Virus record (IMG/VR): IMGVR_UViG_3300018080_000195
Coordinates: 1 to 60,316 of that record
Reading direction: 5' to 3' (one strand)
Length of the DNA stretch: 60,316 nt
Origin: a virus
Taxonomy: Duplodnaviria; Caudoviricetes
The position numbers were made by a program, and so were the translations under genes. Below are positions 1-60,316 of this stretch, piece after piece. Below the pieces are notes generated by a model. It saw nothing but the letters and a program-made list of their open reading frames with translations. It did not search any database and was not told the origin of the DNA. Positions within the stretch are counted from its first letter, which is position 1, and every line of letters starts with the position of its first letter.

Positions 1-334
1 CACGGATTCGCCAATCCACGCTGGAATCATGTATCTCACTGACAGTCCAGTACTTCACTTCGTCATCGGACGTGAAGAACTTCAAGTACTGTCCTTCCAC
101 AGTCCTCTGCGGGCTTCCAGTAGTCTTGTACCCGTCCTCTGAGTAGACACCGACCCAACGTCCAGTGCTGTGCCAGATAGTTGCTGGATCGTGCTCCCCA
201 GAGACTAGCGTGGACCAATAACGTCCGTCCATCGGAATCGCAGCTTCGTACTGATCGCTCGTTAGCCGAACTCTTGGATTTCGATGCTCCAAATCCTGTG
301 CGTCATGTAACTCACCGGACAGAGTAAGTGCCAT
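1..334 (-). CDS. putative tail protein (partial, runs off the window)
   Basis: Hand-translated from ATG at 334 (MALTLSGELHDAQDLEHRNPRVRL...), open to position 1, with an upstream GAGGA RBS. Lies downstream of the tape measure gene. Confidence 0.6.
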   Translation of the reverse strand, partial: MALTLSGELHDAQDLEHRNPRVRLTSDQYEAAIPMDGRYWSTLVSGEHDPATIWHSTGRWVGVYSEDGYKTTGSPQRTVEGQYLKFFTSDDEVKYWTVSEIHDSSVDWRIR

Positions 335-346
335 TTCTTGTCCTCT

Positions 347-751
347 TTATGCTGTCGCTCTAATCAGAAAAGTTAGCTTCACGTCCTTTCTCCAAGGAGC
401 GTCTGACAGTGCGCTCTCCAGATACTTGCCGTCCAGTTTCAGGACTTGAACACTGTAACTTGCTCCAAGCTGAGTGTTCCACGTCACATACTCATCGTTC
501 TCCAAGATGGTTTGCAATTCAGCGAACGTGTCGTCGGGCATCCAGTCCCACTCCAAGACAATCTCTTGTCCTTTTATGAACATGCCCCAACTGAAGAATG
601 CAACGCTCGTATATGTTGGCTTGTACGCATAGCTCCTATACTTCTTCGGGATCGTGAAGTCCGTTGGATTTCTCCAAAACGTATATGATCCATTTGTATA
701 TGGCGATGACTGCCCACGTGGTGTATCAGTCGTTATAATCATCTTGTTCAT
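347..751 (-). CDS. putative distal tail / tail-tip protein
   Basis: 134 aa, coupled to the tape measure stop; position typical of Dit-like genes. Confidence 0.55.
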   Translation of the reverse strand: MNKMIITTDTPRGQSSPYTNGSYTFWRNPTDFTIPKKYRSYAYKPTYTSVAFFSWGMFIKGQEIVLEWDWMPDDTFAELQTILENDEYVTWNTQLGASYSVQVLKLDGKYLESALSDAPWRKDVKLTFLIRATA

Positions 752-3700
752 CAGACTAGCTCCGTTCTAATGTATCTCTTGACAGTAGACTCTACTTCTG
801 TCCTCAATCCTGCTGTGAAGCGTGGACTTACGTGCTCCACATTGATCGGCACGTTGATCGTCAGTGCTTGTGCTGCACTCATCTGTGCTCCGAGTGCTTT
901 CATCTGTCCTTTCGTGAAGACTCCTTCTCCTCTTTGCAGAATCGCAGGGAACTCGTTGCTCTTCAATCCATCATGCAGTCTTCGGGCACTCTCGAAGATC
1001 TTCGGATTGACAAGTCTCACAGGAAGAGGAGAGTCTGTTCCTACCAACCCCCCTTTGTGGAAATCCGGCATAGTCATCTCCACAGGTCCCTTAGATATGT
1101 CCTGTGCTCCTGTTCCTCCTCCAAAACCGGGCAGGAAACTCATTCCTTGCATGAGCATCTTCATGATCGTTAGCTGGATGATCGTCTGACCGATATACTT
1201 GAGGATGTTCACAAACATGTCGATCATTGCTTCGCCGAAGGACTTGGATCCTTCCGTGACTTCCATGAAAGCGTCCACAAATTCATCCGCAAACATCCTA
1301 GGCAACTCTGAAGCTATGTCGTAGAACATCTTGGAGAAAGAGATTACTTCACGACGGGCCTTGTCGAACCCTCGCTTGAACGCTGCCCAGTGTCCTTCCA
1401 TGAGGATCGCTCTCTGATCCTGATACTCAGACTCAGAGATGAGATCCGCATTTCTCGCATCCTGCACATATGTAAAATATTCCTCCGCAGAGATCTTGCC
1501 GGACTCGTACAGATCTCGCCCTTCTCTGAGTTTCCTTCTTCCTTCCTCCTTGGGCTCCCCCTCGTACCCCGCTTGGATCGTCGCAGTTCTCGCTTGTTGT
1601 AACTTTAACTCTGCATCCTTCTTCGCATTCGTCTCTTCAATGTACGCTCCAGCATCATCCTTGTAGAGTGCTTTAAGAGCACTCACAAGTGACTCCAACA
1701 ATCGAAGACGCTCTTCCGCAAACTTCTCATCCTGTCGAGCAAGTTCCACATCAATTTCATTTTTCGCGGTCTTCTTCTCTGCCCCCTCCCGCTCGATCAT
1801 CGTCTTTGCAAGTTCCGTTCGACGCTCTAATGCTTGCTCTTCCTGCTCAAATTCGTGTCGAAGTCGTTGGGCACCCGCTTCCTGAGTGATCTCATTCCTT
1901 TGTCTTTGGGCTTCCTCCGTCACCCCTACGATTGCTTTTTCGTTTCCTTCAATCCTTTCCTTGAGTTCCTCCTCATGCTTCATACGGTCATCGGTGCCCT
2001 TTTTGAAGTTCTTCCTCATCTCGTCGCGGGTTCTTTTGTCAGCCGCAATCTGCTCCTGTAACGATGCTATGACCGCGTTCTTGTGCTTCTCTATATATTC
2101 CAATTTTGCTTCGAGGTTCTCAAACTCCAGTGCTCTTTCCTTATGCATGATGTCAAACGCTTCCATCATTGCATTGAAGCGTATTCCAGAGACGTGCTCC
2201 GCTTGCTCTTCCGTAGCGACTCCGATATCCTTTGCAGTCTTCTTGTATGCGGAAACTTGCTGCTTCATCGAACGATAGATAGCAGCAATCTCCGCTTGCT
2301 GGAGTCCTTTCGCTCCTTTGATCATCTCTTCGAACGGGCTGTCCACTTTCTCAAACACGAGAGGCTTTCTCCGCATCCTCTCTATCGACTCTTGGATCTG
2401 CTTATCGACCCGTTCCATTGCTAGTTTTATTGCTTTGAGGACATTCGGAAACTTTGCATAGCGTTCATTCAGGATTTCAACCCACTCATGCAACTCCTCT
2501 GCATTGTAAATGCCTTTCTCGTAAGCAGTGAAGAGAGACTCACCAAGAGTATACGTGAGTTGCTTCAGAAGTAGCTTTTCCTGTTTTACTTTTTCTGTGC
2601 TCTCCCCCCACTCCTTCATCTTCTCAGTGGCCATATCTCCAACTATGCTAACAATCTCTCCCAAGTCCTTCCATCGCTGGACCATGTGATCTATAAAACC
2701 ACCCAAAATGGGAATCTGCTGCATCATGCCGACAAGATTTCTTGAATCAAATCCTTTCTTGAGTGCATACTGCCATATATTAACTCCAGCAATCATCTCT
2801 GCGGAGAACATCTCCTTGAAACCTTCGATAACCTTCGTCTTCTCGATGACTTTGAACTGCTGGGCAATAGACTCCACAGCAGCAGAAACATTGTTGAACC
2901 ACGCTACTGTGATCTCTTGCTGAAGAATATCGTTTAGATCCTCAAAATTCTCTCCTGCGTCAGCGAGAATGAATTCTAGATCCTCAAACTCCGTCTTCAA
3001 TCGCTTGATCAGATCCCGGTACCGCTTCAATCCCTCTTCACTCTTCTCTGCTTCCTCATTCGCTTTCTTCAGACGATCCTGATAGCTCTTCAGGATCTCA
3101 ATCCGTCTGTTCGTAGCGATGACTGCTTGCTGCTCTGCTTGCGTGTTGGAACGGATCTGTGTTTGGAATCGCTTGTAAGCTGCTGCTGCTGCTCCGACTG
3201 CAAGGACGAGCCATCCAATCGGATGCTTGAGCAGTGCGGCAGAAAACGTGTAAATGCGCTTCGTGACAAGGTAAATCGCTTTTCCAAGAGCGAGGACTGC
3301 TATCGTAGCAATGCCTGTCGTTGCAGTGAAAGTCGTGTATGTCGTGATTGCTCCACCGATTCCTTGCTCCACAAATGCAGTCAGCGCAATCACAGTCTGT
3401 CGGACGACTTCAAGGAATCCTCTCAAGACATCCGTAAATCCGAGGGCTCCTAGTTCCACCATCAACGACTTGAATCTGTCCTGCAAGTTCTTGAACTGGA
3501 GAGCAAGTCCTTCGATCTGGATTCCGGCCATGTTTGCTGCTGTTCCGACTTCATAGACGCTATCCAATGCTCTATTAAACTCACCGCTGTTGATCGCTCT
3601 CATCAGAGCAACGATGGAGTTCGCTCCACGCAGTCCGAATAGTTCAAACGCTTTCCTAGCGTCGATTGCTCCTGTTGTACTGTCTACAAAGACTTCCGCA

Positions 3701-4935
3701 AGGTTCTCCATGACCCCCACGAACCCGTGTGCGCGAACATCCAAGTCTTCCAGTTGAATGTTATGCTCTTCGTATGCTTCACGCAGCTTCGCGGACGGTG
3801 CGACGAGACGGGAGAAGACTTGCCTTAACCCCGTTCCGATTGTAGACGCTCTCAGTCCGGAGTTAGCAAGCGTCATCATCGCAGCAGTGACTTCCTCGAT
3901 CTCCGCTCCTACTGCATAAGCCGCAGGTCCGACATAGTTGAACGCAATCCGAAGCTTATCAACAGTCAGCTTGGACTTGTTGATCGCATTTGCCATGATG
4001 TCGGAGATTTGTCCAGCTTGGAAGGATTCTAGGTTGAACGCTCGAACGGAAGTAGTAAGCAAGTCAGCGACAGTCTTCATGTCCGACAGCGTTCCAGTAG
4101 CAAGATCCGCAGTTGCTTGGATCGCGTCCATCGACTCTCCTGCATCGAATCCTGCTTGTCCAAGGAGTACCATCGCGTCTGCGGTCTCTGTCATGCTGAA
4201 CTTCGTAGTCCGTGCTACTTGCTTGATCGTCTCGCCCATTGCGCGGACTTCTGCGTCTGTTGCTCCTGTGATCGCTTTCAAATTCTTCAGTGCTTGATCA
4301 TACGCTACGATCTCATCGAATCCTGCCCGTAGGGCATCAACTACAGCATAGATCGCAGCAGCAGCGACACCGTATGCAGCAGTCACTTTCATTGCAGCAG
4401 TGAGTCTTGCCATTGCTCCTTCGACTTGAGCAATTTGCTTTCCAATCCAAGACTGTGACTGTCCAGCTTTCTTCGTCGCTGAGTCTAGGACACGAAATCC
4501 TTGCGCTGTCCTTTCCAGAAGTCCAGCTTGATCCTTCGCTACTAAGTTTACATAATCAATATCTTGGGCAAACTTCCGTCCATTCTTTCCAGCAGCACTA
4601 AGGGCACGGGCTTGCTTGTGGACCATCGCTTGCATTTGATCCATATATCTGATCGCATCTCTGTGAGATCGCGCAGTTCCATCCGTACTCTTCCTCAGAT
4701 CGTCGAGAGCGCGTTTGTACGTGTTGTTGATCGGCGCCATCTCCTTGACACGCTTTGCGTAGAGAGCCTGAACCTTCTGTAGGTCATTCATCGGACCAGC
4801 AGCCTGCTTTGCTCCCTTCGCCATCGCTGTGTTAAGGGCATTAAGCTCCCGACGAATAGCTTGAGTTCCTTTACGGAAACTCTCGACGTTCGCAGTGAAT
4901 ACAGTTGCTAAGGATAGATCTCTCTGTTCTGCCAT
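751..4935 (-). CDS. tail tape measure protein (TP901-family core)
   Basis: 1394 aa, helical and Ala-rich. TMP core motifs (LKAITGAT, TTKFSMTETADAMVLLGQAGF, LANSGLRASTIGTGLR), a TM-like middle, and a C-terminal FHKGGLV...EFPAILQRGEGV. Confidence 0.95.
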   Translation of the reverse strand: MAEQRDLSLATVFTANVESFRKGTQAIRRELNALNTAMAKGAKQAAGPMNDLQKVQALYAKRVKEMAPINNTYKRALDDLRKSTDGTARSHRDAIRYMDQMQAMVHKQARALSAAGKNGRKFAQDIDYVNLVAKDQAGLLERTAQGFRVLDSATKKAGQSQSWIGKQIAQVEGAMARLTAAMKVTAAYGVAAAAIYAVVDALRAGFDEIVAYDQALKNLKAITGATDAEVRAMGETIKQVARTTKFSMTETADAMVLLGQAGFDAGESMDAIQATADLATGTLSDMKTVADLLTTSVRAFNLESFQAGQISDIMANAINKSKLTVDKLRIAFNYVGPAAYAVGAEIEEVTAAMMTLANSGLRASTIGTGLRQVFSRLVAPSAKLREAYEEHNIQLEDLDVRAHGFVGVMENLAEVFVDSTTGAIDARKAFELFGLRGANSIVALMRAINSGEFNRALDSVYEVGTAANMAGIQIEGLALQFKNLQDRFKSLMVELGALGFTDVLRGFLEVVRQTVIALTAFVEQGIGGAITTYTTFTATTGIATIAVLALGKAIYLVTKRIYTFSAALLKHPIGWLVLAVGAAAAAYKRFQTQIRSNTQAEQQAVIATNRRIEILKSYQDRLKKANEEAEKSEEGLKRYRDLIKRLKTEFEDLEFILADAGENFEDLNDILQQEITVAWFNNVSAAVESIAQQFKVIEKTKVIEGFKEMFSAEMIAGVNIWQYALKKGFDSRNLVGMMQQIPILGGFIDHMVQRWKDLGEIVSIVGDMATEKMKEWGESTEKVKQEKLLLKQLTYTLGESLFTAYEKGIYNAEELHEWVEILNERYAKFPNVLKAIKLAMERVDKQIQESIERMRRKPLVFEKVDSPFEEMIKGAKGLQQAEIAAIYRSMKQQVSAYKKTAKDIGVATEEQAEHVSGIRFNAMMEAFDIMHKERALEFENLEAKLEYIEKHKNAVIASLQEQIAADKRTRDEMRKNFKKGTDDRMKHEEELKERIEGNEKAIVGVTEEAQRQRNEITQEAGAQRLRHEFEQEEQALERRTELAKTMIEREGAEKKTAKNEIDVELARQDEKFAEERLRLLESLVSALKALYKDDAGAYIEETNAKKDAELKLQQARTATIQAGYEGEPKEEGRRKLREGRDLYESGKISAEEYFTYVQDARNADLISESEYQDQRAILMEGHWAAFKRGFDKARREVISFSKMFYDIASELPRMFADEFVDAFMEVTEGSKSFGEAMIDMFVNILKYIGQTIIQLTIMKMLMQGMSFLPGFGGGTGAQDISKGPVEMTMPDFHKGGLVGTDSPLPVRLVNPKIFESARRLHDGLKSNEFPAILQRGEGVFTKGQMKALGAQMSAAQALTINVPINVEHVSPRFTAGLRTEVESTVKRYIRTELV

Positions 4936-4941
4936 CAGATA

Positions 4942-5373
4942 TTATCCCCGTCCCATCTGTTTGGGCATCTTACTCATAGCCTGCCGATGCAGCCCTTTCA
5001 TCTGTTCTGTCAGTTTTTGCTTTTGCTCTTCAGACAGATGAGCATACTCAGAAGGATGCTTGAACTGTGTAGAGAATGGGGTCCCTTCTATCGCAGCAGC
5101 AGCAGCAGGAGGAGGAGGAGGACTACTCCTCTCCTTCTTCGCTTCTCCTTCAATGTCCACTCCGAGCATAGCAGCAAAGAACTTCATCCTGTCCATCTCT
5201 CTGTCCTCAGAGTAGCTATACAGCGCAGTCATCTGTCCTATTGTAACTCCTCCGTCTCTGTAGGATTTTCTGAAGAAATCTTCGAGTCGGTATCCACTAT
5301 ATCGTTGAAGGATGGTCGTGACAGCCTCGCCGATGGAAACAGTTTCCTTGCTTTCTCGCCGAGGCTCTTGAGG
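4942..5373 (-). CDS. tail assembly chaperone, frameshifted (GT-type) C-terminal extension
   Basis: The -1 frame is open from the slippery site at 5373-5379 (PQEPRRESKETVSIGEAV...GGVTIGQMTALY...) to the stop at 4942. Confidence 0.8.
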   Translation of the reverse strand, partial: PQEPRRESKETVSIGEAVTTILQRYSGYRLEDFFRKSYRDGGVTIGQMTALYSYSEDREMDRMKFFAAMLGVDIEGEAKKERSSPPPPPAAAAAIEGTPFSTQFKHPSEYAHLSEEQKQKLTEQMKGLHRQAMSKMPKQMGRG

Positions 5374-5729
5374 TTTTTTCCGAGAATACCGTAGTTCATG
5401 TCGAAGATCGCTTCCGCAATCTCCAATGCTTGCTCATTCGTCAGTTCCTCAAGGATCTTGTCTCCGTCCTCATCGGAGACCATGGAGATTATGCGTCCAA
5501 TGTTCGACTTGATCATCTCAATGACGGCCCCAACGAACACCATGTCGTTCACTTCTCCAGCATCCGTGAACTCCTGTAGAGCAGTCGTGATGAGATCTGT
5601 GAGTTTGAGTTGATCCGCCATGGAGAGCGGATAGACTTTGATTTCTCTCAGGTCGCGGATCCCAACAGTAACTTCCGCGACCTGAGGAATCAGCTTTGCA
5701 CTTCTTTTTACTTCGTCTTTCTCCGGCAT
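5238..5729 (-). CDS. tail assembly chaperone (G-type)
   Basis: 163 aa, acidic, between the tail tube and TMP genes; contains an in-frame A AAA AAC heptamer. Confidence 0.85.
   Translation of the reverse strand: MPEKDEVKRSAKLIPQVAEVTVGIRDLREIKVYPLSMADQLKLTDLITTALQEFTDAGEVNDMVFVGAVIEMIKSNIGRIISMVSDEDGDKILEELTNEQALEIAEAIFDMNYGILGKNLKSLGEKARKLFPSARLSRPSFNDIVDTDSKISSENPTETEELQ
5373..5379 (-). promoter_or_regulatory. programmed -1 ribosomal frameshift heptamer (A AAA AAC)
   Basis: Minus strand GGA AAA AAC fits X XXY YYZ in the reading frame, and a -1 shift joins the downstream ORF with no stop. Confidence 0.8.
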
Positions 5730-5759
5730 TGCTTTCTCTCCTTCTAATTCAGCGAGGGT

Positions 5760-6353
5760 CTATTCCCACGCAATTCTGCCAAGAGGCTTGTCGTCCCAAG
5801 CAGCGTCTCCTCCTGTGGTTTCGGAGTCCGCTCTCTTTCCTTCGATCATGATCGGAACTGCCGCCGCATCCTCACTCTGTAGATCCATCTCGACGGAAGC
5901 AGACACCTGAGCACGAGGAAAGATGATGTACATGTAGTTCGTTCCGTTCGGATACGTGTAGACAGCTTCCATCCTGACATACGCAGGAGAGACACGATCT
6001 CCGATAGGAACTTCACCGGAATGTACAGTCATGCTTGCAAACTCACCGGAATTCGGGTCGAATCCGTAAGCGAGAGCCATGTTGAACGGGGTGATTTCCT
6101 TGAAGGAACACTCCAGAGCAGCACTCTCTCGAATCGGGGTCGTAAAGTCCTCAATCAGAGGAAATCCGGATTCCAGCTTGAACCAGTCCGTGTTTCCTAC
6201 GAATCGGGTGTTCGCAAGTGCTCCAATGGAATCGCTTGCAGTCAGTGCAGCGTGGATGTCGCCGATGTTCGTAGCGGAGTCACCGATCCTGATCTGAGCA
6301 AGTCCAAGAGCAATAGTGCTAGTATCGGTTGTTACGGGTCCTTTTCTGGCCAT
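5760..6353 (-). CDS. major tail tube protein
   Basis: 197 aa, beta-rich (IALGLAQIRIG...IIFPRAQV), strong AAGGAGGTG RBS, directly upstream of chaperone and TMP. Confidence 0.8.
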   Translation of the reverse strand: MARKGPVTTDTSTIALGLAQIRIGDSATNIGDIHAALTASDSIGALANTRFVGNTDWFKLESGFPLIEDFTTPIRESAALECSFKEITPFNMALAYGFDPNSGEFASMTVHSGEVPIGDRVSPAYVRMEAVYTYPNGTNYMYIIFPRAQVSASVEMDLQSEDAAAVPIMIEGKRADSETTGGDAAWDDKPLGRIAWE

Positions 6354-6411
6354 TAAGTATCACCTCCTTTCATAGTGGATTTTTTGATTTTACCGGAGAT
6401 GTCAGCGAACG

Positions 6412-6452
6412 CTGATTGCACTACAGTCAGATGAGGGATCTGATTGCACTAC
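6412..6452. repeat. 13-bp direct repeat CTGATTGCACTAC x2 in the tail tube leader
   Basis: Exact copies at 6412-6424 and 6440-6452. Confidence 0.85.
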
Positions 6453-6457
6453 TTATA

Positions 6458-6751
6458 TCACTTGCTTTCTGGTATTGCAAGCTTTTCTTGCACTCCTACA
6501 TTTGGAAAATAATTCAATACATTCCAGTGGCAACACTCCTTTCGTAAGCATTTGATCTTTATGGAGCCGTGGATGTATATCTCCACAGGACAATACTCTA
6601 TTCCTTCCTCATTCACCCGGAGTCCATACATGAAGTGCCATAGACCATTCTGATTCCTCTGAACTATACGCTTTCCGCACTTCTCACAACGGAAAGTCTT
6701 TATTCTGCTCTTTCTCTTCTTGTCCTTAGTTCTAGGTGCAGGAGTGGCCAT
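6458..6751 (-). CDS. Com-family zinc-ribbon regulator
   Basis: FRCEKCGKRI ... IKIKCLRKECCHWN matches the Mu Com-like pattern (RCxxCxK ... I.IKC..C...N). Confidence 0.65.
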   Translation of the reverse strand: MATPAPRTKDKKRKSRIKTFRCEKCGKRIVQRNQNGLWHFMYGLRVNEEGIEYCPVEIYIHGSIKIKCLRKECCHWNVLNYFPNVGVQEKLAIPESK

Positions 6752-6752
6752 G

Positions 6753-7223
6753 TCAGATCTTTGAACTCCATCTCAATCTCACTGTGAGCACTTTGTACTT
6801 CGTCTCATCATCCGCTACGAACTGCTGAGACTCCAAGACTTCCTGTACGAGAAGTCCTCCTATGAGACTCCACGCTTGATCCTGATAGCTCCTGTACAGC
6901 GCAATCGTCCTCATTCCATGCGTAGCTGTATCGTCGGACAGATATCCCATCACAGTGTCGGTCAACTGAGCAAGCTTGAATCCTTCGTTGTCCTTTCTCG
7001 TGCAGCAGTAGATTGTCAGGTAGTGCTCTGAGAGATCCCCTCTGTCCATCATTCCAAAGTTGACGGAGATCCATCTATCTATCGTGCTCGGAGTGCCTTG
7101 CACATTTGGAGTTGTGAGTCCTTTGTCAAACATCAGATGGTACGTTGGGTGCATACTGTCAACAAAGTACTTCTTTATCGAGTCGCGCACATTTGCTTCT
7201 CGTGCTGTAGGGTCAAGGGCCAT
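6753..7223 (-). CDS. putative tail terminator / completion protein
   Basis: 156 aa; position upstream of the tail tube gene, typical size, strong RBS. Confidence 0.6.
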   Translation of the reverse strand: MALDPTAREANVRDSIKKYFVDSMHPTYHLMFDKGLTTPNVQGTPSTIDRWISVNFGMMDRGDLSEHYLTIYCCTRKDNEGFKLAQLTDTVMGYLSDDTATHGMRTIALYRSYQDQAWSLIGGLLVQEVLESQQFVADDETKYKVLTVRLRWSSKI

Positions 7224-7425
7224 TCCGTTTCACCTCCTTCAAAAACTCATCCAAGAACTTCCAGAACTCTTTCGTGTACTTCACTGCTTCTGCTTGCTCT
7301 GCATCCTTTCCGTCGAAGTCGATCTTCGCAAGCGACAATCCAGTCTTGAGCAGATCCAGTTCCTTGATCGGGAATTCTAGCTCCACATGGATGTCTTTCG
7401 GTGCTACGTTGACGATTTTGACCAC
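7213..7425 (-). CDS. hypothetical protein
   Basis: Probable GTG start at 7425 after AGGAG; stop overlaps the next gene. Confidence 0.6.
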   Translation of the reverse strand: MVKIVNVAPKDIHVELEFPIKELDLLKTGLSLAKIDFDGKDAEQAEAVKYTKEFWKFLDEFLKEVKRNGP

Positions 7426-8057
7426 TGAATTTCTCCTAGATTTGTCTTCGTTCCTATCCAGACCCAAGTTCCTATTTTCTGAAGAGGGTAACCAACCTCC
7501 ATACAGAATTTATCCACTGTACTTTGCACATCTGGATCTGTCGGTCGATAGTCGTCCCATGCAATGCACCAATCTCCATCTTTGTTCCTATTCTCCCATG
7601 CCGTCCAAGTATCCTTCTCAACTGCTGGAAGAGTATGATCTGCGTCAATCAAGCAAAGATCTACTTCTCCTCGCATCTTCAAATCCCAACTATTCATAAT
7701 GTGTAGACTGAGATTATTAACTTTGTGCATCAATGGAATATATCCAGTAGGATTTCCTGATTTCTCCACTACTGTACGAACATCCACTGCATGTACTCTC
7801 GCTTCCGGGTTCAACTTGCACAACAACAAAGTCGTCCATCCGTGATGAACACCCATCTCAACTATCACTTTCGGACGAAAAAGAAGACTCAAACAAGCAG
7901 GAGCCATCACTATATTACTTTCCGTCACTTCCTGCACAAGAAGATCATGGGTAGCAAGCCGTTTCATCCCAATCGAGCTATCAATCTTTTCTACTGGAAA
8001 ATTGTAGAATCTCTCCTTCGGAAAACAATTAAGCACATACTCTTGCCAACTATTCAT
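7404..8057 (-). CDS. class I SAM-dependent methyltransferase (Methyltransf_24-like)
   Basis: IVEMGVHHGWTT, VHAVD, DLCLIDADH, IAWDDY. Confidence 0.85.
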   Translation of the reverse strand: MNSWQEYVLNCFPKERFYNFPVEKIDSSIGMKRLATHDLLVQEVTESNIVMAPACLSLLFRPKVIVEMGVHHGWTTLLLCKLNPEARVHAVDVRTVVEKSGNPTGYIPLMHKVNNLSLHIMNSWDLKMRGEVDLCLIDADHTLPAVEKDTWTAWENRNKDGDWCIAWDDYRPTDPDVQSTVDKFCMEVGYPLQKIGTWVWIGTKTNLGEIQWSKSST

Positions 8058-8799
8058 ATGGACAAGACTCCGCTAGGATCTCATAAGCTTTCGACAAACC
8101 AGGTCTACTATTGGAAAAACCTTCTGTCTCCTCTTGTCCTACAGTAGAAAACTGTGACGGGTTAAACAAATTCGCTGCTTGATCAGTCCACTTGAGACCG
8201 GAATCACTGATAATCTTCTTTATCACTCCATTCTGAAAATGCTCTGGAAAGCGAACAGCAGTTGCGCCTTTACTGATCAGAGCAAACTTCAATGGAAGAT
8301 GTGATGCCCACTGCTCATACACTTTTTCAGGATTCTTTCCATCTGGTCTATTGTGCTTTTGCAATCTCTTCAAAGAAGCAATAGGGTGTCTTACTGTAAG
8401 GAAGTAGTGAATGTCCTTTCCCCACTCTTCCTCCTGAATCCTCATAAGATCAAAGAATACAGAAGGGTTGTGTCCTGTTGTTGTCTTTATGCCGAAACAC
8501 TGCCAATTCTTTTCCTTTGCCATTCTCATATAGGATCGAAGTACAGTACGATACTTCTCCTTCGGATCGTTTCCCGGCAACGAGTTATACTTATCCACCA
8601 ATGATGACGGCTCTGTGACCTTGTTTCCAGTTGTAATCTCCCCATGCAGAGAGTTAATCAAAGAATGTTCCGCATTTGACCCTGAATCGTAGTATGTCTG
8701 CTTATCCCCAAGATTCATTCCACATGCACTCAGCATTTGACTCAGCAGACTAGACCCAGTGCCAGGGGAGCACCAGATGATTATCTTCTTCATGTCCAT
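8050..8799 (-). CDS. sulfotransferase-like P-loop protein
   Basis: N-terminal IIIWCSPGTGSSLL (PAPS-binding loop-like), FGIKT and LTVRHPIAS. Confidence 0.7.
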   Translation of the reverse strand: MDMKKIIIWCSPGTGSSLLSQMLSACGMNLGDKQTYYDSGSNAEHSLINSLHGEITTGNKVTEPSSLVDKYNSLPGNDPKEKYRTVLRSYMRMAKEKNWQCFGIKTTTGHNPSVFFDLMRIQEEEWGKDIHYFLTVRHPIASLKRLQKHNRPDGKNPEKVYEQWASHLPLKFALISKGATAVRFPEHFQNGVIKKIISDSGLKWTDQAANLFNPSQFSTVGQEETEGFSNSRPGLSKAYEILAESCPYE

Positions 8800-9332
8800 T
8801 TGCTCTTCAACTCCTTGAGTGCTTTCTCCCCACGTTCAATGTACTGTCCTTCCTTGTACTCCTTCAGTGTCGGACGGAACATTGGACGCTCCACGTTATG
8901 TCCTTCTCCATACTCCAGAGTCCGAGCGTACATGGCAATAGGCTTAGGAGGCCCAAGATTGCCCTGTCCGAACCAGGAAGTTCCTCCAGCATCCGAAATT
9001 CCAGCAGGAATTCCGGCTCTCCAGACCCCTTTCTGCTCCTTCCAGAAAGAGATTGAGTTTATGAGACTCCCCATCGCTTTCCAGTATTCCACTTTGAAGA
9101 TAGCATACTTCCTCTTCCAGTCCGCATACTCCTCATGATATGGAGGATATCCTGCTATATGCTTCTGATGGTTGATGTTACCTCTCAGAAGATTCGCATA
9201 GTCAATCGCATTCTTCCGAGGAAGACTGTCCTCTAGTTGCTCCGATGTGTTCTCAAGATTGTTCAACGCTCTCATTATCCGAGCGAAGTCGGAAGCGTTG
9301 AAATGCATACGGACCATTACTGCATCGGCCAT
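8790..9332 (-). CDS. putative neck / tail-completion protein (HK97 gp10-like)
   Basis: GSLINSI ... YARTLEYGEGHNVERPMFRPTL matches the YA..lEyG....RP.fRP pattern; likely start MADAV at 9332. Confidence 0.7.
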   Translation of the reverse strand: MADAVMVRMHFNASDFARIMRALNNLENTSEQLEDSLPRKNAIDYANLLRGNINHQKHIAGYPPYHEEYADWKRKYAIFKVEYWKAMGSLINSISFWKEQKGVWRAGIPAGISDAGGTSWFGQGNLGPPKPIAMYARTLEYGEGHNVERPMFRPTLKEYKEGQYIERGEKALKELKSKWT

Positions 9333-9333
9333 C

Positions 9334-9768
9334 TTACTGAATCTTCCTGCTAGGCTCCAAGATCCATCCGTCCAGAACTTTAGCAAAGGACAGATCTTGA
9401 GGGTTCTTTGGAACAAGCTGCCCGGGGCCCTCTAGCTCCACATGTGATCGGAATATCCTTGGCATCTGAAACGCTCTCGGCTCCGTCACCCCTCCACGAT
9501 CTTCAATCACTTTCTTGAACAGGACGAGGTAGTCAAGTTCCTCCTCCTCCAGAAATAACGGCAAAGCGTACTGCAAACTCTCATCCATCCACTCATTTGA
9601 GAACATGTAGCCGTACCACGGATATGTGCCCTTGTCCAAGCTGTTCAAATCACGATGCTTGAGAACAGAGACGTGCCCAGCAACGTCAGATAGACTCTTC
9701 TTCAGCTTCAAAATATCTGACTGCTCCGGGTTGTCGCAAGGAATAATGAACATATTCAACATGGTCAT
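9334..9768 (-). CDS. degenerate GT2-like protein
   Basis: WYGYMFSNEWMDESL ... FQMPRIFR resembles the W...lDADE.l...L ... q.RlFr pattern of GT2 enzymes but lacks DxD. Confidence 0.4.
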   Translation of the reverse strand: MTMLNMFIIPCDNPEQSDILKLKKSLSDVAGHVSVLKHRDLNSLDKGTYPWYGYMFSNEWMDESLQYALPLFLEEEELDYLVLFKKVIEDRGGVTEPRAFQMPRIFRSHVELEGPGQLVPKNPQDLSFAKVLDGWILEPSRKIQ

Positions 9769-10235
9769 TTCTCCTCCTCCTTCTTCTTCTTTTTCCGCGG
9801 CACTGGTTTGTAGCCCGGAATCTTGTGTATCTTCATCCAATAACAGAACTGTCTTGGGGAGACACCAAGAAACTCTGCCGCTTCTCTTTGCAATTCAAAT
9901 CTCTCCTTTGCTAAAGTCACGACTGCTTTGAGCATGTTCTTATATCTCGGCTGAGGAAACCCAGCTATCCAGTTCATAACGTCAAAGTGCCGCTCCTGTT
10001 TTGTCTCTGCTCTCAACTCCTCTATCCGATCCCGCAATACGTCGATGAGGATCTTCGTGTTCTCTCCATCTCCGACTTTTCCAACATTGACGATATTGAC
10101 TGTCGATCCATTCGGGTTCCCCTTGAGATAGCTCAAGAGTACTTTGATATCCATCTGCTGCAATATATGAGGTACTTCCTCCTCTAACCTCCTTCTCTGA
10201 AACTCTGCTATCGCTTCCGAGTTGTCACTGGTCAT
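9765..10235 (-). CDS. protein with C-terminal Fis-like helix-turn-helix
   Basis: QREAAEFLGVSPRQFCYWMKIHKI. Confidence 0.65.
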   Translation of the reverse strand: MTSDNSEAIAEFQRRRLEEEVPHILQQMDIKVLLSYLKGNPNGSTVNIVNVGKVGDGENTKILIDVLRDRIEELRAETKQERHFDVMNWIAGFPQPRYKNMLKAVVTLAKERFELQREAAEFLGVSPRQFCYWMKIHKIPGYKPVPRKKKKKEEEK

Positions 10236-10429
10236 GTCTTATGCCGTTCGTCCATCAAGAACTGCTTGTAATCAAAGTTCTCGTGCGGTCCAAGACAGAT
10301 CTCTTCTTCGTCAACGATGACCCACAAATGTTGACTCAGATCTAGCCATACCGCGGACGCTTTCTTCAGTAAATTTCTTTTCTCTTCTTTCGAGAGTGAA
10401 GAACCCGTGCGATGTTGGGTAGCTGTCAT
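10232..10429 (-). CDS. possible small hypothetical protein
   Basis: Fills a gap and its stop overlaps the next start, but the start codon is uncertain. Confidence 0.3.
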   Translation of the reverse strand: MTATQHRTGSSLSKEEKRNLLKKASAVWLDLSQHLWVIVDEEEICLGPHENFDYKQFLMDERHKT

Positions 10430-11048
10430 AGTAGTGATCCTTTATTCCTGGTATGCACAACCTAAGATCCGTTACGTTCCATCCTTTCTTCATAAAGAAC
10501 TCGACCCACCAAGACTCGGGCTCGCATATCCGATGCGTCACGTCCAAATCGTTTGCAGGAGCACGGTACTTTCCTTCCTCTCCTAGCGGAATGACAGCAA
10601 ACAGTCGATCAGAAGGAACAACGTAAAGCTCGTCAGATAGCTCAGATTCGATTAAATGCTCAAACACGTCTTTCGCTATGCAATAATCAAAAGAACGTGG
10701 AAATCCTAGCTTCCTGTTCGCGTAAGTAGGACCTTTTTTGAGCAGACAGTAGCGTTGCACATCCGGATCGACTCTGCTGATAGCATATTCGGAGCTATCG
10801 ACACCGAAAGCAGAGCGTCCAAGCAGTCTGAAAGCTTTGACTACGAAGCCCTTCGCGCATCCGAAGTCGAGCACGGTCTGATAACGATGGATTCCAAGGA
10901 AGTCGATCATCGTCATGACCATAGGAATCGTGAGTTCTGGCATCCACCGGTAGTTCTGATACAGAGATACGCCAGTCTCTATTCCATACTCGAAGTACGC
11001 TTCATCGTACATACACTGCTCTTCTTCTACTCCAAGCACTTTGAGCAT
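10311..11048 (-). CDS. class I SAM-dependent methyltransferase
   Basis: YDEAYF, VLDFGCAKGFVV, GVDSSEYAI, FDYCIAKDVFEHL. Confidence 0.9.
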   Translation of the reverse strand: MLKVLGVEEEQCMYDEAYFEYGIETGVSLYQNYRWMPELTIPMVMTMIDFLGIHRYQTVLDFGCAKGFVVKAFRLLGRSAFGVDSSEYAISRVDPDVQRYCLLKKGPTYANRKLGFPRSFDYCIAKDVFEHLIESELSDELYVVPSDRLFAVIPLGEEGKYRAPANDLDVTHRICEPESWWVEFFMKKGWNVTDLRLCIPGIKDHYYDSYPTSHGFFTLERREKKFTEESVRGMARSESTFVGHR

Positions 11049-11860
11049 AGCGAGTGTGGGACCTCCCTTGCTTGATGTCTCTTGTAGAAGTCAAGTCGTC
11101 GCTCACGGATGTCTGTCCACTTGTCATTGCAGATGTTTCCGAACACGATCTCCTCTTCCATGTCCATACAGCACGGCATCACGTTGCCCGTGACTCCGAT
11201 GAAAAAGTGAGCAGCATCCATGTACGGACAGACAGAAAAGTGTGCCATCTCCTGTTCTTGCTTGACACGACCGGCCCAGTGATTGATGCAAGAATTGACA
11301 TGTACAGCTTTCAACTGTCGCTTCTGGATCGAGATGTTCGTCCACTTGACATAAAAGTCATGTGTCCACGCTTCGTCTGTCAGATCAAGCTTGTGCATTG
11401 AGACGACAAACTCCACATTCGGCACATCCAGTTCCAGACACGCTTTCAGGTTCTCCTCCACTTTCGCTAGATCGTAGCGTGTTCCATCGAACTTGAAATT
11501 GTGGAAGGACACGAGAACCCAGATCTTGTTGTCAGGAGCCATGTTAGACATGAACTGCACACGCTCTGGAGTCAACAAATATCCGTTCGTGTACAAGTCG
11601 ATCTTCGCTTTCGTCTTGTGTGTGATCCGAGCGAAGTAGTCGTCAAAGAACGGGCACATCAGAGGCTCACCGTCCTTGTGCAAAATCATCGTCGTGAGAG
11701 GCTCCCTTTGCTCACAGGACTCGATAAAATGCTCAAGATACTTGAAGACTCTCTCCGACATATGCTCAAGAGGACGCTCCATATCTCTGTGCGGACACTC
11801 CATACACTTGAGATTGCAATAGTTCGTCAACTCCACTTGGAGGTGTTTAGGATTTGTCAT
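11027..11860 (-). CDS. radical SAM / SPASM-Twitch domain protein
   Basis: ELTNYCNLKCMECPH (CxxxCxxC), DGEPL, YTNG; C-terminal CPY...GNVMPCCMD...GNI...LCSKC. Confidence 0.9.
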   Translation of the reverse strand: MTNPKHLQVELTNYCNLKCMECPHRDMERPLEHMSERVFKYLEHFIESCEQREPLTTMILHKDGEPLMCPFFDDYFARITHKTKAKIDLYTNGYLLTPERVQFMSNMAPDNKIWVLVSFHNFKFDGTRYDLAKVEENLKACLELDVPNVEFVVSMHKLDLTDEAWTHDFYVKWTNISIQKRQLKAVHVNSCINHWAGRVKQEQEMAHFSVCPYMDAAHFFIGVTGNVMPCCMDMEEEIVFGNICNDKWTDIRERRLDFYKRHQAREVPHSLCSKCLE

Positions 11861-12827
11861 AGCCCATACCCTCCAATCCGAGTTCGGAGTAGATCTTTCC
11901 GATAATCTTCTTGTGCTCTTCCGGGACAGTCTGCTCCCAAACTCTGTGCTCACGGTCAAGCCACTGAGGAGAGCATCCCTTGACGAATCTGTCAGAGACA
12001 GGGTGCTTCAGGTGATCCCATGCTCTCGTGCCTCCCCAGAAGTGGACGAAGTACGGATTCGCTTTTCCTCCATAGTACGTTCCTTCTGGAGCACGTCCAC
12101 CGGCCCACTTCTGATAGATGTGATCGACAGGAACAGCTACATGCTCATACTCTCCGAGCGATCGGTAGTACAACCACGCTCCTGGCTCAAACCATGCAGC
12201 TTGCGGAACTCCTTTCTCGATCTCCTGCTTCTGACGAGGGTTCGGATCTTTGATCCCTCTCGTCTCCGAGAAGACTCCAGCAACGACCTTGATGTTGGAG
12301 TCCATTCCTGGGTCCGTGTCCGCTCTGTTTCCTCTAGGGTGCCAGAAGATTCCTTCATTGTTGTCCGTACATTCCTTATGATACTTCTTCAGCATGTTCA
12401 CATCGTACAGTGTAGCGGACGGATTGATATTGTAGTGATTCGTTCCTTCATTCCAGAAGAATCCGGCCATTCCGCAATTCTCCTTGGACTCGATCTGCTG
12501 GACGAACCAATCCAACCATCCTGGCTTCGTTGCGAGACAGTCCGTCTCCGTACAGAACATGTACTGGTAGTCATCGTCCCAAATAAGCTCAAGGATCTCA
12601 TCCAGTCCAGTAGCGTGAGACTGTCTGCGTCTGATGCAATCCATGACGGTCACATCCTCTCCGAGAGCAGTCTCCGTGATTGCTTCGATTGATGGATGTC
12701 CGGGCCATGTTGCTGCGACATAGATATCCGCTTCGATGTCATTGTCCATTGTCTTCAGGGAGTTAATGATCACCTGAAGCCATTTCGCTGCGTGTCCGTG
12801 GGACAACGCGATTGCAACTCTACTCAT
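11847..12827 (-). CDS. GT-A fold glycosyltransferase-like protein
   Basis: SHATGLD, YMFCTETDC (DxD-like), GWLDWF, FVHFWGGT. Confidence 0.6.
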   Translation of the reverse strand: MSRVAIALSHGHAAKWLQVIINSLKTMDNDIEADIYVAATWPGHPSIEAITETALGEDVTVMDCIRRRQSHATGLDEILELIWDDDYQYMFCTETDCLATKPGWLDWFVQQIESKENCGMAGFFWNEGTNHYNINPSATLYDVNMLKKYHKECTDNNEGIFWHPRGNRADTDPGMDSNIKVVAGVFSETRGIKDPNPRQKQEIEKGVPQAAWFEPGAWLYYRSLGEYEHVAVPVDHIYQKWAGGRAPEGTYYGGKANPYFVHFWGGTRAWDHLKHPVSDRFVKGCSPQWLDREHRVWEQTVPEEHKKIIGKIYSELGLEGMGYDKS

Positions 12828-13596
12828 AGTAGCTCCTCCTTCTGATCATCGTCCGCTTCTTCAACAACCCAATGTTGTGATGAAGGACGATCTTTTCCCA
12901 TCTGGGATTGCGCTCCGGCCATTCCTCCCACGCCCTCTCCACTCCTCCGGGCTCAGGATCGTCCTGATTGCCCGGAAAGGCTACATCGTCACACAGAATC
13001 GCATCTGTGATGTTACTCGACAACTCAAGCTCCTTAATCGTGTGAGTGTAACTATGGATCGTGTCCACGAAGACAAGATCAAAGCGTTGATCTTGTACGC
13101 TCTCCAAGAACTTGACGCTATCCGTCATGATGAACTTCCAGTGAGACACATGGTTGTAGCGTACTCCTGTCGTTCCGAGCGGGTTCCTCTCAATGGACGT
13201 TAGGTGGCCTCCTTGCACTCCTTCCAGATATGCAAGGAACAGTGCGGTGCTGATTGCACTGTCTCCTCCTACTCCTAGCTCAAGCACAGTAGTCGGCTGC
13301 ACAAGTTCCAACGCTTTCTCATACGTTCCTGCTTGCGGAACTCGCATCAGATTCAGGAACCGATGGGCATCCAGTTCGCTCTTGAACTCCGTGTCCACTC
13401 TCGCTAGTGCTTGCTCTACGATGTCCTCCGTGTTCACTTGGTACTCGATCAGATGCTTCCACTTGCTCCACTCTTCCAGCCGCTCAGGAGGCACATTCTT
13501 TCCATACTTGTTGAGCCAGTCTCGTGACTGCTTCGCTTGCTGTGGATTCGCGCTGCCGTAATGCTTGCGGAGCCACGCTTTTGTCATTGTAAACAT
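12820..13596 (-). CDS. class I SAM-dependent methyltransferase (Methyltransf_24-like)
   Basis: VLELGVGG, LTSIE, FDLVFVDTIHSY, ILCDD, GGVERAW. Confidence 0.85.
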   Translation of the reverse strand: MFTMTKAWLRKHYGSANPQQAKQSRDWLNKYGKNVPPERLEEWSKWKHLIEYQVNTEDIVEQALARVDTEFKSELDAHRFLNLMRVPQAGTYEKALELVQPTTVLELGVGGDSAISTALFLAYLEGVQGGHLTSIERNPLGTTGVRYNHVSHWKFIMTDSVKFLESVQDQRFDLVFVDTIHSYTHTIKELELSSNITDAILCDDVAFPGNQDDPEPGGVERAWEEWPERNPRWEKIVLHHNIGLLKKRTMIRRRSYYE

Positions 13597-13604
13597 GTCG
13601 TCTC

Positions 13605-14543
13605 CTAAATGAAGTTGCACATCTCTCCCGGATGGATTATTGACTCACATAAGTCATTCTGCACATGAAACACACAATGATCACAGTGCAACGGGTCATA
13701 CGCTACAACTTTATCCTTGTAGCGTTGCACTAGGTTGTCCATGTGGACCCACCGGAAATTCTCATGGAAGGATCTGTCCGACGAGGTATTCAAGACAACA
13801 GAGGAGCACGGGTAGACCCATCCATCATGGAGCAGGAACGGCTTCCAGTAACACCACCAACAATTCTTCGGACGTGAGAATGACTTCGCTTGATAGAAGT
13901 AAGGATCTCCCATCTTTCCAACGACCTCGGAAAGAATCCGATTGTTCTCCTCCTGTTCCTGCTGAGTTGCTTGGCAGTTCGGAACGACTCGCACGTACTC
14001 AGGACTGTACTTCCGGACATGCTCCTTGAGACACACAAGCGTCTTGTCCGTTGTCTTCTCATTCCAAACGTAGGAGAATCCTAGCGTTCCAGAGAAGTCT
14101 GGTATATCTACTTCATCCACATAATCAAGGCAGTTCATGGAGATACGGAGCCACTTCAAACGCTGTAGTCCCATCCACTGTAAATGTGAAGTCAGGAGCA
14201 GTCCATTCGTGATCAGTCCTTGTTCAAGCTTCAAGTGATTAGCCATCTCGATAGCTTCATTGATCCACTCATAGCAGAGCGGATCTCCTCCTCCTGTCCA
14301 CTCAACTGTCCTCGTTCCGATCTCTCGCATCTCGTACAGGAGCACAGACAGTTGAGAGATGTCCAAATCCTCATGCGTCTTCCTGTTCACATTGGAGCAG
14401 AACACACATCTCAGATTGCATCTCGAAGTCGGTCCTATCTGCAAGGAGATCGGAGTGCCGTATCCCATCCTGAATCGGCTGATCGCAGCAGGATGACTCA
14501 GAAGTTTAATCCCAGTAGATGTAAACACGTTGATCTTGCTCAT
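13605..14543 (-). CDS. radical SAM protein with C-terminal Cys cluster
   Basis: PTSRCNLRCVFCS, TGGGDP, LITNG, DGWVYPC, CDHCVF. Confidence 0.9.
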   Translation of the reverse strand: MSKINVFTSTGIKLLSHPAAISRFRMGYGTPISLQIGPTSRCNLRCVFCSNVNRKTHEDLDISQLSVLLYEMREIGTRTVEWTGGGDPLCYEWINEAIEMANHLKLEQGLITNGLLLTSHLQWMGLQRLKWLRISMNCLDYVDEVDIPDFSGTLGFSYVWNEKTTDKTLVCLKEHVRKYSPEYVRVVPNCQATQQEQEENNRILSEVVGKMGDPYFYQAKSFSRPKNCWWCYWKPFLLHDGWVYPCSSVVLNTSSDRSFHENFRWVHMDNLVQRYKDKVVAYDPLHCDHCVFHVQNDLCESIIHPGEMCNFI

Positions 14544-14920
14544 TCGAACGTCTTTCCTCTCTCGATTACGTGAGGGACTACTCTCTTCGCTCCAAACAAT
14601 ACTCCTAGATTTCTAGCGACTTCTGCATGATTGAAATCCTTACAAGATGTCAGATCAAACATGACGTATCGGTACTCCGGCCATGAATGGAAGTAAGCGT
14701 GGGATTCCGCAAAGAGAACAGTTCCAGAGTATCCCCATTCGTCCCTCTTTTTTGCTTGTGGAACGTCCCAACGAGCGATCTGAGGAGCAGAAATGACAGT
14801 CATACCAATGCGCTCCGGTAGCTCCACAAGCAACCGATACTGCTTGCTTACATCTTGGAGAATCCGGGAACTGCAAGCATACAAATCCACAAGCAGGCTC
14901 TTCCCTTGGAGTTTCTTCAA
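14540..14920 (-). CDS. speD: S-adenosylmethionine decarboxylase proenzyme (class 1B)
   Basis: GKSLLVDLYAC ... GYSGTVLFAESHAYFHSWPE ... FDLTSCKDF; ESH autoprocessing site. Confidence 0.9.
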   Translation of the reverse strand: MKKLQGKSLLVDLYACSSRILQDVSKQYRLLVELPERIGMTVISAPQIARWDVPQAKKRDEWGYSGTVLFAESHAYFHSWPEYRYVMFDLTSCKDFNHAEVARNLGVLFGAKRVVPHVIERGKTFE

Positions 14921-14944
14921 GTCCCCAATCGTCCTGCCCTCCTA

Positions 14945-15523
14945 TCATAACTTCCTTCCTACGTAAATGTGGCCATTGCTTGCTCCAATCTTCGTTCCAT
15001 CAATGTAGAGATGACAGAACCACTGATCGAGCAAAGACGTGACCTCGCCTATCGTGTAGCGAGTCGTCTGAATGCCATCATCCTTGTATGCTCCTTCATG
15101 GAAAAGGAGAAAAGGGGTGTTGAACATAAGAATGCCATCATCTCGAAGACGATCAACAACCCACTTGAAGAAGTTGTACACTTCGCATCGTGGAATGTGG
15201 TGCAGGACATACCAGAAGTGAACTACATCAAACTTGTCTGGAATGTCCTCATATCCACGAAGTAGGAACTTCTTCTCAATTCCATTCCAGACAGGGCAAT
15301 CGAGAACTTGCTGAGAGATGTCCGCAATCGCATAGCTCTTGATTACTCGCTTAATGACTTCATACGCTCGTCCTTCTCCCGGACCAACCTCCAACACATA
15401 CGAATCGACGTAGTACTTCACATAGTCGATGAACGGAGCAGGATTGGAGTCCCCTTGATTCTTCGCAGTCCATCCAGTGCTCCAGTGCTCCAGTCGCTTG
15501 TCGAGATTGTAGGAGAAGTTCAC
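14945..15523 (-). CDS. class I SAM-dependent methyltransferase
   Basis: VLEVGPGEGR, ADISQ, FDVVHFWYVLHHIP, LRDDGIL. Confidence 0.88.
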   Translation of the reverse strand: MNFSYNLDKRLEHWSTGWTAKNQGDSNPAPFIDYVKYYVDSYVLEVGPGEGRAYEVIKRVIKSYAIADISQQVLDCPVWNGIEKKFLLRGYEDIPDKFDVVHFWYVLHHIPRCEVYNFFKWVVDRLRDDGILMFNTPFLLFHEGAYKDDGIQTTRYTIGEVTSLLDQWFCHLYIDGTKIGASNGHIYVGRKL

Positions 15524-16212
15524 TTCAGACCCTCCTTCAAGTAACGCTCTCTGTACATAGCTTCCTTGTGATGCTCAGGGACAGTGTGCCCGTGCTCCTT
15601 GTCCTCCATGTGAAGCTTCGCACAGAGTTTGCCGATCTCGTCTCGCTTGTCCTGTCCTGCTGATCTGTGAAAGTGATTGATCTTTGGATTCGTCAATCTC
15701 GCGTAGATCTGCTTATGCTGCGTGACTTGCTCATGCAATCTCCGAATGTAAGTGATAGGGCAATCCAATCTGGACATCCTTGCTTGATAGTCCGGGTAGA
15801 CTCTCCAGTCCTTTGCCCACGCTGTACGCTCTAAGTTCATCCAGTCGATCCTCGGAAACGCTATGACATCACACATCTCCTGCAGGTAGTCCTTGACGAA
15901 ACGGAACTGATGGAACTCCTCTTCATCAATCCGCTCGTCAGCGTCGAAGTAAGCCATCCAGCTTGCTTCTCGAAAGTACTTCCTTGCGAGATAGCGCAAG
16001 TGGTTCCTTGCAGGGCCGTATCCTTCCCTGCGAATAATGTCGTCCTCAACGACAATCGCTCCATGATCCCGACAGAACTCTTGCGTTCCGTCTGTCGATC
16101 CAGTGTCTACGATGATGATCCCTCCATCAGCTAGAGGCTTGAAGTTGTCGAACCACTCCGGCAACTGCTCGATCTCGTTGTACATGTTACTCGCAATGAC
16201 AACTTTTTTCAC
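15520..16212 (-). CDS. glycosyltransferase family 2
   Basis: NE, IIIVDTGSTDGT, ARN, YFDADERI, YPDYQARM, LHE. Confidence 0.92.
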   Translation of the reverse strand: MKKVVIASNMYNEIEQLPEWFDNFKPLADGGIIIVDTGSTDGTQEFCRDHGAIVVEDDIIRREGYGPARNHLRYLARKYFREASWMAYFDADERIDEEEFHQFRFVKDYLQEMCDVIAFPRIDWMNLERTAWAKDWRVYPDYQARMSRLDCPITYIRRLHEQVTQHKQIYARLTNPKINHFHRSAGQDKRDEIGKLCAKLHMEDKEHGHTVPEHHKEAMYRERYLKEGLK

Positions 16213-16795
16213 GGTATCTCCTTCCGTTCTTTTCCCACCTAATTAGCTGGGATTGAGTCATCTTCTTTCTCGTCTCGACAGATGCTTTCTTCCCTGTGGA
16301 AGCTTTTCGCATCTTCTCGATTGTTTCTGGGGAGTGTTTCTTCCCCTTATTCCAAGTTGTCTTGCCCTTGTGTGCTAGAGACATCTTCATTCGAGTCTCT
16401 GCTGAAACGACTTTGCCTCTGTGAAAATCTCCTATCTGTCTTCTCTTACTAGGTGGACAAACATACCCATTAAGCCCATTTCCTCCATCCGTTAGGTTAA
16501 CGAGAGGCCCTGTTCCTAAATCCTTTCTCCCAATCTTCTTGATCAGGTATCTCTCCATCTGCTCCGCTTGCTCCTCAGTAAATGGAGACAGAACAACTAC
16601 TGACACTTCCTCCAATTCGTTAAATCGGTCAATAAAAACCTTAGTCCTTCGAGATGGACACTGATCCCATACACGCTTTTGAACACGAGTCTTCCCAACA
16701 TAAAATGGTTCACGCTCCGCTCGATCCAAGTAGACATAAATCAGAAACTTGCCTTCCTCGTTCGACATACTCAAAGCGGAAGCTTCCCTCTTCAT
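16187..16795 (-). mobile_element. free-standing GIY-YIG homing endonuclease with NUMOD3 repeats
   Basis: IYVYLD...PFYVGK, IGRKDLGTGPLVNLTDGG, and repeats of S.ETR.KMS / HSPETIEKMR. RBS GAGGAG precedes the ATG at 16795; overlaps both neighbours. Confidence 0.85.
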
Positions 16796-18884
16796 TTTCG
16801 TTGCTCCTCTTGACTTTGCCTTCCTGCTCAAGTCTTTCGACCTGTTGCAGAATTGTGTTAGGATCATGAAGTCCAGTACACGGAACAGGACAGTTCCGAA
16901 TCGACGCAGAACACGGCCCTAGTCCGGGACAATCCATGATGTAATCTGGAACCATGCAGACTAGCTCCCCTTTTGTCTGATCTGGACGGACAACGAAAGC
17001 GTTACCCGATCCAAACAGCACAACTTGCGAAACTCCGATAGCACCTGCCAGATGCGAAATAAAACTGTCCACATTGACCGATAGGACTGCTTTGTCCATA
17101 ACCCATGCTGACTCACGGAAGCTGAGTTTGCCACGGAGGTCCAACTCTGCTCCTGCATCATAGTCCCCTTTTCCTCCAAGCTGGATTGTACGATAGCGGT
17201 TCTTGAGTGCCTCTGCCACGGGCTTCATATATTTGTAAGTTCTGAATGCTGCGTCTCCTCCTGTCGTGTGGAGGATACAAATCGGTCGATGCTCCTGATC
17301 CAGAACTTGCTTTGCTATCTTCTCCTGCGGCCGTTTCTTCTCAATGTACATCTCATCCGGGTCGACCATCAGCAGCTTCCAGTAGAAATCTGACAGGATG
17401 GTGTTGCAATTCCTACCCCAATGCCCGGGGAGAATCCTCTCCGAATGTGGATTCAGTCTGTGGACGAAGCTGGCGAACTCATTCTCGTCCCATGCGAGAA
17501 CATCCTCCACGAGCGGATTTCCACGAACGATGTCCATGTACTGGCGCTCACACATGTAATAGAGAGGCTTATCCTTGAACATCTCCTTCAAGCCCTTGAG
17601 GGCTTTCGTCGTCATGAGGATGTCTCCAGCAGAGGATCGCTGTGCAAAGCAGACAGCATCCTTCATTCCATAAGGAACGGAATCCTTCGGCACAATCATT
17701 CCTTGCTGAAAAACATCATTGAGCACATCGTTGATGTTGTGAACACCGTCGACCCATTCCTTTGCTCTCTGCTTTCCATCTGCGGCACATCTCTTCCTAT
17801 ACGCTTCGTCCGAGATCATCTGATCCATAGCATCGTACAGATCTTCCGCTTTGCAGGCACTCGCTTCGATCCAAGATTGGCCTCTCTCCGCATACACTGG
17901 TATATATGTAGGCTCCTTGCAAGGAACGAGCGTTCCTACATCCTTGACTAGCTCCGTCTGCGCTGTCGTATCAGACGCTATGATAGGAACTTCGCAAAGC
18001 ATAGCTTCAAGGAGCGTCCACGAGAGTCCTTCCTGCAAGGAGCAGTTCAGGAGAGCGTCAAAGCAGTTGTAGATTGCTACCATCTGAGGGAGACTGACCC
18101 ATGCATCTGGATCACCAGACTTTGCGATGATGTCACCGGACTTGAGGCCACAATCCAGCGCATGTTGGATGAGATTGTATACTCCACTCTGCATGTTCAG
18201 ATGGAGATACAAATAAGCGTTCGGGTACTTCTGCTTTATCTTCGAATAAGCAAGGATCGCTTTCTGCGGGTCCTTCCTCACTTGATTGTTTCCAAGGAAT
18301 CCGAAGAGGAAGCCGTCTCCGATTGTTGGAAAGTATCTGTGTCTTGCTTCTCCACGCTGCTCTGGAGTGATCTTCTGGAACAGTCTGTTAGCGAACAGGG
18401 GAGGACGGAAGTACCTAGCGTTAGGAACTTCGCTCTTGATCAGATCGTATCCAAACTGCGAGTAGACGCAGGAGATATCCGGTTGACGGAACCAGTGAAT
18501 CCAGTCCTTCCTTATCTTCGGAGTGTCATACGGACAGATCGTGATGAACTTGAACTGCTTTGCCCGCTTCAACTGCATGAGTTCGTCAAAGATCGGAGCG
18601 TAGACCCAGATGTCGATTCCTACGAATATGACAGCTTCTACTGGGTTCTCATGGATGACCCGGAGGAGCTTCTTTCCGTTCCACTTGTCCTGCGATCCGT
18701 CCGCAGGAATCACTGGAACAGGCTGAGGATGGAAGATATCATGCTTCAGTATGTGGGAAGTTCCTACTGCAAAACAAGCAGGAGCGTACTGCTCCTTGTT
18801 TACTTGAGCAAGGAGGGCTCGCATGAAGTTAGAATTACCTGTGCATCCGACAGGACTCTCGCCAACGAAGAGAACTCGTTTCAT
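16710..18884 (-). CDS. fused glycosyltransferase: GT4-like (GT-B) plus GT9 heptosyltransferase-like
   Basis: N-terminal half NQVRKD...EGLSWTLLEAMLCEVPIIASD; C-terminal half SAGDILMTT...DLRGKLSFRES...VDSFISHLAGAIG. Confidence 0.9.
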   Translation of the reverse strand: MKRVLFVGESPVGCTGNSNFMRALLAQVNKEQYAPACFAVGTSHILKHDIFHPQPVPVIPADGSQDKWNGKKLLRVIHENPVEAVIFVGIDIWVYAPIFDELMQLKRAKQFKFITICPYDTPKIRKDWIHWFRQPDISCVYSQFGYDLIKSEVPNARYFRPPLFANRLFQKITPEQRGEARHRYFPTIGDGFLFGFLGNNQVRKDPQKAILAYSKIKQKYPNAYLYLHLNMQSGVYNLIQHALDCGLKSGDIIAKSGDPDAWVSLPQMVAIYNCFDALLNCSLQEGLSWTLLEAMLCEVPIIASDTTAQTELVKDVGTLVPCKEPTYIPVYAERGQSWIEASACKAEDLYDAMDQMISDEAYRKRCAADGKQRAKEWVDGVHNINDVLNDVFQQGMIVPKDSVPYGMKDAVCFAQRSSAGDILMTTKALKGLKEMFKDKPLYYMCERQYMDIVRGNPLVEDVLAWDENEFASFVHRLNPHSERILPGHWGRNCNTILSDFYWKLLMVDPDEMYIEKKRPQEKIAKQVLDQEHRPICILHTTGGDAAFRTYKYMKPVAEALKNRYRTIQLGGKGDYDAGAELDLRGKLSFRESAWVMDKAVLSVNVDSFISHLAGAIGVSQVVLFGSGNAFVVRPDQTKGELVCMVPDYIMDCPGLGPCSASIRNCPVPCTGLHDPNTILQQVERLEQEGKVKRSNENEEGSFRFEYVERGRQVSDLCLLGSSGA

Positions 18885-18910
18885 TTGAATTTTCCTTGTA
18901 AATCAAAGGA

Positions 18911-19528
18911 TTATACTCTCGTATCTTCAGCCAAATAACACACATCTACTGCTGGGAAGTAACGCTTTATCACCTGCTCTATCTTATAATACTCCCCACT
19001 GCAGGGCTGGTATCGGTCAAGCGATTGTACTCCTATACTGCTAGGCAGATACAGGACTTGCGACTCGATTCCTATCTGAGCGAGTTCTTCGTCTTGCTGT
19101 AGATCCGTTCCAAACAAACGGCTAGTCAGGAGAGCATAGCACTCGGACTGCACAACGCTCCAAGAGGTCTCCCTCCTGTAGTTTGCGTCGAACACTTCTC
19201 CGGACGCTCGGAGCAGTTCACCGGAGACGTTTGCTCCATAGAGCACAACTTCTCTGGAGATCATCGTGTCCTCGAAATTCTCCGGCGAGTCGTTCATCAC
19301 CATGAACCGTCTGCCGTCGGAGAACTCGATTACATCTCCGTTCGTCGCTACGCTGTTGTCTTGGAAAGTCGCTTCTAGGAAGAACTCACGAATGAATGGT
19401 TTCGTAACCTGTCGATTCATCTCGTAGTCAAGATATCCACCGTCAACATCAGCTTCACCGCTCGTCTTGACGACGAAACTCGTTCCTATCTCCTCAAGAA
19501 CAAGCCTGATATCTAGGGCAATCGACAT
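18911..19528 (-). CDS. putative head closure protein
   Basis: Beta-rich, 205 aa, follows the adaptor gene in the head-tail block. Confidence 0.55.
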   Translation of the reverse strand: MSIALDIRLVLEEIGTSFVVKTSGEADVDGGYLDYEMNRQVTKPFIREFFLEATFQDNSVATNGDVIEFSDGRRFMVMNDSPENFEDTMISREVVLYGANVSGELLRASGEVFDANYRRETSWSVVQSECYALLTSRLFGTDLQQDEELAQIGIESQVLYLPSSIGVQSLDRYQPCSGEYYKIEQVIKRYFPAVDVCYLAEDTRV

Positions 19529-19980
19529 TACGTGTCATTCTCAGTAGGCGTGAACTGGACAAAGTTCGTATCGAGGTACGTACTGTCCCGTCCTGTATCC
19601 TCCTCATACTGGAATCCAGCGTCTATCTTCATCGTGCCGATATGGACGGCCATATCCGGATCGACGGGCTCCGATTCCAGATATTCCTTGTACTCCTTGT
19701 CCATGTACTCGATCAGACTCCGATAGTGCTCGAATCTGTGATGAAGAGAGTACTGCTTGACCTTGAACTTATGGGCACTCTCAGCTAGGAGCATCGAATA
19801 GATCGCACGTTTCGCTCTCTCTACGAGCCAGTGGATCTTCATGTCATTCGTTGCGGGAATAGCATAGCCCGTCTCACGGGAAGCAGCTTGCACTGCCCTC
19901 GTATAGTCATCCTGATCTAGATAACTATCGAGTCCCTTCACATCATCTTGGACAAGCAATGCTAGTTCCGTCTCGTTCAT
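19528..19980 (-). CDS. putative head-tail adaptor
   Basis: Helical, 150 aa, downstream of the capsid genes. Confidence 0.55.
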   Translation of the reverse strand: MNETELALLVQDDVKGLDSYLDQDDYTRAVQAASRETGYAIPATNDMKIHWLVERAKRAIYSMLLAESAHKFKVKQYSLHHRFEHYRSLIEYMDKEYKEYLESEPVDPDMAVHIGTMKIDAGFQYEEDTGRDSTYLDTNFVQFTPTENDT

Positions 19981-20231
19981 TCTTTGCTCCTGCGAACAAG
20001 TTTTCTCGTACTCTTGGGTTTCTCAACTTCTACAGGGATCTCAATTGGTTGCGATTCTTGAGGCTCCTCCTTGACATCCGCTTCGCTCTCAAGGATCTCA
20101 ATGTGTGGGGAGCCTCGCGCAATTTCTTTGAGTATGTCAGGAGAGAAAGGTTTCGTGTAAACCTTTCCCCCCTGAAATACTTTATCTCCAAACTTGAGGG
20201 TTCTCAGGACCCTCACCGATTCGACGTTCAT
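19977..20231 (-). CDS. hypothetical protein (capsid-adjacent)
   Basis: GGAGG RBS, start MNVESV, charged C-terminus. Confidence 0.6.
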   Translation of the reverse strand: MNVESVRVLRTLKFGDKVFQGGKVYTKPFSPDILKEIARGSPHIEILESEADVKEEPQESQPIEIPVEVEKPKSTRKLVRRSKE

Positions 20232-20259
20232 AGTCGATTGACCTCCGTAAAGTCGCCCT

Positions 20260-20730
20260 CTACTTGACGGGCTCCAGTTCGACGACAACAACAGGACATT
20301 GAATCTCTTGTGTCGGAGAAGCAGTCCGAGTCACATGGAGATCGACTTCGAGGACATCTCCAATCTCAAACGAGTTATTGGAGTAGTCCAAAACTGCTTC
20401 AACGATTCCTGTGTCACCAGTCTTTCCGGTTGTCTTCTGCTGTGAATCTTCTCCACTGATATGTGCGATTCCAGCCATTGTCGTGAGACAGGAAGTGTCG
20501 TTGATCATAACGTCGCCGGAAAAGTTGAGTTCGTTCGAATCATCCTTTCCGCTCTGAGCGCATGATACCCATACTCTCTTGACCCTTCCTTTGAACCGCG
20601 CTGTTCCTGCTGGCACTCCGCACACGTCCGCGACGAGTTCACCTGACCATGACACCTGCATTGGAGGCATTACGTTAAGAGCAAGACGCTCTCTCCAACC
20701 GACTTCAGGAAAAACGTGATCCGACTTCAT
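20260..20730 (-). CDS. putative virion / decoration protein
   Basis: Strong RBS, beta-sandwich-like composition (FEIGDVLEVDLHV), right after MCP. Confidence 0.5.
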   Translation of the reverse strand: MKSDHVFPEVGWRERLALNVMPPMQVSWSGELVADVCGVPAGTARFKGRVKRVWVSCAQSGKDDSNELNFSGDVMINDTSCLTTMAGIAHISGEDSQQKTTGKTGDTGIVEAVLDYSNNSFEIGDVLEVDLHVTRTASPTQEIQCPVVVVELEPVK

Positions 20731-20747
20731 GGCTCACCTCCTTCCCT

Positions 20748-21998
20748 CTAATCGCAGACGGTTAGTTGATAGATCGCGTCCGTATGGTACAGAATCGGAA
20801 TCCCCTTGTCTTGTACTCTAATCTGCACAACTTCCGGATCCCACTTGTCGTTCCGATCCGTACTGAGTCCATACTTCCTCGGCACCCCGTACGGTGCAGT
20901 CTTGTACTCAGCGATCTTCGATCCTTCAACACTCGTGGCCATCATCACGAACTTCGTGTCCGCAATGAATTTCTTCTTCATGACAGCATAGTCCTCTCCT
21001 GCTTTGAACGATGCTGTAGGAGCACTGGAGACTGTAACAGTTCCATTCTCCACTTGGATCGAAGCAATCGTCTCATCCTCATACGTTCCTGCACTAACAT
21101 CAACAAGACGGAGTGTTCCTCCTACTTCGTAGTCGGAAGTGTCCGTGACAGGAATCGCAGTCGTACTTGATCCTGTAACAGCACCGGTGAGCACGTTCCT
21201 CACCTCATACACTTCGTCGTAGATGATCAGTCTAGGAATGTCCAAGAGTCCAGCGATCACATTCGGATTCACTCCGACGATAGGGTTCTTCGATCCTTTG
21301 AAGAGATCACCGTCTCCGAAAGCGGACTTCTGGAGCAACGTCTGGATGTCCGGGTCCTGTGCGAGATAGCGTAGAACTTGGCTATTGCAGATGGCAATAT
21401 CCACTTTCCCACCACACTCGTCAGCGATCAGCTTCTTGCCGTCGATGATGTCTCCGATGATGTTCCTGCTCGTTCCGTCATTCCAGTGATAGTCCGTTCC
21501 AAGAGAGACTTGGTTTGCGGACGGAATGCCGTAGTCAAGCTCGTTCTTATAGCCAGTAGCTATGTAGTAACTGAAGGAGCCATCGAAGAGCATCTTTGCA
21601 AACATCCACTCACGTCTCCGGTTCGCACGGTTCACAAGGCCGGCAAGTTCGCGGCTCAGCCTCGCTGCTGCGTCCAGATAAGCGGATTCCGTTCCCTCCT
21701 GTCGAAGGTTATTCAAGAACTCTTCATCGAAGTCCATGATTTCCTTCCAGAAGGCCGCCTCTGCACTGTGCTGTGCGACTCCGAGTGGTGCTGTCTTCGG
21801 GGCCGGTGCTCCGGGCGGTACGAACGGGGTCATGCCTCTCGTTCCAGTCTGACTCTCCCACTTGATAGCGGAGGAGGGAGACGGACTTGAGGGAAAGAGG
21901 TTCTGGAGTACAAGTTCAGGTGGTGACATGAACTTGGTAAGGAATTTCTGCAACACTTCGAGTCGCAGAATCGGGATTTCACTTGATCCTCTGGGCAT
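20748..21998 (-). CDS. major capsid protein (lambda gpE-like) with inserted beta domain
   Basis: LQNLFP...MTPFVPPGAPAP, RANRRREWMFAKML.G, WNDGTSRNIIGDI, KWDPEVVQIRVQDKGIPIL. Confidence 0.92.
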   Translation of the reverse strand: MPRGSSEIPILRLEVLQKFLTKFMSPPELVLQNLFPSSPSPSSAIKWESQTGTRGMTPFVPPGAPAPKTAPLGVAQHSAEAAFWKEIMDFDEEFLNNLRQEGTESAYLDAAARLSRELAGLVNRANRRREWMFAKMLFDGSFSYYIATGYKNELDYGIPSANQVSLGTDYHWNDGTSRNIIGDIIDGKKLIADECGGKVDIAICNSQVLRYLAQDPDIQTLLQKSAFGDGDLFKGSKNPIVGVNPNVIAGLLDIPRLIIYDEVYEVRNVLTGAVTGSSTTAIPVTDTSDYEVGGTLRLVDVSAGTYEDETIASIQVENGTVTVSSAPTASFKAGEDYAVMKKKFIADTKFVMMATSVEGSKIAEYKTAPYGVPRKYGLSTDRNDKWDPEVVQIRVQDKGIPILYHTDAIYQLTVCD

Positions 21999-22015
21999 CC
22001 TATCTCACCTCCTTT

Positions 22016-22696
22016 CTATCGGATATAGGCGTACTGTCCAATGGTAGACGCACTAATGTCCGTCTGAGCATTGGAGTCAAGGTTCAACAGCATACCAGCG
22101 TACAGAACACAGTTGCCAATGATCAGCGTTGCTACAGCACCCTTGGAGTTGAGTCCGGTTCCTGTGTCCACAGACTTCTCAAGGATGCCTACGGCAGTAA
22201 CGGAGCCTTCCAGACAAGCATAAGCAAACTTCGCAGTCGTGAAAGTGTCTCCTGTTGCGGTCGTAAACGTAATCACAGCATAGCTTGTGTACGTGGTCCT
22301 GTCGATAGCCGTTATGGCTCCTCCATTGTCCAAGTTCACTTCTCCATCACTGTCGATGATCAGGATGTCATCTCCTACTGCAAATCTGTAGGAGTCCGGG
22401 ATCGTCACGTTGCACGTTGCTTGTCCAGACGTTTGATCAGCGACAAGATAGGAGCGTCCTGGCGCATTCTCCGTTCCAAGGATTGAAGCTGTTGGATCGT
22501 AGGGAACGAAGTTGCCTGCCGTGGTTGCAGACGTGTTCCGGGACAGAACGGTCCCCATCTTGAGGACCCCGAATCCGGGAGCGATAGTGATCGGAATCTT
22601 CAACGCAGCATCCGGATCGCTGTAGTACAGCTTTTTGTAGTCTTCCTGGGTTCCACGAATGATGTTAGGAATATCCTGGGCCATATCGGTTTTCAC
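22016..22696 (-). CDS. head decoration protein (lambda gpD-like) with inserted domain
   Basis: ITIAPGFGVLKMGTVLS...VPYDP...AVGILEKSVDT...ATLIIG; sits between scaffold and MCP. Confidence 0.8.
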   Translation of the reverse strand: MKTDMAQDIPNIIRGTQEDYKKLYYSDPDAALKIPITIAPGFGVLKMGTVLSRNTSATTAGNFVPYDPTASILGTENAPGRSYLVADQTSGQATCNVTIPDSYRFAVGDDILIIDSDGEVNLDNGGAITAIDRTTYTSYAVITFTTATGDTFTTAKFAYACLEGSVTAVGILEKSVDTGTGLNSKGAVATLIIGNCVLYAGMLLNLDSNAQTDISASTIGQYAYIR

Positions 22697-22711
22697 CTCC
22701 TTTCGAGTAGA

Positions 22712-24187
22712 TTAGTCCGTAGCTCCAAAGTCTACAAACTGGGAAAGGGTTCCCACTGCCTCGTCGTTCTCCTTCGCTAACTGAGTGACAGCAGTGTCGT
22801 CGTTGCCAGTCGCGTCCTTCGTCTGGAACGACATGCCGAGGACAGAGGACGTTACACCCTTATCCTCCCAGTCCTTGATCTCAGCGTCGATTGCCTCTGA
22901 AAAGCCCTTCTCATCAAGAACACCGTCCTTGACGTGCTTCGCATACGGCACATGGGCAGAGACTTTCGCAAACAGGTGCTCCGGGATGTTGGACTCTGTA
23001 AGCTTGGAAGTCCAGATTCCATCCGCTCTGTGCTTCAACTCATTCTCCGTGCGGATAGCATCCTTCTTCTCAAGCTCCAAAATCCGGTCCGTGGAAGCTT
23101 TGCTCTCCTCCGAGTGCTTCGTCTCCAAGTCCTCTTTCTCCTTCGTGAACTTGGCAGTAAGCTCTTCGGTCACGGTTGCTGTGACGGACTCCGTGACAGA
23201 GGCAGTAACTTCCTCCTTAGCCGACTCCATCAGCGCACTGAACGCTTCAGGGTTCTGCTCCTGCAATTCTTTCAGGGTCATCTTTGACATCACCTCCTTT
23301 TCATTGGACTTTGTTTGATCGTCTTCGACCGTCCTGTTTGTCTGTACCTCCATCTCCAGTTCAAGTTCAGTGTTCGCAAACGCTTCGGATCGAGTGTTGG
23401 AGTCGTGGCCGAAGACACACACGGAGGCTTCCTTGAACTCCCACTGCCTCCAGATTGCACCGGGGCCTTTCATCGTAAACCCATTCACTTCCGCGCTTGC
23501 ATCCTCATCCAACCGTTCGATGTTCGACGGAACACCGTATATACTCGACTCATACGGGAAGCCCTGCTTTGAGAGTTTCTGAAACTCTTCGGAGCATTCA
23601 GTATCGACGAACTGCACCTTGTCCGGGTCGATTGACAACTGATGATCCTTTACTACGGGCTTGCCGTTAGAGAATGCAATCTTCCTGTCCATCATGTGAT
23701 TCTCAAGGATAGGAAAAGAGCCCTTGCTGAACTTCATTCCGTCGAGGTCAATGACAAGCTGACCCCAATACCAGTGGTTCTTGATCGGTTTGCCGGAGTA
23801 AGCGACCATCTTCAGCTTCGGCTTGTCGCTGTCCCCCGTTTCCATCTTTGCGAAGCATTCATGATCCATGAACTGCAACGCAGACTGTGGCATTTTCAGC
23901 TTCTCTTTCGTCATAGTCACCTCCATAGAGGGATGCTCTGTCTGACCCTCATCGTATTGGAACACTTTCCTTACGATTCCATCCGAGAATTGATCAAACA
24001 GAGAGAACGCTCCTGTGTCCATAGCAAACGCAGCATTTGCAATCCGAATCGCTGAAGCGTCACAATTCTTTCCTCCTTTTGCTTGACAACGCTTCAGAGC
24101 AGCATTCGCTATGCTGACCCACTTCTTCTTCTGTGAAGGAGAAAGCCCTTTCTTCTTACTGTCTACGTCCGCAACAGTCCAGGGCAT
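22712..24187 (-). CDS. prohead protease / scaffold with N-terminal ChaB-like domain
   Basis: Start MPWTVADV at 24187. VAYSG...VIDLDGM...ILENH...GFPYESSI...EASVCVFGHDSNT protease core; acidic helical scaffold C-terminus. Confidence 0.8.
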   Translation of the reverse strand: MPWTVADVDSKKKGLSPSQKKKWVSIANAALKRCQAKGGKNCDASAIRIANAAFAMDTGAFSLFDQFSDGIVRKVFQYDEGQTEHPSMEVTMTKEKLKMPQSALQFMDHECFAKMETGDSDKPKLKMVAYSGKPIKNHWYWGQLVIDLDGMKFSKGSFPILENHMMDRKIAFSNGKPVVKDHQLSIDPDKVQFVDTECSEEFQKLSKQGFPYESSIYGVPSNIERLDEDASAEVNGFTMKGPGAIWRQWEFKEASVCVFGHDSNTRSEAFANTELELEMEVQTNRTVEDDQTKSNEKEVMSKMTLKELQEQNPEAFSALMESAKEEVTASVTESVTATVTEELTAKFTKEKEDLETKHSEESKASTDRILELEKKDAIRTENELKHRADGIWTSKLTESNIPEHLFAKVSAHVPYAKHVKDGVLDEKGFSEAIDAEIKDWEDKGVTSSVLGMSFQTKDATGNDDTAVTQLAKENDEAVGTLSQFVDFGATD

Positions 24188-24188
24188 A

Positions 24189-25799
24189 CTACTTCTTCTC
24201 CGTTGGCTTCTTAGTAGCCTCCGGTTTCCTCTTCGATACTGGAGGCTCCGCCTCCATCGACTCCTGCAAGGACTCAGCATCCACAGAGTAGATCAACTCC
24301 GGATACGCTTCCTTCTCCGTTGCGTGTCTCAGACGCATACGTCCGTAGTTGCTGAAGCCCATTCTACGGGCAACCTCACTGTACGGAATCCCAAGCGTGT
24401 CGGATGCAGGTCCGTGTTTGACTCCCATGAGTCCTCGGGCACGTCCTTCGTAGTCGATGTTCTCGGAAATTGGATAGCTGATCTCAATCAAATGAGACGC
24501 TTTCTTCTTCACGTTTCCAAATACTGGCTCACCGTCCTTGTCAAAACTCGTTGCCTCACGGACTTTGTGCTCATATTTGAAGTCAGAGACGGATGATTTC
24601 AGGAAGAAAATGGCTTCCCAGAAGTCGTACTTCAGAAAGCGATCAAAGAACGCTATCTCATCTGAAGTTCTGTCGGCCATCGGTCCTCGGGAAGCCTTAA
24701 CACTTGCATATGTTCCTTTTGCACGTCCAAGAGTCACATCTTCCGGCTCATTCAGACCAGAAGAAATCATTTCCATGATATCCGTGTCCTGCTCCGTGAT
24801 CCGAGTCAGATTTGGATTCCGAACGTCCAGCGAGACTCCCGGAGGAAGCACGAGAGAGCCTCCTGGCGTCTTTTTCGCTGTGATTCCTGTCTTTCTGCGC
24901 TCTTCATCGGAGAGGGACAACCATAATTTGAACGCACGAGGCTCTTCGAAGCTGAAAACCCAGACATAGGCACCACTGGATTTCTTGTGATCTATCTCAT
25001 ATTTCTTCAGATTCTCATAGTAGTTGAGCCACTCAACAGTCGTTCTCATGTAACTTATCGCTCTACGGGTCAAAAATCCTTTGTCCCAAGCGACCACAAA
25101 GCGATAATATCCGTTAAATTTACTGAATTTTCTGCTGCGGGAATGCGAACCTCTGAGTAATTTTCGCTGAAAATACTCGTCTTTTGCAGCAATTTCGACT
25201 AATTCTGGGAAATAAGCGCAATAAATGGACGGAATTTGCGCTTTATTGCCCTCTAAGTCGTCTATTGTGTACAAAAGGGGCATTAAAGACTTGGAAGGGT
25301 GAAAAATGATCCCAGAATCGTCACTTCCCGCACCCATAATCGTAGAAGGGTCAATAAAGTCCACCTCGACGAACGAATCCTTGTGTAAAGTCAAAAGTAG
25401 GAAGAGTTCGCCTTCAACGAGAGAGCGACCAACGTATTTCGGCCAGTAGTTGTACAGCCGATTGCGTGGATCATAGTAGATTTCGTCTATTGCTGTTTGG
25501 ATTTCTGCGATGTCTGAGGTGGTTTCAAAGCCGAGGCCCGTGAGTCTGCCAAGTAATCCTCGTGTAGCTGTATTAAACTGCGGGTTTCTGTTGAACTTTC
25601 GCCAGCACTCCTTCTGCAATGTGTCTCTAGTCGTTTTCGAGTCATCTTTATCCGTTGAGAGCGTAGTCGCAGAGAAGCCGTCCTCATCCTTGTACCCTCC
25701 TGTTCCAGAGTCATACTGCCAAGGAACTGAGAACTGTAAGGAAGCGAGTACTTCGTCCGGCATATCCAAGATGTACTGCTCTATATCCGATCTATCCAT
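24189..25799 (-). CDS. portal protein
   Basis: 536 aa between TerL and protease; RSLVEGELFLLL, ISSGLNEPEDVTLGRAKGTYAS. Confidence 0.88.
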   Translation of the reverse strand: MDRSDIEQYILDMPDEVLASLQFSVPWQYDSGTGGYKDEDGFSATTLSTDKDDSKTTRDTLQKECWRKFNRNPQFNTATRGLLGRLTGLGFETTSDIAEIQTAIDEIYYDPRNRLYNYWPKYVGRSLVEGELFLLLTLHKDSFVEVDFIDPSTIMGAGSDDSGIIFHPSKSLMPLLYTIDDLEGNKAQIPSIYCAYFPELVEIAAKDEYFQRKLLRGSHSRSRKFSKFNGYYRFVVAWDKGFLTRRAISYMRTTVEWLNYYENLKKYEIDHKKSSGAYVWVFSFEEPRAFKLWLSLSDEERRKTGITAKKTPGGSLVLPPGVSLDVRNPNLTRITEQDTDIMEMISSGLNEPEDVTLGRAKGTYASVKASRGPMADRTSDEIAFFDRFLKYDFWEAIFFLKSSVSDFKYEHKVREATSFDKDGEPVFGNVKKKASHLIEISYPISENIDYEGRARGLMGVKHGPASDTLGIPYSEVARRMGFSNYGRMRLRHATEKEAYPELIYSVDAESLQESMEAEPPVSKRKPEATKKPTEKK

Positions 25800-25824
25800 A
25801 GATCTAGTATCCTGTCAGTTCACA

Positions 25825-25968
25825 TTGGATAAAGGTGGACCGGCCGCCCAGCGTGGCATTCCGGGCGGCCAATCCAAGGAAGAAGGAGCCCCTCGACGGG
25901 GACCGAGACTGTGGTCGAGATGCGCGGAAAGGGACTGAAAGTTCACATGCTCAACCTCCCCGTCGAGG
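25825..25968 (-). ncRNA. candidate structured RNA / leader between terL and portal
   Basis: 12-bp inverted repeat 25891-25902 / 25957-25968 plus GC hairpin 25842-25849 / 25863-25870 in a 255-nt intergenic gap. Confidence 0.4.
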
Positions 25969-26054
25969 TTACAAAGGAAGAAAATGACAGACGGTGTGAC
26001 GGTAGCAAATCGGTAGGAATCTTGTCAAGGAAAATTTCAGATTTTTTTGCAGGG

Positions 26055-27887
26055 TCAGTAATTTCCAACCAGGCTAGCGTCCGGCGTGAATGTTCCAAAG
26101 AATCTCGTACTCCTCCGAGCACGGAATTCATCAGGTCCGAGCATACGGCCTCCGTACATGCACCAGCCTAAGGAGTAGATGAAGTCGTCTTGGATTCCGT
26201 ACCGTTCGGCCTTCTCCGGGGAGCCAAACCAACGCTTCTCGATGTCATGATCGAAGATGCTCATCTCTTCGCGCATGATGTCCTCTTTCTTGCTGCCGTG
26301 GATTGGAATTGGAGGAGCTTTGAATCTTCCTTTAGCAACTACGTTGAAGAGTTCCTTGAACGCTCCTCTCTGTCTGTCATATGTCGGATAGATCGCTTCG
26401 AACTGGATTTCGCGCTCCTCGGACCAGGGTTGCAAGTCCCATATGCCGTAACGCTCTCCGCAGATCATGTCGATTCCATCGTACTCCTCATTGACTGCTT
26501 CAAGGATCGACTTCATCTTGTCCATGCTGTGATCCTCGATGTCCGCAGCATACAACAGGAAGTAGATATACTCCGGGTTTCCTAGCTCCTGATTATATAT
26601 ATAAGGTCTACTACGACACCCGACCAATCCTTTCAGCATGAACGTCATGATCGTCCGAGCGTTGCTCCTCTGCGACATCGGGTCGGCCATGTCAATCCCT
26701 GCGAGGAGGGCCCAGTCCGTATCGAGCAGTTTGCTCAGATTCTCGATCTCCTGCATCGTCGGAAACTTCGGAACTGGATAACTCGGATCTGTCATACTGA
26801 TGACATCCGAGACAAGCTTGAAGCGTTGCTCGATGTTGTACGCTTTCACTTCCAGCTTCGTAGCTGCATCGAACAACCCGCGTCCCTCAATATCAATCTT
26901 GTTGTCGATCAGCTTGTTCCGCTCCACTACAGCTTCGTGGACTTCCGTGTGATTGAGCAGAGCGTCCTCCGTTCCAAGTATCGCAGTCTCCTCTATCATC
27001 TCGTCCGTGAAGACTCTCGCTTGTCCTGCGCTCCACAAGTTGAGGAAGTAACGCTCAAACTCTCCAAACGGAAACGTGACGCGATAGTCGTTCAACTGCG
27101 TCTCGTCCATGTTCGGATTCCAGTAATCGTCCGGCATTCCCTCTCTGGAGTGACGATAGGAGAAGAACACTTCCTTCGTCTTCTGCTCCGTGAAGCTGTG
27201 ATAGAGTTGGTACAGAACGTGCTGCTTGTCCGAGACTGTGGAGTCAATGATCCCTAGTGCGTTCGGCATGTTACGGATCGAACCGTACAACTGCACGTAG
27301 AACTTCGGATTCTTCATGTCGAAGATCTCGGAGAACGTGAACCCAGTAATGTTGGAGACGATTCCGGAGAAGCTAGAAATCGAACGGATCAGGGATAGCA
27401 CCTTCCCCCGGCCGTCCTTCAAGTGGATCTCTTTCTCCTGAATGTTCTTCTTTCCGACTTGCTCAAACAAAGTAGGAGAGTTGTACAGGATGTCGCGGAT
27501 AATATCATAGTGGACAAACTTCACTTGATCCTTCGAGTTCGCTCCGAGCATGATCTGCTGCTTCGGCCAACAAAAGAACTTCCATAGCTGTATGAGACAT
27601 ACGAGTAACGATTTGCCTTCCCCACGCATCCAACAGAAGACGATCAGACGGTACTTGAACCTGCCGTTCTCAATAACGAGACACTGACGCACTACTTCCT
27701 GCTGCGACTCCCAGATGCCAGAGTAGGATTTCCCCGTAGCAGGGTTCCTCTCCGTGGGGAGTTCTCCCATCGGACACCACTCGGGTATCGTCTCCCCCGG
27801 GTAGTAGATCGGCACACACACATGATCATTGCAGAAGTTGATGAATCCTTCCGCTCCATTCCGATACTTCTTGAAGTTGATTCTCAT
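26055..27887 (-). CDS. terL: terminase large subunit
   Basis: Walker A MRGEGKS, GANSKDQ, atypical Walker B FTFSEIF, IIDST, nuclease AGIDMA...QDDFIYSLGW. Confidence 0.9.
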   Translation of the reverse strand: MRINFKKYRNGAEGFINFCNDHVCVPIYYPGETIPEWCPMGELPTERNPATGKSYSGIWESQQEVVRQCLVIENGRFKYRLIVFCWMRGEGKSLLVCLIQLWKFFCWPKQQIMLGANSKDQVKFVHYDIIRDILYNSPTLFEQVGKKNIQEKEIHLKDGRGKVLSLIRSISSFSGIVSNITGFTFSEIFDMKNPKFYVQLYGSIRNMPNALGIIDSTVSDKQHVLYQLYHSFTEQKTKEVFFSYRHSREGMPDDYWNPNMDETQLNDYRVTFPFGEFERYFLNLWSAGQARVFTDEMIEETAILGTEDALLNHTEVHEAVVERNKLIDNKIDIEGRGLFDAATKLEVKAYNIEQRFKLVSDVISMTDPSYPVPKFPTMQEIENLSKLLDTDWALLAGIDMADPMSQRSNARTIMTFMLKGLVGCRSRPYIYNQELGNPEYIYFLLYAADIEDHSMDKMKSILEAVNEEYDGIDMICGERYGIWDLQPWSEEREIQFEAIYPTYDRQRGAFKELFNVVAKGRFKAPPIPIHGSKKEDIMREEMSIFDHDIEKRWFGSPEKAERYGIQDDFIYSLGWCMYGGRMLGPDEFRARRSTRFFGTFTPDASLVGNY

Positions 27888-27976
27888 TCCTTGTCTCCGA
27901 AGTAAGCAAGAAGGACTCCGACAAGCAGGACGAGCAGCATAGCGTAAACAACTCCGTTTGGAACGTCTTCCATCAT
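27884..27976 (-). CDS. 30-aa single-TM micropeptide
   Basis: MMEDVPNGVVYAMLLVLLVGVLLAYFGDKE; start overlaps the upstream TAA and stop overlaps the terL ATG (ATGA). Confidence 0.6.
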   Translation of the reverse strand: MMEDVPNGVVYAMLLVLLVGVLLAYFGDKE

Positions 27977-28815
27977 TATTTCACATACTTTCTATAGAAA
28001 TCTGTCTGCTTCATTGAGTTTGTGCCGAGCCGGACACGCTCTCCAAACGTATTCGTCCGCGGCTCACTCTCTATCCACTTCTTCTGCTGCTCAGACGCTT
28101 CCAGTCCAAGGATGGAGAGCAAGCGGAGCCATTCCGCTTTCCTGTCGTCTGGATCGCTCAGGTTCACAATATGCACGGACGCTCCGTACTGTCTGATCAA
28201 ATCACTGACTTTCGCGTAGTTCAGAGTCAAACGCGCTTTGAAACTGGAAATGTTCTGCTCGATATTCTGTCCTTTCGGATGGATTCCTTTGTTCCATGTC
28301 CAGAACATCTCCTCCAGGTTCCTCCTCACAGGGTAGATATACAACGAGCGGCGTGCGTTAAAGAACAGCCCGCGTCTTTCTTTCTCACGAATATTAGCAA
28401 AAGCTTTCCAAGCTTCGTCATCACGTATAGCTAACACTTTCTTGGAGAATGCCGCGTCCGCTCCAGTCTTCGCATTCTTATCCAACAGGAAATCCTTGTG
28501 CTCACACGGAACTCCTTGGACATTCGCAGGAGGAGCTTTGTTCGTTCCAAAGCGCGAACGCAAACTGTCAATCGCTCCTCCAGCAGTGTTAAAACAGTAA
28601 GCTTCCGGGTGCAGGTGCACAAAGGCCGCAATGTGCATTGTAGCACAGCCAGGGGTGCCCCCAATGTAAACAAGCAACTTTTCCGACGACATAGCTTCCT
28701 CCTCCAAAAAGTCCTCAATCCGAACAGTGCAGTTCCGACACTTCCTCTTAGAATGAACAGGAGCAGTATTCCGCTCAAAGCTCCTCAGATAAGGATTATT
28801 CGTCCTCGTCTTCAT
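27976..28815 (-). CDS. divergent sulfotransferase-like P-loop protein (start may be 28692)
   Basis: LVYIGGTPGCATMHIAAFVHLHPE resembles FI.G.pRSGTT.l...L..HP; also YPVRRNL, RLLSILGL. Confidence 0.5.
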   Translation of the reverse strand: MKTRTNNPYLRSFERNTAPVHSKRKCRNCTVRIEDFLEEEAMSSEKLLVYIGGTPGCATMHIAAFVHLHPEAYCFNTAGGAIDSLRSRFGTNKAPPANVQGVPCEHKDFLLDKNAKTGADAAFSKKVLAIRDDEAWKAFANIREKERRGLFFNARRSLYIYPVRRNLEEMFWTWNKGIHPKGQNIEQNISSFKARLTLNYAKVSDLIRQYGASVHIVNLSDPDDRKAEWLRLLSILGLEASEQQKKWIESEPRTNTFGERVRLGTNSMKQTDFYRKYVK

Positions 28816-29425
28816 CTTCCTCCAAAGACTTCCTCCGTCTCACCCTACGCGAGGGCTCCTCCAGTGAAGCATGAAAGTCCGGATTTCCGTACTCCAACGG
28901 ATCACGTATGGAAGTAGGAGCGAAAGCAGATGCGGAAGTACCGTGCAACCCGAGAGCTTTCCACTCCTTCGAGATCGCTTGGAGAGTATCTCGGATCTCC
29001 TTAAACACAGGATTCGCTCGACGAACTCCTTTGTCATCCAGATAGATCGCATCCTGTATAGAGTGCTCCACTATAAGCAACTTACACAACATCTTATAGA
29101 GCGGCATCATATGCAGCCCGACCCTGTAGAGGCGCGGCTCATCCATCTGATCCGCGAAGTTCCTGTAGAGTATAATTGACAGGGATTTCAAGAACTGGGA
29201 ATGGGTTTGACATTTTACTGCTGGGCCTTTCTGGTACGGACAGGTCGTCTCTATCGGGCAGTCATTCATCCGGCACATCGGCACCGCATCCCAGGAGTAG
29301 AAGAGGGAAGTGGCATTGAATTTACCTTTCGGGAGTTTCTGTGTGCCAAACCCTTTTGCGTAGGCCGGGCCCGCTATACTGTTCAGATCTTGTATGTCTG
29401 TAGTGCTCAGTCCGTTTCCATTCAT
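28796..29425 (-). CDS. putative terminase small subunit with Cys cluster
   Basis: DDKGVRRANPVFKEIRDTLQAISKEWKALGL resembles the P27-type TerS C-terminus (NP...LGL); first gene of the late arm. Confidence 0.6.
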   Translation of the reverse strand: MNGNGLSTTDIQDLNSIAGPAYAKGFGTQKLPKGKFNATSLFYSWDAVPMCRMNDCPIETTCPYQKGPAVKCQTHSQFLKSLSIILYRNFADQMDEPRLYRVGLHMMPLYKMLCKLLIVEHSIQDAIYLDDKGVRRANPVFKEIRDTLQAISKEWKALGLHGTSASAFAPTSIRDPLEYGNPDFHASLEEPSRRVRRRKSLEEDEDEDE

Positions 29426-30104
29426 AGTCGGAATGCTCCCTTCTCCTTGTAAGACGGTCACTGCAACGATACAGGAAGGACTTTTGACTGTCAAGTTGAA
29501 AGTTCATTTTCTCGATTCCGTAGCGATTTCAGCGTGTTGCGGAGACACGGTACCGGTTCGCTATCATAGAGAAACACAACACAAAATTTTATGGTCGAGT
29601 CTCTGCTCTTTTGTGCAGTGCGTCATATGTCCAAATTTTTGGAGGGGTCGGATTCTGAGTCGCAAACTGAGTCTCATTTTCTCAATGGACTCAGCTAGTT
29701 ACAGCTAAGTCAACGTAATACTCATTATCGGACACTCATAAGTACTCAATTTGATTGCACAAAGCTGGGTGTCGAATATTCTACAATGTGCAATAGTTGC
29801 AGAGTTTCATCCTATGCGAGTCATCACTTCTGCTACTATCCATTCTCGCAGTATGTACTGCAATAACTGACTGAGTTACAGTCCTACAACGACACTGGAT
29901 TCCGACTCGCTTCGCAGTCGATACTACTCAACGATTAGTCCAACTCTCGACACAGTGTCGAATCCGTAAAATCGACTCAGAAAATCCGAATCGACTCAGA
30001 CTAGCAGAAAAGAGAATTGGACTCGGAGAAACCCCTAGAATCGACTCTCTCCAATTCCAATGCATAGGATCAAGCTAGAAAGGAATCAACTAGAAAAGGA
30101 CGTT

Positions 30105-30302
30105 TTCAGGATCCTGAACAGTACATATAGAAGGATCCTTCTATTGCAGGATCCTTTGGAAGGATGATTAGATCCGAAAAGCTAGACTCCGCTCTTCCTG
30201 ACTATCGGATCGAATGTCGAGCTGGACAAGATCCGATATTGGAATCGTCAGGACAAGATCCTAGACTTTGATATTGGAAGGATCGAACAGAGCGGAGTCT
30301 AG
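30105..30302. other. GATC-rich palindrome cluster and branched hairpin
   Basis: Palindromes TTCAGGATCCTGAA (30105-30118) and TAGAAGGATCCTTCTA (30128-30143); 14-bp closing stem 30182-30195 / 30289-30302 with internal stems. Confidence 0.7.
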
Positions 30303-30361
30303 TATTAACTGAAAAGGAAGTCGTGAATTTGGACTATTCTCGACTTCCTGAAGCACAAAGA

Positions 30362-30399
30362 AAAAGAGCATGTCCGAGTGTTACAGGACATGCTCTTTT
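30362..30399. terminator. intrinsic terminator, potentially bidirectional
   Basis: AAAAGAGCATGTCC / GGACATGCTCTTTT 14-bp stem just downstream of the leftward mini-operon. Confidence 0.8.
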
Positions 30400-30429
30400 C
30401 TGCTACTGACTATTAGTCGCTAATAGTCG

Positions 30430-30609
30430 CTAACAGGAATCGAAGAAGTCGCTTTTCCGAATCTTCAATCCTTGCAAGTTGTGATACAAACGCGCTGCAA
30501 GTGTCTGCATTTCTTCAATCGTGAGAAGATACAAGTCGAGACTCTCGACTTCTAGAATGTCTTTCAAGTCTTCTATTGCTCTCCTCAGAATGTCTCTTCT
30601 GCTTTCCAT
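30430..30609 (-). CDS. hypothetical protein, 59 aa
   Basis: MESRRDILRRAIEDLKDILEV...DFFDSC with AAAGGAG RBS; below the ORF-track cutoff. Confidence 0.65.
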   Translation of the reverse strand: MESRRDILRRAIEDLKDILEVESLDLYLLTIEEMQTLAARLYHNLQGLKIRKSDFFDSC

Positions 30610-30624
30610 TTCTCTGACTCCTTT

Positions 30625-30819
30625 CTAGTCTTTCAGGATCCTTTGCTCTTGAGGATACATGCTGTAGATCGTCCGGAGCAATTCATCCGTTGCACTTGCA
30701 AAGTCTTTCCGGAACTGTTCGATCTCCTCCAAGAGTCGATCGTATTCTTGGATGACTTCCTTTCTTGTAGTGTTCCAATTCAAGGAACGACAATCTCTTG
30801 CATGAGTCGGAGCTAACAT
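30625..30819 (-). CDS. hypothetical protein, 64 aa
   Basis: GAGGAG RBS; helical. Confidence 0.65.
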   Translation of the reverse strand: MLAPTHARDCRSLNWNTTRKEVIQEYDRLLEEIEQFRKDFASATDELLRTIYSMYPQEQRILKD

Positions 30820-30834
30820 AGTCTTTTCTCCTCT

Positions 30835-30939
30835 TTAAGTGCATCCATTCAGCAAAGGACAAGTTGCAATCACAACAAAGAGATATAGAAGGACGCAGAT
30901 TGTCATTAGGATTCGGAAAGTCCAATTTGTCTCTTTCAT
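30835..30939 (-). CDS. 34-aa hydrophobic micropeptide
   Basis: MKETNWTFRILMTICVLLYLFVVIATCPLLNGCT; fills the gap between two genes. Confidence 0.4.
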   Translation of the reverse strand: MKETNWTFRILMTICVLLYLFVVIATCPLLNGCT

Positions 30940-30951
30940 GATTCATCGTTT

Positions 30952-31509
30952 CTACAGGATCAATCCGTCTTCTCGGAGATCCTGCAACTGGAATGCTACT
31001 TCCGTCATCTGTTCCGGAGTCCACGTATTCCAAGTGATGATGAAGTCCTTTGACTCTTCGTCCAGGAATGCGAGATTCTTCTCTACTAATCCTTCGTTCC
31101 TGTATTCGTATATAGTCGTCTTGCTTGTGTTCCAAGGAAGATCGACTATAGGAACGAGTCCTGACTTGTCCTTTTTCTTGATTGGACGAAGGATTCCGTT
31201 TGCTGCATCCGATACTAACTGGAAACAAGCTAATGACTTTTTCGTCTTGAGTCCAAATCCAAAGATTGTCTTTTCTCCTCTTTGCTTGGACTCTTTCTTG
31301 TCCTTTGGAATGGACTTCCGGAACGCAATACACAGAACGTTGTCGAGACACATTTGACATTTTGTGTCTGAAGACTCGATTTGTCCAAGACAAACGTTCA
31401 ACGTCTGCATCTGCGTACGGAACTGTTCTGGAATGTGTCCAAGCAATCCGTAAATCGCTAAGACAATCCATTCCTGGACGACTCTGACAATAGTTTTTTC
31501 CGCGCTCAT
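30952..31509 (-). CDS. Zn-finger plus FG...PWN...TxY family protein (paralog 1)
   Basis: CLGQIESSDTKCQMCLDNVLC...KTIFGF...LPWNTSKTTIYE; AAAGGA RBS. Confidence 0.75.
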   Translation of the reverse strand: MSAEKTIVRVVQEWIVLAIYGLLGHIPEQFRTQMQTLNVCLGQIESSDTKCQMCLDNVLCIAFRKSIPKDKKESKQRGEKTIFGFGLKTKKSLACFQLVSDAANGILRPIKKKDKSGLVPIVDLPWNTSKTTIYEYRNEGLVEKNLAFLDEESKDFIITWNTWTPEQMTEVAFQLQDLREDGLIL

Positions 31510-31674
31510 TTTGAATTCCTTTCTTTTTCGAGTTAGACGTAAACGTCCAATTGTCGAAGTCGAATCGACTCGGATTCTTGCTACTGCGAATCATGTAAAA
31601 TCTCATCTCCTTTCTTGAGCAGATTCGGACTCAACTTTCTGAGTCCTTGCTCAGAGTCTTTCCGACTCGATAAC

Positions 31675-31704
31675 AGATTACTCGACTCGACAAATATATG
31701 TCAA
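31675..31704 (-). promoter_or_regulatory. sigma70-like promoter for the leftward mini-operon
   Basis: TTGACA-N18-TAATCT on the minus strand. Confidence 0.45.
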
Positions 31705-31734
31705 GTGAATTTACAATTTAATTTCGCAAGTATC

Positions 31735-31995
31735 TGAGTCTGAAGAATACTCAGTCAATTGCTTTCCGAGTCAATTAAATTCTTGACTGAGTATTCAAAG
31801 GACTTATTGACTATCGAGTCAAGTTATTGCTCATTCACTGAGTCAAAACTTGACTATCGAGTCAAAGTCTTTCTTTATTAGTCAGTCAATTCGCTTGCTA
31901 TCGAGTCAAGTCGAAGTCTGAGTCAATATTCGTTCTATCAGTCGAGACGTGACTCAAGTAAAACAAAGCGACTCAGAACTATAACATGAGTCAGA
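31735..31995. repeat. GAGTCA(A) motif cluster with TTGACT-ATCG-AGTCAA palindromic boxes
   Basis: TTGACTATCGAGTCAA at 31807-31822 and 31850-31865, variant at 31895-31909; 14-bp inverted repeat 31745-31758 / 31783-31796. Confidence 0.8.
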
Positions 31996-32435
31996 TCTCA
32001 GATCTGGGCCACCCCGATTTCGCTGGCATCCGATATTTTGTGATACCACGGGTGGGAAAAACACACACAACGCGGCTCAGGACGCCGCTCCTCAAAAACC
32101 AAACCGAAAACGGATCAAAAACACCACAATCTCCTCAACAGTGCGGAGAATAGTAGACTCACCATACGTGCTTGTAAATAGTTGATTCAATTAGACTTTT
32201 TCAAGTGAGAAGAATATTCAACAATAACTGTAGAATATTCTACAATCAGAGCGTATGTGGCACACCCATACGGGTATGTCTGAATCGACTATTTTATTGA
32301 ATTTAGTTAATGAATTCAAGCGTTTACAATGTGGTCATAATAGTCGCTAATAGTTTTGTATGAATATTGCATACAAATTACTTGAAGTAGATCCATTAAA
32401 TGCGGGTAACCGCAAAACACGAAAGGAGTCAGAAC

Positions 32436-32603
32436 ATGGAAGAGCAGACAAAGCAAGCAGGAGGATGGGACCGTGTGCGTAATTTCTTCTCAGAAGGAGT
32501 AGATGCGCCGAAGCTGAGTATGGACGAGATCAAGGAACTGAGTCCGGAAGAGAGAGCAGAAGTCAAGATGCTCGTGCTCGCCGCACTCAACAAGAGCGAC
32601 TAG
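32436..32603 (+). CDS. hypothetical protein, first gene of the right arm
   Basis: AAAGGAG RBS; MEEQTKQAGGWDRVRNFF. Confidence 0.7.
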   Translation: MEEQTKQAGGWDRVRNFFSEGVDAPKLSMDEIKELSPEERAEVKMLVLAALNKSD

Positions 32604-32662
32604 CTGTCGGAGTCCTGAGTTGTAGTCTGACTCAGGACTCTCATCAGTCAGTCGCTTTTTTT
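32595..32662 (+). terminator. terminator-like nested hairpin
   Basis: GAGTCCTGAGT / ACTCAGGACTC stem (32610-32640) inside AGCGACT / AGTCGCT, followed by a T run. Confidence 0.6.
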
Positions 32663-32783
32663 ATGTCAACTCACAGGAGAGAGGAGGTGCCAGCGTCAGA
32701 TCACAAAGTCAGACTAGATGTCTGAGTCAAGAGCGAGAAAATAAGCAAGAAAATTTCACTGAGTCAGAAAGGAGAAAGGAGCT

Positions 32784-33038
32784 ATGCATTTAACTGAGCG
32801 AGAAATTAATGAGATGCTCGGAAAGCGGCCCGTGTACTACATCAAGGACACGGATGGAGGATGGTACCTGAAGCGGAAGAGATGGGACCGCGAAGGATGC
32901 TGTCTGAGTCTCACTTGGACTCATGATCGCTCGGATGCGACTCCGTACAGGAAGGAACTCACCGCTATCGAGATCAAGGACAGAATCCGAGTCGATTACG
33001 AGAGAGAGACCGTCGAAGTGTTGCAAGTCTGGAACTGA
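32784..33038 (+). CDS. hypothetical protein
   Basis: AAAGGAG RBS; 84 aa. Confidence 0.7.
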   Translation: MHLTEREINEMLGKRPVYYIKDTDGGWYLKRKRWDREGCCLSLTWTHDRSDATPYRKELTAIEIKDRIRVDYERETVEVLQVWN

Positions 33039-33060
33039 GTCAATGAAAGGAGTCTGAGTC

Positions 33061-33303
33061 ATGTATATCCAATCATTCCTAGTCAGAGGAACGGGCCACT
33101 TTCCGTATGATATGCTTCGATACGATGGATGCTGGCCCAGCACGTCGGATGATGTACTGGAGATGACATACGAGTCCCGCGAATCGAGAGTAGTCAAGTT
33201 GACTCGATACACCCGGACGAAGAAAGAGATGCCGACAACTGGAAGATGGACCTCATTCGGATGGAACGTAGTCAAGGACTCAATCTCTACCTTCAAGGAC
33301 TGA
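33061..33303 (+). CDS. hypothetical phage protein
   Basis: FLVRGTGHFPYDMLRYDGCWP...PTTGRWTSFGW; RBS present. Confidence 0.75.
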   Translation: MYIQSFLVRGTGHFPYDMLRYDGCWPSTSDDVLEMTYESRESRVVKLTRYTRTKKEMPTTGRWTSFGWNVVKDSISTFKD

Positions 33304-33308
33304 GAGAG

Positions 33309-33707
33309 ATGCCGAGTAAGTACTCAGAATGGAAGTGCAAGTGCGGAAAGAAGTATATCCCCGCAAAGAAAGTGTATGGCGGATACGTCTATGAGTGCGA
33401 CTCATGTTCTTTTGTGACTCAACAAGAGGATATAGACTGGAAAGCAGGACGCACTGATAAGTACGTGGGCCGCATGTCGGAAAAGAGCAACGAAGGAATA
33501 ATCATTTTCAGGAACGACATTGCGGCCCATAAGCTACAGTTGAGACTCGAATCATCTCGTGGAATGGCACCGAACTTGAACATTACGAGTCCAGTCGGAG
33601 CGTTAGTCCGCCAGCAAGAGGATGAGAACAAGTCAATGGAGAAGGAGCCAACTATAGAGGAAGTACTCAAGGAGAAGGAAGATGACACCGATAACGAGCA
33701 GGATTAG
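33309..33707 (+). CDS. zinc-ribbon hypothetical protein
   Basis: WKCKCGK...ECDSC. Confidence 0.6.
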   Translation: MPSKYSEWKCKCGKKYIPAKKVYGGYVYECDSCSFVTQQEDIDWKAGRTDKYVGRMSEKSNEGIIIFRNDIAAHKLQLRLESSRGMAPNLNITSPVGALVRQQEDENKSMEKEPTIEEVLKEKEDDTDNEQD

Positions 33708-33894
33708 CCGTGAGATCACTGAGATGGAGATCCAGAGGGACCTCTATCTGGAGAACGACACCAGTGAGGAAGAGTATGTCAATGAGATCCGTCAGCTTGC
33801 CATCAATCTGTTGCTTGCCATAGACGGAAAGATCAAGCTGGACAACTACATTCCTGCCCTTGATATCGACTACAGGGTCAAGAGAGGAAACTGA
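33682..33894 (+). CDS. hypothetical protein
   Basis: 70 aa with RBS, within the operon. Confidence 0.6.
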   Translation: MTPITSRISREITEMEIQRDLYLENDTSEEEYVNEIRQLAINLLLAIDGKIKLDNYIPALDIDYRVKRGN

Positions 33895-33897
33895 GCC

Positions 33898-34080
33898 ATG
33901 GAGATACGACTAGACGCCCACTCTGCGGACAGAGTGCGAGTAGTGCTGTTCTGTAACCATTGCGGACACACGATGGGGCCATTCCTGATGGACGATCTGT
34001 TGCAGCCCGAGCCTATTGTGTGCCGTGCGTGTCGGAAGAGCGAGCCGATCTTCAGCAAGATGTCCCTCCGACTTGATTGA
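33898..34080 (+). CDS. small zinc-ribbon protein
   Basis: CNHC...CRAC. Confidence 0.6.
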   Translation: MEIRLDAHSADRVRVVLFCNHCGHTMGPFLMDDLLQPEPIVCRACRKSEPIFSKMSLRLD

Positions 34081-34153
34081 ACACCGTGATGCTGGAGTCG
34101 AGTCGGACTTCAGCATCATAGCCTGCAATCAAGCAGGAGAAAGGAGAAGGAGC

Positions 34154-34315
34154 ATGAGTGCCACAGCAGTAGTACAGGAGGAGACCGTAGAGATCACTGT
34201 TGTTTGTGAATCCTGTTTCAGGGTCACAACGAAGGAGTGCAGCCCGGATGAAGCGAAAAAAGTGCCGTTCGTAAAGTGTAGATGGTGTGGAACATTCGTC
34301 CGGTACAAGAAGTAA
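34154..34315 (+). CDS. small zinc-ribbon protein
   Basis: CESC...CRWCG; AAGGAG RBS. Confidence 0.65.
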   Translation: MSATAVVQEETVEITVVCESCFRVTTKECSPDEAKKVPFVKCRWCGTFVRYKK

Positions 34316-34330
34316 AAAGGAGACAGTCAA

Positions 34331-34690
34331 ATGGCTCTAATGCAGAACGAACACGGAGAGTGGGCCCAAAAGAAGTATCCACACACAGATGGAAATGCGG
34401 TCATCGAGTACGAAGTCGGCCAGTCCTTCTGCTATCCACATGACCGGATCGGATTCAGTTCCCTCATAAGGATTCCTGAAGCCGCAGCAAGAGCATGGCT
34501 CCAAGATCTCGGAATCCGGCTCAATCCGGACTACGATGCTACAGACAATGCCAACAACTGCAATCAGTGGCTCAACAAGCTCGCTGTAGTCGTAGATGTG
34601 AGATTCCACCCAGAGTGGAGGACACTGTGCCTGTACAATCATGACGGCACCTATGGACTCGTCGTAGAACGATGGAGGGACGAGCTATGA
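34331..34690 (+). CDS. hypothetical protein
   Basis: 119 aa, AAGGAG RBS. Confidence 0.7.
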   Translation: MALMQNEHGEWAQKKYPHTDGNAVIEYEVGQSFCYPHDRIGFSSLIRIPEAAARAWLQDLGIRLNPDYDATDNANNCNQWLNKLAVVVDVRFHPEWRTLCLYNHDGTYGLVVERWRDEL

Positions 34691-34872
34691 GACAACAATT
34701 CCACCGGATAACAGACCAGTGCGTCAGATGTAGTTGCTACTACGAGAACTGGTGCCATGACACGATGGAGTACATGAAAGAGTGTGATGCCGACTACGTG
34801 GAATGCACCCATGAGTTTGACACAATGCACAATGAGCCATGCGTATGTTTCGCACCATGCAAGGAGGAGTGA
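34687..34872 (+). CDS. Cys-rich hypothetical protein
   Basis: ATGA overlap; many Cys and His. Confidence 0.6.
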   Translation: MRQQFHRITDQCVRCSCYYENWCHDTMEYMKECDADYVECTHEFDTMHNEPCVCFAPCKEE

Positions 34873-34873
34873 G

Positions 34874-35203
34874 ATGACCACAATGTTTCGAGAGCAAGTC
34901 AAAGAGACAATGGCCAAGTTTGGATACAGGCCAGAGCAAGGAGATGATGGCTTCTTCTACTTCTTCAAGGACATCGCAGACGGAGAGGGTTGGATAGCTA
35001 TCACTGCTGCCAGTGAGGACAGGAAGCAGTGGATCAAAGACCCTCAAACGGATGAGAAGATGCTCGTACAAGTGTACGATGCCTGCGTCTACGGAGCACT
35101 CACCTTCGAAGCAGAGTTCACCCTCCTAGAGTTCCTTACAAACAATCACAATATCTACCGCGGAACTTTCCCACGAGTTGAAAAGGAGGAAGACAATGGG
35201 TAA
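34874..35203 (+). CDS. hypothetical protein
   Basis: AGGAGG RBS; MTTMFREQ. Confidence 0.7.
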   Translation: MTTMFREQVKETMAKFGYRPEQGDDGFFYFFKDIADGEGWIAITAASEDRKQWIKDPQTDEKMLVQVYDACVYGALTFEAEFTLLEFLTNNHNIYRGTFPRVEKEEDNG

Positions 35204-35507
35204 GAAGAAGAAGGACTTGCCTCCTCATCCTGTTCGCATAGTCGTGAACAAGAAGGGGCATGCACTTCCTCCGGACAGAGCCGCGAAGATGGACGTAGTG
35301 CCTGATATCGTCTTTGTCCGGAAGGATGGATGGGCCCTCGGAGCACCGTTCAGCCTCGCTGACGTAGCGTATGACCTCTGGAAGGATGAGTGGGACATAT
35401 TCTACAACGTACTCAGCGGACGGGACATCACGTTCCGAGCAAACCTGTATGAAACATGGAGGACCAACAAAAAGAAAGGAGGACGGAGCAATGGCCAGAC
35501 TAACTGA
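35196..35507 (+). CDS. hypothetical protein
   Basis: RBS; IVFVRKDGWALGAP. Confidence 0.7.
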   Translation: MGKKKKDLPPHPVRIVVNKKGHALPPDRAAKMDVVPDIVFVRKDGWALGAPFSLADVAYDLWKDEWDIFYNVLSGRDITFRANLYETWRTNKKKGGRSNGQTN

Positions 35508-35703
35508 TTTGACCGATCTACTGAGCAGGAAGAGGAGAGAGCCGGAGATGGAGCCAATGGACTGGATCGCATTGGAGGACCAGCTTGCGGATGTAGTGAA
35601 CAACCATGTGACGAACTGGACCGAGTTCGTGACCCTGATGCGGATCATGGAAGAAGTAACGGAGCAAGCGGCGGAGCACGTTAGCCTTCACATGAGTCAG
35701 TAG
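35491..35703 (+). CDS. hypothetical protein
   Basis: AGGAGG RBS; MARLTDL. Confidence 0.65.
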   Translation: MARLTDLTDLLSRKRREPEMEPMDWIALEDQLADVVNNHVTNWTEFVTLMRIMEEVTEQAAEHVSLHMSQ

Positions 35704-35713
35704 GAGGAAGAGC

Positions 35714-35974
35714 ATGACAGAAGAACGGGACATATTACATCCGTATTACCATGACTGCGATGAGTGCCGCTGGGTAGGATGGTTCTCTCCGTATGCTGAC
35801 AAGGTGCCGATGAACGTGTATCTCTGCCGAGATACTGTCATCATCCGATTCTCCTCTGAAGGGTCGGACTACTGGTCAGCTAGAGCGGAAGAAGGAATAA
35901 AGGGACCAATCTCTATCTCAACTGACGCTATCGCACTGGTTGAAGAACGCAAGCAATGGTTCAAGGAGGAATGA
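35714..35974 (+). CDS. hypothetical protein
   Basis: PYYHDCDECRWVG...IIRFSSEGSDYWS. Confidence 0.7.
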   Translation: MTEERDILHPYYHDCDECRWVGWFSPYADKVPMNVYLCRDTVIIRFSSEGSDYWSARAEEGIKGPISISTDAIALVEERKQWFKEE

Positions 35975-35976
35975 GA

Positions 35977-36243
35977 ATGGCAAGCACAATCACATTGAGG
36001 TACGATGCAACGTGCCGCGACTGTGGAGCGAGGCTCCCAGCAGGAACGAGGGCCCGCTACTACAAGCGTGGGTTCATCTACGGACTGGACTGCCATCCAC
36101 GACCGCAGAAGAGACGGAAGAACTGGAGACGGGACGATGCGATCCACTCGGCTCGTGAGTCTGCTGTCCAGTTGTTTGAAGGACCGGATGGAGTCTGGAG
36201 CATGGACGAGCATGGCAACGTACAGACTACGGCGACAGAGTAA
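35977..36243 (+). CDS. zinc-binding hypothetical protein
   Basis: LRYDATCRDCGARLPAG...DCH. Confidence 0.65.
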   Translation: MASTITLRYDATCRDCGARLPAGTRARYYKRGFIYGLDCHPRPQKRRKNWRRDDAIHSARESAVQLFEGPDGVWSMDEHGNVQTTATE

Positions 36244-36249
36244 AAGTGC

Positions 36250-36279
36250 TTGCCTTGCAACGAGTTAATAGTGTATAAT
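36250..36279 (+). promoter_or_regulatory. sigma70-like promoter
   Basis: TTGCCT-N18-TATAAT. Confidence 0.5.
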
Positions 36280-36384
36280 AGCAACCCTCGATTCCCCTTG
36301 GAATCAGAAAGGAGGTGCGTATGCACATAGATCGGTACCATATAAAGCACGAGTGGCACGTGCGGATGAAAGGAGGTGATACAT

Positions 36385-37029
36385 ATGACCCGGAAAGCAA
36401 ACACAGCCCGGAAGGAGGAGGAGAGAAAGGAAAAACGCTCTGATCCCGGAATCGTGGTACCACTGGAGGAAAAGAAGAAGGACAAGCCACGTAGAACGGC
36501 AAAGGGCAAGCAGCAACAGAGCAAGCCCGCTCCGAAGAAAGCAACAAAGAAGGAGGTGAAGAAGGAGACAGTAGCAAAAGCGGAAGCGGCGAAGAAGGAG
36601 CAGCCTAAGACAGTTGCAAAGTGCAAAGTGTACGGACAGCCGGATATGCATCATCACAAGTGTCAAGTATGCGGTGATCTGACGGAGTGTCTCGTACTGC
36701 AACAGCAGCAGACTCCTGAGACGAGCCGGACGAAGAGCAAGAGAGGAAAGTCCTTCATCGGCTTCCTCCGAGGATCCGGTAAAGCCACATTCGCTACCCA
36801 CATAGCGAAGACTCCATGCCACATGAGAGACATCAAGGTCGCTCCGTGGAACAAGAAGAAGTTGACATGGTACGACACGTTCAATGAACTAGAAAGGAAC
36901 GTGTCAGAAGATGGCACTCCTTTTCCTCTCGCAAAGAGAGAGAAGGGCATCATGTCTATCAACACGGAGAACCTTACAAAAGAGCAACTGGAACAGATGA
37001 GAAAGGAGGTCAAGGAGTTCCCTTACTAG
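36385..37029 (+). CDS. Lys-rich Zn-finger plus FG...PWN...TxY family protein (paralog 2)
   Basis: CKVYGQPDMHHHKCQVCGDLTEC...KSFIGF...APWNKKKLTWYD; AAAGGAGGTG RBS. Confidence 0.8.
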   Translation: MTRKANTARKEEERKEKRSDPGIVVPLEEKKKDKPRRTAKGKQQQSKPAPKKATKKEVKKETVAKAEAAKKEQPKTVAKCKVYGQPDMHHHKCQVCGDLTECLVLQQQQTPETSRTKSKRGKSFIGFLRGSGKATFATHIAKTPCHMRDIKVAPWNKKKLTWYDTFNELERNVSEDGTPFPLAKREKGIMSINTENLTKEQLEQMRKEVKEFPY

Positions 37030-37092
37030 GATGAACTAGAGTGGGTGAGCAATGCGAGTTGTTCACCCGCTTCATTCATCCAGTAATGGATG
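37029..37092 (+). terminator. long intergenic hairpin
   Basis: GTGGGTGAGCAA / TTGTTCACCCGC stem with G-U pairs, enclosed by GGATGAA / TTCATCC. Confidence 0.5.
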
Positions 37093-37135
37093 AGCAACCG
37101 ACAACCCGCAGAGGAAGAAAGGAGGAAAGAGGAGC

Positions 37136-37840
37136 ATGATTAGCGAAGCAGTAAAGAGGGAGAAAATCGAGAAAATTCGCAAACTTCAGAGACAGGCCGA
37201 AAGCACAGACTTTGCACCGGAGAGAGAGTTGTGCCTCCAACGCATCGAACAGATTATGGAGGAGTACCAGATTCTAGCGGAGGAGATGGAGGATCTGCCG
37301 ATAGGAGACATTGGAGCAAGCGAATTGGATGGATTGACCAATGAGTTCACAGTCATGAGACACTGGGAGAGCGTCCTAGCATACGCTGTAGCTGACATCT
37401 TTGACTGCACGACAGTCCGGGACCGCGGACGCAGACGATGGAAAACTGTATTCATTGGATCAAGAGAGCGGCTCATGTGTGCTATCCACTTCTATGACTT
37501 CCTACGAAGGGCGATAGACAAGTCAGCCACGGAGAAATTTTCTTCCTCAGAGGATCAGGCCACTTACAGTCAGATGTTCACGAATGTAGTCTCTGTCCGG
37601 CTCCGTGATAAGTACAAGCAGAGACAGCAGGAAGTGGGCAAAGAGAGCACCGCATTAGTTCATCTCAGAAGAAAGGAGGTCGACAGAGTGAGAGATGATT
37701 TGTTCCCGGAAGCGGAGCAGAACAACGAGCGCATGGAGCAGGGCAACCGTGATGCCCTGCTACAAGGAATGAGGGACGGAGAGGAGATTCCACTGAGCCG
37801 TCCTGTGGAGCAAGGAGAAGACAGACGCACTATCAAATGA
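37136..37840 (+). CDS. DUF2786-like protein
   Basis: KIEKIRKLQRQAES...E...IMEEYQI N-terminus; WESVLAYAVADIFDC...FIG. Confidence 0.75.
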   Translation: MISEAVKREKIEKIRKLQRQAESTDFAPERELCLQRIEQIMEEYQILAEEMEDLPIGDIGASELDGLTNEFTVMRHWESVLAYAVADIFDCTTVRDRGRRRWKTVFIGSRERLMCAIHFYDFLRRAIDKSATEKFSSSEDQATYSQMFTNVVSVRLRDKYKQRQQEVGKESTALVHLRRKEVDRVRDDLFPEAEQNNERMEQGNRDALLQGMRDGEEIPLSRPVEQGEDRRTIK

Positions 37841-37856
37841 AAGGAGGTACTACACT

Positions 37857-38786
37857 ATGGAAAAGCAAGATCAAGAAGTACAGGCCATGCTGGACGAGAT
37901 GAACAGAGTCAAAGCGATCCGGCTCGACGTGCGTGAGCGGTATCCGGAGACGAAGTTCCCGGACGTGTACAAGGAGCCGATCTGGATTGGACGCGACCGG
38001 AACGATATCGAGTTACAGAAGGACAGCGTTGCGATCTGCGGCTCCTTCAATGAGGATCACTCGGACAGGATTCGCTACGCCTACGGATCGAACCAGTACA
38101 AGATCGTGACCCATGAGGAAGCGATCACGAGCATTGAAGCCGCTCTGCTGGACATGCCCGAGTTCGGAGATCCGAAGATCCAAGTCAGCCTGCTGAACGA
38201 AGGAGCCTTGCTGAGAGCAAGAGTCACCTTCCCTGACTGCAAGTACGAGATCCGAGAGAAGGAGCCCGTCAATCCGCAGTCGAACCTCTTCAACTCCTAC
38301 GACATGAGCAAGAGACTGTTGAGCCAGTTCGGAGCGAAGGAGCTAGTCTGCTCCAACGGACTCATGGCATTCAAAGTCCGTACATCCATCGGACAGAAGC
38401 ATCGGCTCAACATCGACGTAGGATACATCACTCGGGAGATCCAGTCCGGGATGCAGCAGTTCAGCGAACAAGTTGGACTCTGGCAACACTGGGCAAAGAA
38501 GGAGTTGAAGGAACCCGAATGGATACAAGTGTGGGAAGCACTTCCATTCGGAGGAAAGAAGAACGAACTCGGCGAGGAGACAGGACGCTACCGAGAGCAA
38601 CTGTTGGACTATCCGAGGAAGCTGGACCGGAAGACGATCCGCGGCATGTTGAAGGAAGGAACAGTCAATGCGTGGGACGCTCACTCGATCATCACGCAGT
38701 TCATCAGCCATGAGATCGACAGCGAGAATGTGCAGATCGACAAGACCAAGGACGTAGCAAAGGTATTCCATCGACTCGTCAACTAG
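37857..38786 (+). CDS. DUF932-like phage/plasmid protein
   Basis: SNQYKIVTHEE, NSYD, LVCSNGL, KH motifs. Confidence 0.75.
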   Translation: MEKQDQEVQAMLDEMNRVKAIRLDVRERYPETKFPDVYKEPIWIGRDRNDIELQKDSVAICGSFNEDHSDRIRYAYGSNQYKIVTHEEAITSIEAALLDMPEFGDPKIQVSLLNEGALLRARVTFPDCKYEIREKEPVNPQSNLFNSYDMSKRLLSQFGAKELVCSNGLMAFKVRTSIGQKHRLNIDVGYITREIQSGMQQFSEQVGLWQHWAKKELKEPEWIQVWEALPFGGKKNELGEETGRYREQLLDYPRKLDRKTIRGMLKEGTVNAWDAHSIITQFISHEIDSENVQIDKTKDVAKVFHRLVN

Positions 38787-38890
38787 AAAGGAGGAAGGGG
38801 AGCCGTGAGAAGCTCCCCGCTCCTATCATCCACATAAGCAGCGGGTTTATGTGGATGACTGGAGCCAATGTAAGAGAAAGGAGGTTGAAC

Positions 38891-39256
38891 ATGAACAAAG
38901 AAACCAGAACACCGGGATGGGGAGCAGCATGGCTGCTTCCGAAGGAGTGGTCCGCAGCATGGGGAGCACGGGCCATAGCTGACGAAGAGTACGATCCGAA
39001 GCGCAGCAAATGGGAAGCTCCGATGCACAGAGCGAGCCTTCTCGCAGACAGACAGTCAGCATCAGGAAAGAACGAAGCCGTCAGAAAGTTGCTCGACTGG
39101 ATCAATGAGAATGTGCTGCCAATCAGGATGATTTATGACGGATGCAGCAGAGAGGTCACAGTCGTAGATGACGGCGAGTTTCATGCACGATGGACGCCGA
39201 ATGCGAGCTTCGGCTATATCTACATCGTTGCATGGATGGACAAGCCGGATGGGTAG
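38891..39256 (+). CDS. hypothetical protein
   Basis: AGGAGG RBS; AWGARAI...TPNASFGYIYIVAW. Confidence 0.7.
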   Translation: MNKETRTPGWGAAWLLPKEWSAAWGARAIADEEYDPKRSKWEAPMHRASLLADRQSASGKNEAVRKLLDWINENVLPIRMIYDGCSREVTVVDDGEFHARWTPNASFGYIYIVAWMDKPDG

Positions 39257-39443
39257 ACGTAATCCTCTTCCTAAGTATGAACGGGACGAGGACAAACTCG
39301 GTGACCCCATGCTGAAGATGCTGGAGCCGGAGGAGGACACAACTACGTTCTGGTACGACTTCACCCATCTCGACTGGAAGGAGATTGTTGCTATCCTGAT
39401 AGTAGCAGCATGGCTCCTCTATTGCGTTTACACCTACAACTGA
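39249..39443 (+). CDS. small membrane protein
   Basis: C-terminal hydrophobic IVAILIVAAWLLYCV. Confidence 0.55.
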   Translation: MGRRNPLPKYERDEDKLGDPMLKMLEPEEDTTTFWYDFTHLDWKEIVAILIVAAWLLYCVYTYN

Positions 39444-39459
39444 AGAAAGGAGAAAGAGA

Positions 39460-40038
39460 ATGACGACACGAAAGGAGTGGCCCCACACAGCATCGTTGCT
39501 AACGTGTATGTCCACAGCATCCGGCACCTCCATACAAGAGGCAAAGTACTGTCTCCTCGGAGCCGCTGTGATGATGATGGACACACATCACCTGAGAACT
39601 ATCGGCGAAGCTGCGGACTACTTGCTGCCGCTGTTTCCGAAAGAGTTTCGAATCGAAGCTATCCCCTATGACTGGCTCGGCCTTGAGGAGGAGATCACTC
39701 TCGATTTCTTGGAGAAGATCACACCGTTCGCTACGCTGTGGGATGCTCTCTCGGAGGAAGAGAAACGAGCGAATCCGGACCTGTACGCAGAACTGCTGCG
39801 CCGCTATGTGTACGTTGTAGCAAGTATGTTCCGTGAGCACCGGAGATATGAACAAGCGGACAGTAGACTCTTTACGTGGCGCCAAGCAGGAACACAGTGG
39901 CTCGCAGAATGGGAAGTCAATGACTTGTCCTTGCCAAACAATCCGAACAAAGTGAACTGGCACCTGCAGAACACGTCACAGTGGAGATACGCTGGCTGCT
40001 TGCTCGTGCAAGACGGCCGAGTCTCCGTCCACACATAG
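39460..40038 (+). CDS. hypothetical protein
   Basis: 192 aa, RBS. Confidence 0.7.
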   Translation: MTTRKEWPHTASLLTCMSTASGTSIQEAKYCLLGAAVMMMDTHHLRTIGEAADYLLPLFPKEFRIEAIPYDWLGLEEEITLDFLEKITPFATLWDALSEEEKRANPDLYAELLRRYVYVVASMFREHRRYEQADSRLFTWRQAGTQWLAEWEVNDLSLPNNPNKVNWHLQNTSQWRYAGCLLVQDGRVSVHT

Positions 40039-40052
40039 CGAGAAGGAGGGAC

Positions 40053-40310
40053 ATGACACGGAATCGGCGAGCACGATACTTCACCTATGTAGGATCGTAT
40101 GACGGAGCGATCCGAATGGGTCAATCCTGGGTCCGTGCGAACAACCTGCACAGGATTGACAAGACCGGAATGATCCGCTGGCAGGGGGTTCCCTCGGAAG
40201 CCCTCAGTCGGGCACTCACGGAGCAGGACCCGACTGAGGCCGAAGAACTCATTCCTGGCCGGAGACTAAAGAAAGGAGGGGCAGTAAGTGTCAAAGGAGG
40301 TCGAATGTAA
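40053..40310 (+). CDS. hypothetical protein
   Basis: AGGAGG RBS; MTRNRRARYF. Confidence 0.6.
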   Translation: MTRNRRARYFTYVGSYDGAIRMGQSWVRANNLHRIDKTGMIRWQGVPSEALSRALTEQDPTEAEELIPGRRLKKGGAVSVKGGRM

Positions 40311-40455
40311 AGTCTACAACTGTCCTTTATGTGAACTTGGGGCTGAAAGAATGATAGAAATCCCAATTTGGGACCATGAAAGTATGTCAGTGAAAATGTA
40401 TAGACTAAGCGAAGACCTAGCAAAGAAACTAGGCTTCATCAGAGAGGAGGCATAG

Positions 40456-41250
40456 ATGCGAGTACTATCAATAGACTGGGACTACTTCCTTCCAGATGTT
40501 GCCATGTACGATTGGGGGCACCGCGAGAGCAAGTTCTTCGTGGAGTCCTCATGGTCGCTACGCTGTGGCTCCCACAACCTGTTGACTGGAGAGCGAGCAC
40601 TGGAGTCCGTGAACCCGGATAAGAAGCTACTTCATAACTTCTGGGAGAAGCGAGTCAGTGGCTCAGGACTCGCTATGCTTGTTGCAGAGTCACACGCAAC
40701 GATGTACTACTGGCTCAGAGACTTCACAATCAGCGAAGTAGTGAACTTTGACCAGCACCATGACTTGGGATATCCATCCGCAAAAGGAGAACTGGACTGC
40801 GGAAACTGGGCCGGAAAGATGATCAACGAAGGAAGGATCAAACGCTACACCCTCGTCTATCCACCTTGGAGAAGGAACAAGAAGCAGAGAGAGGATCTGC
40901 CGAAAAAGAAGAAGGGGGTAGTGGAAATCTTCCACGATGCCGAAGCTGTGCCTCGTGAAGAGTATGATGCAATCTTCATCTGTCGGAGCGGTGCATGGAC
41001 TCCATCCTGGTGCGACAAGGACTTCACGAAGTTCGTCCGATACTGGGTCGGATATCCTGTCTGGGATCACGTCCGATTCTCTGACTACAATCCTATGATT
41101 CTGCGCTCTCCGGACAGAGAGGAGGCAAAGCATCTAGCAGATGAGCATGAGCGTCTACACACGAACCTCGACGCTCTGAACGCTATCAAGGAAGAGCATC
41201 AGAGACAGAAGAAGGAAGAGGAGCCTAAGAAGGAGACAAAGGAGAAGTAA
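40456..41250 (+). CDS. UPF0489 / arginase-deacetylase-fold metallohydrolase-like protein
   Basis: VLSIDWDYF, ESHA, VNFDQHHDL, LDCGNW, FICRSGAWTP. Confidence 0.75.
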   Translation: MRVLSIDWDYFLPDVAMYDWGHRESKFFVESSWSLRCGSHNLLTGERALESVNPDKKLLHNFWEKRVSGSGLAMLVAESHATMYYWLRDFTISEVVNFDQHHDLGYPSAKGELDCGNWAGKMINEGRIKRYTLVYPPWRRNKKQREDLPKKKKGVVEIFHDAEAVPREEYDAIFICRSGAWTPSWCDKDFTKFVRYWVGYPVWDHVRFSDYNPMILRSPDREEAKHLADEHERLHTNLDALNAIKEEHQRQKKEEEPKKETKEK

Positions 41251-41282
41251 CAGGGAGAAAATTCCAGAAAGGAGGAAGAGAC

Positions 41283-41645
41283 ATGGCAGACAAGAAGCAG
41301 AAGTACACGATGACACAGAAAGAGGCTCAAACGATGGTGGACTCCATCGTGAAGTGGGAGAAGTGGAAGCCCGCTTACGAGTACGACAGCTTTCCACCAG
41401 GAGAGTGCCCGTTGTGTGAACTCGCTACGAAGAGAAAGAAGGCTGTTGTGAAGAAAGGGGGCAGTTCGCATCAAACCATCTGCCGCAGTGGAGCCGGATG
41501 CCCAGTCTACAGATTCACAGGAGAAGATCTTTGTGGTGGCACACTGTATCACATGAGAATACCAGCACTTGAGAAGCGCAAAGACACAATCAAACTCGGC
41601 TACAAGTTGCTCAACAAGGCAGGATACGAAGTCAAGGAGGTCTAA
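41283..41645 (+). CDS. Cys-rich hypothetical protein (tandem paralog A)
   Basis: MTQKEA...KWEK...CPLC...CPVYRFTG...C.GT...AGY. Confidence 0.75.
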   Translation: MADKKQKYTMTQKEAQTMVDSIVKWEKWKPAYEYDSFPPGECPLCELATKRKKAVVKKGGSSHQTICRSGAGCPVYRFTGEDLCGGTLYHMRIPALEKRKDTIKLGYKLLNKAGYEVKEV

Positions 41646-41656
41646 ACAATGAACTC

Positions 41657-41775
41657 GACTCCACCGCTCTATACTGGGGACCAGTGTTTTCTGATGGGTC
41701 CTTCATGAGCCCATCAGCCGACTTGCTCCGTCGGGACTCCTTTCGCATTGGTCCTCAGTCTAGAGCGGTGGAGTC
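41657..41775 (+). ncRNA. candidate structured RNA (long stem plus two hairpins)
   Basis: 15-bp perfect stem plus a 14-bp extension with two G-U pairs; inner hairpins CTGATGGG / CCCATCAG and CCGAC / GTCGG. Confidence 0.55.
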
Positions 41776-41799
41776 ACACAGGAAAGGAGGAAATAGAAC

Positions 41800-42132
41800 A
41801 TGGCAAGAAAAGACTTCAGCATGACACAGAAGGAAGCAGACCTCGTTGTAGAAGCGATGGTCTCATGGGAGAAGATGGTAGGACAAACAAGTTATCGCAA
41901 TGACCCTTGCGTATTATGTCACGGAGGAAAGACGGTCCCACGCGGTACTCCCTGCGTGTGTACGACGAGAACTCCTGAGAAGTGCCCTGTATACAGATAC
42001 ACGGGCAAACACAGTTGCTACGGAACTGGATTCTACCGCATAGACCGTTCCAGAGCAGCAAGGATCGTCGGGTTTGCCAAGAAGATGCTCGACGATGCAG
42101 GATACAGAATCGGCTGGACACGAGTAAAATAA
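41800..42132 (+). CDS. Cys-rich hypothetical protein (tandem paralog B)
   Basis: MTQKEA...SWEK...CVLC...CPVYRYTG...C.GT...AGY. Confidence 0.75.
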   Translation: MARKDFSMTQKEADLVVEAMVSWEKMVGQTSYRNDPCVLCHGGKTVPRGTPCVCTTRTPEKCPVYRYTGKHSCYGTGFYRIDRSRAARIVGFAKKMLDDAGYRIGWTRVK

Positions 42133-42149
42133 CAGAAAGGAGGTACTAC

Positions 42150-42347
42150 ATGGAGGTCAAGTGCGCTTACTGCGGTCGTGTGCGTGAGAAGCAGATGTTC
42201 GTCATCGGTGCGTCCAAGGACGTTGACTGGGTGATGAACGAGGGCACAGGCAAGACGAACTGCGACGATCCTGTCTGCTGGGAGAAAGGACGTGAGGAAG
42301 GTCGCAGAGCAGTGGAGCGGCATACAGGACTCAAGGAAAGGGGGTGA
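42150..42347 (+). CDS. small zinc-binding protein
   Basis: CAYCG...CDDPVC; AGGAGG RBS. Confidence 0.65.
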   Translation: MEVKCAYCGRVREKQMFVIGASKDVDWVMNEGTGKTNCDDPVCWEKGREEGRRAVERHTGLKERG

Positions 42348-42351
42348 AGTA

Positions 42352-42612
42352 GTGGCAGATCCGAAGTTCTTCCAAACAAACATGGGCAGAAAGTTCTACG
42401 AGATCACGATGCCGCAGATTGCGAGAGCCCTGGAGCGGATCGCAGACAACTTGGAGAAGCAGAAAGGCATCGGAATCTGGGAGTGTACGGAGTGTGGACA
42501 CCGTGAAGAGTTGAATTACGAAGACGCTATCGTTATCGGCACTCCTTACTGCTCTCCTTGCAACACGAAGCGTGGACGGCTAGAGCAGATGGAACTACTA
42601 ACAATGAAGTGA
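42352..42612 (+). CDS. hypothetical protein with zinc ribbon
   Basis: FFQTNMGRKFYE...ALERIAD; CTECG...CSPC. Confidence 0.65.
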   Translation: MADPKFFQTNMGRKFYEITMPQIARALERIADNLEKQKGIGIWECTECGHREELNYEDAIVIGTPYCSPCNTKRGRLEQMELLTMK

Positions 42613-42628
42613 AAGGAGGTACAAGAAA

Positions 42629-43006
42629 ATGGGAGACAGAGGAAACGTAAAGGTTGATGGAGTCTACTTGTATACACACGACATGGGAACTTCCCTTCCG
42701 TTCGTGGTCAAGCGAGCACTCAGAAAGCAGTGGAGATGGGACGACTCTGCGTACCTCGCACGAATCATCTTTTGCGAGATGATCAAAGGGCGCGAACAAG
42801 ACGAATTCGGCTTCGGAATCAGCACTCAGCCATGCGATTGGAATCACCCAACGATTGACGTGGACTGCGAAGCCAACAAGGTCTTCATCATAGAGGAGTC
42901 CTTCTCCGAAAAGAAGGGACAGACGCTCGTAGCAATCCCATTCAGAGATTTCATCGAGATGCAGGATACCCAACTGCGAGAGTTGCTGCAAGGAGTTCGA
43001 TATTAG
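42629..43006 (+). CDS. hypothetical phage protein
   Basis: MGDRGNV...VYLYTH...RWDDSAYLARIIFCEM...FGIS. Confidence 0.75.
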   Translation: MGDRGNVKVDGVYLYTHDMGTSLPFVVKRALRKQWRWDDSAYLARIIFCEMIKGREQDEFGFGISTQPCDWNHPTIDVDCEANKVFIIEESFSEKKGQTLVAIPFRDFIEMQDTQLRELLQGVRY

Positions 43007-43268
43007 ACGCCGGAGAAGGAACAGAGACATTCGTGAGTGCGTAGGATGTGGGTACTGCTGTCTGAAAGCACCATGTGCTGTCGGAGTACACTTCCATAGG
43101 CTAGAAGTAGGACAGCGGTGCCCATCACTACGTTGGCTGGAAGCGGAGAGGAGATATGTCTGTCGTCTTCCATTCCGGGACAGAAAGTACTACAAACTCC
43201 TTGGAATTGGGCAAGGATGTGGCTCCTCTCTCAACACATGGCGCAAAGACGTAAAGGAAAGGGGGTGA
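43002..43268 (+). CDS. Cys-cluster protein (YkgJ-like CxGCGxCC) with probable ATT start
   Basis: Hand translation ...IRECVGCGYCCLKAPC...RCPSL...YVC...IGQGCGSSLNTWR; absent from the ORF track. Confidence 0.6.
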   Translation: MRRRRRNRDIRECVGCGYCCLKAPCAVGVHFHRLEVGQRCPSLRWLEAERRYVCRLPFRDRKYYKLLGIGQGCGSSLNTWRKDVKERG

Positions 43269-43269
43269 C

Positions 43270-43458
43270 GTGGACACACCAATCTATTGTAAAGTACACA
43301 GACAGCAGCCGCTTACTGTCGAATACACAAATGGACGGTATGAAGCTGAGCCGTGTCATCTGTATATCGCTGTAGCAATGGTGAAAGTCAAGAGGAGACT
43401 TCGCCAGAACATGCAGGATTGCCTAGACAAGTCAGTGCTAGTGCAAGAGAGGAGGTGA
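43270..43458 (+). CDS. hypothetical protein
   Basis: GTG start right after the previous stop. Confidence 0.5.
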   Translation: MDTPIYCKVHRQQPLTVEYTNGRYEAEPCHLYIAVAMVKVKRRLRQNMQDCLDKSVLVQERR

Positions 43459-43462
43459 TTGT

Positions 43463-43678
43463 ATGGCAAAGCCTAGCGAGAAACATCCAGACATGACACG
43501 CCAACTGGATGACATCGGCAGGAAGCAGTTTGGACGAAGCAGAACAGAGTCCATTGAGCGGGACATCTGTTTGTTCTGCGGAGAGCCAGCGATAGAGTTC
43601 CGGGACGCATTGAGCGAGAAGGAATATACGATCTCGGCCCTCTGTCAGAAGTGCCAAGACGACATATTCGGCAAGTGA
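43463..43678 (+). CDS. small zinc-binding protein
   Basis: CLFCG...FRDALSEKEYTISALCQKCQD. Confidence 0.75.
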   Translation: MAKPSEKHPDMTRQLDDIGRKQFGRSRTESIERDICLFCGEPAIEFRDALSEKEYTISALCQKCQDDIFGK

Positions 43679-43838
43679 TTTAGCTGAGTGATCCGGCTAA
43701 GTCGCATTCGTAGGCTCAATCGGATTTTCTGGGCCACTCAGAGGTACATGGGAGGCACGGATGCGGGTCACGCGGCATACACGTAAACCGATACGTCGCC
43801 ATCCGGCGATGTGGGTACCAATGGAGGAAAAACGCACC

Positions 43839-44531
43839 ATGAATGAATTTAGCGTAATCGTTGGCGACTGTAGGGAAAAAATGTCTGAGGTCGGCACGGT
43901 TGACTACATATTCACCGGGCCACCGGACTTCGATGAAGTAGGACTCAATCCAAAGAGCACGAAGGACTACATAGCATATTATGCACTGCTCAAGAGAGCA
44001 TTCGATGAGATGGTCCATGTCACTCCTGTTATCACTGTCGCTATCACAGACAGGAAGTGCGATGGGGAGATCATCCCTAAACACGCAATCGTACAAGATT
44101 TACTCCGAACACATGGATGGAGATGCATATCACACAAGATCTGGAGCAAGTCGATGAAACGTAACTTGTACCGTCTTACATACACACACATCATGTCCTT
44201 TGCAAAGGGAACAGTGAAGCAGAACCACCCCAACGTGTATGAGATAGACGTTCTCCATGCAAAGGAACAGAAGTGGCAAGGATACTCCTACGGGATCAAT
44301 GAGGAGGTCGTCTGGCCCTTCATCCTCAACTTCACGAATGAAGGAGACACTGTGCTCGATCCGTTCCTTGGATCTGGCACTACTGCGGTCGTGTGCTTGC
44401 AGAACAATAGGAACTGCATCGGCATCGAGATCTGCTCAGTCACAGCAGAGATAGCACAAAAGCGGGTCTCCTCTCAAGGACGGATTCCAAGAGCGAGAAA
44501 ATTTTTCGAAGAGCGAGAAAATTTTGATTAG
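43839..44531 (+). CDS. N4/N6 DNA methyltransferase-like (beta order), atypical motif IV
   Basis: VDYIFTGPPDF ... VLDPFLGSGTT ... IGIEI. Confidence 0.85.
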   Translation: MNEFSVIVGDCREKMSEVGTVDYIFTGPPDFDEVGLNPKSTKDYIAYYALLKRAFDEMVHVTPVITVAITDRKCDGEIIPKHAIVQDLLRTHGWRCISHKIWSKSMKRNLYRLTYTHIMSFAKGTVKQNHPNVYEIDVLHAKEQKWQGYSYGINEEVVWPFILNFTNEGDTVLDPFLGSGTTAVVCLQNNRNCIGIEICSVTAEIAQKRVSSQGRIPRARKFFEERENFD

Positions 44532-44609
44532 TAAGTCAAACTAGACACTTAAAAAATCTTTATTTTTTACTTGCATCCATATACTAGCTATGCTAAAAAG
44601 GAGATCGTC

Positions 44610-44801
44610 TTGAAAAAGCAAATCGTAAGCATCACGCTCGATCCGACCGATCTGAAGGAAGTAAAGCGCATCGCACGGAGAAAAGAAAGGAGTGTCAGCT
44701 ACATGATCAATCTCTTTATCAAGCAAGGTCTACAACGTCCGTCCGTCATGGAAAGAGTTATCAGACGTGATCCTACAGCAAGGAGGTACGCAGGGCAATG
44801 A
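44610..44801 (+). CDS. ribbon-helix-helix transcriptional regulator
   Basis: TTG start; IVSITLD...ARRKERSVSYMINLFIKQGL. Preceded by a TTTACT-N17-TATGCT promoter-like sequence. Confidence 0.75.
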   Translation: MKKQIVSITLDPTDLKEVKRIARRKERSVSYMINLFIKQGLQRPSVMERVIRRDPTARRYAGQ

Positions 44802-45118
44802 TCATATGCGGACTGTGTGCAAACTTCCGGCTCAGTGTTGACGATAAGTACTTCTTCACACAAACCAGGACGGAGGATGCAACAACTGTCGCGCTGTTCA
44901 AGAAATGCTCGAAACACGGACTCGTACACGAAACATTCGTCGGCTGTGATGACTACGAACCAACGAAGTCGTTCTACTGCGCTAGACTTGAGTGCTACAT
45001 AGGAACAACGATCTGCCTTGCGAATCAGACACAGTGCAAGGACGAATGTGAAGAGTGCGTCCAAGGAGAACTTGTGATTGAAGCAATGAGAGGTGTGCAA
45101 TGCTACGAATTGAAGTGA
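44798..45118 (+). CDS. Cys-rich hypothetical protein
   Basis: CGLCANF...C...C, ATGA overlap. Confidence 0.65.
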   Translation: MIICGLCANFRLSVDDKYFFTQTRTEDATTVALFKKCSKHGLVHETFVGCDDYEPTKSFYCARLECYIGTTICLANQTQCKDECEECVQGELVIEAMRGVQCYELK

Positions 45119-46512
45119 TTGACGCTGTTCACAGTCGCGTCACGGAGGATGACGCTCAAGTCATCCAAAACTGCTTGTCCTATCCTGCTGCATTCTGGAG
45201 GCCGCAGACTGTAGCTATAAACAAGAGGACAGGGCAGCCGATCAAGAAGAAAGTCCGAATGGACTACATGAAGGACGTTTTCACATCAAGGAGAAACGGC
45301 TATAAGTACTTCCACACTGGACTCGTTCCTCGAATACAACAGTACTGTGCTGAGATAGATTGTCCTTCCTCCGTCCTTAATCCCATGAGTGATATTGAGC
45401 TTGACTTCTCACAGCCGTATCTATCAGACATAACATTGAGAGAGGATCAACTCAAACTTGTATTTGATGCTTGCAAAAACCGGAGAGGAATAATCCAAGC
45501 TCCTACTGGAACAGGAAAGACTGTCATACAGATGGCACTCCGCTCCGCATTCGCTCACTACAGAACGCTCATCCTTGCACATACAAAGAGCATCGTGGAG
45601 CAGACGTTCGCAGAACTCAACAAGCACGGCTTTAGCAATGTCCAGATCATCGGAGCAGGACACTCTCATCAGCGCGGTCTCTTCGGAGACACAGTAGTCG
45701 CTACAATGCAGAGTTTCGTCAAGATTCCAGCAATGGAGCGGGCAGACTACTTCGAAGTCGTGCTTGTGGACGAAGCGCACCATGTTGTACGTCCGGAAGG
45801 AGTATACGCAAAGATACTCCGCACACTCCTCAGTCCTATCCGACTTGGATTCACTGCGACTGTTCCAACAGCTACAGAGGCAGTCCTGACGATGGAGGGC
45901 CACCTCGGGCCCGTCATCGGACAGCAAACGATACAGGAAGCAGCAGAATTGGAGATCCTAGCAAAGCCGCGGATCCGATTGCTCAAGTCTACATACAGCA
46001 ATCGAGTACACGACATCCGGAGATACGAAGACGTATACGTTGAAGGGATCGTGATGAACCGTCAACGGAACCGGATGATTGCTGAGTGTGTTCAGGATTA
46101 TGTGAAGGAAGGAAAGACAGTGCTGATCCTAGTGACTCGACTTGAGCACGGGGACAATCTCTCACACATACTGAACACAGTGCTTGGAGTTCCGACAGAG
46201 TTCGTGGAAGGAAGCACGGAAAGCGATGCACGAGAGATCGTCAAGGAAGCAATGATTCAGAAGGAACAGAAGTGTGTCATAGCTACAGCAGTATGGAGGG
46301 AGGGCATAAACATCCCGTCCCTGGACGTTGTGATCAACGCTTGCGGAGGAAAGTCGGAGATCATGACCCTGCAAGCGATAGGACGTGGACTCCGGAAGAC
46401 TGACGAGAAGGATGAAGTCGTGATTGTGGACATCTTTGACCCGTCACATTACTATCTTGTCAATCATTTCGGACAGAGAGTTACACTCTACATGGATCAA
46501 GGATGGATGTGA
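45100..46512 (+). CDS. superfamily 2 helicase (UvsW-like)
   Basis: APTGTGKT, VDEAH, GFTAT, EGINIPSL, QAIGRGLR. Confidence 0.93.
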   Translation: MLRIEVIDAVHSRVTEDDAQVIQNCLSYPAAFWRPQTVAINKRTGQPIKKKVRMDYMKDVFTSRRNGYKYFHTGLVPRIQQYCAEIDCPSSVLNPMSDIELDFSQPYLSDITLREDQLKLVFDACKNRRGIIQAPTGTGKTVIQMALRSAFAHYRTLILAHTKSIVEQTFAELNKHGFSNVQIIGAGHSHQRGLFGDTVVATMQSFVKIPAMERADYFEVVLVDEAHHVVRPEGVYAKILRTLLSPIRLGFTATVPTATEAVLTMEGHLGPVIGQQTIQEAAELEILAKPRIRLLKSTYSNRVHDIRRYEDVYVEGIVMNRQRNRMIAECVQDYVKEGKTVLILVTRLEHGDNLSHILNTVLGVPTEFVEGSTESDAREIVKEAMIQKEQKCVIATAVWREGINIPSLDVVINACGGKSEIMTLQAIGRGLRKTDEKDEVVIVDIFDPSHYYLVNHFGQRVTLYMDQGWM

Positions 46513-46745
46513 TGGGCACAACAGACTATAAAATGGGCACTGGAAAAGTAACTGTAATTTTTACGGACGGCTGTGTACTGAAAATGGACGCAGCAAATGC
46601 CACCATCTCAATGAATCCTGAGAATCTACACAACGATGCTATCATCACACTCGTATCCGGTTCATTTACAATAAGGACACCGCACCAAGTTACAAAATGG
46701 AACAAAGAAGAAGGCGTTGTGTACAAACATTGGACGGATGAGTAG
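46512..46745 (+). CDS. hypothetical protein
   Basis: Coupled to the helicase stop; AT-richer codons. Confidence 0.5.
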   Translation: MGTTDYKMGTGKVTVIFTDGCVLKMDAANATISMNPENLHNDAIITLVSGSFTIRTPHQVTKWNKEEGVVYKHWTDE

Positions 46746-46759
46746 TAGAGGGAGAACCC

Positions 46760-47047
46760 ATGGAAAGACGAATCTTCAAGTACAAGTTAATGGCATCTTC
46801 TCTAATCTTCGTAAACCCAACAATTGTCGAACTGGAAATACCAGAGTTTGCAACATTTTTAAGTGTACAGATGCAAGACAACTCCCTTGTGGTGTGGGCA
46901 TCTGTACTCCCAGAAGAAAAGTATGTAAAAAGAATATTTCACATTGTCGGAACGGGAGGAGCAGAGCCGGAAAGACCATTCTTTTACCTCGGAACCGCGC
47001 AGGATCACAACCTCGTTTATCATGTATTCTATGAATGGGAAAAGTAA
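46760..47047 (+). CDS. hypothetical phage protein
   Basis: IFKYKL...LSVQMQ...VWA.V...FHIVGTG...YLGTAQ...LVYHVF. Confidence 0.75.
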   Translation: MERRIFKYKLMASSLIFVNPTIVELEIPEFATFLSVQMQDNSLVVWASVLPEEKYVKRIFHIVGTGGAEPERPFFYLGTAQDHNLVYHVFYEWEK

Positions 47048-47058
47048 GGAGACTGGAA

Positions 47059-47253
47059 ATGCATCTCGTATTGAAGCGGCAAGACACTCCTGGCAGACCC
47101 GCGCTGTGTCCAGTATGTAAAGTACGGATAGCGAAGAGCGAACTCCGACTGGAGACTCACTTGTACGGTGAGCAGAGCAGGCAGTTCCACCTCTCATGTG
47201 CCAAGATTCTTGCAGCAAAGATCATCAATCTTGTGGAGACGGAAAGGAGGTGA
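47059..47253 (+). CDS. PARP-type zinc-finger-like small protein
   Basis: CPVCKVRIAKSELRL...FHLSC. Confidence 0.6.
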   Translation: MHLVLKRQDTPGRPALCPVCKVRIAKSELRLETHLYGEQSRQFHLSCAKILAAKIINLVETERR

Positions 47254-47255
47254 GC

Positions 47256-47477
47256 ATGGGGAGAATCAAAGACTGGGTAAAAAGGAAGGAGGACACGATG
47301 AAGCCAAGAAGCAAGGAAGAACTCAGATCCAAGGACGTGGCACACATCCTCGACATCTCTCCGGATGACGTGATCGACATCGCCCGGAGAGGCCATCTCA
47401 AAGGACGCAAAGACGGACGCTTCTGGAGATTCACGCTCAAGGACGTGAGACAGTATCAGAAGCAGTTCGGGGACTAG
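47256..47477 (+). CDS. excisionase-like HTH (HTH_17 / MerR-type) protein
   Basis: LRSKDVAHILDIS...RRGHLKGRKDGRFWRF; alternative start at 47298. Confidence 0.85.
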   Translation: MGRIKDWVKRKEDTMKPRSKEELRSKDVAHILDISPDDVIDIARRGHLKGRKDGRFWRFTLKDVRQYQKQFGD

Positions 47478-47515
47478 CAGCACGATACTACTTCGGAGGA
47501 AGGAGGTGATATCCA

Positions 47516-47614
47516 GTGAGCCAAAGGGCAGCCCTGGTGCTTACGACTATGTTCCTGATCGTGACGGCACTACTTACGTTCCGCGGCGTAACTATAGGTA
47601 ACGCGGGTGGGTAA
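47516..47614 (+). CDS. 32-aa hydrophobic peptide
   Basis: AGGAGGTG RBS; GTG start; MSQRAALVLTTMFLIVTALLTFRGVTIGNAGG. Confidence 0.6.
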   Translation: MSQRAALVLTTMFLIVTALLTFRGVTIGNAGG

Positions 47615-47634
47615 GTAAGTAAGGAGGGAGTCGT

Positions 47635-47810
47635 TACCTAACTTAATCTGACCAAACACGATACGACGAAACGAAATAGAATAGGAAGGAGGACATCACT
47701 CAACTGGATTGGATCTAACTTTATCCAACTTCACCGGACGGGACAAGAATTTCTCCACTATACATGACGATGCCTAATTAGACAATACAGTACAATACGA
47801 AACAACATGG
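47635..47810 (+). repeat. pentamer-periodic (NAYNN) array A, three units
   Basis: 47635-47684 (10 pentamers), 47692-47746 (11), 47756-47810 (11); 31 of 32 have A then C/T at positions 2-3. Confidence 0.9.
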
Positions 47811-47826
47811 AAAAGGGAGAAGAACA

Positions 47827-48474
47827 ATGCAAGGAATCGCTAAATGCCGATACAATACGAATGTACTTGGAACAGCTCCAGCGAAAGGCTATACCCAAAT
47901 TCTTCTCGACTATATCGAAGGAAGAATGGACAAGGAGTTCCTAACATTCGCACAGCAAGCGGCAAAAAAGAATCAAACGATTGAGAAAGTGGCAACGGAC
48001 ATCCTCAGTCTATTTCACAGAGACAATGACGGCAATATTGTCGTCGGAAGCTGGATGATGAAACGCTGTCTGATCGACACAGGAATGATTTATTTCAAGT
48101 CGAAAGAGCACAAGGAACATCCAATCAAGAAAGTCATTCCTTATCTCGTTCAAGTCGTTGAGCCGTACTACATCAAACTCACAAATGGAAATGGAGAAGC
48201 GATACGGGAGCCCATAGGAGTAGACACATACGCGGTAAACTCCAAAGGTCGGAACTTCTTCAAAGCATATGAGTATCTTCCACCAGGAACGGAGTTTGAG
48301 TTTGAGTTCCATGTAGACGACGAAGTTCTCACGAAAGAAGTCTGTGAATGGTGGGTCCACAAAGCCGGAGTGGTCGGAAACTACGCTTTCCGAGAAAGAT
48401 TCGGAAAATTCGACATTCTCAAACTAGAGATAAGCGGTGGAGAGAAGGAAGAAGAGACTCAAGAAGCCGCTTAA
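47827..48474 (+). CDS. stand-alone RAMP / Cas7-like protein
   Basis: NVLGTAP; FHRDNDGNIVVGSWMMKRCL; YEYLPPGTEFEFEF; Gly-containing C-terminal loop AGVVGNYAFRERFGKFDI. The motif order matches group 7 RAMPs. Confidence 0.7.
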   Translation: MQGIAKCRYNTNVLGTAPAKGYTQILLDYIEGRMDKEFLTFAQQAAKKNQTIEKVATDILSLFHRDNDGNIVVGSWMMKRCLIDTGMIYFKSKEHKEHPIKKVIPYLVQVVEPYYIKLTNGNGEAIREPIGVDTYAVNSKGRNFFKAYEYLPPGTEFEFEFHVDDEVLTKEVCEWWVHKAGVVGNYAFRERFGKFDILKLEISGGEKEEETQEAA

Positions 48475-48619
48475 ATCTAATTGTATTGAACGCAACGAGA
48501 CGAGACTCGATGCCACACCATGACAATACCCTACGCTGCCCTACTCGAAAATACGGAACGGTACGTGACAACAATACCCAACGAAACAAGACGAGTCGTG
48601 ACAGCATCTAACAAAACAG
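48474..48619 (+). repeat. pentamer-periodic (NAYNN) array B, three units separated by CAATACCC
   Basis: 48474-48523 (10), 48532-48571 (8), 48580-48619 (8); linker CAATACCC at 48524-48531 and 48572-48579. Confidence 0.9.
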
Positions 48620-48634
48620 AGAAGGAGAAAAAAC

Positions 48635-48913
48635 ATGGAAGAAATCAAAGTCGAAAAAGTAATGAATCGAAAGAAGATTGCAGACGCAATCCACGGCTCC
48701 ATCGACGCAGGACTCAAGCTTCTCGACAAAGAAGAAGTCAGCAGAGAAGACATGCTTAGGGTCAACGTCATGCGGGCCCTCGCAACGAACATCAATGCAG
48801 GAGTAGCAATGATTCAACAGGAAACGAGTCAGGAAAGACTGACTCTTGTTCAAGAGAGAATGAAACAGTTAGGGTATCCTGTCGCCGCACAAATAGGAGG
48901 AAAGACGGAGTAA
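48635..48913 (+). CDS. 92-aa helical hypothetical protein between arrays B and C
   Basis: AAGGAG RBS; predicted all-helical. Confidence 0.75.
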   Translation: MEEIKVEKVMNRKKIADAIHGSIDAGLKLLDKEEVSREDMLRVNVMRALATNINAGVAMIQQETSQERLTLVQERMKQLGYPVAAQIGGKTE

Positions 48914-48914
48914 G

Positions 48915-49193
48915 TACAGCACCACTGGACGTAACGAAACACCACCTGACAGAGTAGGACCATACCTTACGTTACTTCATATCTTTGCCTGATTCTGATG
49001 AACTGTACTCGACACAGCACCAGACATCTCCATGCGGTATATAACGGTACCCTAGTAGCATCAAACCATTACGCTACAATACAGTATTTAACCTAACATA
49101 ACAGTACTCGAATTAGTCAGCGGTACGGTACAATACTATACATTACAACACAGTACAAGATAAAATTCTACGGTACAAGACGATACGCTACTT
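48915..49193 (+). repeat. pentamer-periodic (NAYNN) array C
   Basis: 48928-48982 (10 of 11), a degenerate middle, 49070-49109 (8 of 8), 49124-49193 (14 of 14). Confidence 0.9.
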
Positions 49194-49202
49194 GGCCCTA
49201 TT

Positions 49203-50126
49203 ATGAACCTCCATCTCTTCGACATCTGTAAGTATCTTGACTCAGTAGGGGTCCCATACTCCACGGAGAGCAAGCACACAACGGACGATTGGATCAACTT
49301 ACAGTGTCCGTTCTGCCCAGGAGGGGACCCCTCCGATCATCTTGGAATTCATCTCGACAAGAAGAGCATGAACTGTTGGAGATGTGGAACGACCGGAACA
49401 GCAATCAAGCTGATCATGAAGCTTGAGAGAATTGGACTACAGCAAGCGTTAGCAAAAATTGCTAGTCAGACATCGCACAGAAAGGACATAACGCAAAAAT
49501 GGAGCACTCTCGTAAGCGAGAGACGTATTTCCTACATGAGCATCGAGCTTCCAAAGGAGTCTCAGAACACTCTGCTCGACGCTCATCGCAGTTTTCTCGA
49601 AGAGAGACGATTCGATCCAGACCGCATATTCTCCAAGTATGATCTCCGATGCGTCCAACATTCCGTCAAGTGGAAGCACAGACTGATTATCCCGATCAAG
49701 AGACATAGCAAACTTGTAAGCTGGACTAGCAGAGACGTGACTGGAGAATCACATCTCAAGTACAAGACTGCTTCGAATGAGGAGAGCATCGTTCCGGCAA
49801 AGGAGACACTCTACAACTTGGACAGCGTAAAGGACACGGTGATCATCACGGAAGGACCGCTTGACGTATGGAGAATAGGAGACGGAGCAGTCTGCACTTA
49901 CGGCACACAGTACACGAAGACCCAGCTTCTATTGCTCTCAAAGATGAGGAGAGCGTTCGTACTTTTCGACTCAGACGCGGAAAATCCGGCAAAAAATTTA
50001 GGCGCGGATTTGGGATTGTTCGTGAATCAAACCGAGATTTTGTTTTTAGAACAAGGAGATCCTGCGGACATGTCGGAGGATGATGTCCATCATCTCCGGA
50101 GAGAAATCTTCGGAAAGATTTTTTAA
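49203..50126 (+). CDS. DNA primase (Zn finger plus TOPRIM)
   Basis: CPFC...H...NCWRCG; RLIIPI; IITEGPLD; FDSDA; DPAD. Confidence 0.92.
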   Translation: MNLHLFDICKYLDSVGVPYSTESKHTTDDWINLQCPFCPGGDPSDHLGIHLDKKSMNCWRCGTTGTAIKLIMKLERIGLQQALAKIASQTSHRKDITQKWSTLVSERRISYMSIELPKESQNTLLDAHRSFLEERRFDPDRIFSKYDLRCVQHSVKWKHRLIIPIKRHSKLVSWTSRDVTGESHLKYKTASNEESIVPAKETLYNLDSVKDTVIITEGPLDVWRIGDGAVCTYGTQYTKTQLLLLSKMRRAFVLFDSDAENPAKNLGADLGLFVNQTEILFLEQGDPADMSEDDVHHLRREIFGKIF

Positions 50127-50135
50127 TACCTGTTC

Positions 50136-50164
50136 TTGACATGATTTTGTGCTTGTGATATGTT
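50136..50164 (+). promoter_or_regulatory. sigma70-like promoter with extended -10
   Basis: TTGACA-N17-TATGTT, preceded by TGn. Confidence 0.6.
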
Positions 50165-50212
50165 CGTTAGCCTCTCCAAAAAACGCTTTCCGTGAAGGAG
50201 CAAAGCGTTCCG

Positions 50213-51451
50213 ATGCAAGAGTGGCACTCTGATCTCATAATCCCTAATGAGATTGTTTCCGAGCGCAGCTTGGATCTCACTGACAAATTCCTCATTGGAA
50301 TCATCCGAACGGTACCTGAGATATCTGTTGAGCAGATAGTCGGAGTGCTTGGAGATAAGCTTCCGAAGCAGGAAATCTCCAAGAGACTCAAGAACTTAGC
50401 AGCTTTAAGGTACATAGTTGAGGAGAAAAACGGAAGCGGTTACACTATATTCAAGATCAAGAATATTTTGACTCTTAATATTAAGAGTCAAAAGAGTCAA
50501 ACAATTCAAGATCAAGAAAATAGTGTGCCGGAGAAAAAACGCATCATTTCGCGTCGAAAATTGGACCAGAATCCGAATGCACTAATATACTCTGAAAGAG
50601 TATATAAAGAAAAAAATAATAGTATGATAGAAAATAGTGTATCTACTCCGTTAGGAGTAGATACACTAGACGATCCTGAACAGGCAAACAAAAAGTTCAT
50701 TCCTTCAATTGTCCAACCTTTCCTTGATGTATGGTTCATTCATGATCTTTACATCTCCGGAGACGGAACGAAAGCATTTGCTGAAGACATTGAAGCATTG
50801 AAGAAGTTAATCACTGGCAGATTCTTCTCAACTTCCTCCGGACGAAATGTTCCTTTCCAATATCTTGATAGGAAGTTTACGCTCGAAGAGTGGACTCATG
50901 CTGTCAAGACAATGCACAAGATAGCGTTCGATCCAAGCTATCGTCCTGCAAACAAATCAAAGTTGCAGAAGATGAGAATCAAATCGTTCCTCTACAACGA
51001 GTATACGAACTTCCAGACTAAGGAGAGAACGAATAGCACTTTCCTATTGTGCTTAGAGAACAGAGTACTTTTCCCGAAGTCCGGAAGGAGTAAGTTTTCT
51101 CCGGAGGAGGACTTGCATCCAAATATGACAGCGAGACTCATTCACTTGTTCGCAGAGTACAGAAAGGAGGTGCGTGGACAGTACGAATACAAGCCGAGCG
51201 ATGAGGAAATGGACAGATTCAAAATGGCAAGCAGTAGGATCTCCAAGTTTTTCGATGATAGACAGAAGGACATCATAGATTATCACAATGCGTTCAGTGT
51301 ACAAAATGCAAAGACGGACTTCACATGGGCCGCAGTCCTTCACGACATCAAGAACTCGGACTTCGAACTCACTCCAGGGTTCCTCTGCTCCGATACGACT
51401 TTTGAGAAGAGATTGCCGAACTATCTCACATTCAAGAGAATGATGCGATGA
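50213..51451 (+). CDS. putative replication initiator (N-terminal wHTH)
   Basis: IPNEIVSERSLDLTDKFL...ISKRLKNLAALRYI; AT-rich linker; lies between primase and helicase. Confidence 0.55.
   Translation: MQEWHSDLIIPNEIVSERSLDLTDKFLIGIIRTVPEISVEQIVGVLGDKLPKQEISKRLKNLAALRYIVEEKNGSGYTIFKIKNILTLNIKSQKSQTIQDQENSVPEKKRIISRRKLDQNPNALIYSERVYKEKNNSMIENSVSTPLGVDTLDDPEQANKKFIPSIVQPFLDVWFIHDLYISGDGTKAFAEDIEALKKLITGRFFSTSSGRNVPFQYLDRKFTLEEWTHAVKTMHKIAFDPSYRPANKSKLQKMRIKSFLYNEYTNFQTKERTNSTFLLCLENRVLFPKSGRSKFSPEEDLHPNMTARLIHLFAEYRKEVRGQYEYKPSDEEMDRFKMASSRISKFFDDRQKDIIDYHNAFSVQNAKTDFTWAAVLHDIKNSDFELTPGFLCSDTTFEKRLPNYLTFKRMMR
50466..50668. other. candidate replication origin inside the initiator gene
   Basis: 28-bp perfect palindrome 50466-50493, 9-bp stem 50585-50605, 15-bp stem 50635-50668; AT-rich. 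Confidence 0.5.
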
Positions 51452-51460
51452 TACGCACAG

Positions 51461-53023
51461 ATGACGGACGGAATAATGTCAGCATTGAAGAGACGAAGGA
51501 TCGACTCGACTGTCGAGAAGCGCATTGTTACTGGAATGATCGTTTCAAAGAGGTTTTTGCAGGAAGTCCAACCGCTAATCAATCTGGACTACTTCGAGAA
51601 CGACTTCACACGCACAGTCGCGGACTGGGCTCTCCAATACTTCCTCCACTATGACGACTCCTCAAAGGAGCACATAGGGGACATCTACACCCGTGAATCA
51701 GCAAAGCTAAAGGAAGAAGACGCAGAACTCATATCCAAGTTCCTGACTGACATCTCTTCGAAGTATGAGCAGGACTCGGAGATCAACGTAGACTATCTGC
51801 TTGATCAGACGATGGACTACTTCAAGAAGCGGGAGCTTGAGATAACCTCTTCGAACATCCAGTACTTGCTTGACAATAACCAGATAGAGCAAGCGGAAGA
51901 TCAGATCATCCGGTTCAGCAAGATCTCCCGTCTCACGTCTAGCTGGATCAATCCTTTCGAACTTGAACACGTTGACGAAGTATTCGAGAAGGACGAAGTT
52001 CCATTCCTCCGCTTTCCAGGCAGACTCGGACGCTATCTCGGAACATTCGAACGCGGTTGGCTCGTCGGAATCTCCGCTACGTTCAAGAAAGGAAAGACGT
52101 GGATGCTCCAAGAGTTCGCAGTCCTCGGCATCCGCAGGAGACTCAAAGTAGCGTTCTTCAGCTTGGAGATGCCGCAGAAGAAGATGAATGAGCGTATCTA
52201 CAAGCGACTGATAGGAGCAGCAACAAAGGATGATGAAAGGGACGACGATCTGTACCCTGTGTTTGATTGTAATCTGAATCAGTTGAACACTTGTGAGAAT
52301 ACGGACAGGACGAACAACGTAAGACTGTTGCTGGAGGATGGAAATAAGCCGGAGTATGGAAGAGCTAGGATGTACAGGACGTGTACACTTTGCAGAGGAA
52401 ACTTGGACAGCGACTATCAACCCGCGTTCTGGCTCCAAGAGATCAAACACAAGGATGAGGACAAGAAGTATAAGCTCCCCCTGTGGGACCGCAGGACAGT
52501 ACGAAAGAAGATCACTAGCTATGGAGAGAACTTCTCACATCTGCTGCGGATGAAAACGTACCCGAGATTCTCTGCTAACATAAGAGACATAGAACGGGAT
52601 CTCGATATCCTACAGCAGACGGAAGAGTTTGTGCCGGACATTATCATCATAGATTACGCGGACATATTGAAGCCGGAGCATGAAGGACAGAAAGGAGTTG
52701 AAAAAGAGGATGAGACATGGATGAGACTGTCTCAGCTAGGAGGAACGCGACATGCGCTAGTCGTTACAGCTACACAATTGAGAAAGTCCGCTCTGAAGAA
52801 AGGACAAGTCGATCAATCCGACACGGCACTCTGGGTCGGAAAGCTTGCCCATGTGGATGCAATGTTGACTTTAAATCAAACTGAGGACGAAAAGAAATGC
52901 AGAGTTTCAAGAGTCGGTATTATGGTCCATCGCTACGAAGAGTTTTCGGAAGAAAGCTCTTGCTACATCTTGCAAAAACTCAGAAGAGGACAGTTCAATC
53001 TGGACTCAGAAATTCGACGTTAG
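51461..53023 (+). CDS. DnaB-like replicative helicase
   Basis: ATFKKGKT, FFSLEM, IIIDYADIL, VTATQ; Cys-rich insert. Start may be 51476. Confidence 0.9.
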   Translation: MTDGIMSALKRRRIDSTVEKRIVTGMIVSKRFLQEVQPLINLDYFENDFTRTVADWALQYFLHYDDSSKEHIGDIYTRESAKLKEEDAELISKFLTDISSKYEQDSEINVDYLLDQTMDYFKKRELEITSSNIQYLLDNNQIEQAEDQIIRFSKISRLTSSWINPFELEHVDEVFEKDEVPFLRFPGRLGRYLGTFERGWLVGISATFKKGKTWMLQEFAVLGIRRRLKVAFFSLEMPQKKMNERIYKRLIGAATKDDERDDDLYPVFDCNLNQLNTCENTDRTNNVRLLLEDGNKPEYGRARMYRTCTLCRGNLDSDYQPAFWLQEIKHKDEDKKYKLPLWDRRTVRKKITSYGENFSHLLRMKTYPRFSANIRDIERDLDILQQTEEFVPDIIIIDYADILKPEHEGQKGVEKEDETWMRLSQLGGTRHALVVTATQLRKSALKKGQVDQSDTALWVGKLAHVDAMLTLNQTEDEKKCRVSRVGIMVHRYEEFSEESSCYILQKLRRGQFNLDSEIRR

Positions 53024-53151
53024 TTCAGCTACTTACATTCCTCTCAAATAATTTTCCGGATAATTTCATTTTTCGCTTGACAGCATATCCTTTGGCGATG
53101 TATGAAGCACTATTCGCTGGATCATCTTTTAACCTAAGAGAGGAGAGTAAG

Positions 53152-53727
53152 ATGAAGCCGATTGATGAAATCAACATGGACAAACTGATCGAGTGCTGCA
53201 AGCAAGTCAACGAGGTATCCGATGACAAGATAGAAGTCGTTGGGACCTCCACTCCGGACTTGATCAAAGCATTCACACTGCGCCTTGAGAGCATGACGGA
53301 TGAGCAGCAGGACAAGGTGCAGGAAGCCGTCGCGTTCTACAACGATCTGTACGCTGACGAGCAAGTGACAGATCCTCCACCTCCTCCTCCGGACGAAAAG
53401 AAGGAAGAGAAACAGAAGAGTGATCCTGTGAAGAGGAACGTAGCGACTACGAAGAAGAAGAAGGAGAAACCCGCAGCGAAGAAGAAGAAGAAGGAGAAAG
53501 AGCCCGCAGAGAAGAAACCCCCGAAAGAGAAGGACGAGTTCGGCTACACTGTCGGAACGCTGAACAACAAGTTCATGCAAGCGATCAAGCAGAAGCCGAT
53601 GACGATGAAGGAAGTCAAGGACGAAGCGTGGAACGAGAAGAGCGTCACGTTCTACGAGATCTTCAAGAAGGAGCGGGTAGCCGGAAGAGCGTTCAAGGAC
53701 AAAGATGGAAAGATGTCTGTGCGATGA
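53152..53727 (+). CDS. Lys-rich FG...WN...TxY family protein (paralog 3)
   Basis: KDEFGYTVGT...KPMTMKEVKDEAWNEKSVTFYE; TTGACA at 53077-53082 upstream. Confidence 0.75.
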   Translation: MKPIDEINMDKLIECCKQVNEVSDDKIEVVGTSTPDLIKAFTLRLESMTDEQQDKVQEAVAFYNDLYADEQVTDPPPPPPDEKKEEKQKSDPVKRNVATTKKKKEKPAAKKKKKEKEPAEKKPPKEKDEFGYTVGTLNNKFMQAIKQKPMTMKEVKDEAWNEKSVTFYEIFKKERVAGRAFKDKDGKMSVR

Positions 53728-54722
53728 TCGAGACGAAGGAGTACCCTCCGAGAGAGTATCTGTTTCCAGAGGAAAAGGAAATAGACGAGACAGCTAAGGG
53801 GTTGACCTTCGACGCACTGAAGAAGAGTCATGATCGTAGAAGCAATCTCATAGACAAACTCGGCTACGTTCCTACTTCCATCTTCAAGCGAGACAGCAAG
53901 GAACAATTGTATCTCACACAAGATACGTTCATTGAAGAGAGAGGGGGTGGTTACGAGAAGCACAACAAGGAAATGAAGGGGGACCTTCGCAGCTTGGACA
54001 GAGACAAAAACGAATTTCTGCTTGTCAATACTGGATTGCGGATACAAGGCCGGAAAGGGTACTTATCACGTTTTCCTCAGAATGTCGGACGCATCCTGAT
54101 TGAAGTCCATTGTCCAGAGCAAGGAACGATCTACGATCCATTCGCAGGTCACAACAGCAGGATGCAGTTAGCGTATCGTTGCAAACGCAACTACATCGGA
54201 GTGGACATCTGCGCTGAGTACATGAAACTCAATCGGGAACTCCGACAGAAACTCCTCGAAAGACCGGTCTTCGAAGGAGAGTACAAGCCGACACTTGAGT
54301 TGATCGAAGGAAGTTCCGCGAAAGTGGATCTTCCAGACAACTGGGCAGACTTTACGATCACATCCCCACCTTACTGGGATCTGGAGTATTACGGACCAGA
54401 GGAAGAGCAACTTGGATTGGACAAAACGTATGAGGAATTCCTTGAAGCTTTGTATCCGCATATTGTTGAGAACGAGAGAGTGCTGAAGCCCGGAGCGTTC
54501 TGCATCTGGTGCATCAATGACTTCCGGAAGGACAAGAAGTATCACCCGTACCACATAGACTTGTACAAGCTGTTCGAAGTCGCAGGATTCGAAGCGTTCA
54601 ACATCTACATCATTGATCTCGTCAGCGTTGTGCAAGCGTCCTTTGTGCGGGACATAGTGGATCACAAAATCATTCCAAAACAACACGAATATGTACTCGT
54701 ATTCCGAAAGAGAGGAGTGTGA
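53724..54722 (+). CDS. N4/N6 DNA methyltransferase
   Basis: IYDPFAG, YIGVDI, TSPPYWDLEYY, HEYVLVFRK. Confidence 0.9.
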   Translation: MIETKEYPPREYLFPEEKEIDETAKGLTFDALKKSHDRRSNLIDKLGYVPTSIFKRDSKEQLYLTQDTFIEERGGGYEKHNKEMKGDLRSLDRDKNEFLLVNTGLRIQGRKGYLSRFPQNVGRILIEVHCPEQGTIYDPFAGHNSRMQLAYRCKRNYIGVDICAEYMKLNRELRQKLLERPVFEGEYKPTLELIEGSSAKVDLPDNWADFTITSPPYWDLEYYGPEEEQLGLDKTYEEFLEALYPHIVENERVLKPGAFCIWCINDFRKDKKYHPYHIDLYKLFEVAGFEAFNIYIIDLVSVVQASFVRDIVDHKIIPKQHEYVLVFRKRGV

Positions 54723-55819
54723 TGCAATTAGAAAGAGAGGACTTGCTTCGTGCATTGGAGAAGCTACAACCCGGACTGTCTCCGAAGGAACTCGTGGAGC
54801 AGATGACTCAGTTCAACTTTCTCGGCAAATATCTCGTCACCTACAACGAGATCGTGAGTGTGTTCGTTCCTTTTGAGACGGACTTCGTTTGCTCCGTCAA
54901 AGCGGATGTGTTTCAGGGCATCCTTTCCAAGCTGACCGAGAAGGAGATGGAACTCAGCTTAGTGGAGAACCCGACAAAGGACAGTGAAGGAGAAGTCGTT
55001 GCTATCAGCTACTTCCTCAAACTACAAACAAAAACTGCGGAAGCAGAGTTTCCGGTACTGATAGAAGGGGACATCTCCGAAGCGATGCGTAACTTGCAGA
55101 AGGACATAGCAGATACGGAGTGGTTAGAGGTCCCGAAAGACTTCTCCAGTGGAGCATACGTCTGTATGTTCAGTGCATCACGCGACCCTGCTGATAACAC
55201 GATGACTTGCATCAGCATCGAAGGAGAGGACATCATCTCCTGCGACAACTCCAGAGCAACATGGTACAAGATGGAGTCCCCAATGGAGTCGTTCCTTGTG
55301 CAAGCAGATGTTGCAAAGGAGTTGAGGAAGTACAAACCGAATGGTTACAAGATCGGAGATAATTGGATTCATTTTCGCAACAGCGAAAACGGCATCATCT
55401 TCAATGCCCGCAGAGTGAAAGGAAAGATGCGAGACATTAGACCCTTCTTCGGAAAGGAAGGAATGAACTTCAACGTGCCTGCTGAGTTGAAGGAAGCACT
55501 TGAACTCGCAGGAGTCGTGAACGCTGAAGACAACCCTGCGGATCGACTTGTCGAACTTGCAATCAAGGACAAGAAAGCCGTCTGCTCCGCATGGAGAGAT
55601 GGAGGAGCACGGGTCAAGAAGCAAGTCTCCATTCCATTCTATCAAGGAGAGGAAGTGAGTTTCTTCATCAATCCAGATTTCATGATGGAGATCATAGATC
55701 ACTCCGAGACAGACAAGGACAGCGGGCAAAAGTCTCCGAAGATGATCATCAACATGGAGAAGAAGATGGCATACTTCGTCAACAAGAAGTTCGATCACGC
55801 TCTGCTCCTGAGAGCGTAG
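54719..55819 (+). CDS. DNA sliding clamp (beta-like)
   Basis: 366 aa; REDLLRALEKL...TYNE, EFP, SCDNSR, FFINPDFM; adjacent to the polymerase. Confidence 0.75.
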   Translation: MMQLEREDLLRALEKLQPGLSPKELVEQMTQFNFLGKYLVTYNEIVSVFVPFETDFVCSVKADVFQGILSKLTEKEMELSLVENPTKDSEGEVVAISYFLKLQTKTAEAEFPVLIEGDISEAMRNLQKDIADTEWLEVPKDFSSGAYVCMFSASRDPADNTMTCISIEGEDIISCDNSRATWYKMESPMESFLVQADVAKELRKYKPNGYKIGDNWIHFRNSENGIIFNARRVKGKMRDIRPFFGKEGMNFNVPAELKEALELAGVVNAEDNPADRLVELAIKDKKAVCSAWRDGGARVKKQVSIPFYQGEEVSFFINPDFMMEIIDHSETDKDSGQKSPKMIINMEKKMAYFVNKKFDHALLLRA

Positions 55820-55820
55820 C

Positions 55821-58436
55821 ATGAAAGGGTTCTTCTCAAGAGAAGAGATCGAACAGGACTTCGAGATACAGCAACTAGAAGATCCGCTTCCTGCTTGCAA
55901 AAAGTGTGGAATGCATGTCGGGTGTATGCACCCTAAGACAGAGTATACAGGAGACGGAAGGAAGAAGTGTCTCATCGTCGCGGAAGCGATGGGCCCTGAT
56001 GAAGACGAAGTAGGAAAGCAGTTAGTCGGACAAGTAGGACAGTGGTTCCGAGACTCTCTCTCCGACTATGATCTGGACTTGGATCGGGACTTCTGGAAGA
56101 TCAACGCTGTCAACTGCTTTCCTCACGACAAGGACAGACACGTCCGGAGTCCAACAAGAGCGGAAGTTGAATGCTGTCGTCCTCTAGTGGAGAAAGCAAT
56201 CCGTGAGACAAATCCTGAGTTCATCTGGATATTCGGCAACTCCGCCCTCGAATCCTTCTTCATGAAGGACTTCTCCAGACTCAAGATCACACGGTGGAGG
56301 AACACCTGCATTCCGGATCAGAAGTACAATGCTTGGATTCTTCCAATGTTTCATCCAAGCTACATCACTAGGAATCCGAACGACGACAATCTCCTCGCTT
56401 GCTTCGACTGGGACTTGAAGTATGCCGTCTCCTGTCTTAACAAGGAGCGTCCTCCAGTCATCAAGCCAAGAGAGCACGTTGTCTGTCTGACTGACCCTGT
56501 TGATGTTGTCACGCAACTTGAGGACATTCTGTCACGCGAGCCAGGATTTGTAGTCATTGACTACGAGACAAGCGGACTGAAACCACAAGCACCTGGACAC
56601 AAGATCGCTACAGTTGCAATCATGGAGGAAGGAAGCAGTGCAGCATACAGCTTTCCATTCCAGTACAGCGATCACTTCAATGTGCCAGAGCGTCTAGTTA
56701 TCAAGTCTTCAATGAGACAGATCCTCCGTCACAAGAAGATAGGAAAAGTCGCACACAACATGAAGTTCGAACACGCATGGGGTGAAAAGATCTTCGGAGT
56801 CTCCACGGAGAACTGGAAATGGGACACAATGCTCTGTGCTCACATACTGGACACGAGAAAAGGATTCTCTGGCCTGAAGTTTCAGAGTTATGTCAACTTT
56901 GGAATCCGTCCATACGACAAGCACATCAAGCAGTACTTGAAGGACACAGGATCAGGATTCAATAAGATAGACAACGCTCCACTGGACTCTCTTCTCCTGT
57001 ACGGTGGAATGGATGTAGTGCTAACCAGAATGCTGTACAGGAAACAGCTTGATCAGTTCACACTGACGGAAGGACTGAACGAGCGGAACAAGTTAGCGAA
57101 AGCTTACAGGTTTTTCCATGAAGGAAACCTTGCGCTTGCAGACGTACAGCGCAACGGGATCCCGATGGACGAAGAGTACTACGCAGAAAAGGACATGGAA
57201 CTAGCGGATAAAATAGACGACTTGTACGAGAAGTTAGCAGAGTCCAAGGAAGCAGAGCAGTTCAAGGAAGAGTTCGGCAGAGAGATCAACCTGAAAGGAA
57301 AAAGTTCGCAGAAGGATCTGACGAAACTGCTGACGGAAGTGCTAGATCTTGAGATGGAAAGGACGCTGAAGAATAACATAGTGACAGATGAGAAAGCACT
57401 GACTCGGCTAAACATTCCGTTCACGAATCAACTCCTGAAGCTTCGGAAGCTGGAGAAGATCCACGGCACATACTTCGCTGAGTTCAAGCGTGAGATGTGT
57501 GACGGACGGATGTTCCCGTTCTTTGATCTTGTGATTCCTAGATCACTCCGGTCGAGCAGTTCAAAGCCGAACTTCCAGAACATACCGAACAGAGAGGAGG
57601 AAGCAAAGAAGCTCTGTCGGAGTGGAATCATTCCATCCAAAGGAAATCAGATCCTAGAGAGCGACTTCAAAGGAATCGAAGTGTCTATTGCCGCGTGTTA
57701 CACACAGGACCCAACTCTTGTGGAGCACGTCACGGACCCGAACAACGACATGCATAGAGACTGCGCTGCTGATGTCTGGCTCCTAGACACAGATCAAGTC
57801 ACAAGTGAGATCCGTTTCTATGCTAAGAACTGTTGGGTCTTCCCGCAATTCTATGGATCGTACTTTGGAAACTGCGCGGAGGACTTGTGGGAGTCCGTCA
57901 TCGAGCAGGACTTGAAAGCTGCGAATGGAGAGTTCGTAGCTGATCACATACAGGATCAAGGAATCGACTCCTTGGACACGTTCAAGGAGCATTGTCAGGA
58001 CGTTGAGCGTGTTTTCTGGAACAGTCGCTTTCAAGTCTACAAGCAGTGGAAGGATAGGATACAGAGAGAGTTCAGGAAGAGGGGGTACTTCGAGACTTAC
58101 TTTGGATTCCGCTTTCACGGCTATCTGACGTACAATCAACTCTGTAATTACCCGATCCAAGGAACAGCATTCCATTGTCTGCTGTGGACTCTGATCGAAC
58201 TCCAAGACTGGGTAAAGCGAGAGAAGCTGCGCTCTCGGATCATCGGACAGATTCATGACTCCATAGTGTGGGACCTCAATCCGGAGGAGAGAGATACTGT
58301 CATCGAAAAGACAATCCAGTACGGAACAGTGGACATCGTAAGTGCTCACCCGTGGATCAATGTTCCACTTGAGATCGACTTCGAGATCACTCCTGTAGAC
58401 GGATCATGGTACGAGAAGGAGGAGATGCAAGTATGA
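55821..58436 (+). CDS. family A DNA polymerase with N-terminal family 4 UDG-like domain and 3'-5' exonuclease
   Basis: CKKC...C, AEAMG.DED, NAVNCFP, FHPSY (UDG-4); DYETSG, HNMKFE (exo); SSSKPNFQNIP, SDFKGIE, DMH, FYG, NYPIQG, QIHDS (Pol A). Confidence 0.95.
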   Translation: MKGFFSREEIEQDFEIQQLEDPLPACKKCGMHVGCMHPKTEYTGDGRKKCLIVAEAMGPDEDEVGKQLVGQVGQWFRDSLSDYDLDLDRDFWKINAVNCFPHDKDRHVRSPTRAEVECCRPLVEKAIRETNPEFIWIFGNSALESFFMKDFSRLKITRWRNTCIPDQKYNAWILPMFHPSYITRNPNDDNLLACFDWDLKYAVSCLNKERPPVIKPREHVVCLTDPVDVVTQLEDILSREPGFVVIDYETSGLKPQAPGHKIATVAIMEEGSSAAYSFPFQYSDHFNVPERLVIKSSMRQILRHKKIGKVAHNMKFEHAWGEKIFGVSTENWKWDTMLCAHILDTRKGFSGLKFQSYVNFGIRPYDKHIKQYLKDTGSGFNKIDNAPLDSLLLYGGMDVVLTRMLYRKQLDQFTLTEGLNERNKLAKAYRFFHEGNLALADVQRNGIPMDEEYYAEKDMELADKIDDLYEKLAESKEAEQFKEEFGREINLKGKSSQKDLTKLLTEVLDLEMERTLKNNIVTDEKALTRLNIPFTNQLLKLRKLEKIHGTYFAEFKREMCDGRMFPFFDLVIPRSLRSSSSKPNFQNIPNREEEAKKLCRSGIIPSKGNQILESDFKGIEVSIAACYTQDPTLVEHVTDPNNDMHRDCAADVWLLDTDQVTSEIRFYAKNCWVFPQFYGSYFGNCAEDLWESVIEQDLKAANGEFVADHIQDQGIDSLDTFKEHCQDVERVFWNSRFQVYKQWKDRIQREFRKRGYFETYFGFRFHGYLTYNQLCNYPIQGTAFHCLLWTLIELQDWVKREKLRSRIIGQIHDSIVWDLNPEERDTVIEKTIQYGTVDIVSAHPWINVPLEIDFEITPVDGSWYEKEEMQV

Positions 58437-58735
58437 GTTACCACATGCGGAGCAAAGAGTCGGAGGGCTCTGGATTCAAAGAAGTTGTAATCGGTCTTTC
58501 CGTATTCTTTCTTGCACTGTACGGTGTCGTCATGCTCTGTGTCTCTATTCACGAGTATTTCAAGCCGCAAGTAATTGATCCTGAACTGTACGACATACAA
58601 ACGGACATCATGAGCGATCATCTTGCAGACATGAGACAGGAAGAGGAGATGACAAGAGTACTGAAAGGCATCGAACAGCAACTAGAGAGAATGAATGAAA
58701 TTCAACTCAAAATCTACGAACGGGAAAGGAGATGA
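58433..58735 (+). CDS. membrane-anchored hypothetical protein
   Basis: TM segment VVIGLSVFFLALYGVVMLCV plus coiled coil. Confidence 0.65.
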   Translation: MSYHMRSKESEGSGFKEVVIGLSVFFLALYGVVMLCVSIHEYFKPQVIDPELYDIQTDIMSDHLADMRQEEEMTRVLKGIEQQLERMNEIQLKIYERERR

Positions 58736-58941
58736 AAATGCCACTGTTCGAAGTAGCAATCCTAGAGTTGCCGGAGAAGAAGAAGGACGGAAAAGGAAAG
58801 GAGAAACTTGTATTCGGACCAACGCCTGTGATTGCAGCAGATCCACAGTCCGCAGCGATCAACGCTGTACTGGATGAGCCGGACAAGCTGAAGAACATTG
58901 ACAGGAGCAGGATGCAGGTACTCGTGCGCCCTTTCTCGTAA
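58732..58941 (+). CDS. hypothetical protein
   Basis: PLFEVAIL...LVFGP.PVIA...QVLVRPF. Confidence 0.75.
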   Translation: MKMPLFEVAILELPEKKKDGKGKEKLVFGPTPVIAADPQSAAINAVLDEPDKLKNIDRSRMQVLVRPFS

Positions 58942-59132
58942 GCGGATCGGAGTATGATCAGCAGAAAGAGAGAGCGAGACAGACTAGGGGTCACCATAAG
59001 TACGACAACGAAATCTCTCTCCAGTACTCTGATCCGCCGGAACACAGCACATGGACCGTAATGAACGTAGCGACTCCAAAAGTTCAAACGTACTCCTACA
59101 CAGGAGATACACTCAGTACGGGAGGATAAAGC

Positions 59133-59390
59133 TTGCCCTCAGAACACAAGAAAGTAGCTGTTGTCATTCTCTACAAGGACAGGACATGGGAGCAGCGAGA
59201 CATGCAGTTCATGTTGCCCGTAAACGCTACGGACGAAGAGATCTACAGACACGCAGTACACGCAACAATGAGCAGTCTCGCAGCAGTCGGTGACATTGAG
59301 AAAGTCTACACTGTCTCTGTCATAAGTGGCACACAGGACATAGAAATCGAGTACAAGGAAAAGAAGGAAGAGGATGCCTCTACACACTGA
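59133..59390 (+). CDS. hypothetical protein
   Basis: TTG start after GGAGG. Confidence 0.55.
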   Translation: MPSEHKKVAVVILYKDRTWEQRDMQFMLPVNATDEEIYRHAVHATMSSLAAVGDIEKVYTVSVISGTQDIEIEYKEKKEEDASTH

Positions 59391-60316
59391 TTACAGGCCG
59401 GAAGAACTGGATCAAATCGTCGGAAACGAGACTCTGACGAAAGCGATCCGAGCAGCAATCACTAGAGACAATCCATTCAAGACGTTCCTACTCACTGGGC
59501 CGTCCGGATGCGGAAAGACAACTATCGCACGGATACTCAAGAATGAGCTAGGAATCTCTCAATTCGACTTCAAGTACTACAACGCATCGAACACAAGAGG
59601 AATAGACACAATCCGTGAAGTCATCATGGATATGCAGTTTGCGCCGATGGACGGAAAGTACAAGATGTACGTGTTTGACGAGTGCCATCAGTTGACTCCT
59701 CAAGCACAGGAAGCGTTGTTGAAGGACACGGAGGAGCCGCTTCCTCACATATTCTTTGTGTTCTGCACAACTGATCCGGACAGACTGAAAACTACGTTCA
59801 AGCGAAGAGGATTCCAAGGACAAGTCGAAAAGCTGATCCGGAAGGACATTATCAGTCTCTTGAAGGATGTTCTTGAAGCGGAGCTAGAGTTCCACAGAGA
59901 CAGAAAAGCGAAGATCAACGCAAGGAATCAGGAAGCGAAGAAGACAGACAAGAAGATCGCAAAGCTGGAACAGATCCCAGGAGAGATACTGTCAGCAGTA
60001 GCGGACGCTGCGGACGGGTCCCCAGGACAAGCGTTGAAGCTTCTGGATCAAGTCGTTGACATGGATGATCTGTCGAATGCTATCGACTCCTTGCAAGTTG
60101 TCTTCGGAGATGAGGTCACGATTCTGGAGTTAGCCCAGACGATTGCGGATCAGAGAATCCAAGTGGATACGAAGTGGAAGAAAGCACAGGAACTCCTGAA
60201 AGCGATGGAGATGGAGCCGGAAGTGATACGGAAAGGAATACTGACGTATCTCGGCAAAGTGATGCTAGGAGGAGGATCGTCCGTTCTTATTCGGATGATG
60301 ATCACAATCTTTTCAG
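59374..60316 (+). CDS. clamp loader AAA+ ATPase (DnaX gamma/tau-like), partial
   Basis: Hand translation MPLHTDYRPEELDQIVGN...GPSGCGKTTIARI...NASNTRGIDTIRE...FDECHQLT...ALLKDTEEP. Confidence 0.9.
   Translation, partial: MPLHTDYRPEELDQIVGNETLTKAIRAAITRDNPFKTFLLTGPSGCGKTTIARILKNELGISQFDFKYYNASNTRGIDTIREVIMDMQFAPMDGKYKMYVFDECHQLTPQAQEALLKDTEEPLPHIFFVFCTTDPDRLKTTFKRRGFQGQVEKLIRKDIISLLKDVLEAELEFHRDRKAKINARNQEAKKTDKKIAKLEQIPGEILSAVADAADGSPGQALKLLDQVVDMDDLSNAIDSLQVVFGDEVTILELAQTIADQRIQVDTKWKKAQELLKAMEMEPEVIRKGILTYLGKVMLGGGSSVLIRMMITIFS

What the first reader, a model, noticed from the sequence alone, without database searches (positions are those of the whole stretch)
30036..32005. A 2-kb zone with total exclusion of GGC/GGG/GGT (and GCC/CCC/ACC)
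By hand count, all ~110 GG or CC dinucleotides in 30036-32005 are GGA or TCC, on both strands, in coding and non-coding DNA alike. Extending left to 29650 adds only two exceptions (gggt at 29767, acccc at 30031). The rule ends abruptly at GGGCCACCCC (32006). It even shapes the proteins: Gly is only GGA, and each Trp is followed by an A-initial codon (WI, WN, WT). The rest of the window prefers GGA/TCC but not absolutely. Three inferences are possible: (a) the phage adds a bulky modification at GG[CGT] and keeps this first-read region clean; (b) this is first-injected DNA evading a host system that recognises that motif; (c) it avoids terminase cut signals.
Basis: partly seen in the sequence, partly recalled or inferred. 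Interest (0 to 1): 0.85.

Follow-up and report, generated by a model that had tools for sequence, protein, structure and literature searches.

The report
Phage DNA zone lacking one motif
A 2-kb stretch of an uncultured phage genome contains not one GGC, GGG or GGT on either strand, relatives carry similar stretches with no GG or CC at all, and such stretches occur only in relatives that carry a DNA-modifying enzyme gene.

Summary
Window 30034-32005 has 0 GGB/VCC where about 83 are expected, and all 110 GG/CC are GGA/TCC. In 600 Markov simulations no gap exceeded 440 bp.

It is a family trait. Phages with a related terminase (45-66% identity) carry one zone per genome at the same map position, 0.6-3 kb long. 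There the zone usually lacks every GG/CC, so its small orphan proteins have no Gly, Pro or Trp.

The excluded third base varies: N in most, B here, W in G026, roughly M in G031/G032.

The zone co-occurs with a DNA-modification gene just upstream of the clamp and PolA genes. Six genomes have DpdA with 7-deazaguanine synthesis genes; the window and G031 have an SPPY (N4-cytosine-type) methyltransferase. Two complete relatives with neither gene have no zone.

Best reading (0.45): the zone is an early and control region kept free of the target motif of the phage's own modifying enzyme, so it stays unmodified. The main rival (0.3) is avoidance of a host defence that reads the motif. Which end enters the cell first, and the modification itself, remain untested. 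I found no prior report.

The parts
30034..32005 (.). Core motif-free zone: no GGC, GGG, GGT, GCC, CCC or ACC on either strand; 110 GGA/TCC are kept
   Evidence: 0 observed against about 83 expected; the largest simulated gap was 440 bp.
29647..30033 (.). Left extension of the zone, non-coding, with two exception clusters (GGGT at 29767-8, ACCCC at 30031-3); it reaches almost to the start of the small-terminase-like gene
   Evidence: GGC/GCC is absent from 29369 to 32006.
30952..31509 (-). Zone ORF of 185 aa, an orphan; Gly is only GGA (10 of 10)
   Evidence: ORF; no PHROG family; only itself among 5.8 billion proteins at near length; codons.
30625..30819 (-). Zone ORF of 64 aa, no family
30430..30609 (-). 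Zone ORF of 59 aa, the last gene of the leftward zone operon
30683..31606 (-). Alternative 307-aa open frame overlapping the 185-aa ORF; which frame is translated is not settled. A 172-aa frame on the + strand (30839-31357) is also open.
   Evidence: My inference from the sequence: the + strand here is pyrimidine-rich, so stop codons are rare on the - strand.
30362..30399 (.). Perfect 14-bp inverted repeat with flanking A and T runs; a likely two-way terminator closing the zone operon
   Evidence: I15, 100% complementary; self-match of the reverse strand.
30104..30158 (.). Cluster of GGATCC-containing repeats in non-coding zone DNA (the zone has 4 GGATCC, 0.2 expected)
   Evidence: (D11, D19, I20).
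31807..31911 (.). Three spaced copies (43-44 bp apart) of CTATCGAGTCAA(G/A), with TTGACT before the first two, in the 0.8-kb non-coding part; iteron- or operator-like. GANTC is 43 in the zone against 12.4 expected.
   Evidence: (D2, D6).
32006..32070 (.). Abrupt right edge, GGGCCACCCC followed by a G/C-run element. It weakly resembles the conserved element found at the terminase-side zone edge of relatives.
   Evidence: a strict pattern search did not find it in the window.
53628..54722 (+). DNA methyltransferase (PF01555, permuted motif order, SPPY motif IV, FAGHNS motif I) in the slot where relatives carry DpdA; candidate writer of the excluded motif
   Evidence: nearest solved chains include DNA cytosine-N4 methyltransferases, matched over the SAM-binding stretch only. 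That SPPY marks N4-cytosine enzymes is recalled knowledge.
28796..29494 (-). Small-terminase-like gene flanking the zone (homologous to L012 9317-9919, which lies directly upstream of the large terminase gene)
   Evidence: the G001 73968-74570 ORF is shared by 9 of 10 genomes compared.
26055..27887 (-). Large terminase gene, used as the anchor to find relatives

Best explanation
The zone is a stretch of the phage chromosome that selection keeps free of a 2-3-base motif. It holds a small early-type operon of orphan genes and the genome's largest repeat-rich non-coding DNA.

The motif is most likely the target of the phage's own DNA-modifying enzyme. In most relatives that enzyme is DpdA, which puts a 7-deazaguanine into DNA; its inferred target is GG, any next base. 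In this phage the same gene slot holds an SPPY-type, probably N4-cytosine, methyltransferase, with inferred target VCC (= GGB). A zone without the motif cannot be modified.

The virion DNA would then have two states: a modified bulk and one unmodified island. Why the island must stay unmodified is inferred, not shown. The most likely reason is that this DNA acts first after entry. A single modified site there would expose it to modification-dependent nucleases, or disturb host proteins that must read it, before the early proteins are made.

Shown: the exclusion, its conservation, its variable third base, and its co-occurrence with the enzyme gene. Inferred: that the motif is the enzyme's target, that the zone is early or first-entering, and the selective agent.
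For: (1) The exclusion is absolute on both strands, in coding and non-coding DNA.

(2) There is one zone per genome at the same map position in relatives whose zone proteins are not alike. This means selection acts on the DNA and is not simple inheritance.

(3) Relatives' zone ORFs have 0 Gly, 0 Pro and 0 Trp; examples are L012 at 144, 61, 57 and 80 aa and L034 at 154 aa.

(4) The rule differs by the base after GG. G001 and G030 have none of GGA, GGC, GGG, GGT. The window has GGA 110 (108 expected) and the others 0. G026 has GGA 1 (43), GGT 4 (23), GGC 56 (19) and GGG 17 (25). This is how enzyme specificities vary.

(5) Among genomes of the terminase clade where both regions are held, 8 of 8 with a slot enzyme have a zone and 2 of 2 complete genomes without one have none. 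The eight are G001, G002, G003, G030, G026 and G027 with DpdA plus Que genes, and the window and G031 with the methyltransferase. The two without are G010 and G013.

(6) Taking every G001 ORF of 70 aa or more with a match in any of 10 genomes, only DpdA, FolE, QueE and QueD separate the five DpdA-bearing zone genomes from G010 and G013.

(7) G010 and G013 are not sisters in the terminase tree, and neither are the window and G031.

(8) Phage DpdA enzymes with 2-3-base targets are known: GA and GGC in CAjan, GA in Iggy (titles and abstracts seen). An N4-cytosine methyltransferase of this fold with a dinucleotide target is known (abstract).

(9) A modification-dependent nuclease that restricts 7-deazaguanine phages, escaped by DpdA mutants, is known (passages of PMC12137116).
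Against: No modification was measured in any of these phages, and the target of neither enzyme is known.

The window is only 72% complete, so a DpdA elsewhere in this genome cannot be excluded.

DpdA does not imply a zone outside this clade. Phage Iggy (strict GA target) has no GA/TC-free stretch; its longest gap is 171 bp. The complete DpdA-bearing G011 has none. Four partial DpdA contigs (G017, G018, G020, G021) show none in the part held.

The correlation rests on 10 genomes that share ancestry.

G027's zone is only about 5-fold depleted, and G031's rule is blurred by AGGGT repeats and a contig end.

Outside the zone this phage also has 2-fold fewer GGB/VCC, in all codon phases. Protection by its own enzyme alone does not predict this; a harmful motif does.

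Transcription is not known to be blocked by 7-deazaguanine or N4-methylcytosine (recalled), so 'host proteins must read it' is weak as a reason for an absolute ban.
Confidence: 0.45

Rival explanations
1. The motif is read by a host defence, and the phage's enzyme is a second answer to the same threat. The defence could be a CRISPR system with a GG/CC-type adjacent motif or a nuclease with a very short site. The bulk genome is shielded by modifying the G:C pairs of the motif. The DNA that is exposed first, or cannot be modified in time, is shielded by not having the motif. This follows the T5 first-step-transfer logic.
For: T5-like phages resist restriction and CRISPR unless sites lie in the first-transferred region. 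That region also borders a long repeat-rich non-coding stretch (passages of PMC10644984). Motifs in the leading region decide sensitivity in Autographiviridae (abstract of PMC12455610).

Both 7-deazaguanine and N4-methylcytosine change the major-groove face of a G:C pair (established chemistry, recalled).

This phage is 2-fold depleted in GGB/VCC genome-wide, in all codon phases, and so is its closest relative L221. G013, L111 and L131, where no slot enzyme is known, are 2-fold depleted in GGA/TCC. This points to pressure on GGN words beyond the phage's own enzyme.
Against: No known defence reads only GG or GGB. Known adjacent motifs do not usually specify the base that varies here (recalled).

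The same GG/CC rule holds in phages of 35-48% G+C, which probably have different hosts.

If modification protects, it is unclear why the zone is not simply modified too.

Entry order is untested. Contig depth gives no sign of a terminal repeat: 6.9 in the zone against 7.3-8.5 beside it.
Confidence: 0.3
2. The zone is a cis-acting control region (replication origin, packaging site, operator arrays). Its proteins or DNA mechanics do not tolerate GG/CC steps or their modified forms, and the small ORFs are carried along.
For: The zone has iteron-like repeats in every genome inspected. The window has three CTATCGAGTCAA copies, and G030 has many ACGCATGCGCAC copies. The zone holds the largest non-coding stretches. 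A conserved element marks the terminase-side edge in G001, G026 and G027.
Against: Binding sites need tens of bases, not kilobases. The ban also covers protein-coding DNA at the cost of three amino acids. The rule changes its third base between genomes, which DNA mechanics does not predict.
Confidence: 0.1
3. The zone results from local hypermutation, for example a deaminase or error-prone repair acting at the motif, rather than from selection.
For: The zones have lower G+C than their genomes, 0.42 against 0.49 here and 0.29 against 0.42 in L028. Zone genes evolve fast and are orphans.
Against: ORFs of 120-185 aa stay open. The trinucleotides expected as products of C-to-T change at VCC are not consistently enriched: GAC/GTC 1.52 and ACT/AGT 1.40, but CTC/GAG 0.84, AGG/CCT 0.83 and AGC/GCT 0.62. 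The zone edges are sharp. A mutational balance gives depletion, not 0 of 83-234.
Confidence: 0.05

Closest known systems
First-step-transfer region of T5-like phages and the leading region of Autographiviridae
   Same: Each is a defined part of the genome holding small early genes of unknown function next to long repeat-rich non-coding DNA. The absence of defence recognition sites in it decides survival (passages of PMC10644984; abstract of PMC12455610).
   Different: There the avoided sites are 5-13-base sites of particular host systems, and the avoidance is partial and strain-specific. Here a 2-3-base word is banned completely, on both strands, at the cost of Gly, Pro and Trp in relatives. 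The ban also goes with a phage-encoded modifying enzyme. No terminal repeat or entry order is shown here.
Phages with motif-specific 7-deazaguanine DNA (Queuovirinae such as CAjan; Iggy)
   Same: Relatives G001, G002, G003, G026, G027 and G030 carry DpdA with FolE, QueD, QueE, and QueC or QueF, next to the clamp and polymerase genes. Iggy has the same order.
   Different: The window itself has no DpdA or Que gene in its 60 kb. Iggy has no stretch free of its GA target. The two papers searched for such wording (devoid, depleted, avoid, and similar) gave no passage on this.
DNA methyltransferases with very short targets (the rotifer N4CMT acting at CG; chlorella-virus enzymes, the latter recalled)
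   Same: The window's enzyme belongs to PF01555 with an SPPY motif. Its nearest solved chains include N4CMT, which acts at a dinucleotide.
   Different: The match covers only the SAM-binding stretch (E 5e-8). The target of the window's enzyme is unknown. No motif-free island has been described for those systems, as far as my searches reach.
Vertebrate CpG islands (analogy only)
   Same: Both are a genome with a short methylation target and islands that stay unmethylated around control regions.
   Different: CpG islands keep the motif and escape the enzyme. Here the island lacks the motif altogether.

Membership tests
First-step-transfer or leading region free of defence sites (T5 type) | Lies at the genome end that enters the cell first | not testable with these tools
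   Only one run holds the window, and it is kept as contigs. No read starts could be seen. Contig ends near zones fall within iteron repeats, so they say nothing about true ends.
First-step-transfer or leading region free of defence sites (T5 type) | Part of a long terminal repeat (double depth in a collapsed assembly) | tested here: inconclusive
   Contig depth is 6.9 across 28887-31377, against 8.5 and 7.3 beside it, so it is not doubled. These are mean depths per contig at about 7x.
First-step-transfer or leading region free of defence sites (T5 type) | Small early genes of unknown function plus a long repeat-rich non-coding stretch | tested here: met
   Three small orphan ORFs, a terminator, and 0.9 and 0.8 kb of non-coding DNA with repeats. 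Their expression timing was not tested.
First-step-transfer or leading region free of defence sites (T5 type) | Lacks a recognition motif that is present elsewhere in the genome | tested here: met
   0 against about 83 expected. Whether any defence reads the motif is unknown.
7-deazaguanine (DpdA) DNA-modifying phages | Encodes DpdA and preQ0 synthesis genes | tested here: not met
   This holds for the window: no TGT, QueC or FolE family and no DpdA match in 60316 bp; the record is 72% complete. The feature is met in the relatives G001, G002, G003, G026, G027, G030 and G012.
N4-cytosine DNA methyltransferase (PF01555) | SAM-binding motif I and an SPPY-type motif IV | tested here: met
   PF01555 at 62 bits. 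The translation shows DPFAGHNS and TSPPYW. The assignment of SPPY to N4-cytosine is recalled knowledge.
N4-cytosine DNA methyltransferase (PF01555) | Methylates cytosine in VCC and not in TCC | not testable with these tools
   Needs enzyme expression and methylation mapping.
Classical restriction-site (palindrome) avoidance | Palindromic 4-6-base sites are missing while their sub-words remain | tested here: not met
   The missing words are non-palindromic trinucleotides. GGATCC (4), TCCGGA (4) and CCWGG (2) are present or enriched.
CRISPR adjacent-motif avoidance | The host's system uses the excluded word as its adjacent motif | not testable with these tools
   The host is unknown. There is no tRNA in the window and no cultured relative.

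The most novel reading that the evidence does not exclude
Some phages build 'epigenetic blind spots' into their chromosomes. These are kilobase islands from which the target word of their own DNA-modifying enzyme has been purged, even at the price of proteins without Gly, Pro and Trp. One early or control island then stays unmodified while the rest of the genome is modified.

If so, the missing word reads out the enzyme's specificity from sequence alone: GG for most DpdA enzymes of this clade, GGW for G026, VCC for this phage's methyltransferase, and perhaps TG/CA for an unknown system in G019. The two-state genome would be a way to face both classical and modification-dependent restriction.
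Probability: 0.4. Interest if true: 0.92.

Novelty: categorically new. Interest (0 to 1): 0.88.

Why it matters
There are four reasons.

1. This is one of the strongest local composition signals I know of in any genome. In relatives, 2.2-2.6 kb lack a dinucleotide that occurs 71-104 times per kb elsewhere, and real proteins are built without three amino acids.
2. If the missing word is the target of the phage's modifying enzyme, the specificity of DpdA enzymes and short-site methyltransferases could be predicted from metagenomes without chemistry. Specificity has been worked out for only a few DpdA enzymes.
3. It points to a genome with an unmodified island inside a modified bulk. That is a new element in the contest between modification, classical restriction and modification-dependent restriction.
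4. The zone genes are fast-evolving orphans placed where anti-defence genes are expected, so they are a source of candidates.

No earlier description turned up in the library searches or in term searches of the two papers on DpdA motifs. Papers outside that library were not searched.

Tried and rejected
Searches and tests that led nowhere:
- Close DNA relatives among cultured phages: none. The terminase protein against cultured phages: none.
- Families for the zone ORFs: none in PHROGs. Pfam gave only sub-threshold hints, such as a sigma-70 region-4-like 51-aa ORF in L028 at E 8.6e-5.
- Homologues of the 185-aa zone protein: only itself at near length. Longer and shorter lengths were not searched.
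- Rfam on 29000-33000: nothing near any gathering score. tRNAs: none.
- Promoter and terminator scan: counts within the shuffled range.
- Zone proteins compared between relatives by BLASTP: no matches except the identical L007 and L008. later showed the G001 144-aa ORF matches G002 and G027.
- Public runs: one DNA holder, kept as contigs; no RNA holder listed. Laid contigs gave no read starts. A part without cover at 31854-31897 and lower depth over 31369-32389 at about 7x are not used as evidence.
- Terminal-repeat idea: end repeats of 24-127 bp in the 'direct terminal repeat' records look like assembly overlaps. G030's break lies inside iterons.
- Test of generality among DpdA phages: Iggy has no GA/TC-free stretch.
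- The G016 hit (GGS-free 1188 bp) is an acidic low-complexity coding repeat, a false positive of the scan.
- A single-sequence PolA search found only one locus; an alignment was used instead.
- C5 methyltransferases: none in five genomes.

Explanations considered and rejected:
- Codon usage: the bias is present in all codon phases and both orientations.
- Chance.
- Assembly or sequencing artefact: the trait recurs in many independent assemblies.

Not done: structure prediction, complex prediction, protein atlas. Supplements of papers were not opened.
Full report
**1. The observation.**
The window is a whole IMG/VR virus record of 60316 bp, estimated 72% complete.

Between 30033 and 32006 there is no GGC, GGG, GGT, GCC, CCC or ACC. 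This gap is 1973 bp. The next largest gaps are 263 bp (directly to the left) and 257 bp. The zone holds 50 GGA and 60 TCC.

The frequency in the rest of the window predicts about 83 GGB/VCC, while GGA/TCC is at its normal level. Order-2 and order-3 Markov sequences, 300 each, never gave a gap above 440 bp. With 57% of GG/CC being GGA/TCC elsewhere, 110 of 110 has P about 8e-28.

Gly is GGA only, each Trp is followed by an A-initial codon, and each Pro follows a codon ending in T. The exceptions on the left are as described.

**2. What lies there.**
The window is a siphovirus-type genome. On the minus strand are a tape measure, major head protein, protease and large terminase (26055-27887). On the plus strand from about 32400 is a replication arm with helicase, primase, DnaB-like protein, clamp, PolA and clamp loader. 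GC skew changes sign at the zone.

The zone lies between the small-terminase-like gene (28796-29494) and the first plus-strand genes. It contains:
- three small minus-strand ORFs (185, 64 and 59 aa) without any family or homologue;
- a perfect hairpin at 30362-30399;
- two non-coding stretches rich in repeats, with GGATCC clusters and three CTATCGAGTCAA copies. GANTC is 43 against 12.4 expected.

**3. It is a family trait.**
Relatives were found through the large terminase (45-66% identity) in IMG/VR and metagenome contigs.

Of the 113 loci carry a highly improbable motif-free stretch upstream of the terminase genes. Some of these loci are the same contig in both collections. Many of the other 83 hold too little upstream DNA to judge.

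In these relatives the stretch lacks every GG and CC:
- L012/G001: 2630 bp, with a genome mean of 70.8 per kb.
- G030: 2245 bp, running on across the record's end.
- L064: 1761 bp.
- L133: 1262 bp.
- L008: 1186 bp.

Each of the complete or near-complete genomes G001, G002 and G003 has exactly one such zone. The zone ORFs of relatives have no Gly, Pro or Trp at all, and they are not alike between relatives.

So what is conserved is the ban and the position, not the sequence.

**4. The rule varies.**

| Genome | GGA | GGC | GGG | GGT | Rule |
|---|---|---|---|---|---|
| G001, G030 | 0 | 0 | 0 | 0 | GGN |
| Window | 110 (108 expected) | 0 | 0 | 0 | GGB |
| G026 | 1 (43) | 56 (19) | 17 (25) | 4 (23) | GGW |

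- G031 and G032 are 99.3% identical over the 7160 bp compared and count as one phage. In them GGA and GGC are nearly absent while GGG and GGT remain in AGGGT repeats.
- G027 is about 5-fold depleted, not cleared.

**5. Link to a modifying enzyme.**
In G001 the genes just upstream of clamp and PolA are DpdA, QueF-like, FolE, QueC, QueE and QueD. DpdA matches PHROG 887 at E 2e-47 and is 31% identical to Iggy DpdA. DpdA sits in the same slot in G002, G003, G026, G027 and G030.

In the window that slot holds a PF01555 methyltransferase with an SPPY motif. G031 has a 50% identical one.

Two complete genomes of the same terminase clade, G010 and G013, have neither gene and no zone. G010 has an ordinary PF01555 enzyme elsewhere in its genome.

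Using all G001 ORFs as queries, only DpdA, FolE, QueE and QueD separate the DpdA genomes from G010 and G013. In the terminase tree G010 and G013 are not sisters, and neither are the window and G031. G012 has DpdA and a GG/CC-free 779 bp at its contig start.

**6. Results against a simple 'DpdA gives a zone'.**
- Iggy, with a strict GA target, has no GA/TC-free stretch.
- G011 is complete, has DpdA and a different terminase, and has no zone.
- Four partial DpdA contigs show none in the part held.
- The sample is small and the genomes are related.
- No modification has been measured in any of them.

**7. A genome-wide footprint in this phage.**
Outside the zone, GGC, GGG and GGT are at 0.45-0.49 of expectation and GGA at 1.79. 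This is seen in all codon phases and both orientations.

Of 193 terminase loci, only L221 shares this. L221 is the closest relative, at 66% terminase identity.

The GG/CC-type relatives show no such genome-wide depletion.

G013, L111 and L131 show the opposite bias, with GGA/TCC at about 0.5.

This says the word carries a cost everywhere in this lineage. That fits a harmful motif, modified or not, better than perfect protection by modification.

**8. How it most likely works.**
The best-supported reading is that the missing word is the target of the phage's own modifying enzyme, so the zone stays unmodified.

An absolute, both-strand, kilobase-wide ban suggests that a single site there is very costly. 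The most plausible agent is a nuclease that recognises the modified site. Such a system is known for 7-deazaguanine phages, and it is escaped by DpdA mutants. It would act on DNA that works before early anti-defence proteins exist.

The rival is that a host system reads the unmodified word, and that both the zone and the enzyme answer it. This is the T5 logic.

Neither entry order nor the physical ends could be tested.

**9. Comparison and novelty.**
The nearest known things are the site-free first-transferred or leading regions of T5-like and T7-like phages, and the motif-specific 7-deazaguanine phages.

This finding differs from both:
- the banned word is 2-3 bases long;
- the ban is total;
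- it shapes protein composition;
- it co-occurs with a phage enzyme gene;
- the word changes between genomes.

Library searches found no description. Term searches of two DpdA-motif papers found none either.

**10. A possible wider pattern.**
G019 is a more distant phage, with PolA 35% identical and no DpdA. It has a stretch at 74482-75610 with 2 CA/TG where about 113 are expected. The stretch includes a 134-aa ORF whose only TG is in its start codon. Upstream of its clamp gene lie a ThyX homologue, a carrier-protein-like ORF and an LPG_synthase_C-like ORF. This was not followed further.

Noticed in passing
window, all of it outside 29650-32005: GGB/VCC is 2-fold depleted genome-wide (observed/expected 0.45-0.49) and GGA/TCC is enriched (1.79), in all three codon phases and both orientations. 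Of 193 terminase loci only L221, the closest relative, shares this.
   Followed up: yes
G019 (holds L182) 74482-75610: A more distant phage without DpdA has a 1.1-kb stretch with 2 CA/TG where about 113 are expected. It includes a 134-aa ORF (75128-75532) whose only TG is its start codon. A ThyX homologue, a PP-binding ORF and an LPG_synthase_C-like ORF lie upstream of the clamp gene. This may be the same kind of zone with a different word.
   Followed up: partly
G013 whole record; L111; L131: GGA/TCC is about 2-fold depleted genome-wide (0.49-0.52), the opposite of the window. G013 has neither a slot enzyme nor a zone. G013 also has odd stretches at 26211-28241 (no CGC/GCG) and 32279-33700.
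   Followed up: no
window 10311-18884 (-): Inside the structural arm lies a cluster of glycosyltransferases (GT1+GT9 fusion of 724 aa, and GT2), four SAM methyltransferases and two radical SAM proteins (one with a SPASM domain). It could serve virion glycosylation or a further DNA or sugar modification.
   Followed up: partly
L012 7063-7130; G026 56555; G027 32334-32493; L104, L110, L125, L133, L034, L019, L086, L089 zone edges: A conserved non-coding element, CCCCC-TCGTTCTATCTTGA, about 25 nt, then GGGTACC-CACCACAAAATTTTTTCC, marks the terminase-side edge of the zone in many relatives. In the window only a weak look-alike sits at the opposite edge (32006-32070). Its function is unknown.
   Followed up: partly
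window 55821-58436 (+); G001 37272-41069; G002 83216-86974; G010 67684-70536: PolA carries an N-terminal uracil-DNA-glycosylase-family domain. In G001 and G002 the PolA frame is 1265-1292 aa with the match in two pieces. G010's terminase frame (972 aa) is likewise split, which suggests inserted elements such as inteins.
   Followed up: no
window 30683-31606 (-) and 30839-31357 (+): Three long frames are open over the same 600 bp (307 and 185 aa on the minus strand, 172 aa on the plus strand). This is probably because the plus strand is pyrimidine-rich. Which frame is translated is unsettled.
   Followed up: partly
window 43761-44531 (+): A second PF01555 methyltransferase has an unusual motif IV (TGPPDF in place of DPPY or SPPY). 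GANTC is 3.5-fold enriched in the zone.
   Followed up: no
L051/L052 (phage Iggy) 59888-60628: The last 741 bp of the Iggy record contain no CGA/TCG (Gumbel excess 11.3). This is a modest signal at a genome end.
   Followed up: no
window 16187-16867 (-): A NUMOD3-motif protein, probably a homing endonuclease, sits between the glycosyltransferase genes.
   Followed up: no

Follow-up and report, generated by a model that had tools for sequence, protein, structure and literature searches.

Which kind of system do pentanucleotide arrays belong to when they stand beside a small RAMP gene in a phage genome? The question was raised by a 60,316-base sequence, IMG/VR record IMGVR_UViG_3300018080_000195, the whole of which forms the window analysed here (completeness estimate, 72%; GC content, 48%). 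A first-pass annotation, made from the letters alone, had described three phase-shifted units of NAYNN pentamers upstream of a RAMP gene and had named no system. From the pentamer arrays, the RAMP fold and the recent literature taken together, we now match these units to the vrRNA arrays of VIPR. The three arrays found in the window, a 215-aa RAMP gene and a 92-aa gene very probably form a divergent phage VIPR system.

VIPR (Viral Interference Programmable Repeat) was first described in 2026 as a CRISPR-related RNA-guided DNA silencer (10.64898/2026.04.26.720920). According to the accessible text of that preprint, VIPR loci are mostly phage-borne and comprise an ancestral RAMP protein of ~20 kD (Vipr) and a single accessory gene (vap), with vrRNAs encoded in the intergenic sequence that flanks these genes. 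Each vrRNA holds 9-16 pentamers in which G-G-Y is joined to two variable letters (NN). These variable letters pair with dsDNA, every third target base being skipped, and competing phages and satellites are thereby silenced at the level of transcription (10.64898/2026.04.26.720920). The same text gives YNNGG, NNNGG, YNNNG and NNNNG as repeat motifs and describes staggered arrays with overlapping vrRNAs, tail-less arrays and other layouts. Structural work, likewise accessible in part, places one Vipr protomer on each repeat with GGY hidden, and reports that the filament can pair with ssRNA too (10.64898/2026.04.26.720927). A survey with a genomic language model reports, in its accessible text, 21 non-canonical clusters with cores including GAC/NN, CAC/NN, WGT/NN and TGH/NN, in arrays of ~10 repeats beside Vipr-like folds (10.64898/2026.10.21.760802). 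A further VIPR preprint has been posted (bioRxiv 10.64898/2026.10.15.759431).

Three intergenic arrays of NAYNN pentamers lie on one strand

Array A consists of three units, and the 31 of 32 pentamers that the first-pass annotation had counted as NAYNN were recovered both by direct reading and by an automatic phase-run caller. The claim that its two short linkers reset the phase was also confirmed, with the shifts given in Table 1. The signal was not confined to this array, as two further intergenic arrays were present downstream, B (48474-48619) and C (48923-49203). Neighbouring units are joined by linkers of 7-14 nt or by a 2-nt overlap; the latter holds for array B, where successive runs are staggered and share 2 nt, with 10/10, 8/10 and 9/10 pentamers fitting. 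Over the nine units, NAYNN was found in 92 of 98 pentamers (B, 27/30; C, 34/36).

Table 1. Coordinates of the arrays and genes of the cassette in the window
Feature	Position	Strand	Description
Array A unit 1	47635..47684	+	10 pentamers, 10/10 NAYNN; candidate vrRNA guide tract
Array A linker 1	47685..47691	+	7 nt, phase shift +2
Array A unit 2	47692..47746	+	11 pentamers, 11/11 NAYNN
Array A linker 2	47747..47755	+	9 nt, phase shift +4
Array A unit 3	47756..47810	+	11 pentamers, 10/11 NAYNN; the exception is the fourth pentamer
vipr-like gene	47827..48474	+	215 aa, RAMP (Cas7/Csm3-like) fold
Array B	48474..48619	+	3 runs of 10 pentamers: 48474-48523, 48522-48571, 48570-48619
92-aa gene	48635..48913	+	candidate accessory (vap-like) gene, conserved in relatives
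Array C unit 1	48923..48982	+	12 pentamers, 11/12 NAYNN
Array C inner spacer	48983..49069	+	87 nt, non-periodic, no Rfam match
Array C unit 2	49070..49109	+	8 pentamers, 8/8 NAYNN
Array C unit 3	49124..49203	+	16 pentamers in a single phase, 15/16 NAYNN; the first 14 (to 49193) all fit

The constraint was concentrated on two of the five letters. Letter 2 was A in 93 of the 98 pentamers and G in four, and letter 3 was a pyrimidine in 97 (C in 76, T in 21). Letter 1 took all four bases (A 28, C 11, G 25, T 34), as did letters 4 and 5, and the pentamers were nearly all different.

The arrays stood out clearly from the base composition of the phage, in which the AY dinucleotide has a background of 0.123 on the plus strand. 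Positions at which at least eight of ten successive 5-nt steps carried AY numbered 42 on the plus strand and 0 on the minus strand, compared with a mean of 0.06 and a maximum of 2 in 100 dinucleotide-preserving shuffles. All ten steps carried AY at nine positions and in none of the 100 shuffles; no shuffle reached even nine of ten. On the minus strand, not a single position was found at a threshold of at least seven of ten. When both strands of all 60,316 bases were scanned at eight of ten or more, only four clusters appeared, all on the plus strand: 47626-47817, 48465-48626, 48919-48989 and 49061-49210.

A period of five would also be expected of a decayed pentanucleotide microsatellite, and Tandem Repeats Finder did report a TACAA-like piece of period 5 at 49129-49158. 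This weak piece, with 68% matches, was its only signal in the arrays, indicating that the arrays are not ordinary tandem repeats. The diversity of the pentamers and the shuffle controls also stand against a microsatellite or a chance compositional pattern, an explanation that the relatives described below refute.

Folding of the three intergenic regions gave no RNA structure that was significant relative to shuffles (z = 0.38, -1.89 and 0.60), as expected for a single strand bound by protein. No structured 3' tail was found in these folds, and a search of 47000-49600 against Rfam returned no match at E ≤ 1. Counts from a promoter and terminator scan were not above those of shuffles. A hydrophobic 32-codon ORF with a strong Shine-Dalgarno sequence (47516-47614) stops 20 nt upstream of array A.

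The arrays sit within the replication module of the phage

The minus strand to ~29.5 kb carries structural genes, including those for the terminase, head protease, a head-decoration-like protein and major head proteins. The plus strand from ~32 kb carries a replication module that encodes two N6/N4 methylases, an SF2 helicase, an HTH_17 protein, a DnaG-like primase, a DnaB-like helicase, a sliding clamp, a UDG-PolA fusion and a clamp loader. The arrays lie inside this module, with the SF2 helicase on one side and the DnaG-like primase and DnaB genes on the other.

Several other features of the record were noted. The two N6/N4 DNA methyltransferase genes of the early region are at 43761-44531 and 53628-54722. 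An 871-aa ORF at 55821-58436 joins a family A DNA polymerase to an N-terminal domain of the uracil-DNA-glycosylase superfamily and a 3'-5' exonuclease domain. A 43-bp tandem repeat (31807-31909; 2.4 copies, 77% matches) lies in an ORF-poor, low-GC (41-46%) stretch (~29.7-32.8 kb) that separates the structural module from the divergently oriented early module, and may mark a regulatory or origin region.

We also considered a Class 1 CRISPR-Cas locus and rejected it. No regularly spaced direct repeats of the kind seen in a CRISPR array were present over the 60-kb record, and neither Cas5, Cas6, Cas10, Cas11, Cas3 nor any other cas gene was found in the window. The neighbouring genes are instead replication and methylase genes.

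The 215-aa gene encodes a stand-alone RAMP protein homologous to SUSP1 Vipr

The first-pass annotation had called the gene downstream of array A a RAMP gene, and its protein does have that fold. No Pfam or PHROG family matched the 215-aa protein, and eight homologues at 45-48% identity were found in a collection of 5.8 billion proteins. A structure search against predicted viral structures gave an unnamed protein as the top match (E 2.2e-11), together with a siphovirus protein annotated as 'Cas system-associated RAMP superfamily protein' (E 6.9e-9); archaeal virus proteins were also among the best matches. The protein is thus a small RAMP fold, with an RRM core, a glycine-rich loop and a thumb, that stands alone outside any CRISPR-cas locus.

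For direct comparison, we located the VIPR locus of Escherichia phage SUSP1 in KT454805.2, where a GGY/NN array (29236-29162), a 195-aa gene (29061-28474), a 146-aa gene and further arrays were found. A profile of the 215-aa family aligned with SUSP1 Vipr by hhalign over the last ~50 columns (probability 94.3%, E 1e-7), and BLASTP of the 215-aa protein against SUSP1 Vipr gave E 7e-5 with 26% identity over 147 residues. Confident sequence homology is limited to these C-terminal ~50 columns. The C-terminal glycine-rich loop motif R-x-R-F-G-[KR]-F is invariant in SUSP1 Vipr and the 215-aa family. A profile search of 1.84 billion representative proteins returned 29 at E ≤ 1e-3, indicating that the family is small. 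At the weak end of this list stood a protein that matches SUSP1 Vipr at 32% identity across 191 residues.

DNA and protein searches with the locus and the 215-aa protein against 50,697 GenBank phage records gave no match, nor did IMG/VR yield relatives when scanned with either the RAMP gene or the primase as a single protein. Comparison of the locus with three DNA runs showed its probable source run and, in contigs of two other metagenome runs, one from sediment and one from seawater, an identical segment of 181 nt within the RAMP gene (48005-48185); the rest of the locus was absent from both of these.

A 92-aa helical gene accompanies the RAMP gene

The protein of the 92-aa gene was modelled as a two-helix hairpin (helices 12-30 and 37-78; pLDDT 83.4). 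It had no Pfam match, no fold match at E ≤ 0.001 and no similarity to vap1 of SUSP1 (probability 0.15). A homologue with 36-49% identity lay between the second and third arrays in 13 aligned loci. By a sequence comparison that covered SUSP1 vap1, the 92-aa gene is a candidate for a new type of accessory gene.

A-Y is conserved in relatives, and the N letters and whole units turn over

An alignment-based scan yielded one IMG/VR locus and 21 metagenome loci with RAMP homologues of 27-49% identity and GC contents of 32-54%. Period-5 AY arrays lay directly beside the RAMP homologue in all 22 loci (19 distinct), so that the linkage of the arrays to a RAMP gene, first noted in a single phage, proved to be general in this set. 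Wherever the contig permitted, the cassette had the same order: array, RAMP gene, array, ~90-aa helical gene, array. The genes outside the cassette varied by locus (primase, Prim-Pol, terminase, glycosyltransferase, polyvalent protein and others), which indicates that the arrays belong to the cassette rather than to the primase or a replication origin.

The identity of the pyrimidine followed base composition. In AT-rich relatives, Y was T in 85% of pentamers, whereas it was C in 76 of 97 in the window, so that only the pyrimidine character is kept. The motif was strand-specific in the window and in one relative (L003) and was seen on both strands in AT-rich relatives, because AT is self-complementary. 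Single-phase runs ranged from 7 to 34 pentamers in the relatives. The module length of 50-55 nt is therefore typical and not fixed. The earlier view of array A as discrete modules rather than a decayed microsatellite was upheld.

To compare substitution rates among the five letters, we used five relatives with 83-95% DNA identity (L015, L017, L018, L021 and L022), in hand-anchored, ungapped orthologous blocks from which unalignable or swapped stretches were excluded. Variable columns numbered 16/113 at letter 1, 1/113 at letter 2, 5/113 at letter 3 (all C<->T), 25/113 at letter 4 and 18/113 at letter 5. The AY positions therefore do not mutate as freely as the NN positions, an outcome that the first-pass annotation had named as decisive for its module reading. 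Gain, loss and swap of units with AY conserved, which it had proposed to look for, were all seen among the relatives. L011 and L012, which are 98.9% identical, differed by an indel of exactly three pentamers; L017 had additional units relative to L015; and the arrays of L015 and L021 could not be aligned, their flanking genes being 92-94% identical. Judged from these alignments, A-Y is strongly constrained, and the turnover of the N letters and of entire units resembles that of guides. In L011 (740-1158), the units are parted by conserved 13-nt linkers with a possible 3-bp stem and GNRA-type tetraloop, which are absent from the window and may serve as a processing or capping signal.

These comparisons bear on each of the explanations that dispense with guides. 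A microsatellite or compositional accident is refuted, since relatives keep A-Y down to a protein identity of 40-48% and across GC contents of 32 to 54%, and since substitutions avoid letters 2 and 3. A second explanation is that the arrays are a DNA-level replication element with sites phased by 5 bp, serving either as an origin or for the loading of primase or helicase. Their position between the SF2 helicase and the DnaG-like primase/DnaB genes fits this, as do the primase-type genes near the cassette in L007, L009 and L019. We nevertheless regard it as highly improbable: the motif is strand-specific in the window, the arrays accompany the RAMP gene into other contexts (terminase in L014, glycosyltransferase in L006), and 34 loci from phages related by terminase or polymerase had neither such long arrays nor a RAMP gene.

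A third explanation is that the arrays are cis-regulatory leaders, in which a RAMP-like or other multimeric RNA binder would coat the mRNA and control translation of the vipr-like gene, the 92-aa gene and the primase. Arrays and genes point in the same direction, and each array ends 15-16 nt before a start codon or abuts one; array A stops 16 nt upstream of the RAMP start codon, and unit 3 of array C directly adjoins that of the primase (49203). A run of 10-11 triplet-plus-two units also resembles the binding site of TRAP (trp RNA-binding attenuation protein). In relatives, however, the third array is followed by unrelated genes, among them a terminase gene, one for a TSCPD protein and uncharacterized genes, which ties it to the cassette and not to the primase gene. 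A pure binding platform would need neither turnover of the N letters nor unit swaps, and no TRAP-family protein was found among the 17 neighbouring proteins scanned. We thus consider leaders very unlikely, if slightly less so than a replication element, and retain the VIPR reading.

Residues of the predicted RNA-reading pocket differ from those of SUSP1 Vipr

In the accessible text on SUSP1 Vipr, G1 is read by H17 and D177, G2 by R138 and W178, and Y3 is read by E71, M72, R179, C173 and T175 (10.64898/2026.04.26.720927). We aligned SUSP1 Vipr with the 215-aa family by MAFFT and found H17 replaced by Y, D177 by A or S and W178 by F or Y. R138 aligned with an invariant E in the family, and R179 and M72 were kept. 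On this one alignment, the changes would fit a pocket in which letter 1 is no longer read, letter 2 has changed from G to A and the pyrimidine is retained.

Other A-containing arrays were sought in a census of IMG/VR. Stretches with 14 consecutive AY steps numbered at least 123, and 80 loci were fetched; most of these were plain microsatellites of 5, 10 or 15 nt, and about a dozen were diverse xAC/NN arrays. The diverse arrays with an A-C core included GAC/NN (L077, L053, L095), AAC/NN (L029, L081) and YAC/NN (L039, L096, L104, L106). An ORF adjoining several of them, including L077, L053, L029, L096 and L104, had the Vipr-like C-terminal glycine-rich loop, so that A-containing VIPR cores seem to form a group wider than the 215-aa family. 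The loop position was likewise without Asp at the loci with GAC/NN arrays. Loss of this Asp alone therefore cannot explain how letter 1 is read, and the rationale for a residue swap is weakened.

A more specific proposal is that the locus represents a distinct VIPR clade, with a pocket re-tuned from G-G-Y to N-A-Y, three free letters in each pentamer and the 92-aa helical protein as a new partner. We put this forward tentatively, as a possibility that we rate well below the VIPR assignment itself. If it were true, the system could provide an orthogonal scaffold-guide pair, and its target rule might be other than 'two letters, skip one'.

One candidate protospacer was found in a related phage

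For SUSP1, several units are reported to converge on one element. Within the window analysed here, unit matching gave no self-targets above shuffled-guide controls; the absence of self-targets is likewise reported for VIPR in the accessible text of 10.64898/2026.04.26.720920. Cross-targets among the related cassettes were not found either (140 guide windows against 134 kb). We then searched the 339 kb of the 34 loci whose phages are related to this one through terminase or polymerase.

In this set, unit 1 of array A matched 18 of 20 NN letters at L159:4975-5004, on an IMG/VR contig of a related phage, under the one-nucleotide skip rule only. A score of 18 was reached by none of 400 order-shuffles and none of 400 letter-shuffles of the guide. 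The site covers codons 6-15 of a head-decoration-like gene. Its counterpart in the window, at 22016-22696 (-), shares 53% identity with it, and the orthologous site there scored 13/20. Among 80 of the 218 homologues of the target gene, which were examined, a score of 18 was reached by L186 alone, which comes from the contig that carries L159, and the other 79 scored 14 or less; a homologue with 89% identity (L184) scored 13/20. The skipped base fell on codon position 1 and not on the wobble position. By our own estimate, chance would yield ~0.2 such matches over all target searches. L159:4975-5004 is thus a candidate protospacer for this unit, and we treat it as a lead, not a finding.

The same site bears on how the letters might be decoded. 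A Vipr-like filament could form on the array RNA and follow another rule or act on another target, through contiguous triplet pairing by letters 4 and 5 and the next letter 1, through an RNA target, or as a decoy. Letter 1 varies as freely as letters 4 and 5 in close relatives and uses all four bases in the window; variants with three or four free letters, YNNNG and NNNNG, appear in the accessible text of 10.64898/2026.04.26.720920, and pairing of the filament with ssRNA is reported in that of 10.64898/2026.04.26.720927. At the only candidate target, however, letter 1 of the next pentamer matched the skipped base at the level of chance (2 of 9 cases), and a free letter 1 is equally expected if it is merely unread. 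A pairing role for letter 1 was therefore not supported, and we regard another decoding rule or target as unlikely, if less so than either the leader or the replication explanation. The skip rule of the published VIPR systems was retained for the proposal below.

Proposed mechanism and implications

The steps that follow are carried over from the literature on VIPR, by analogy with SUSP1 and Pseudomonas fulva, as regards transcription and processing, the protomer number, the pairing rule and the silencing of competitors. Transcripts of the arrays would give rise to guide RNAs (vrRNAs), each ~8-14 pentamers long. One Vipr-like protomer would bind each pentamer, sequestering A2 and Y3, leaving letter 1 unread and exposing letters 4 and 5. 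The exposed letters might then pair discontinuously with dsDNA of a competing phage or satellite, one target base being skipped per repeat, and transcription of the target would be blocked.

VIPR is of interest as a minimal, PAM-free and reprogrammable form of RNA-guided DNA binding from which CRISPR may have evolved. The existence of a natural A-pyrimidine clade would imply that the 'handle' between protein and RNA can drift within an unchanged five-base architecture. Correlated changes at the guanine-reading residues might offer a testable specificity code for orthogonal Vipr/guide pairs. As a VIPR system, the locus would widen the known range by a new accessory gene type and by compact arrays that are tail-less or staggered. 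It would also mark a sediment phage lineage as a probable player in phage-against-phage conflict, with one candidate target.

Comparison with known systems

The arrays differ from Class 1 CRISPR systems in two respects. The Cas7 filaments of those systems (Csm3/Cmr4, type VII Cas7 and Csf2) follow a period of 6 nt, whereas the period here is 5 nt, and constant and variable letters occur here within each step rather than in repeat-spacer units.

TRAP sites consist of ~11 triplets, (G/U)AG, set 2-3 nt apart in unstructured RNA upstream of genes. The arrays described here share the number of triplets, the 2-nt spacing, the lack of structure and the position upstream of genes. They differ in having an A-Y motif, in being linked to a RAMP protein and in their guide-like turnover.

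Among the arrays of the language model survey, the window shares the period of 5, a non-GGY core, a repeat number of ~10 and an adjoining Vipr-like fold (10.64898/2026.10.21.760802). The cores named in its accessible text are fixed or degenerate at one position, whereas the core in the window is degenerate at two of three, with only the A fixed and the Y constrained. The motif also falls outside the GGY, NNNGG, YNNNG and NNNNG definitions in the accessible text of 10.64898/2026.04.26.720920. The N-A-Y core is thereby set apart from the cores named in the texts of these two preprints to the extent that they were accessible, and it may already be described.

The closest resemblance is to VIPR type II, as found in SUSP1 and a P. 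fulva prophage. The constant letters are N-A-Y here and G-G-Y in SUSP1, so that the Y is common and the G is missing. The pseudoknotted or otherwise structured tail of type II was not found in the window, and the candidate accessory protein, modelled as a two-helix hairpin, is unrelated to vap1. In both cases, however, the locus is phage-borne and has a single small RAMP gene with one further gene behind it, a candidate accessory gene in the window, and there is no CRISPR array, no other cas gene and no self-target. Long intergenic tandem pentamers, with ~10-12 per unit, lie both upstream and downstream of the genes, as in SUSP1 and P. fulva. As in VIPR, the constant letters are conserved and the variable letters are hypervariable among related systems.

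Follow-up and report, generated by a model that had tools for sequence, protein, structure and literature searches.

The run of five-base repeats that starts at the stop codon of a small RAMP gene in a linear virus record of 60,316 bp (the whole of this stretch of DNA is called the window below) is very probably the middle guide array of a phage VIPR locus. This array, array B, is composed of three N-A-Y tracts of 10 repeats each, separated by slips of phase, and the 8-mer CAATACCC that recurs in it belongs to repeats in phase with their own tract. The order of the putative locus would be array A, vipr, array B, vap and array C.

VIPR (Viral Interference Programmable Repeat) has been described in phages as a RAMP of about 20 kDa, Vipr, which together with vap is flanked by intergenic vrRNAs (10.64898/2026.04.26.720920). 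In the available text of that paper, a vrRNA has 9-16 YNNGG repeats followed by a structured 3' tail, its NN letters recognize double-stranded DNA with a skip of 1 nt, competing phages and satellites are silenced, and NNNGG, YNNNG and NNNNG are named as alternative repeats; in the system of SUSP1, silencing was abolished by GGY substitutions, and the constructs in the legend of fig. S12 include GAY and AAY. According to the accessible part of a companion paper (10.64898/2026.04.26.720927), each repeat is bound by one Vipr protomer, with G1 read by H17 and D177, G2 by R138 and W178, and Y3 in a pocket that includes R179. Satellites and solo vrRNAs are the subject of 10.64898/2026.10.15.759431, going by what is available of it, and the corresponding part of 10.64898/2026.10.21.760802 reports 21 clusters of non-canonical VIPR repeats, located next to Vipr-like folds, for example GAC/NN, CAC/NN, WGT/NN and TGH/NN, with motifs that are each 'repeated 10 times'. 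Because xAC/NN repeats have been published, the kind of repeat found here is known, and A at position 2 is already in print.

The vipr gene, its partner and their surroundings

The RAMP gene, vipr (47827-48474, + strand, with the stop codon TAA at 48472-48474), encodes a stand-alone Cas7-like protein of 215 aa, whose glycine-rich loop is VGNYAFRERFGKF. No family of Pfam or PHROG matched this product. When its AF2 model (pLDDT 76.6, pTM 0.70) was used as the query, the top fold matches in both structure searches were exclusively Cas7-family RAMPs, in agreement with the first-pass annotation, which had called the gene upstream of the repeats a RAMP. The highest Z scores were those of Cmr4 (6s6b_I, 9.1), type VII Cas7 (8.8), Cmr4 4w8w (8.6) and Csm3 (8.0), followed by gRAMP and Csf2, and the Cas7-family matches had Foldseek probabilities of 0.99-1.0, although the best E is no lower than 6e-4. 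The profile of an alignment (A1) built from nine homologues of the protein, at 45-48% identity, matched one solved chain, PDB 36pp_D, 'SUSP1 Vipr protein' (E = 4.6e-4, 177,635 sequences), over the C-terminal strand and the glycine-rich loop. Only 29 proteins were returned at E <= 1e-3 by a profile search of 1.84 billion representatives, and with one of them, the Vipr-like protein P0038, hhalign gave a probability of 96.6% and E = 5.7e-10. Judged from these profile matches and from the predicted structure, the 215-aa protein is a Vipr homologue with a Cas7-type fold; VIPR is expected to have, outside a CRISPR-cas locus, a small stand-alone RAMP with an RRM core, a glycine-rich loop and a thumb, and by fold and loop such a RAMP is present in the window.

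The vap-like gene (48635-48913, + strand), which occupies the place of the adjacent accessory gene of VIPR systems, encodes 92 aa that are predicted to form a helical hairpin. It has been kept beside vipr: homologues were found by phmmer in 18 of the 22 related loci described below, the four loci without one being short contigs that end too early, and a homologue is present in the sister clade too (alignment A2 for the family). The AF2 model of the protein (pLDDT 80.4) has two helices, and neither a family nor a fold match was obtained for it (best Foldseek E 2.3). The identification of vap as a Cas11-like small subunit found no support, considering that the model is a two-helix hairpin and that Csm2 chains appeared only at E 7-9.5.

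All the genes over about 28 kb around the cassette are on the + strand, and the neighbours of the cassette at 43.7-58.4 kb are replication genes. This replication module comprises a helicase (45100-46512, +), an HTH protein (47196-47477, +), a DnaG-type primase located 3' of array C (49203-50126, +) and, also on the + strand, genes for an O-like protein, a DnaB-like helicase, a sliding clamp and a UDG-exonuclease-PolA fusion. In an 871-aa protein encoded at 55821-58436 (+), a uracil-DNA glycosylase domain is fused to a 3'-5' exonuclease and a family A DNA polymerase. The module also contains two genes for N6/N4 DNA methyltransferases (43761-44531 and 53628-54722, +), and a gene of this type is found near the cassette also in L015 and other relatives. 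Between the HTH gene and array A there is a hydrophobic ORF of 32 aa with a GTG start (47516-47614, +), with the near-perfect ribosome-binding site AAGGAGGTGA 7 nt upstream of it; its product may be a small membrane peptide. At about 31000-32000 both GC and AT skew change sign and coding passes from the - to the + strand; the GC content falls to 0.42 at 30-32 kb, and a divergent promoter or origin region is a consistent reading of this stretch.

Deposited phages gave no match in DNA and protein searches. In Rfam, CRISPR repeat families included, nothing in the window reached the gathering score, and a search of 47400-49300 with E up to 10 gave no more than chance-level matches.

The five-base rhythm and the units of array B

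The 5-nt rhythm of the intergenic regions is far beyond chance. Positions at which at least 8/10 steps are A-Y number 42 in the window at period 5, as against 0, 0 and 2 at periods 4, 6 and 7, and runs with at least 5/8 AC at period 5 occur only at 47631-47821, 48480-48625 and 48909-49209, all of them intergenic, and never on the - strand. A hidden-Markov parse placed the arrays at 47632-47812, 48471-48617 and 48920-49201. No G-based array was found on the + strand of the window. A fourth, weak period-5 patch (58581-58710) is irregular and lies inside an ORF of 109 aa, and it was treated as a false positive.

Array A (47632-47812, + strand) and array C (48920-49201, + strand) are NAYNN tracts delineated by the period-5 scans and the hidden-Markov parse. 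Array A is located 5' of vipr, ends at the ribosome-binding site of this gene and falls into three blocks, each coherent in phase, of 11.6, 11.8 and 12.8 repeat lengths, with junctions after 47690 and 47749. Array C extends from vap to the primase gene, in blocks of 13.6, 5.2, 8.4, 9.0 and 18 repeat lengths. Intergenic pentanucleotide repeats that combine constrained letters with two hypervariable ones, a mark of VIPR, are therefore found in the window. It was also observed that the ribosome-binding-site-like GGAAGGAGG lies exactly at the first phase junction of array A (47680-47695), with no start codon after it, and that in L003 a 24-mer made of the array end and the ribosome-binding site is duplicated about 100 nt upstream of the real one; array A and L003 thus hint that new units arise by duplication of the array end.

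Array B had been divided in the first-pass annotation into units of 10, 8 and 8 pentamers, counted from the RAMP stop at 48474 and separated by CAATACCC as a linker. The count itself was reproduced, with 10, 6 and 7 NAYNN pentamers (23/26), and so were the two exact copies of the 8-mer, at 48524-48531 and 48572-48579, which are the only ones in the 60,316-base window and are both on the + strand. Taken with its preceding base, however, the supposed linker reads (G/A)ACAA-TACCC, that is, two pentamers in phase with the following unit, copy 1 with unit 2 and copy 2 with unit 3, and array B is therefore divided into three units with 10 anchors each, all on the + strand. Unit 1 (48474-48521; 10 repeats, 10/10 A-Y) begins on the last base of the vipr stop; unit 2 (48522-48569; 10 repeats, 8/10 A-Y) opens with the pentamers GACAA-TACCC; and unit 3 (48570-48619; 10 repeats, 9/10 A-Y) opens with AACAA-TACCC and runs into the ribosome-binding site of the next gene, AGAAGGAG (48620-48627). 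The step from anchor to anchor is 3 nt at each junction and 5 nt elsewhere. The punctuation of array B is this 3-nt phase slip just before the 8-mer, and there is no separate linker.

That CAATACCC is a constant delimiter or a processing site, as had been proposed, is thus not borne out: the 8-mer forms part of two ordinary in-phase NAYNN units, is absent from arrays A and C, and does not occur in an array of any related locus, the seven scattered matches in the loci searched lying outside arrays or in an unrelated clade. ACAATACCC could still be imagined to function where units 2 and 3 begin, as a short 5' handle or as a site of processing. Each copy of ACAATACCC directly follows a phase slip and makes up the opening pair of repeats in its unit; the exact 10/10/10 split, which makes the units of array B equal in length, is 1 of the 406 possible splits of the array; and a relative, L012, does have a constant 21-nt delimiter between its tracts. 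Chance was assessed with 20,000 shuffles that kept the layout of the array and the make-up of its columns. Two of the three units shared at least 9/10 letters in their first two pentamers with P = 0.005, a post hoc value, whereas an exact repeat of at least 8 nt arose somewhere in 59% of the shuffles (at least 9 nt: 26%), so that chance could account for the identity of the 8-mer taken alone. Even block size is found in array A too (11.6, 11.8 and 12.8 repeat lengths). Moreover, neither unit 1 nor any block of array A or C contains ACAATACCC, nor do the arrays of related loci, and the motif obeys the NAYNN rule and would therefore be bound like any other repeat. On this evidence a signal function appears quite improbable, and CAATACCC may be either a remnant of unit duplication or a short 5' lead common to the two units within a VIPR guide array.

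The first-pass annotation had also seen a loose likeness to CRISPR. The likeness stands in that the variable units, in three blocks of 10, would belong to a CRISPR-related guide system, VIPR; it does not extend to a CRISPR array, for which direct repeats of about 24-40 nt and unique spacers of similar length were required. The sole repeated word in array B is 8-9 nt long and in phase with the 5-nt rhythm, which the 40-nt 'spacers' follow too, and a CRISPR array was rejected. The units inferred from phase (10/10/10 in array B, 11.6-12.8 in array A) lie within the 9-16 repeats per vrRNA given for VIPR, and a unit of 10 also fits the motifs 'repeated 10 times', in so far as the two papers are available. 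A close published arrangement may be the 'staggered' vrRNA arrays in the legend of fig. S18 of 10.64898/2026.04.26.720920, in which units are directly consecutive without a structured spacer, as they are here; going by the legend, those units overlap by 1 nt, whereas the anchor step at the window junctions is 3 nt.

A constant delimiter, an idea that found no support in the 8-mer of the window, does occur in the family. In L012, five copies of a 21-nt element forming a GNRA-capped stem, four of them exact, stand between tracts. In 13 relatives, array B is followed on its 3' side by UYUGU and then by a two-tier hairpin with an outer stem that varies in sequence; 11 of the 13 fold alike, with z from -1.2 to -4.9 in single-sequence folds, and two are variants, and RNAalifold on a MAFFT alignment of the tails gave no consensus pairs. 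As further observations, positions 672-1211 of L012 contain seven tracts of 12.6 to 20.6 repeat lengths with a hairpin after each, namely one GGGGGCGAAAGCCCCC, five (C/A)ACTAAGAGG(C/T)GA(G/A)AGCCGAT and, before vap, the tail hairpin of the clade. In L020 the clade tail hairpin (2760-2802) lies mid-array, about 100 nt before vap and with a further repeat tract after it, so the position of the tail hairpin does not depend on the ribosome-binding site of vap. The window itself has no clade tail motif in 47401-49300 and the full motif nowhere, array B folds weakly (z = -2.05), and the invariable structured 3' tail that is characteristic of VIPR was not found. In the relatives, blocks are about 4 to 40 repeats long and every phase shift occurs, and so phase slips are no regular punctuation across the clade.

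Relatives of the cassette and change of the repeat letters

Alignment-based scans retrieved one IMG/VR locus and 21 metagenome loci related to the window; single-protein IMG/VR scans with the RAMP and the primase as queries gave no match. After the duplicates L005 and L011 had been left out, period-5 A-Y arrays were found around the vipr homologue in 20/20 related loci, both 5' and 3' of the homologue and, where the contig allows, after the next small gene as well. The neighbours of the cassette include terminase, Prim-Pol, sliding clamp, glycosyltransferase, methylase, polyvalent protein and primase genes; since they differ from locus to locus, the cassette is self-contained. The same A-T arrays, vap and hairpin occur in a sister clade (L025, L026), and in a distant clade from IMG/VR (L027-L041) the arrays read N-G-Y-N-N and the glycine-rich loop contains a tryptophan. 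The arrays of this distant clade are long and lie 3' of the gene, on contigs that are partly 120-210 kb, and those of L040 exceed 500 nt. Loci were searched for, and not found, for the Vipr-like clades P0039 and P0038. NCBI and UniRef hold 0/10 of the closest cluster representatives and one member across the 10 more distant clusters looked up.

In 16 related loci and the window, repeat position 2 is A in 91% of the repeats and position 3 is a pyrimidine in 94% (T 73%, C 21%), whereas position 1 is free (A.27, C.15, G.26, T.31) and positions 1, 4 and 5 are near background. The majority of the relatives use A-T; the window and L004 are mostly A-C.

Two pairs of closely similar loci allowed the letters to be compared with coding sequence. 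Between L016 and L023, identical letters amounted to 98/101 at A, 92/101 at Y, 83/99 at N1, 69/102 at N4 and 71/100 at N5, i.e. 140/202 at N4 and N5 together, and 131/156 third codon positions of vipr and vap were identical (N4+N5 versus third positions, p = 0.0018). The corresponding values for L018 and L023 were 112/115, 107/116, 92/113, 90/116 and 86/114, with 176/230 at N4 and N5 together and 141/156 at third codon positions (p = 0.0004). The fastest change is thus at N4 and N5, the letters that encode the target in published VIPR, and it exceeds that at third codon positions. Repeat position 1 behaves like a neutral site; its difference from N4/N5 gave p = 0.0076 in the first pair and p = 0.33 in the second.

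Strand, repeat code and proposed function

The canonical GGY, or NNNGG, YNNNG or NNNNG, was not found on the + strand of the window, where the letters are A-Y. On the - strand the window arrays read N-G-T-N-N, which is a published form, and so the strand matters for the window. A-T reads alike on both strands, so that in the A-T relatives position 2 is adenine whichever strand is read; in the window and L004 the repeats are mostly A-C, and this assigns the motif to the sense strand. The guide arrays are most probably read from the + strand.

The opposite case, guide RNAs made from the - strand and antisense to the operon, would give N-G-T-N-N in the window and the fixed letters R-T in the clade. 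It draws on the fact that NACNN, when reverse-complemented, becomes NNGTN, which corresponds to YNNNG as published, and that the AT-type relatives read identically on both strands, and a comparison of hairpin stability separates the strands little, with 7/13 more stable on the + strand. Several observations, however, argue for the + strand: over about 28 kb all the genes run in that direction, with the arrays directly adjoining their ribosome-binding sites; the tail hairpin, read on this strand, sits 3' of the tract, as in the published system; the delimiters of L012 have GNRA loops (GAGA, GAAA) and one U-G pair on this strand only; the two fastest positions, N4 and N5, are adjacent in the + frame, as in GGY/NN; and the combination of a fixed purine with either pyrimidine resembles the logic of the pocket in the published structure. 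In addition, the 'vrRNA1 and vipr CDS' of SUSP1 are described, in the available text on that system, as amplified in one piece, with single-promoter vectors, which would imply co-orientation. A - strand origin of the guides is accordingly considered unlikely. As a quite different alternative, the arrays might be regulatory leaders, in which an RNA-binding protein that forms rings or filaments would, like TRAP, bind triplets 5 nt apart and control the translation of vipr, vap and the primase, or else origin or primase-site DNA. The arrays do end at ribosome-binding sites and lie within a replication module, and NAC is GTN on the other strand, which resembles primase recognition triplets. Yet the three arrays are kept in relatives in which the cassette adjoins genes outside replication (terminase, glycosyltransferase, polyvalent protein), N4 and N5 outpace third codon positions in divergence, which is not expected of an operator, and the protein beside the arrays is a predicted Vipr homologue. 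As the relatives carry the cassette in unrelated gene neighbourhoods, both the TRAP-like translational operator and the origin or primase-site DNA were dropped, and such a role is regarded as highly improbable.

For a VIPR guide array read from the + strand, homology with SUSP1 suggests the following course of events. The arrays would be transcribed, most likely with the operon. One Vipr protomer would then bind each 5-nt repeat, holding the fixed letters and presenting the two variable ones, and the 3-nt phase slip should break the register of the protein filament between tracts. Jointly, the variable letters would read a double-stranded DNA target in a gapped code, leading to its silencing, and the target would probably lie in a competing mobile element. 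When the guides of 90 blocks were read by five rules (NNx, NNN, NN, NNxx and NNNx) and compared with the window and with 35 related or comparison loci, they gave no better matches than shuffled guides did, the best match being 0.83-0.875 for real and shuffled guides alike. No RNA run was among the sequencing runs listed as containing this DNA.

The residues that contact the fixed letters in SUSP1 can be followed in the profile alignment with 36pp_D, in which R138, D177, W178 and R179 align with E149, A187, F188 and R189 of the window protein (the numbering of the chain matches the paper at R138, C173, D177, W178 and R179; position 175 is V in the chain and T in the paper). In the A-anchored clade W178 is changed to F/Y and D177 to A/S/P, and the R138 position is E/Q. 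Going by the aligned residues, the loss of D177 would fit the free position 1, and the kept R179 would fit the kept pyrimidine at position 3. When two A-anchored clades are set against two G-anchored ones, the change of W to F/Y accompanies that of G to A; the two A-anchored clades are sisters, and the association is therefore effectively one evolutionary event. The simple explanation of G to A by the replacement of R138 with E is weakened by the G-anchored clade A5, which has D, Q or E there.

The cassette resembles the type II VIPR of SUSP1 (Vipr, vap1 and four vrRNAs) in its stand-alone RAMP with an RFGKF-type glycine-rich loop, in its small partner gene and in its five-base tracts of about 10 repeats in the flanking intergenic regions; both are phage-borne and without a CRISPR array. 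The fixed letters differ, being G-G-Y in SUSP1 and N-A-Y in the window, and the guanine contacts R138, D177 and W178 are replaced in the window by E149, A187 and F188, with R179 kept. Unlike SUSP1, the window has no pseudoknot or hairpin tail, its units abut with a 3-nt slip, and its partner protein is a predicted two-helix hairpin without a recognizable DNA-binding fold. With the non-canonical VIPR systems, as far as the available text describes them (10.64898/2026.10.21.760802), the cassette shares period-5 arrays, a Vipr-like fold, A at position 2 and C at position 3, as in the examples named there; it differs in that position 1 is free in its clade, which is mostly A-T, and the clade may itself be among the 21 clusters of that paper. 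The Cas7 backbone of class 1 CRISPR effectors is alike in fold, and there too each fixed step of the guide is covered by one protomer. However, the step is 5 nt here and not 6, there is no repeat-spacer array, Cas6, Cas5 or Cas1, and the information of a VIPR guide is noncontiguous.

VIPR was published only in 2026, from NCBI sequences, and the present clade is known only from metagenome assemblies. It adds about 17 independent natural loci with adenine in place of guanine at the anchor, together with matching changes at the guanine-contact residues and direct evidence of fast evolution of the guide letters. It is possible, and is put forward here only tentatively, that this VIPR lineage re-specified the anchor from guanine to adenine, yielding an orthogonal N-A-Y/NN code, and that the guides of the window need neither tail nor spacer. 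If so, a G-anchored Vipr could not load N-A-Y/NN guides, and vice versa, and the phage would be shielded from the decoy vrRNAs of its rivals; the 3-nt slip alone would end and start filaments, and a single untailed transcript could carry three guides. The clade helps to define which parts of the code may change and suggests orthogonal pairs of Vipr and guide for tool building, and the window, which has no tail and only phase slips as punctuation, is a compact test case for the way in which guide units are delimited.
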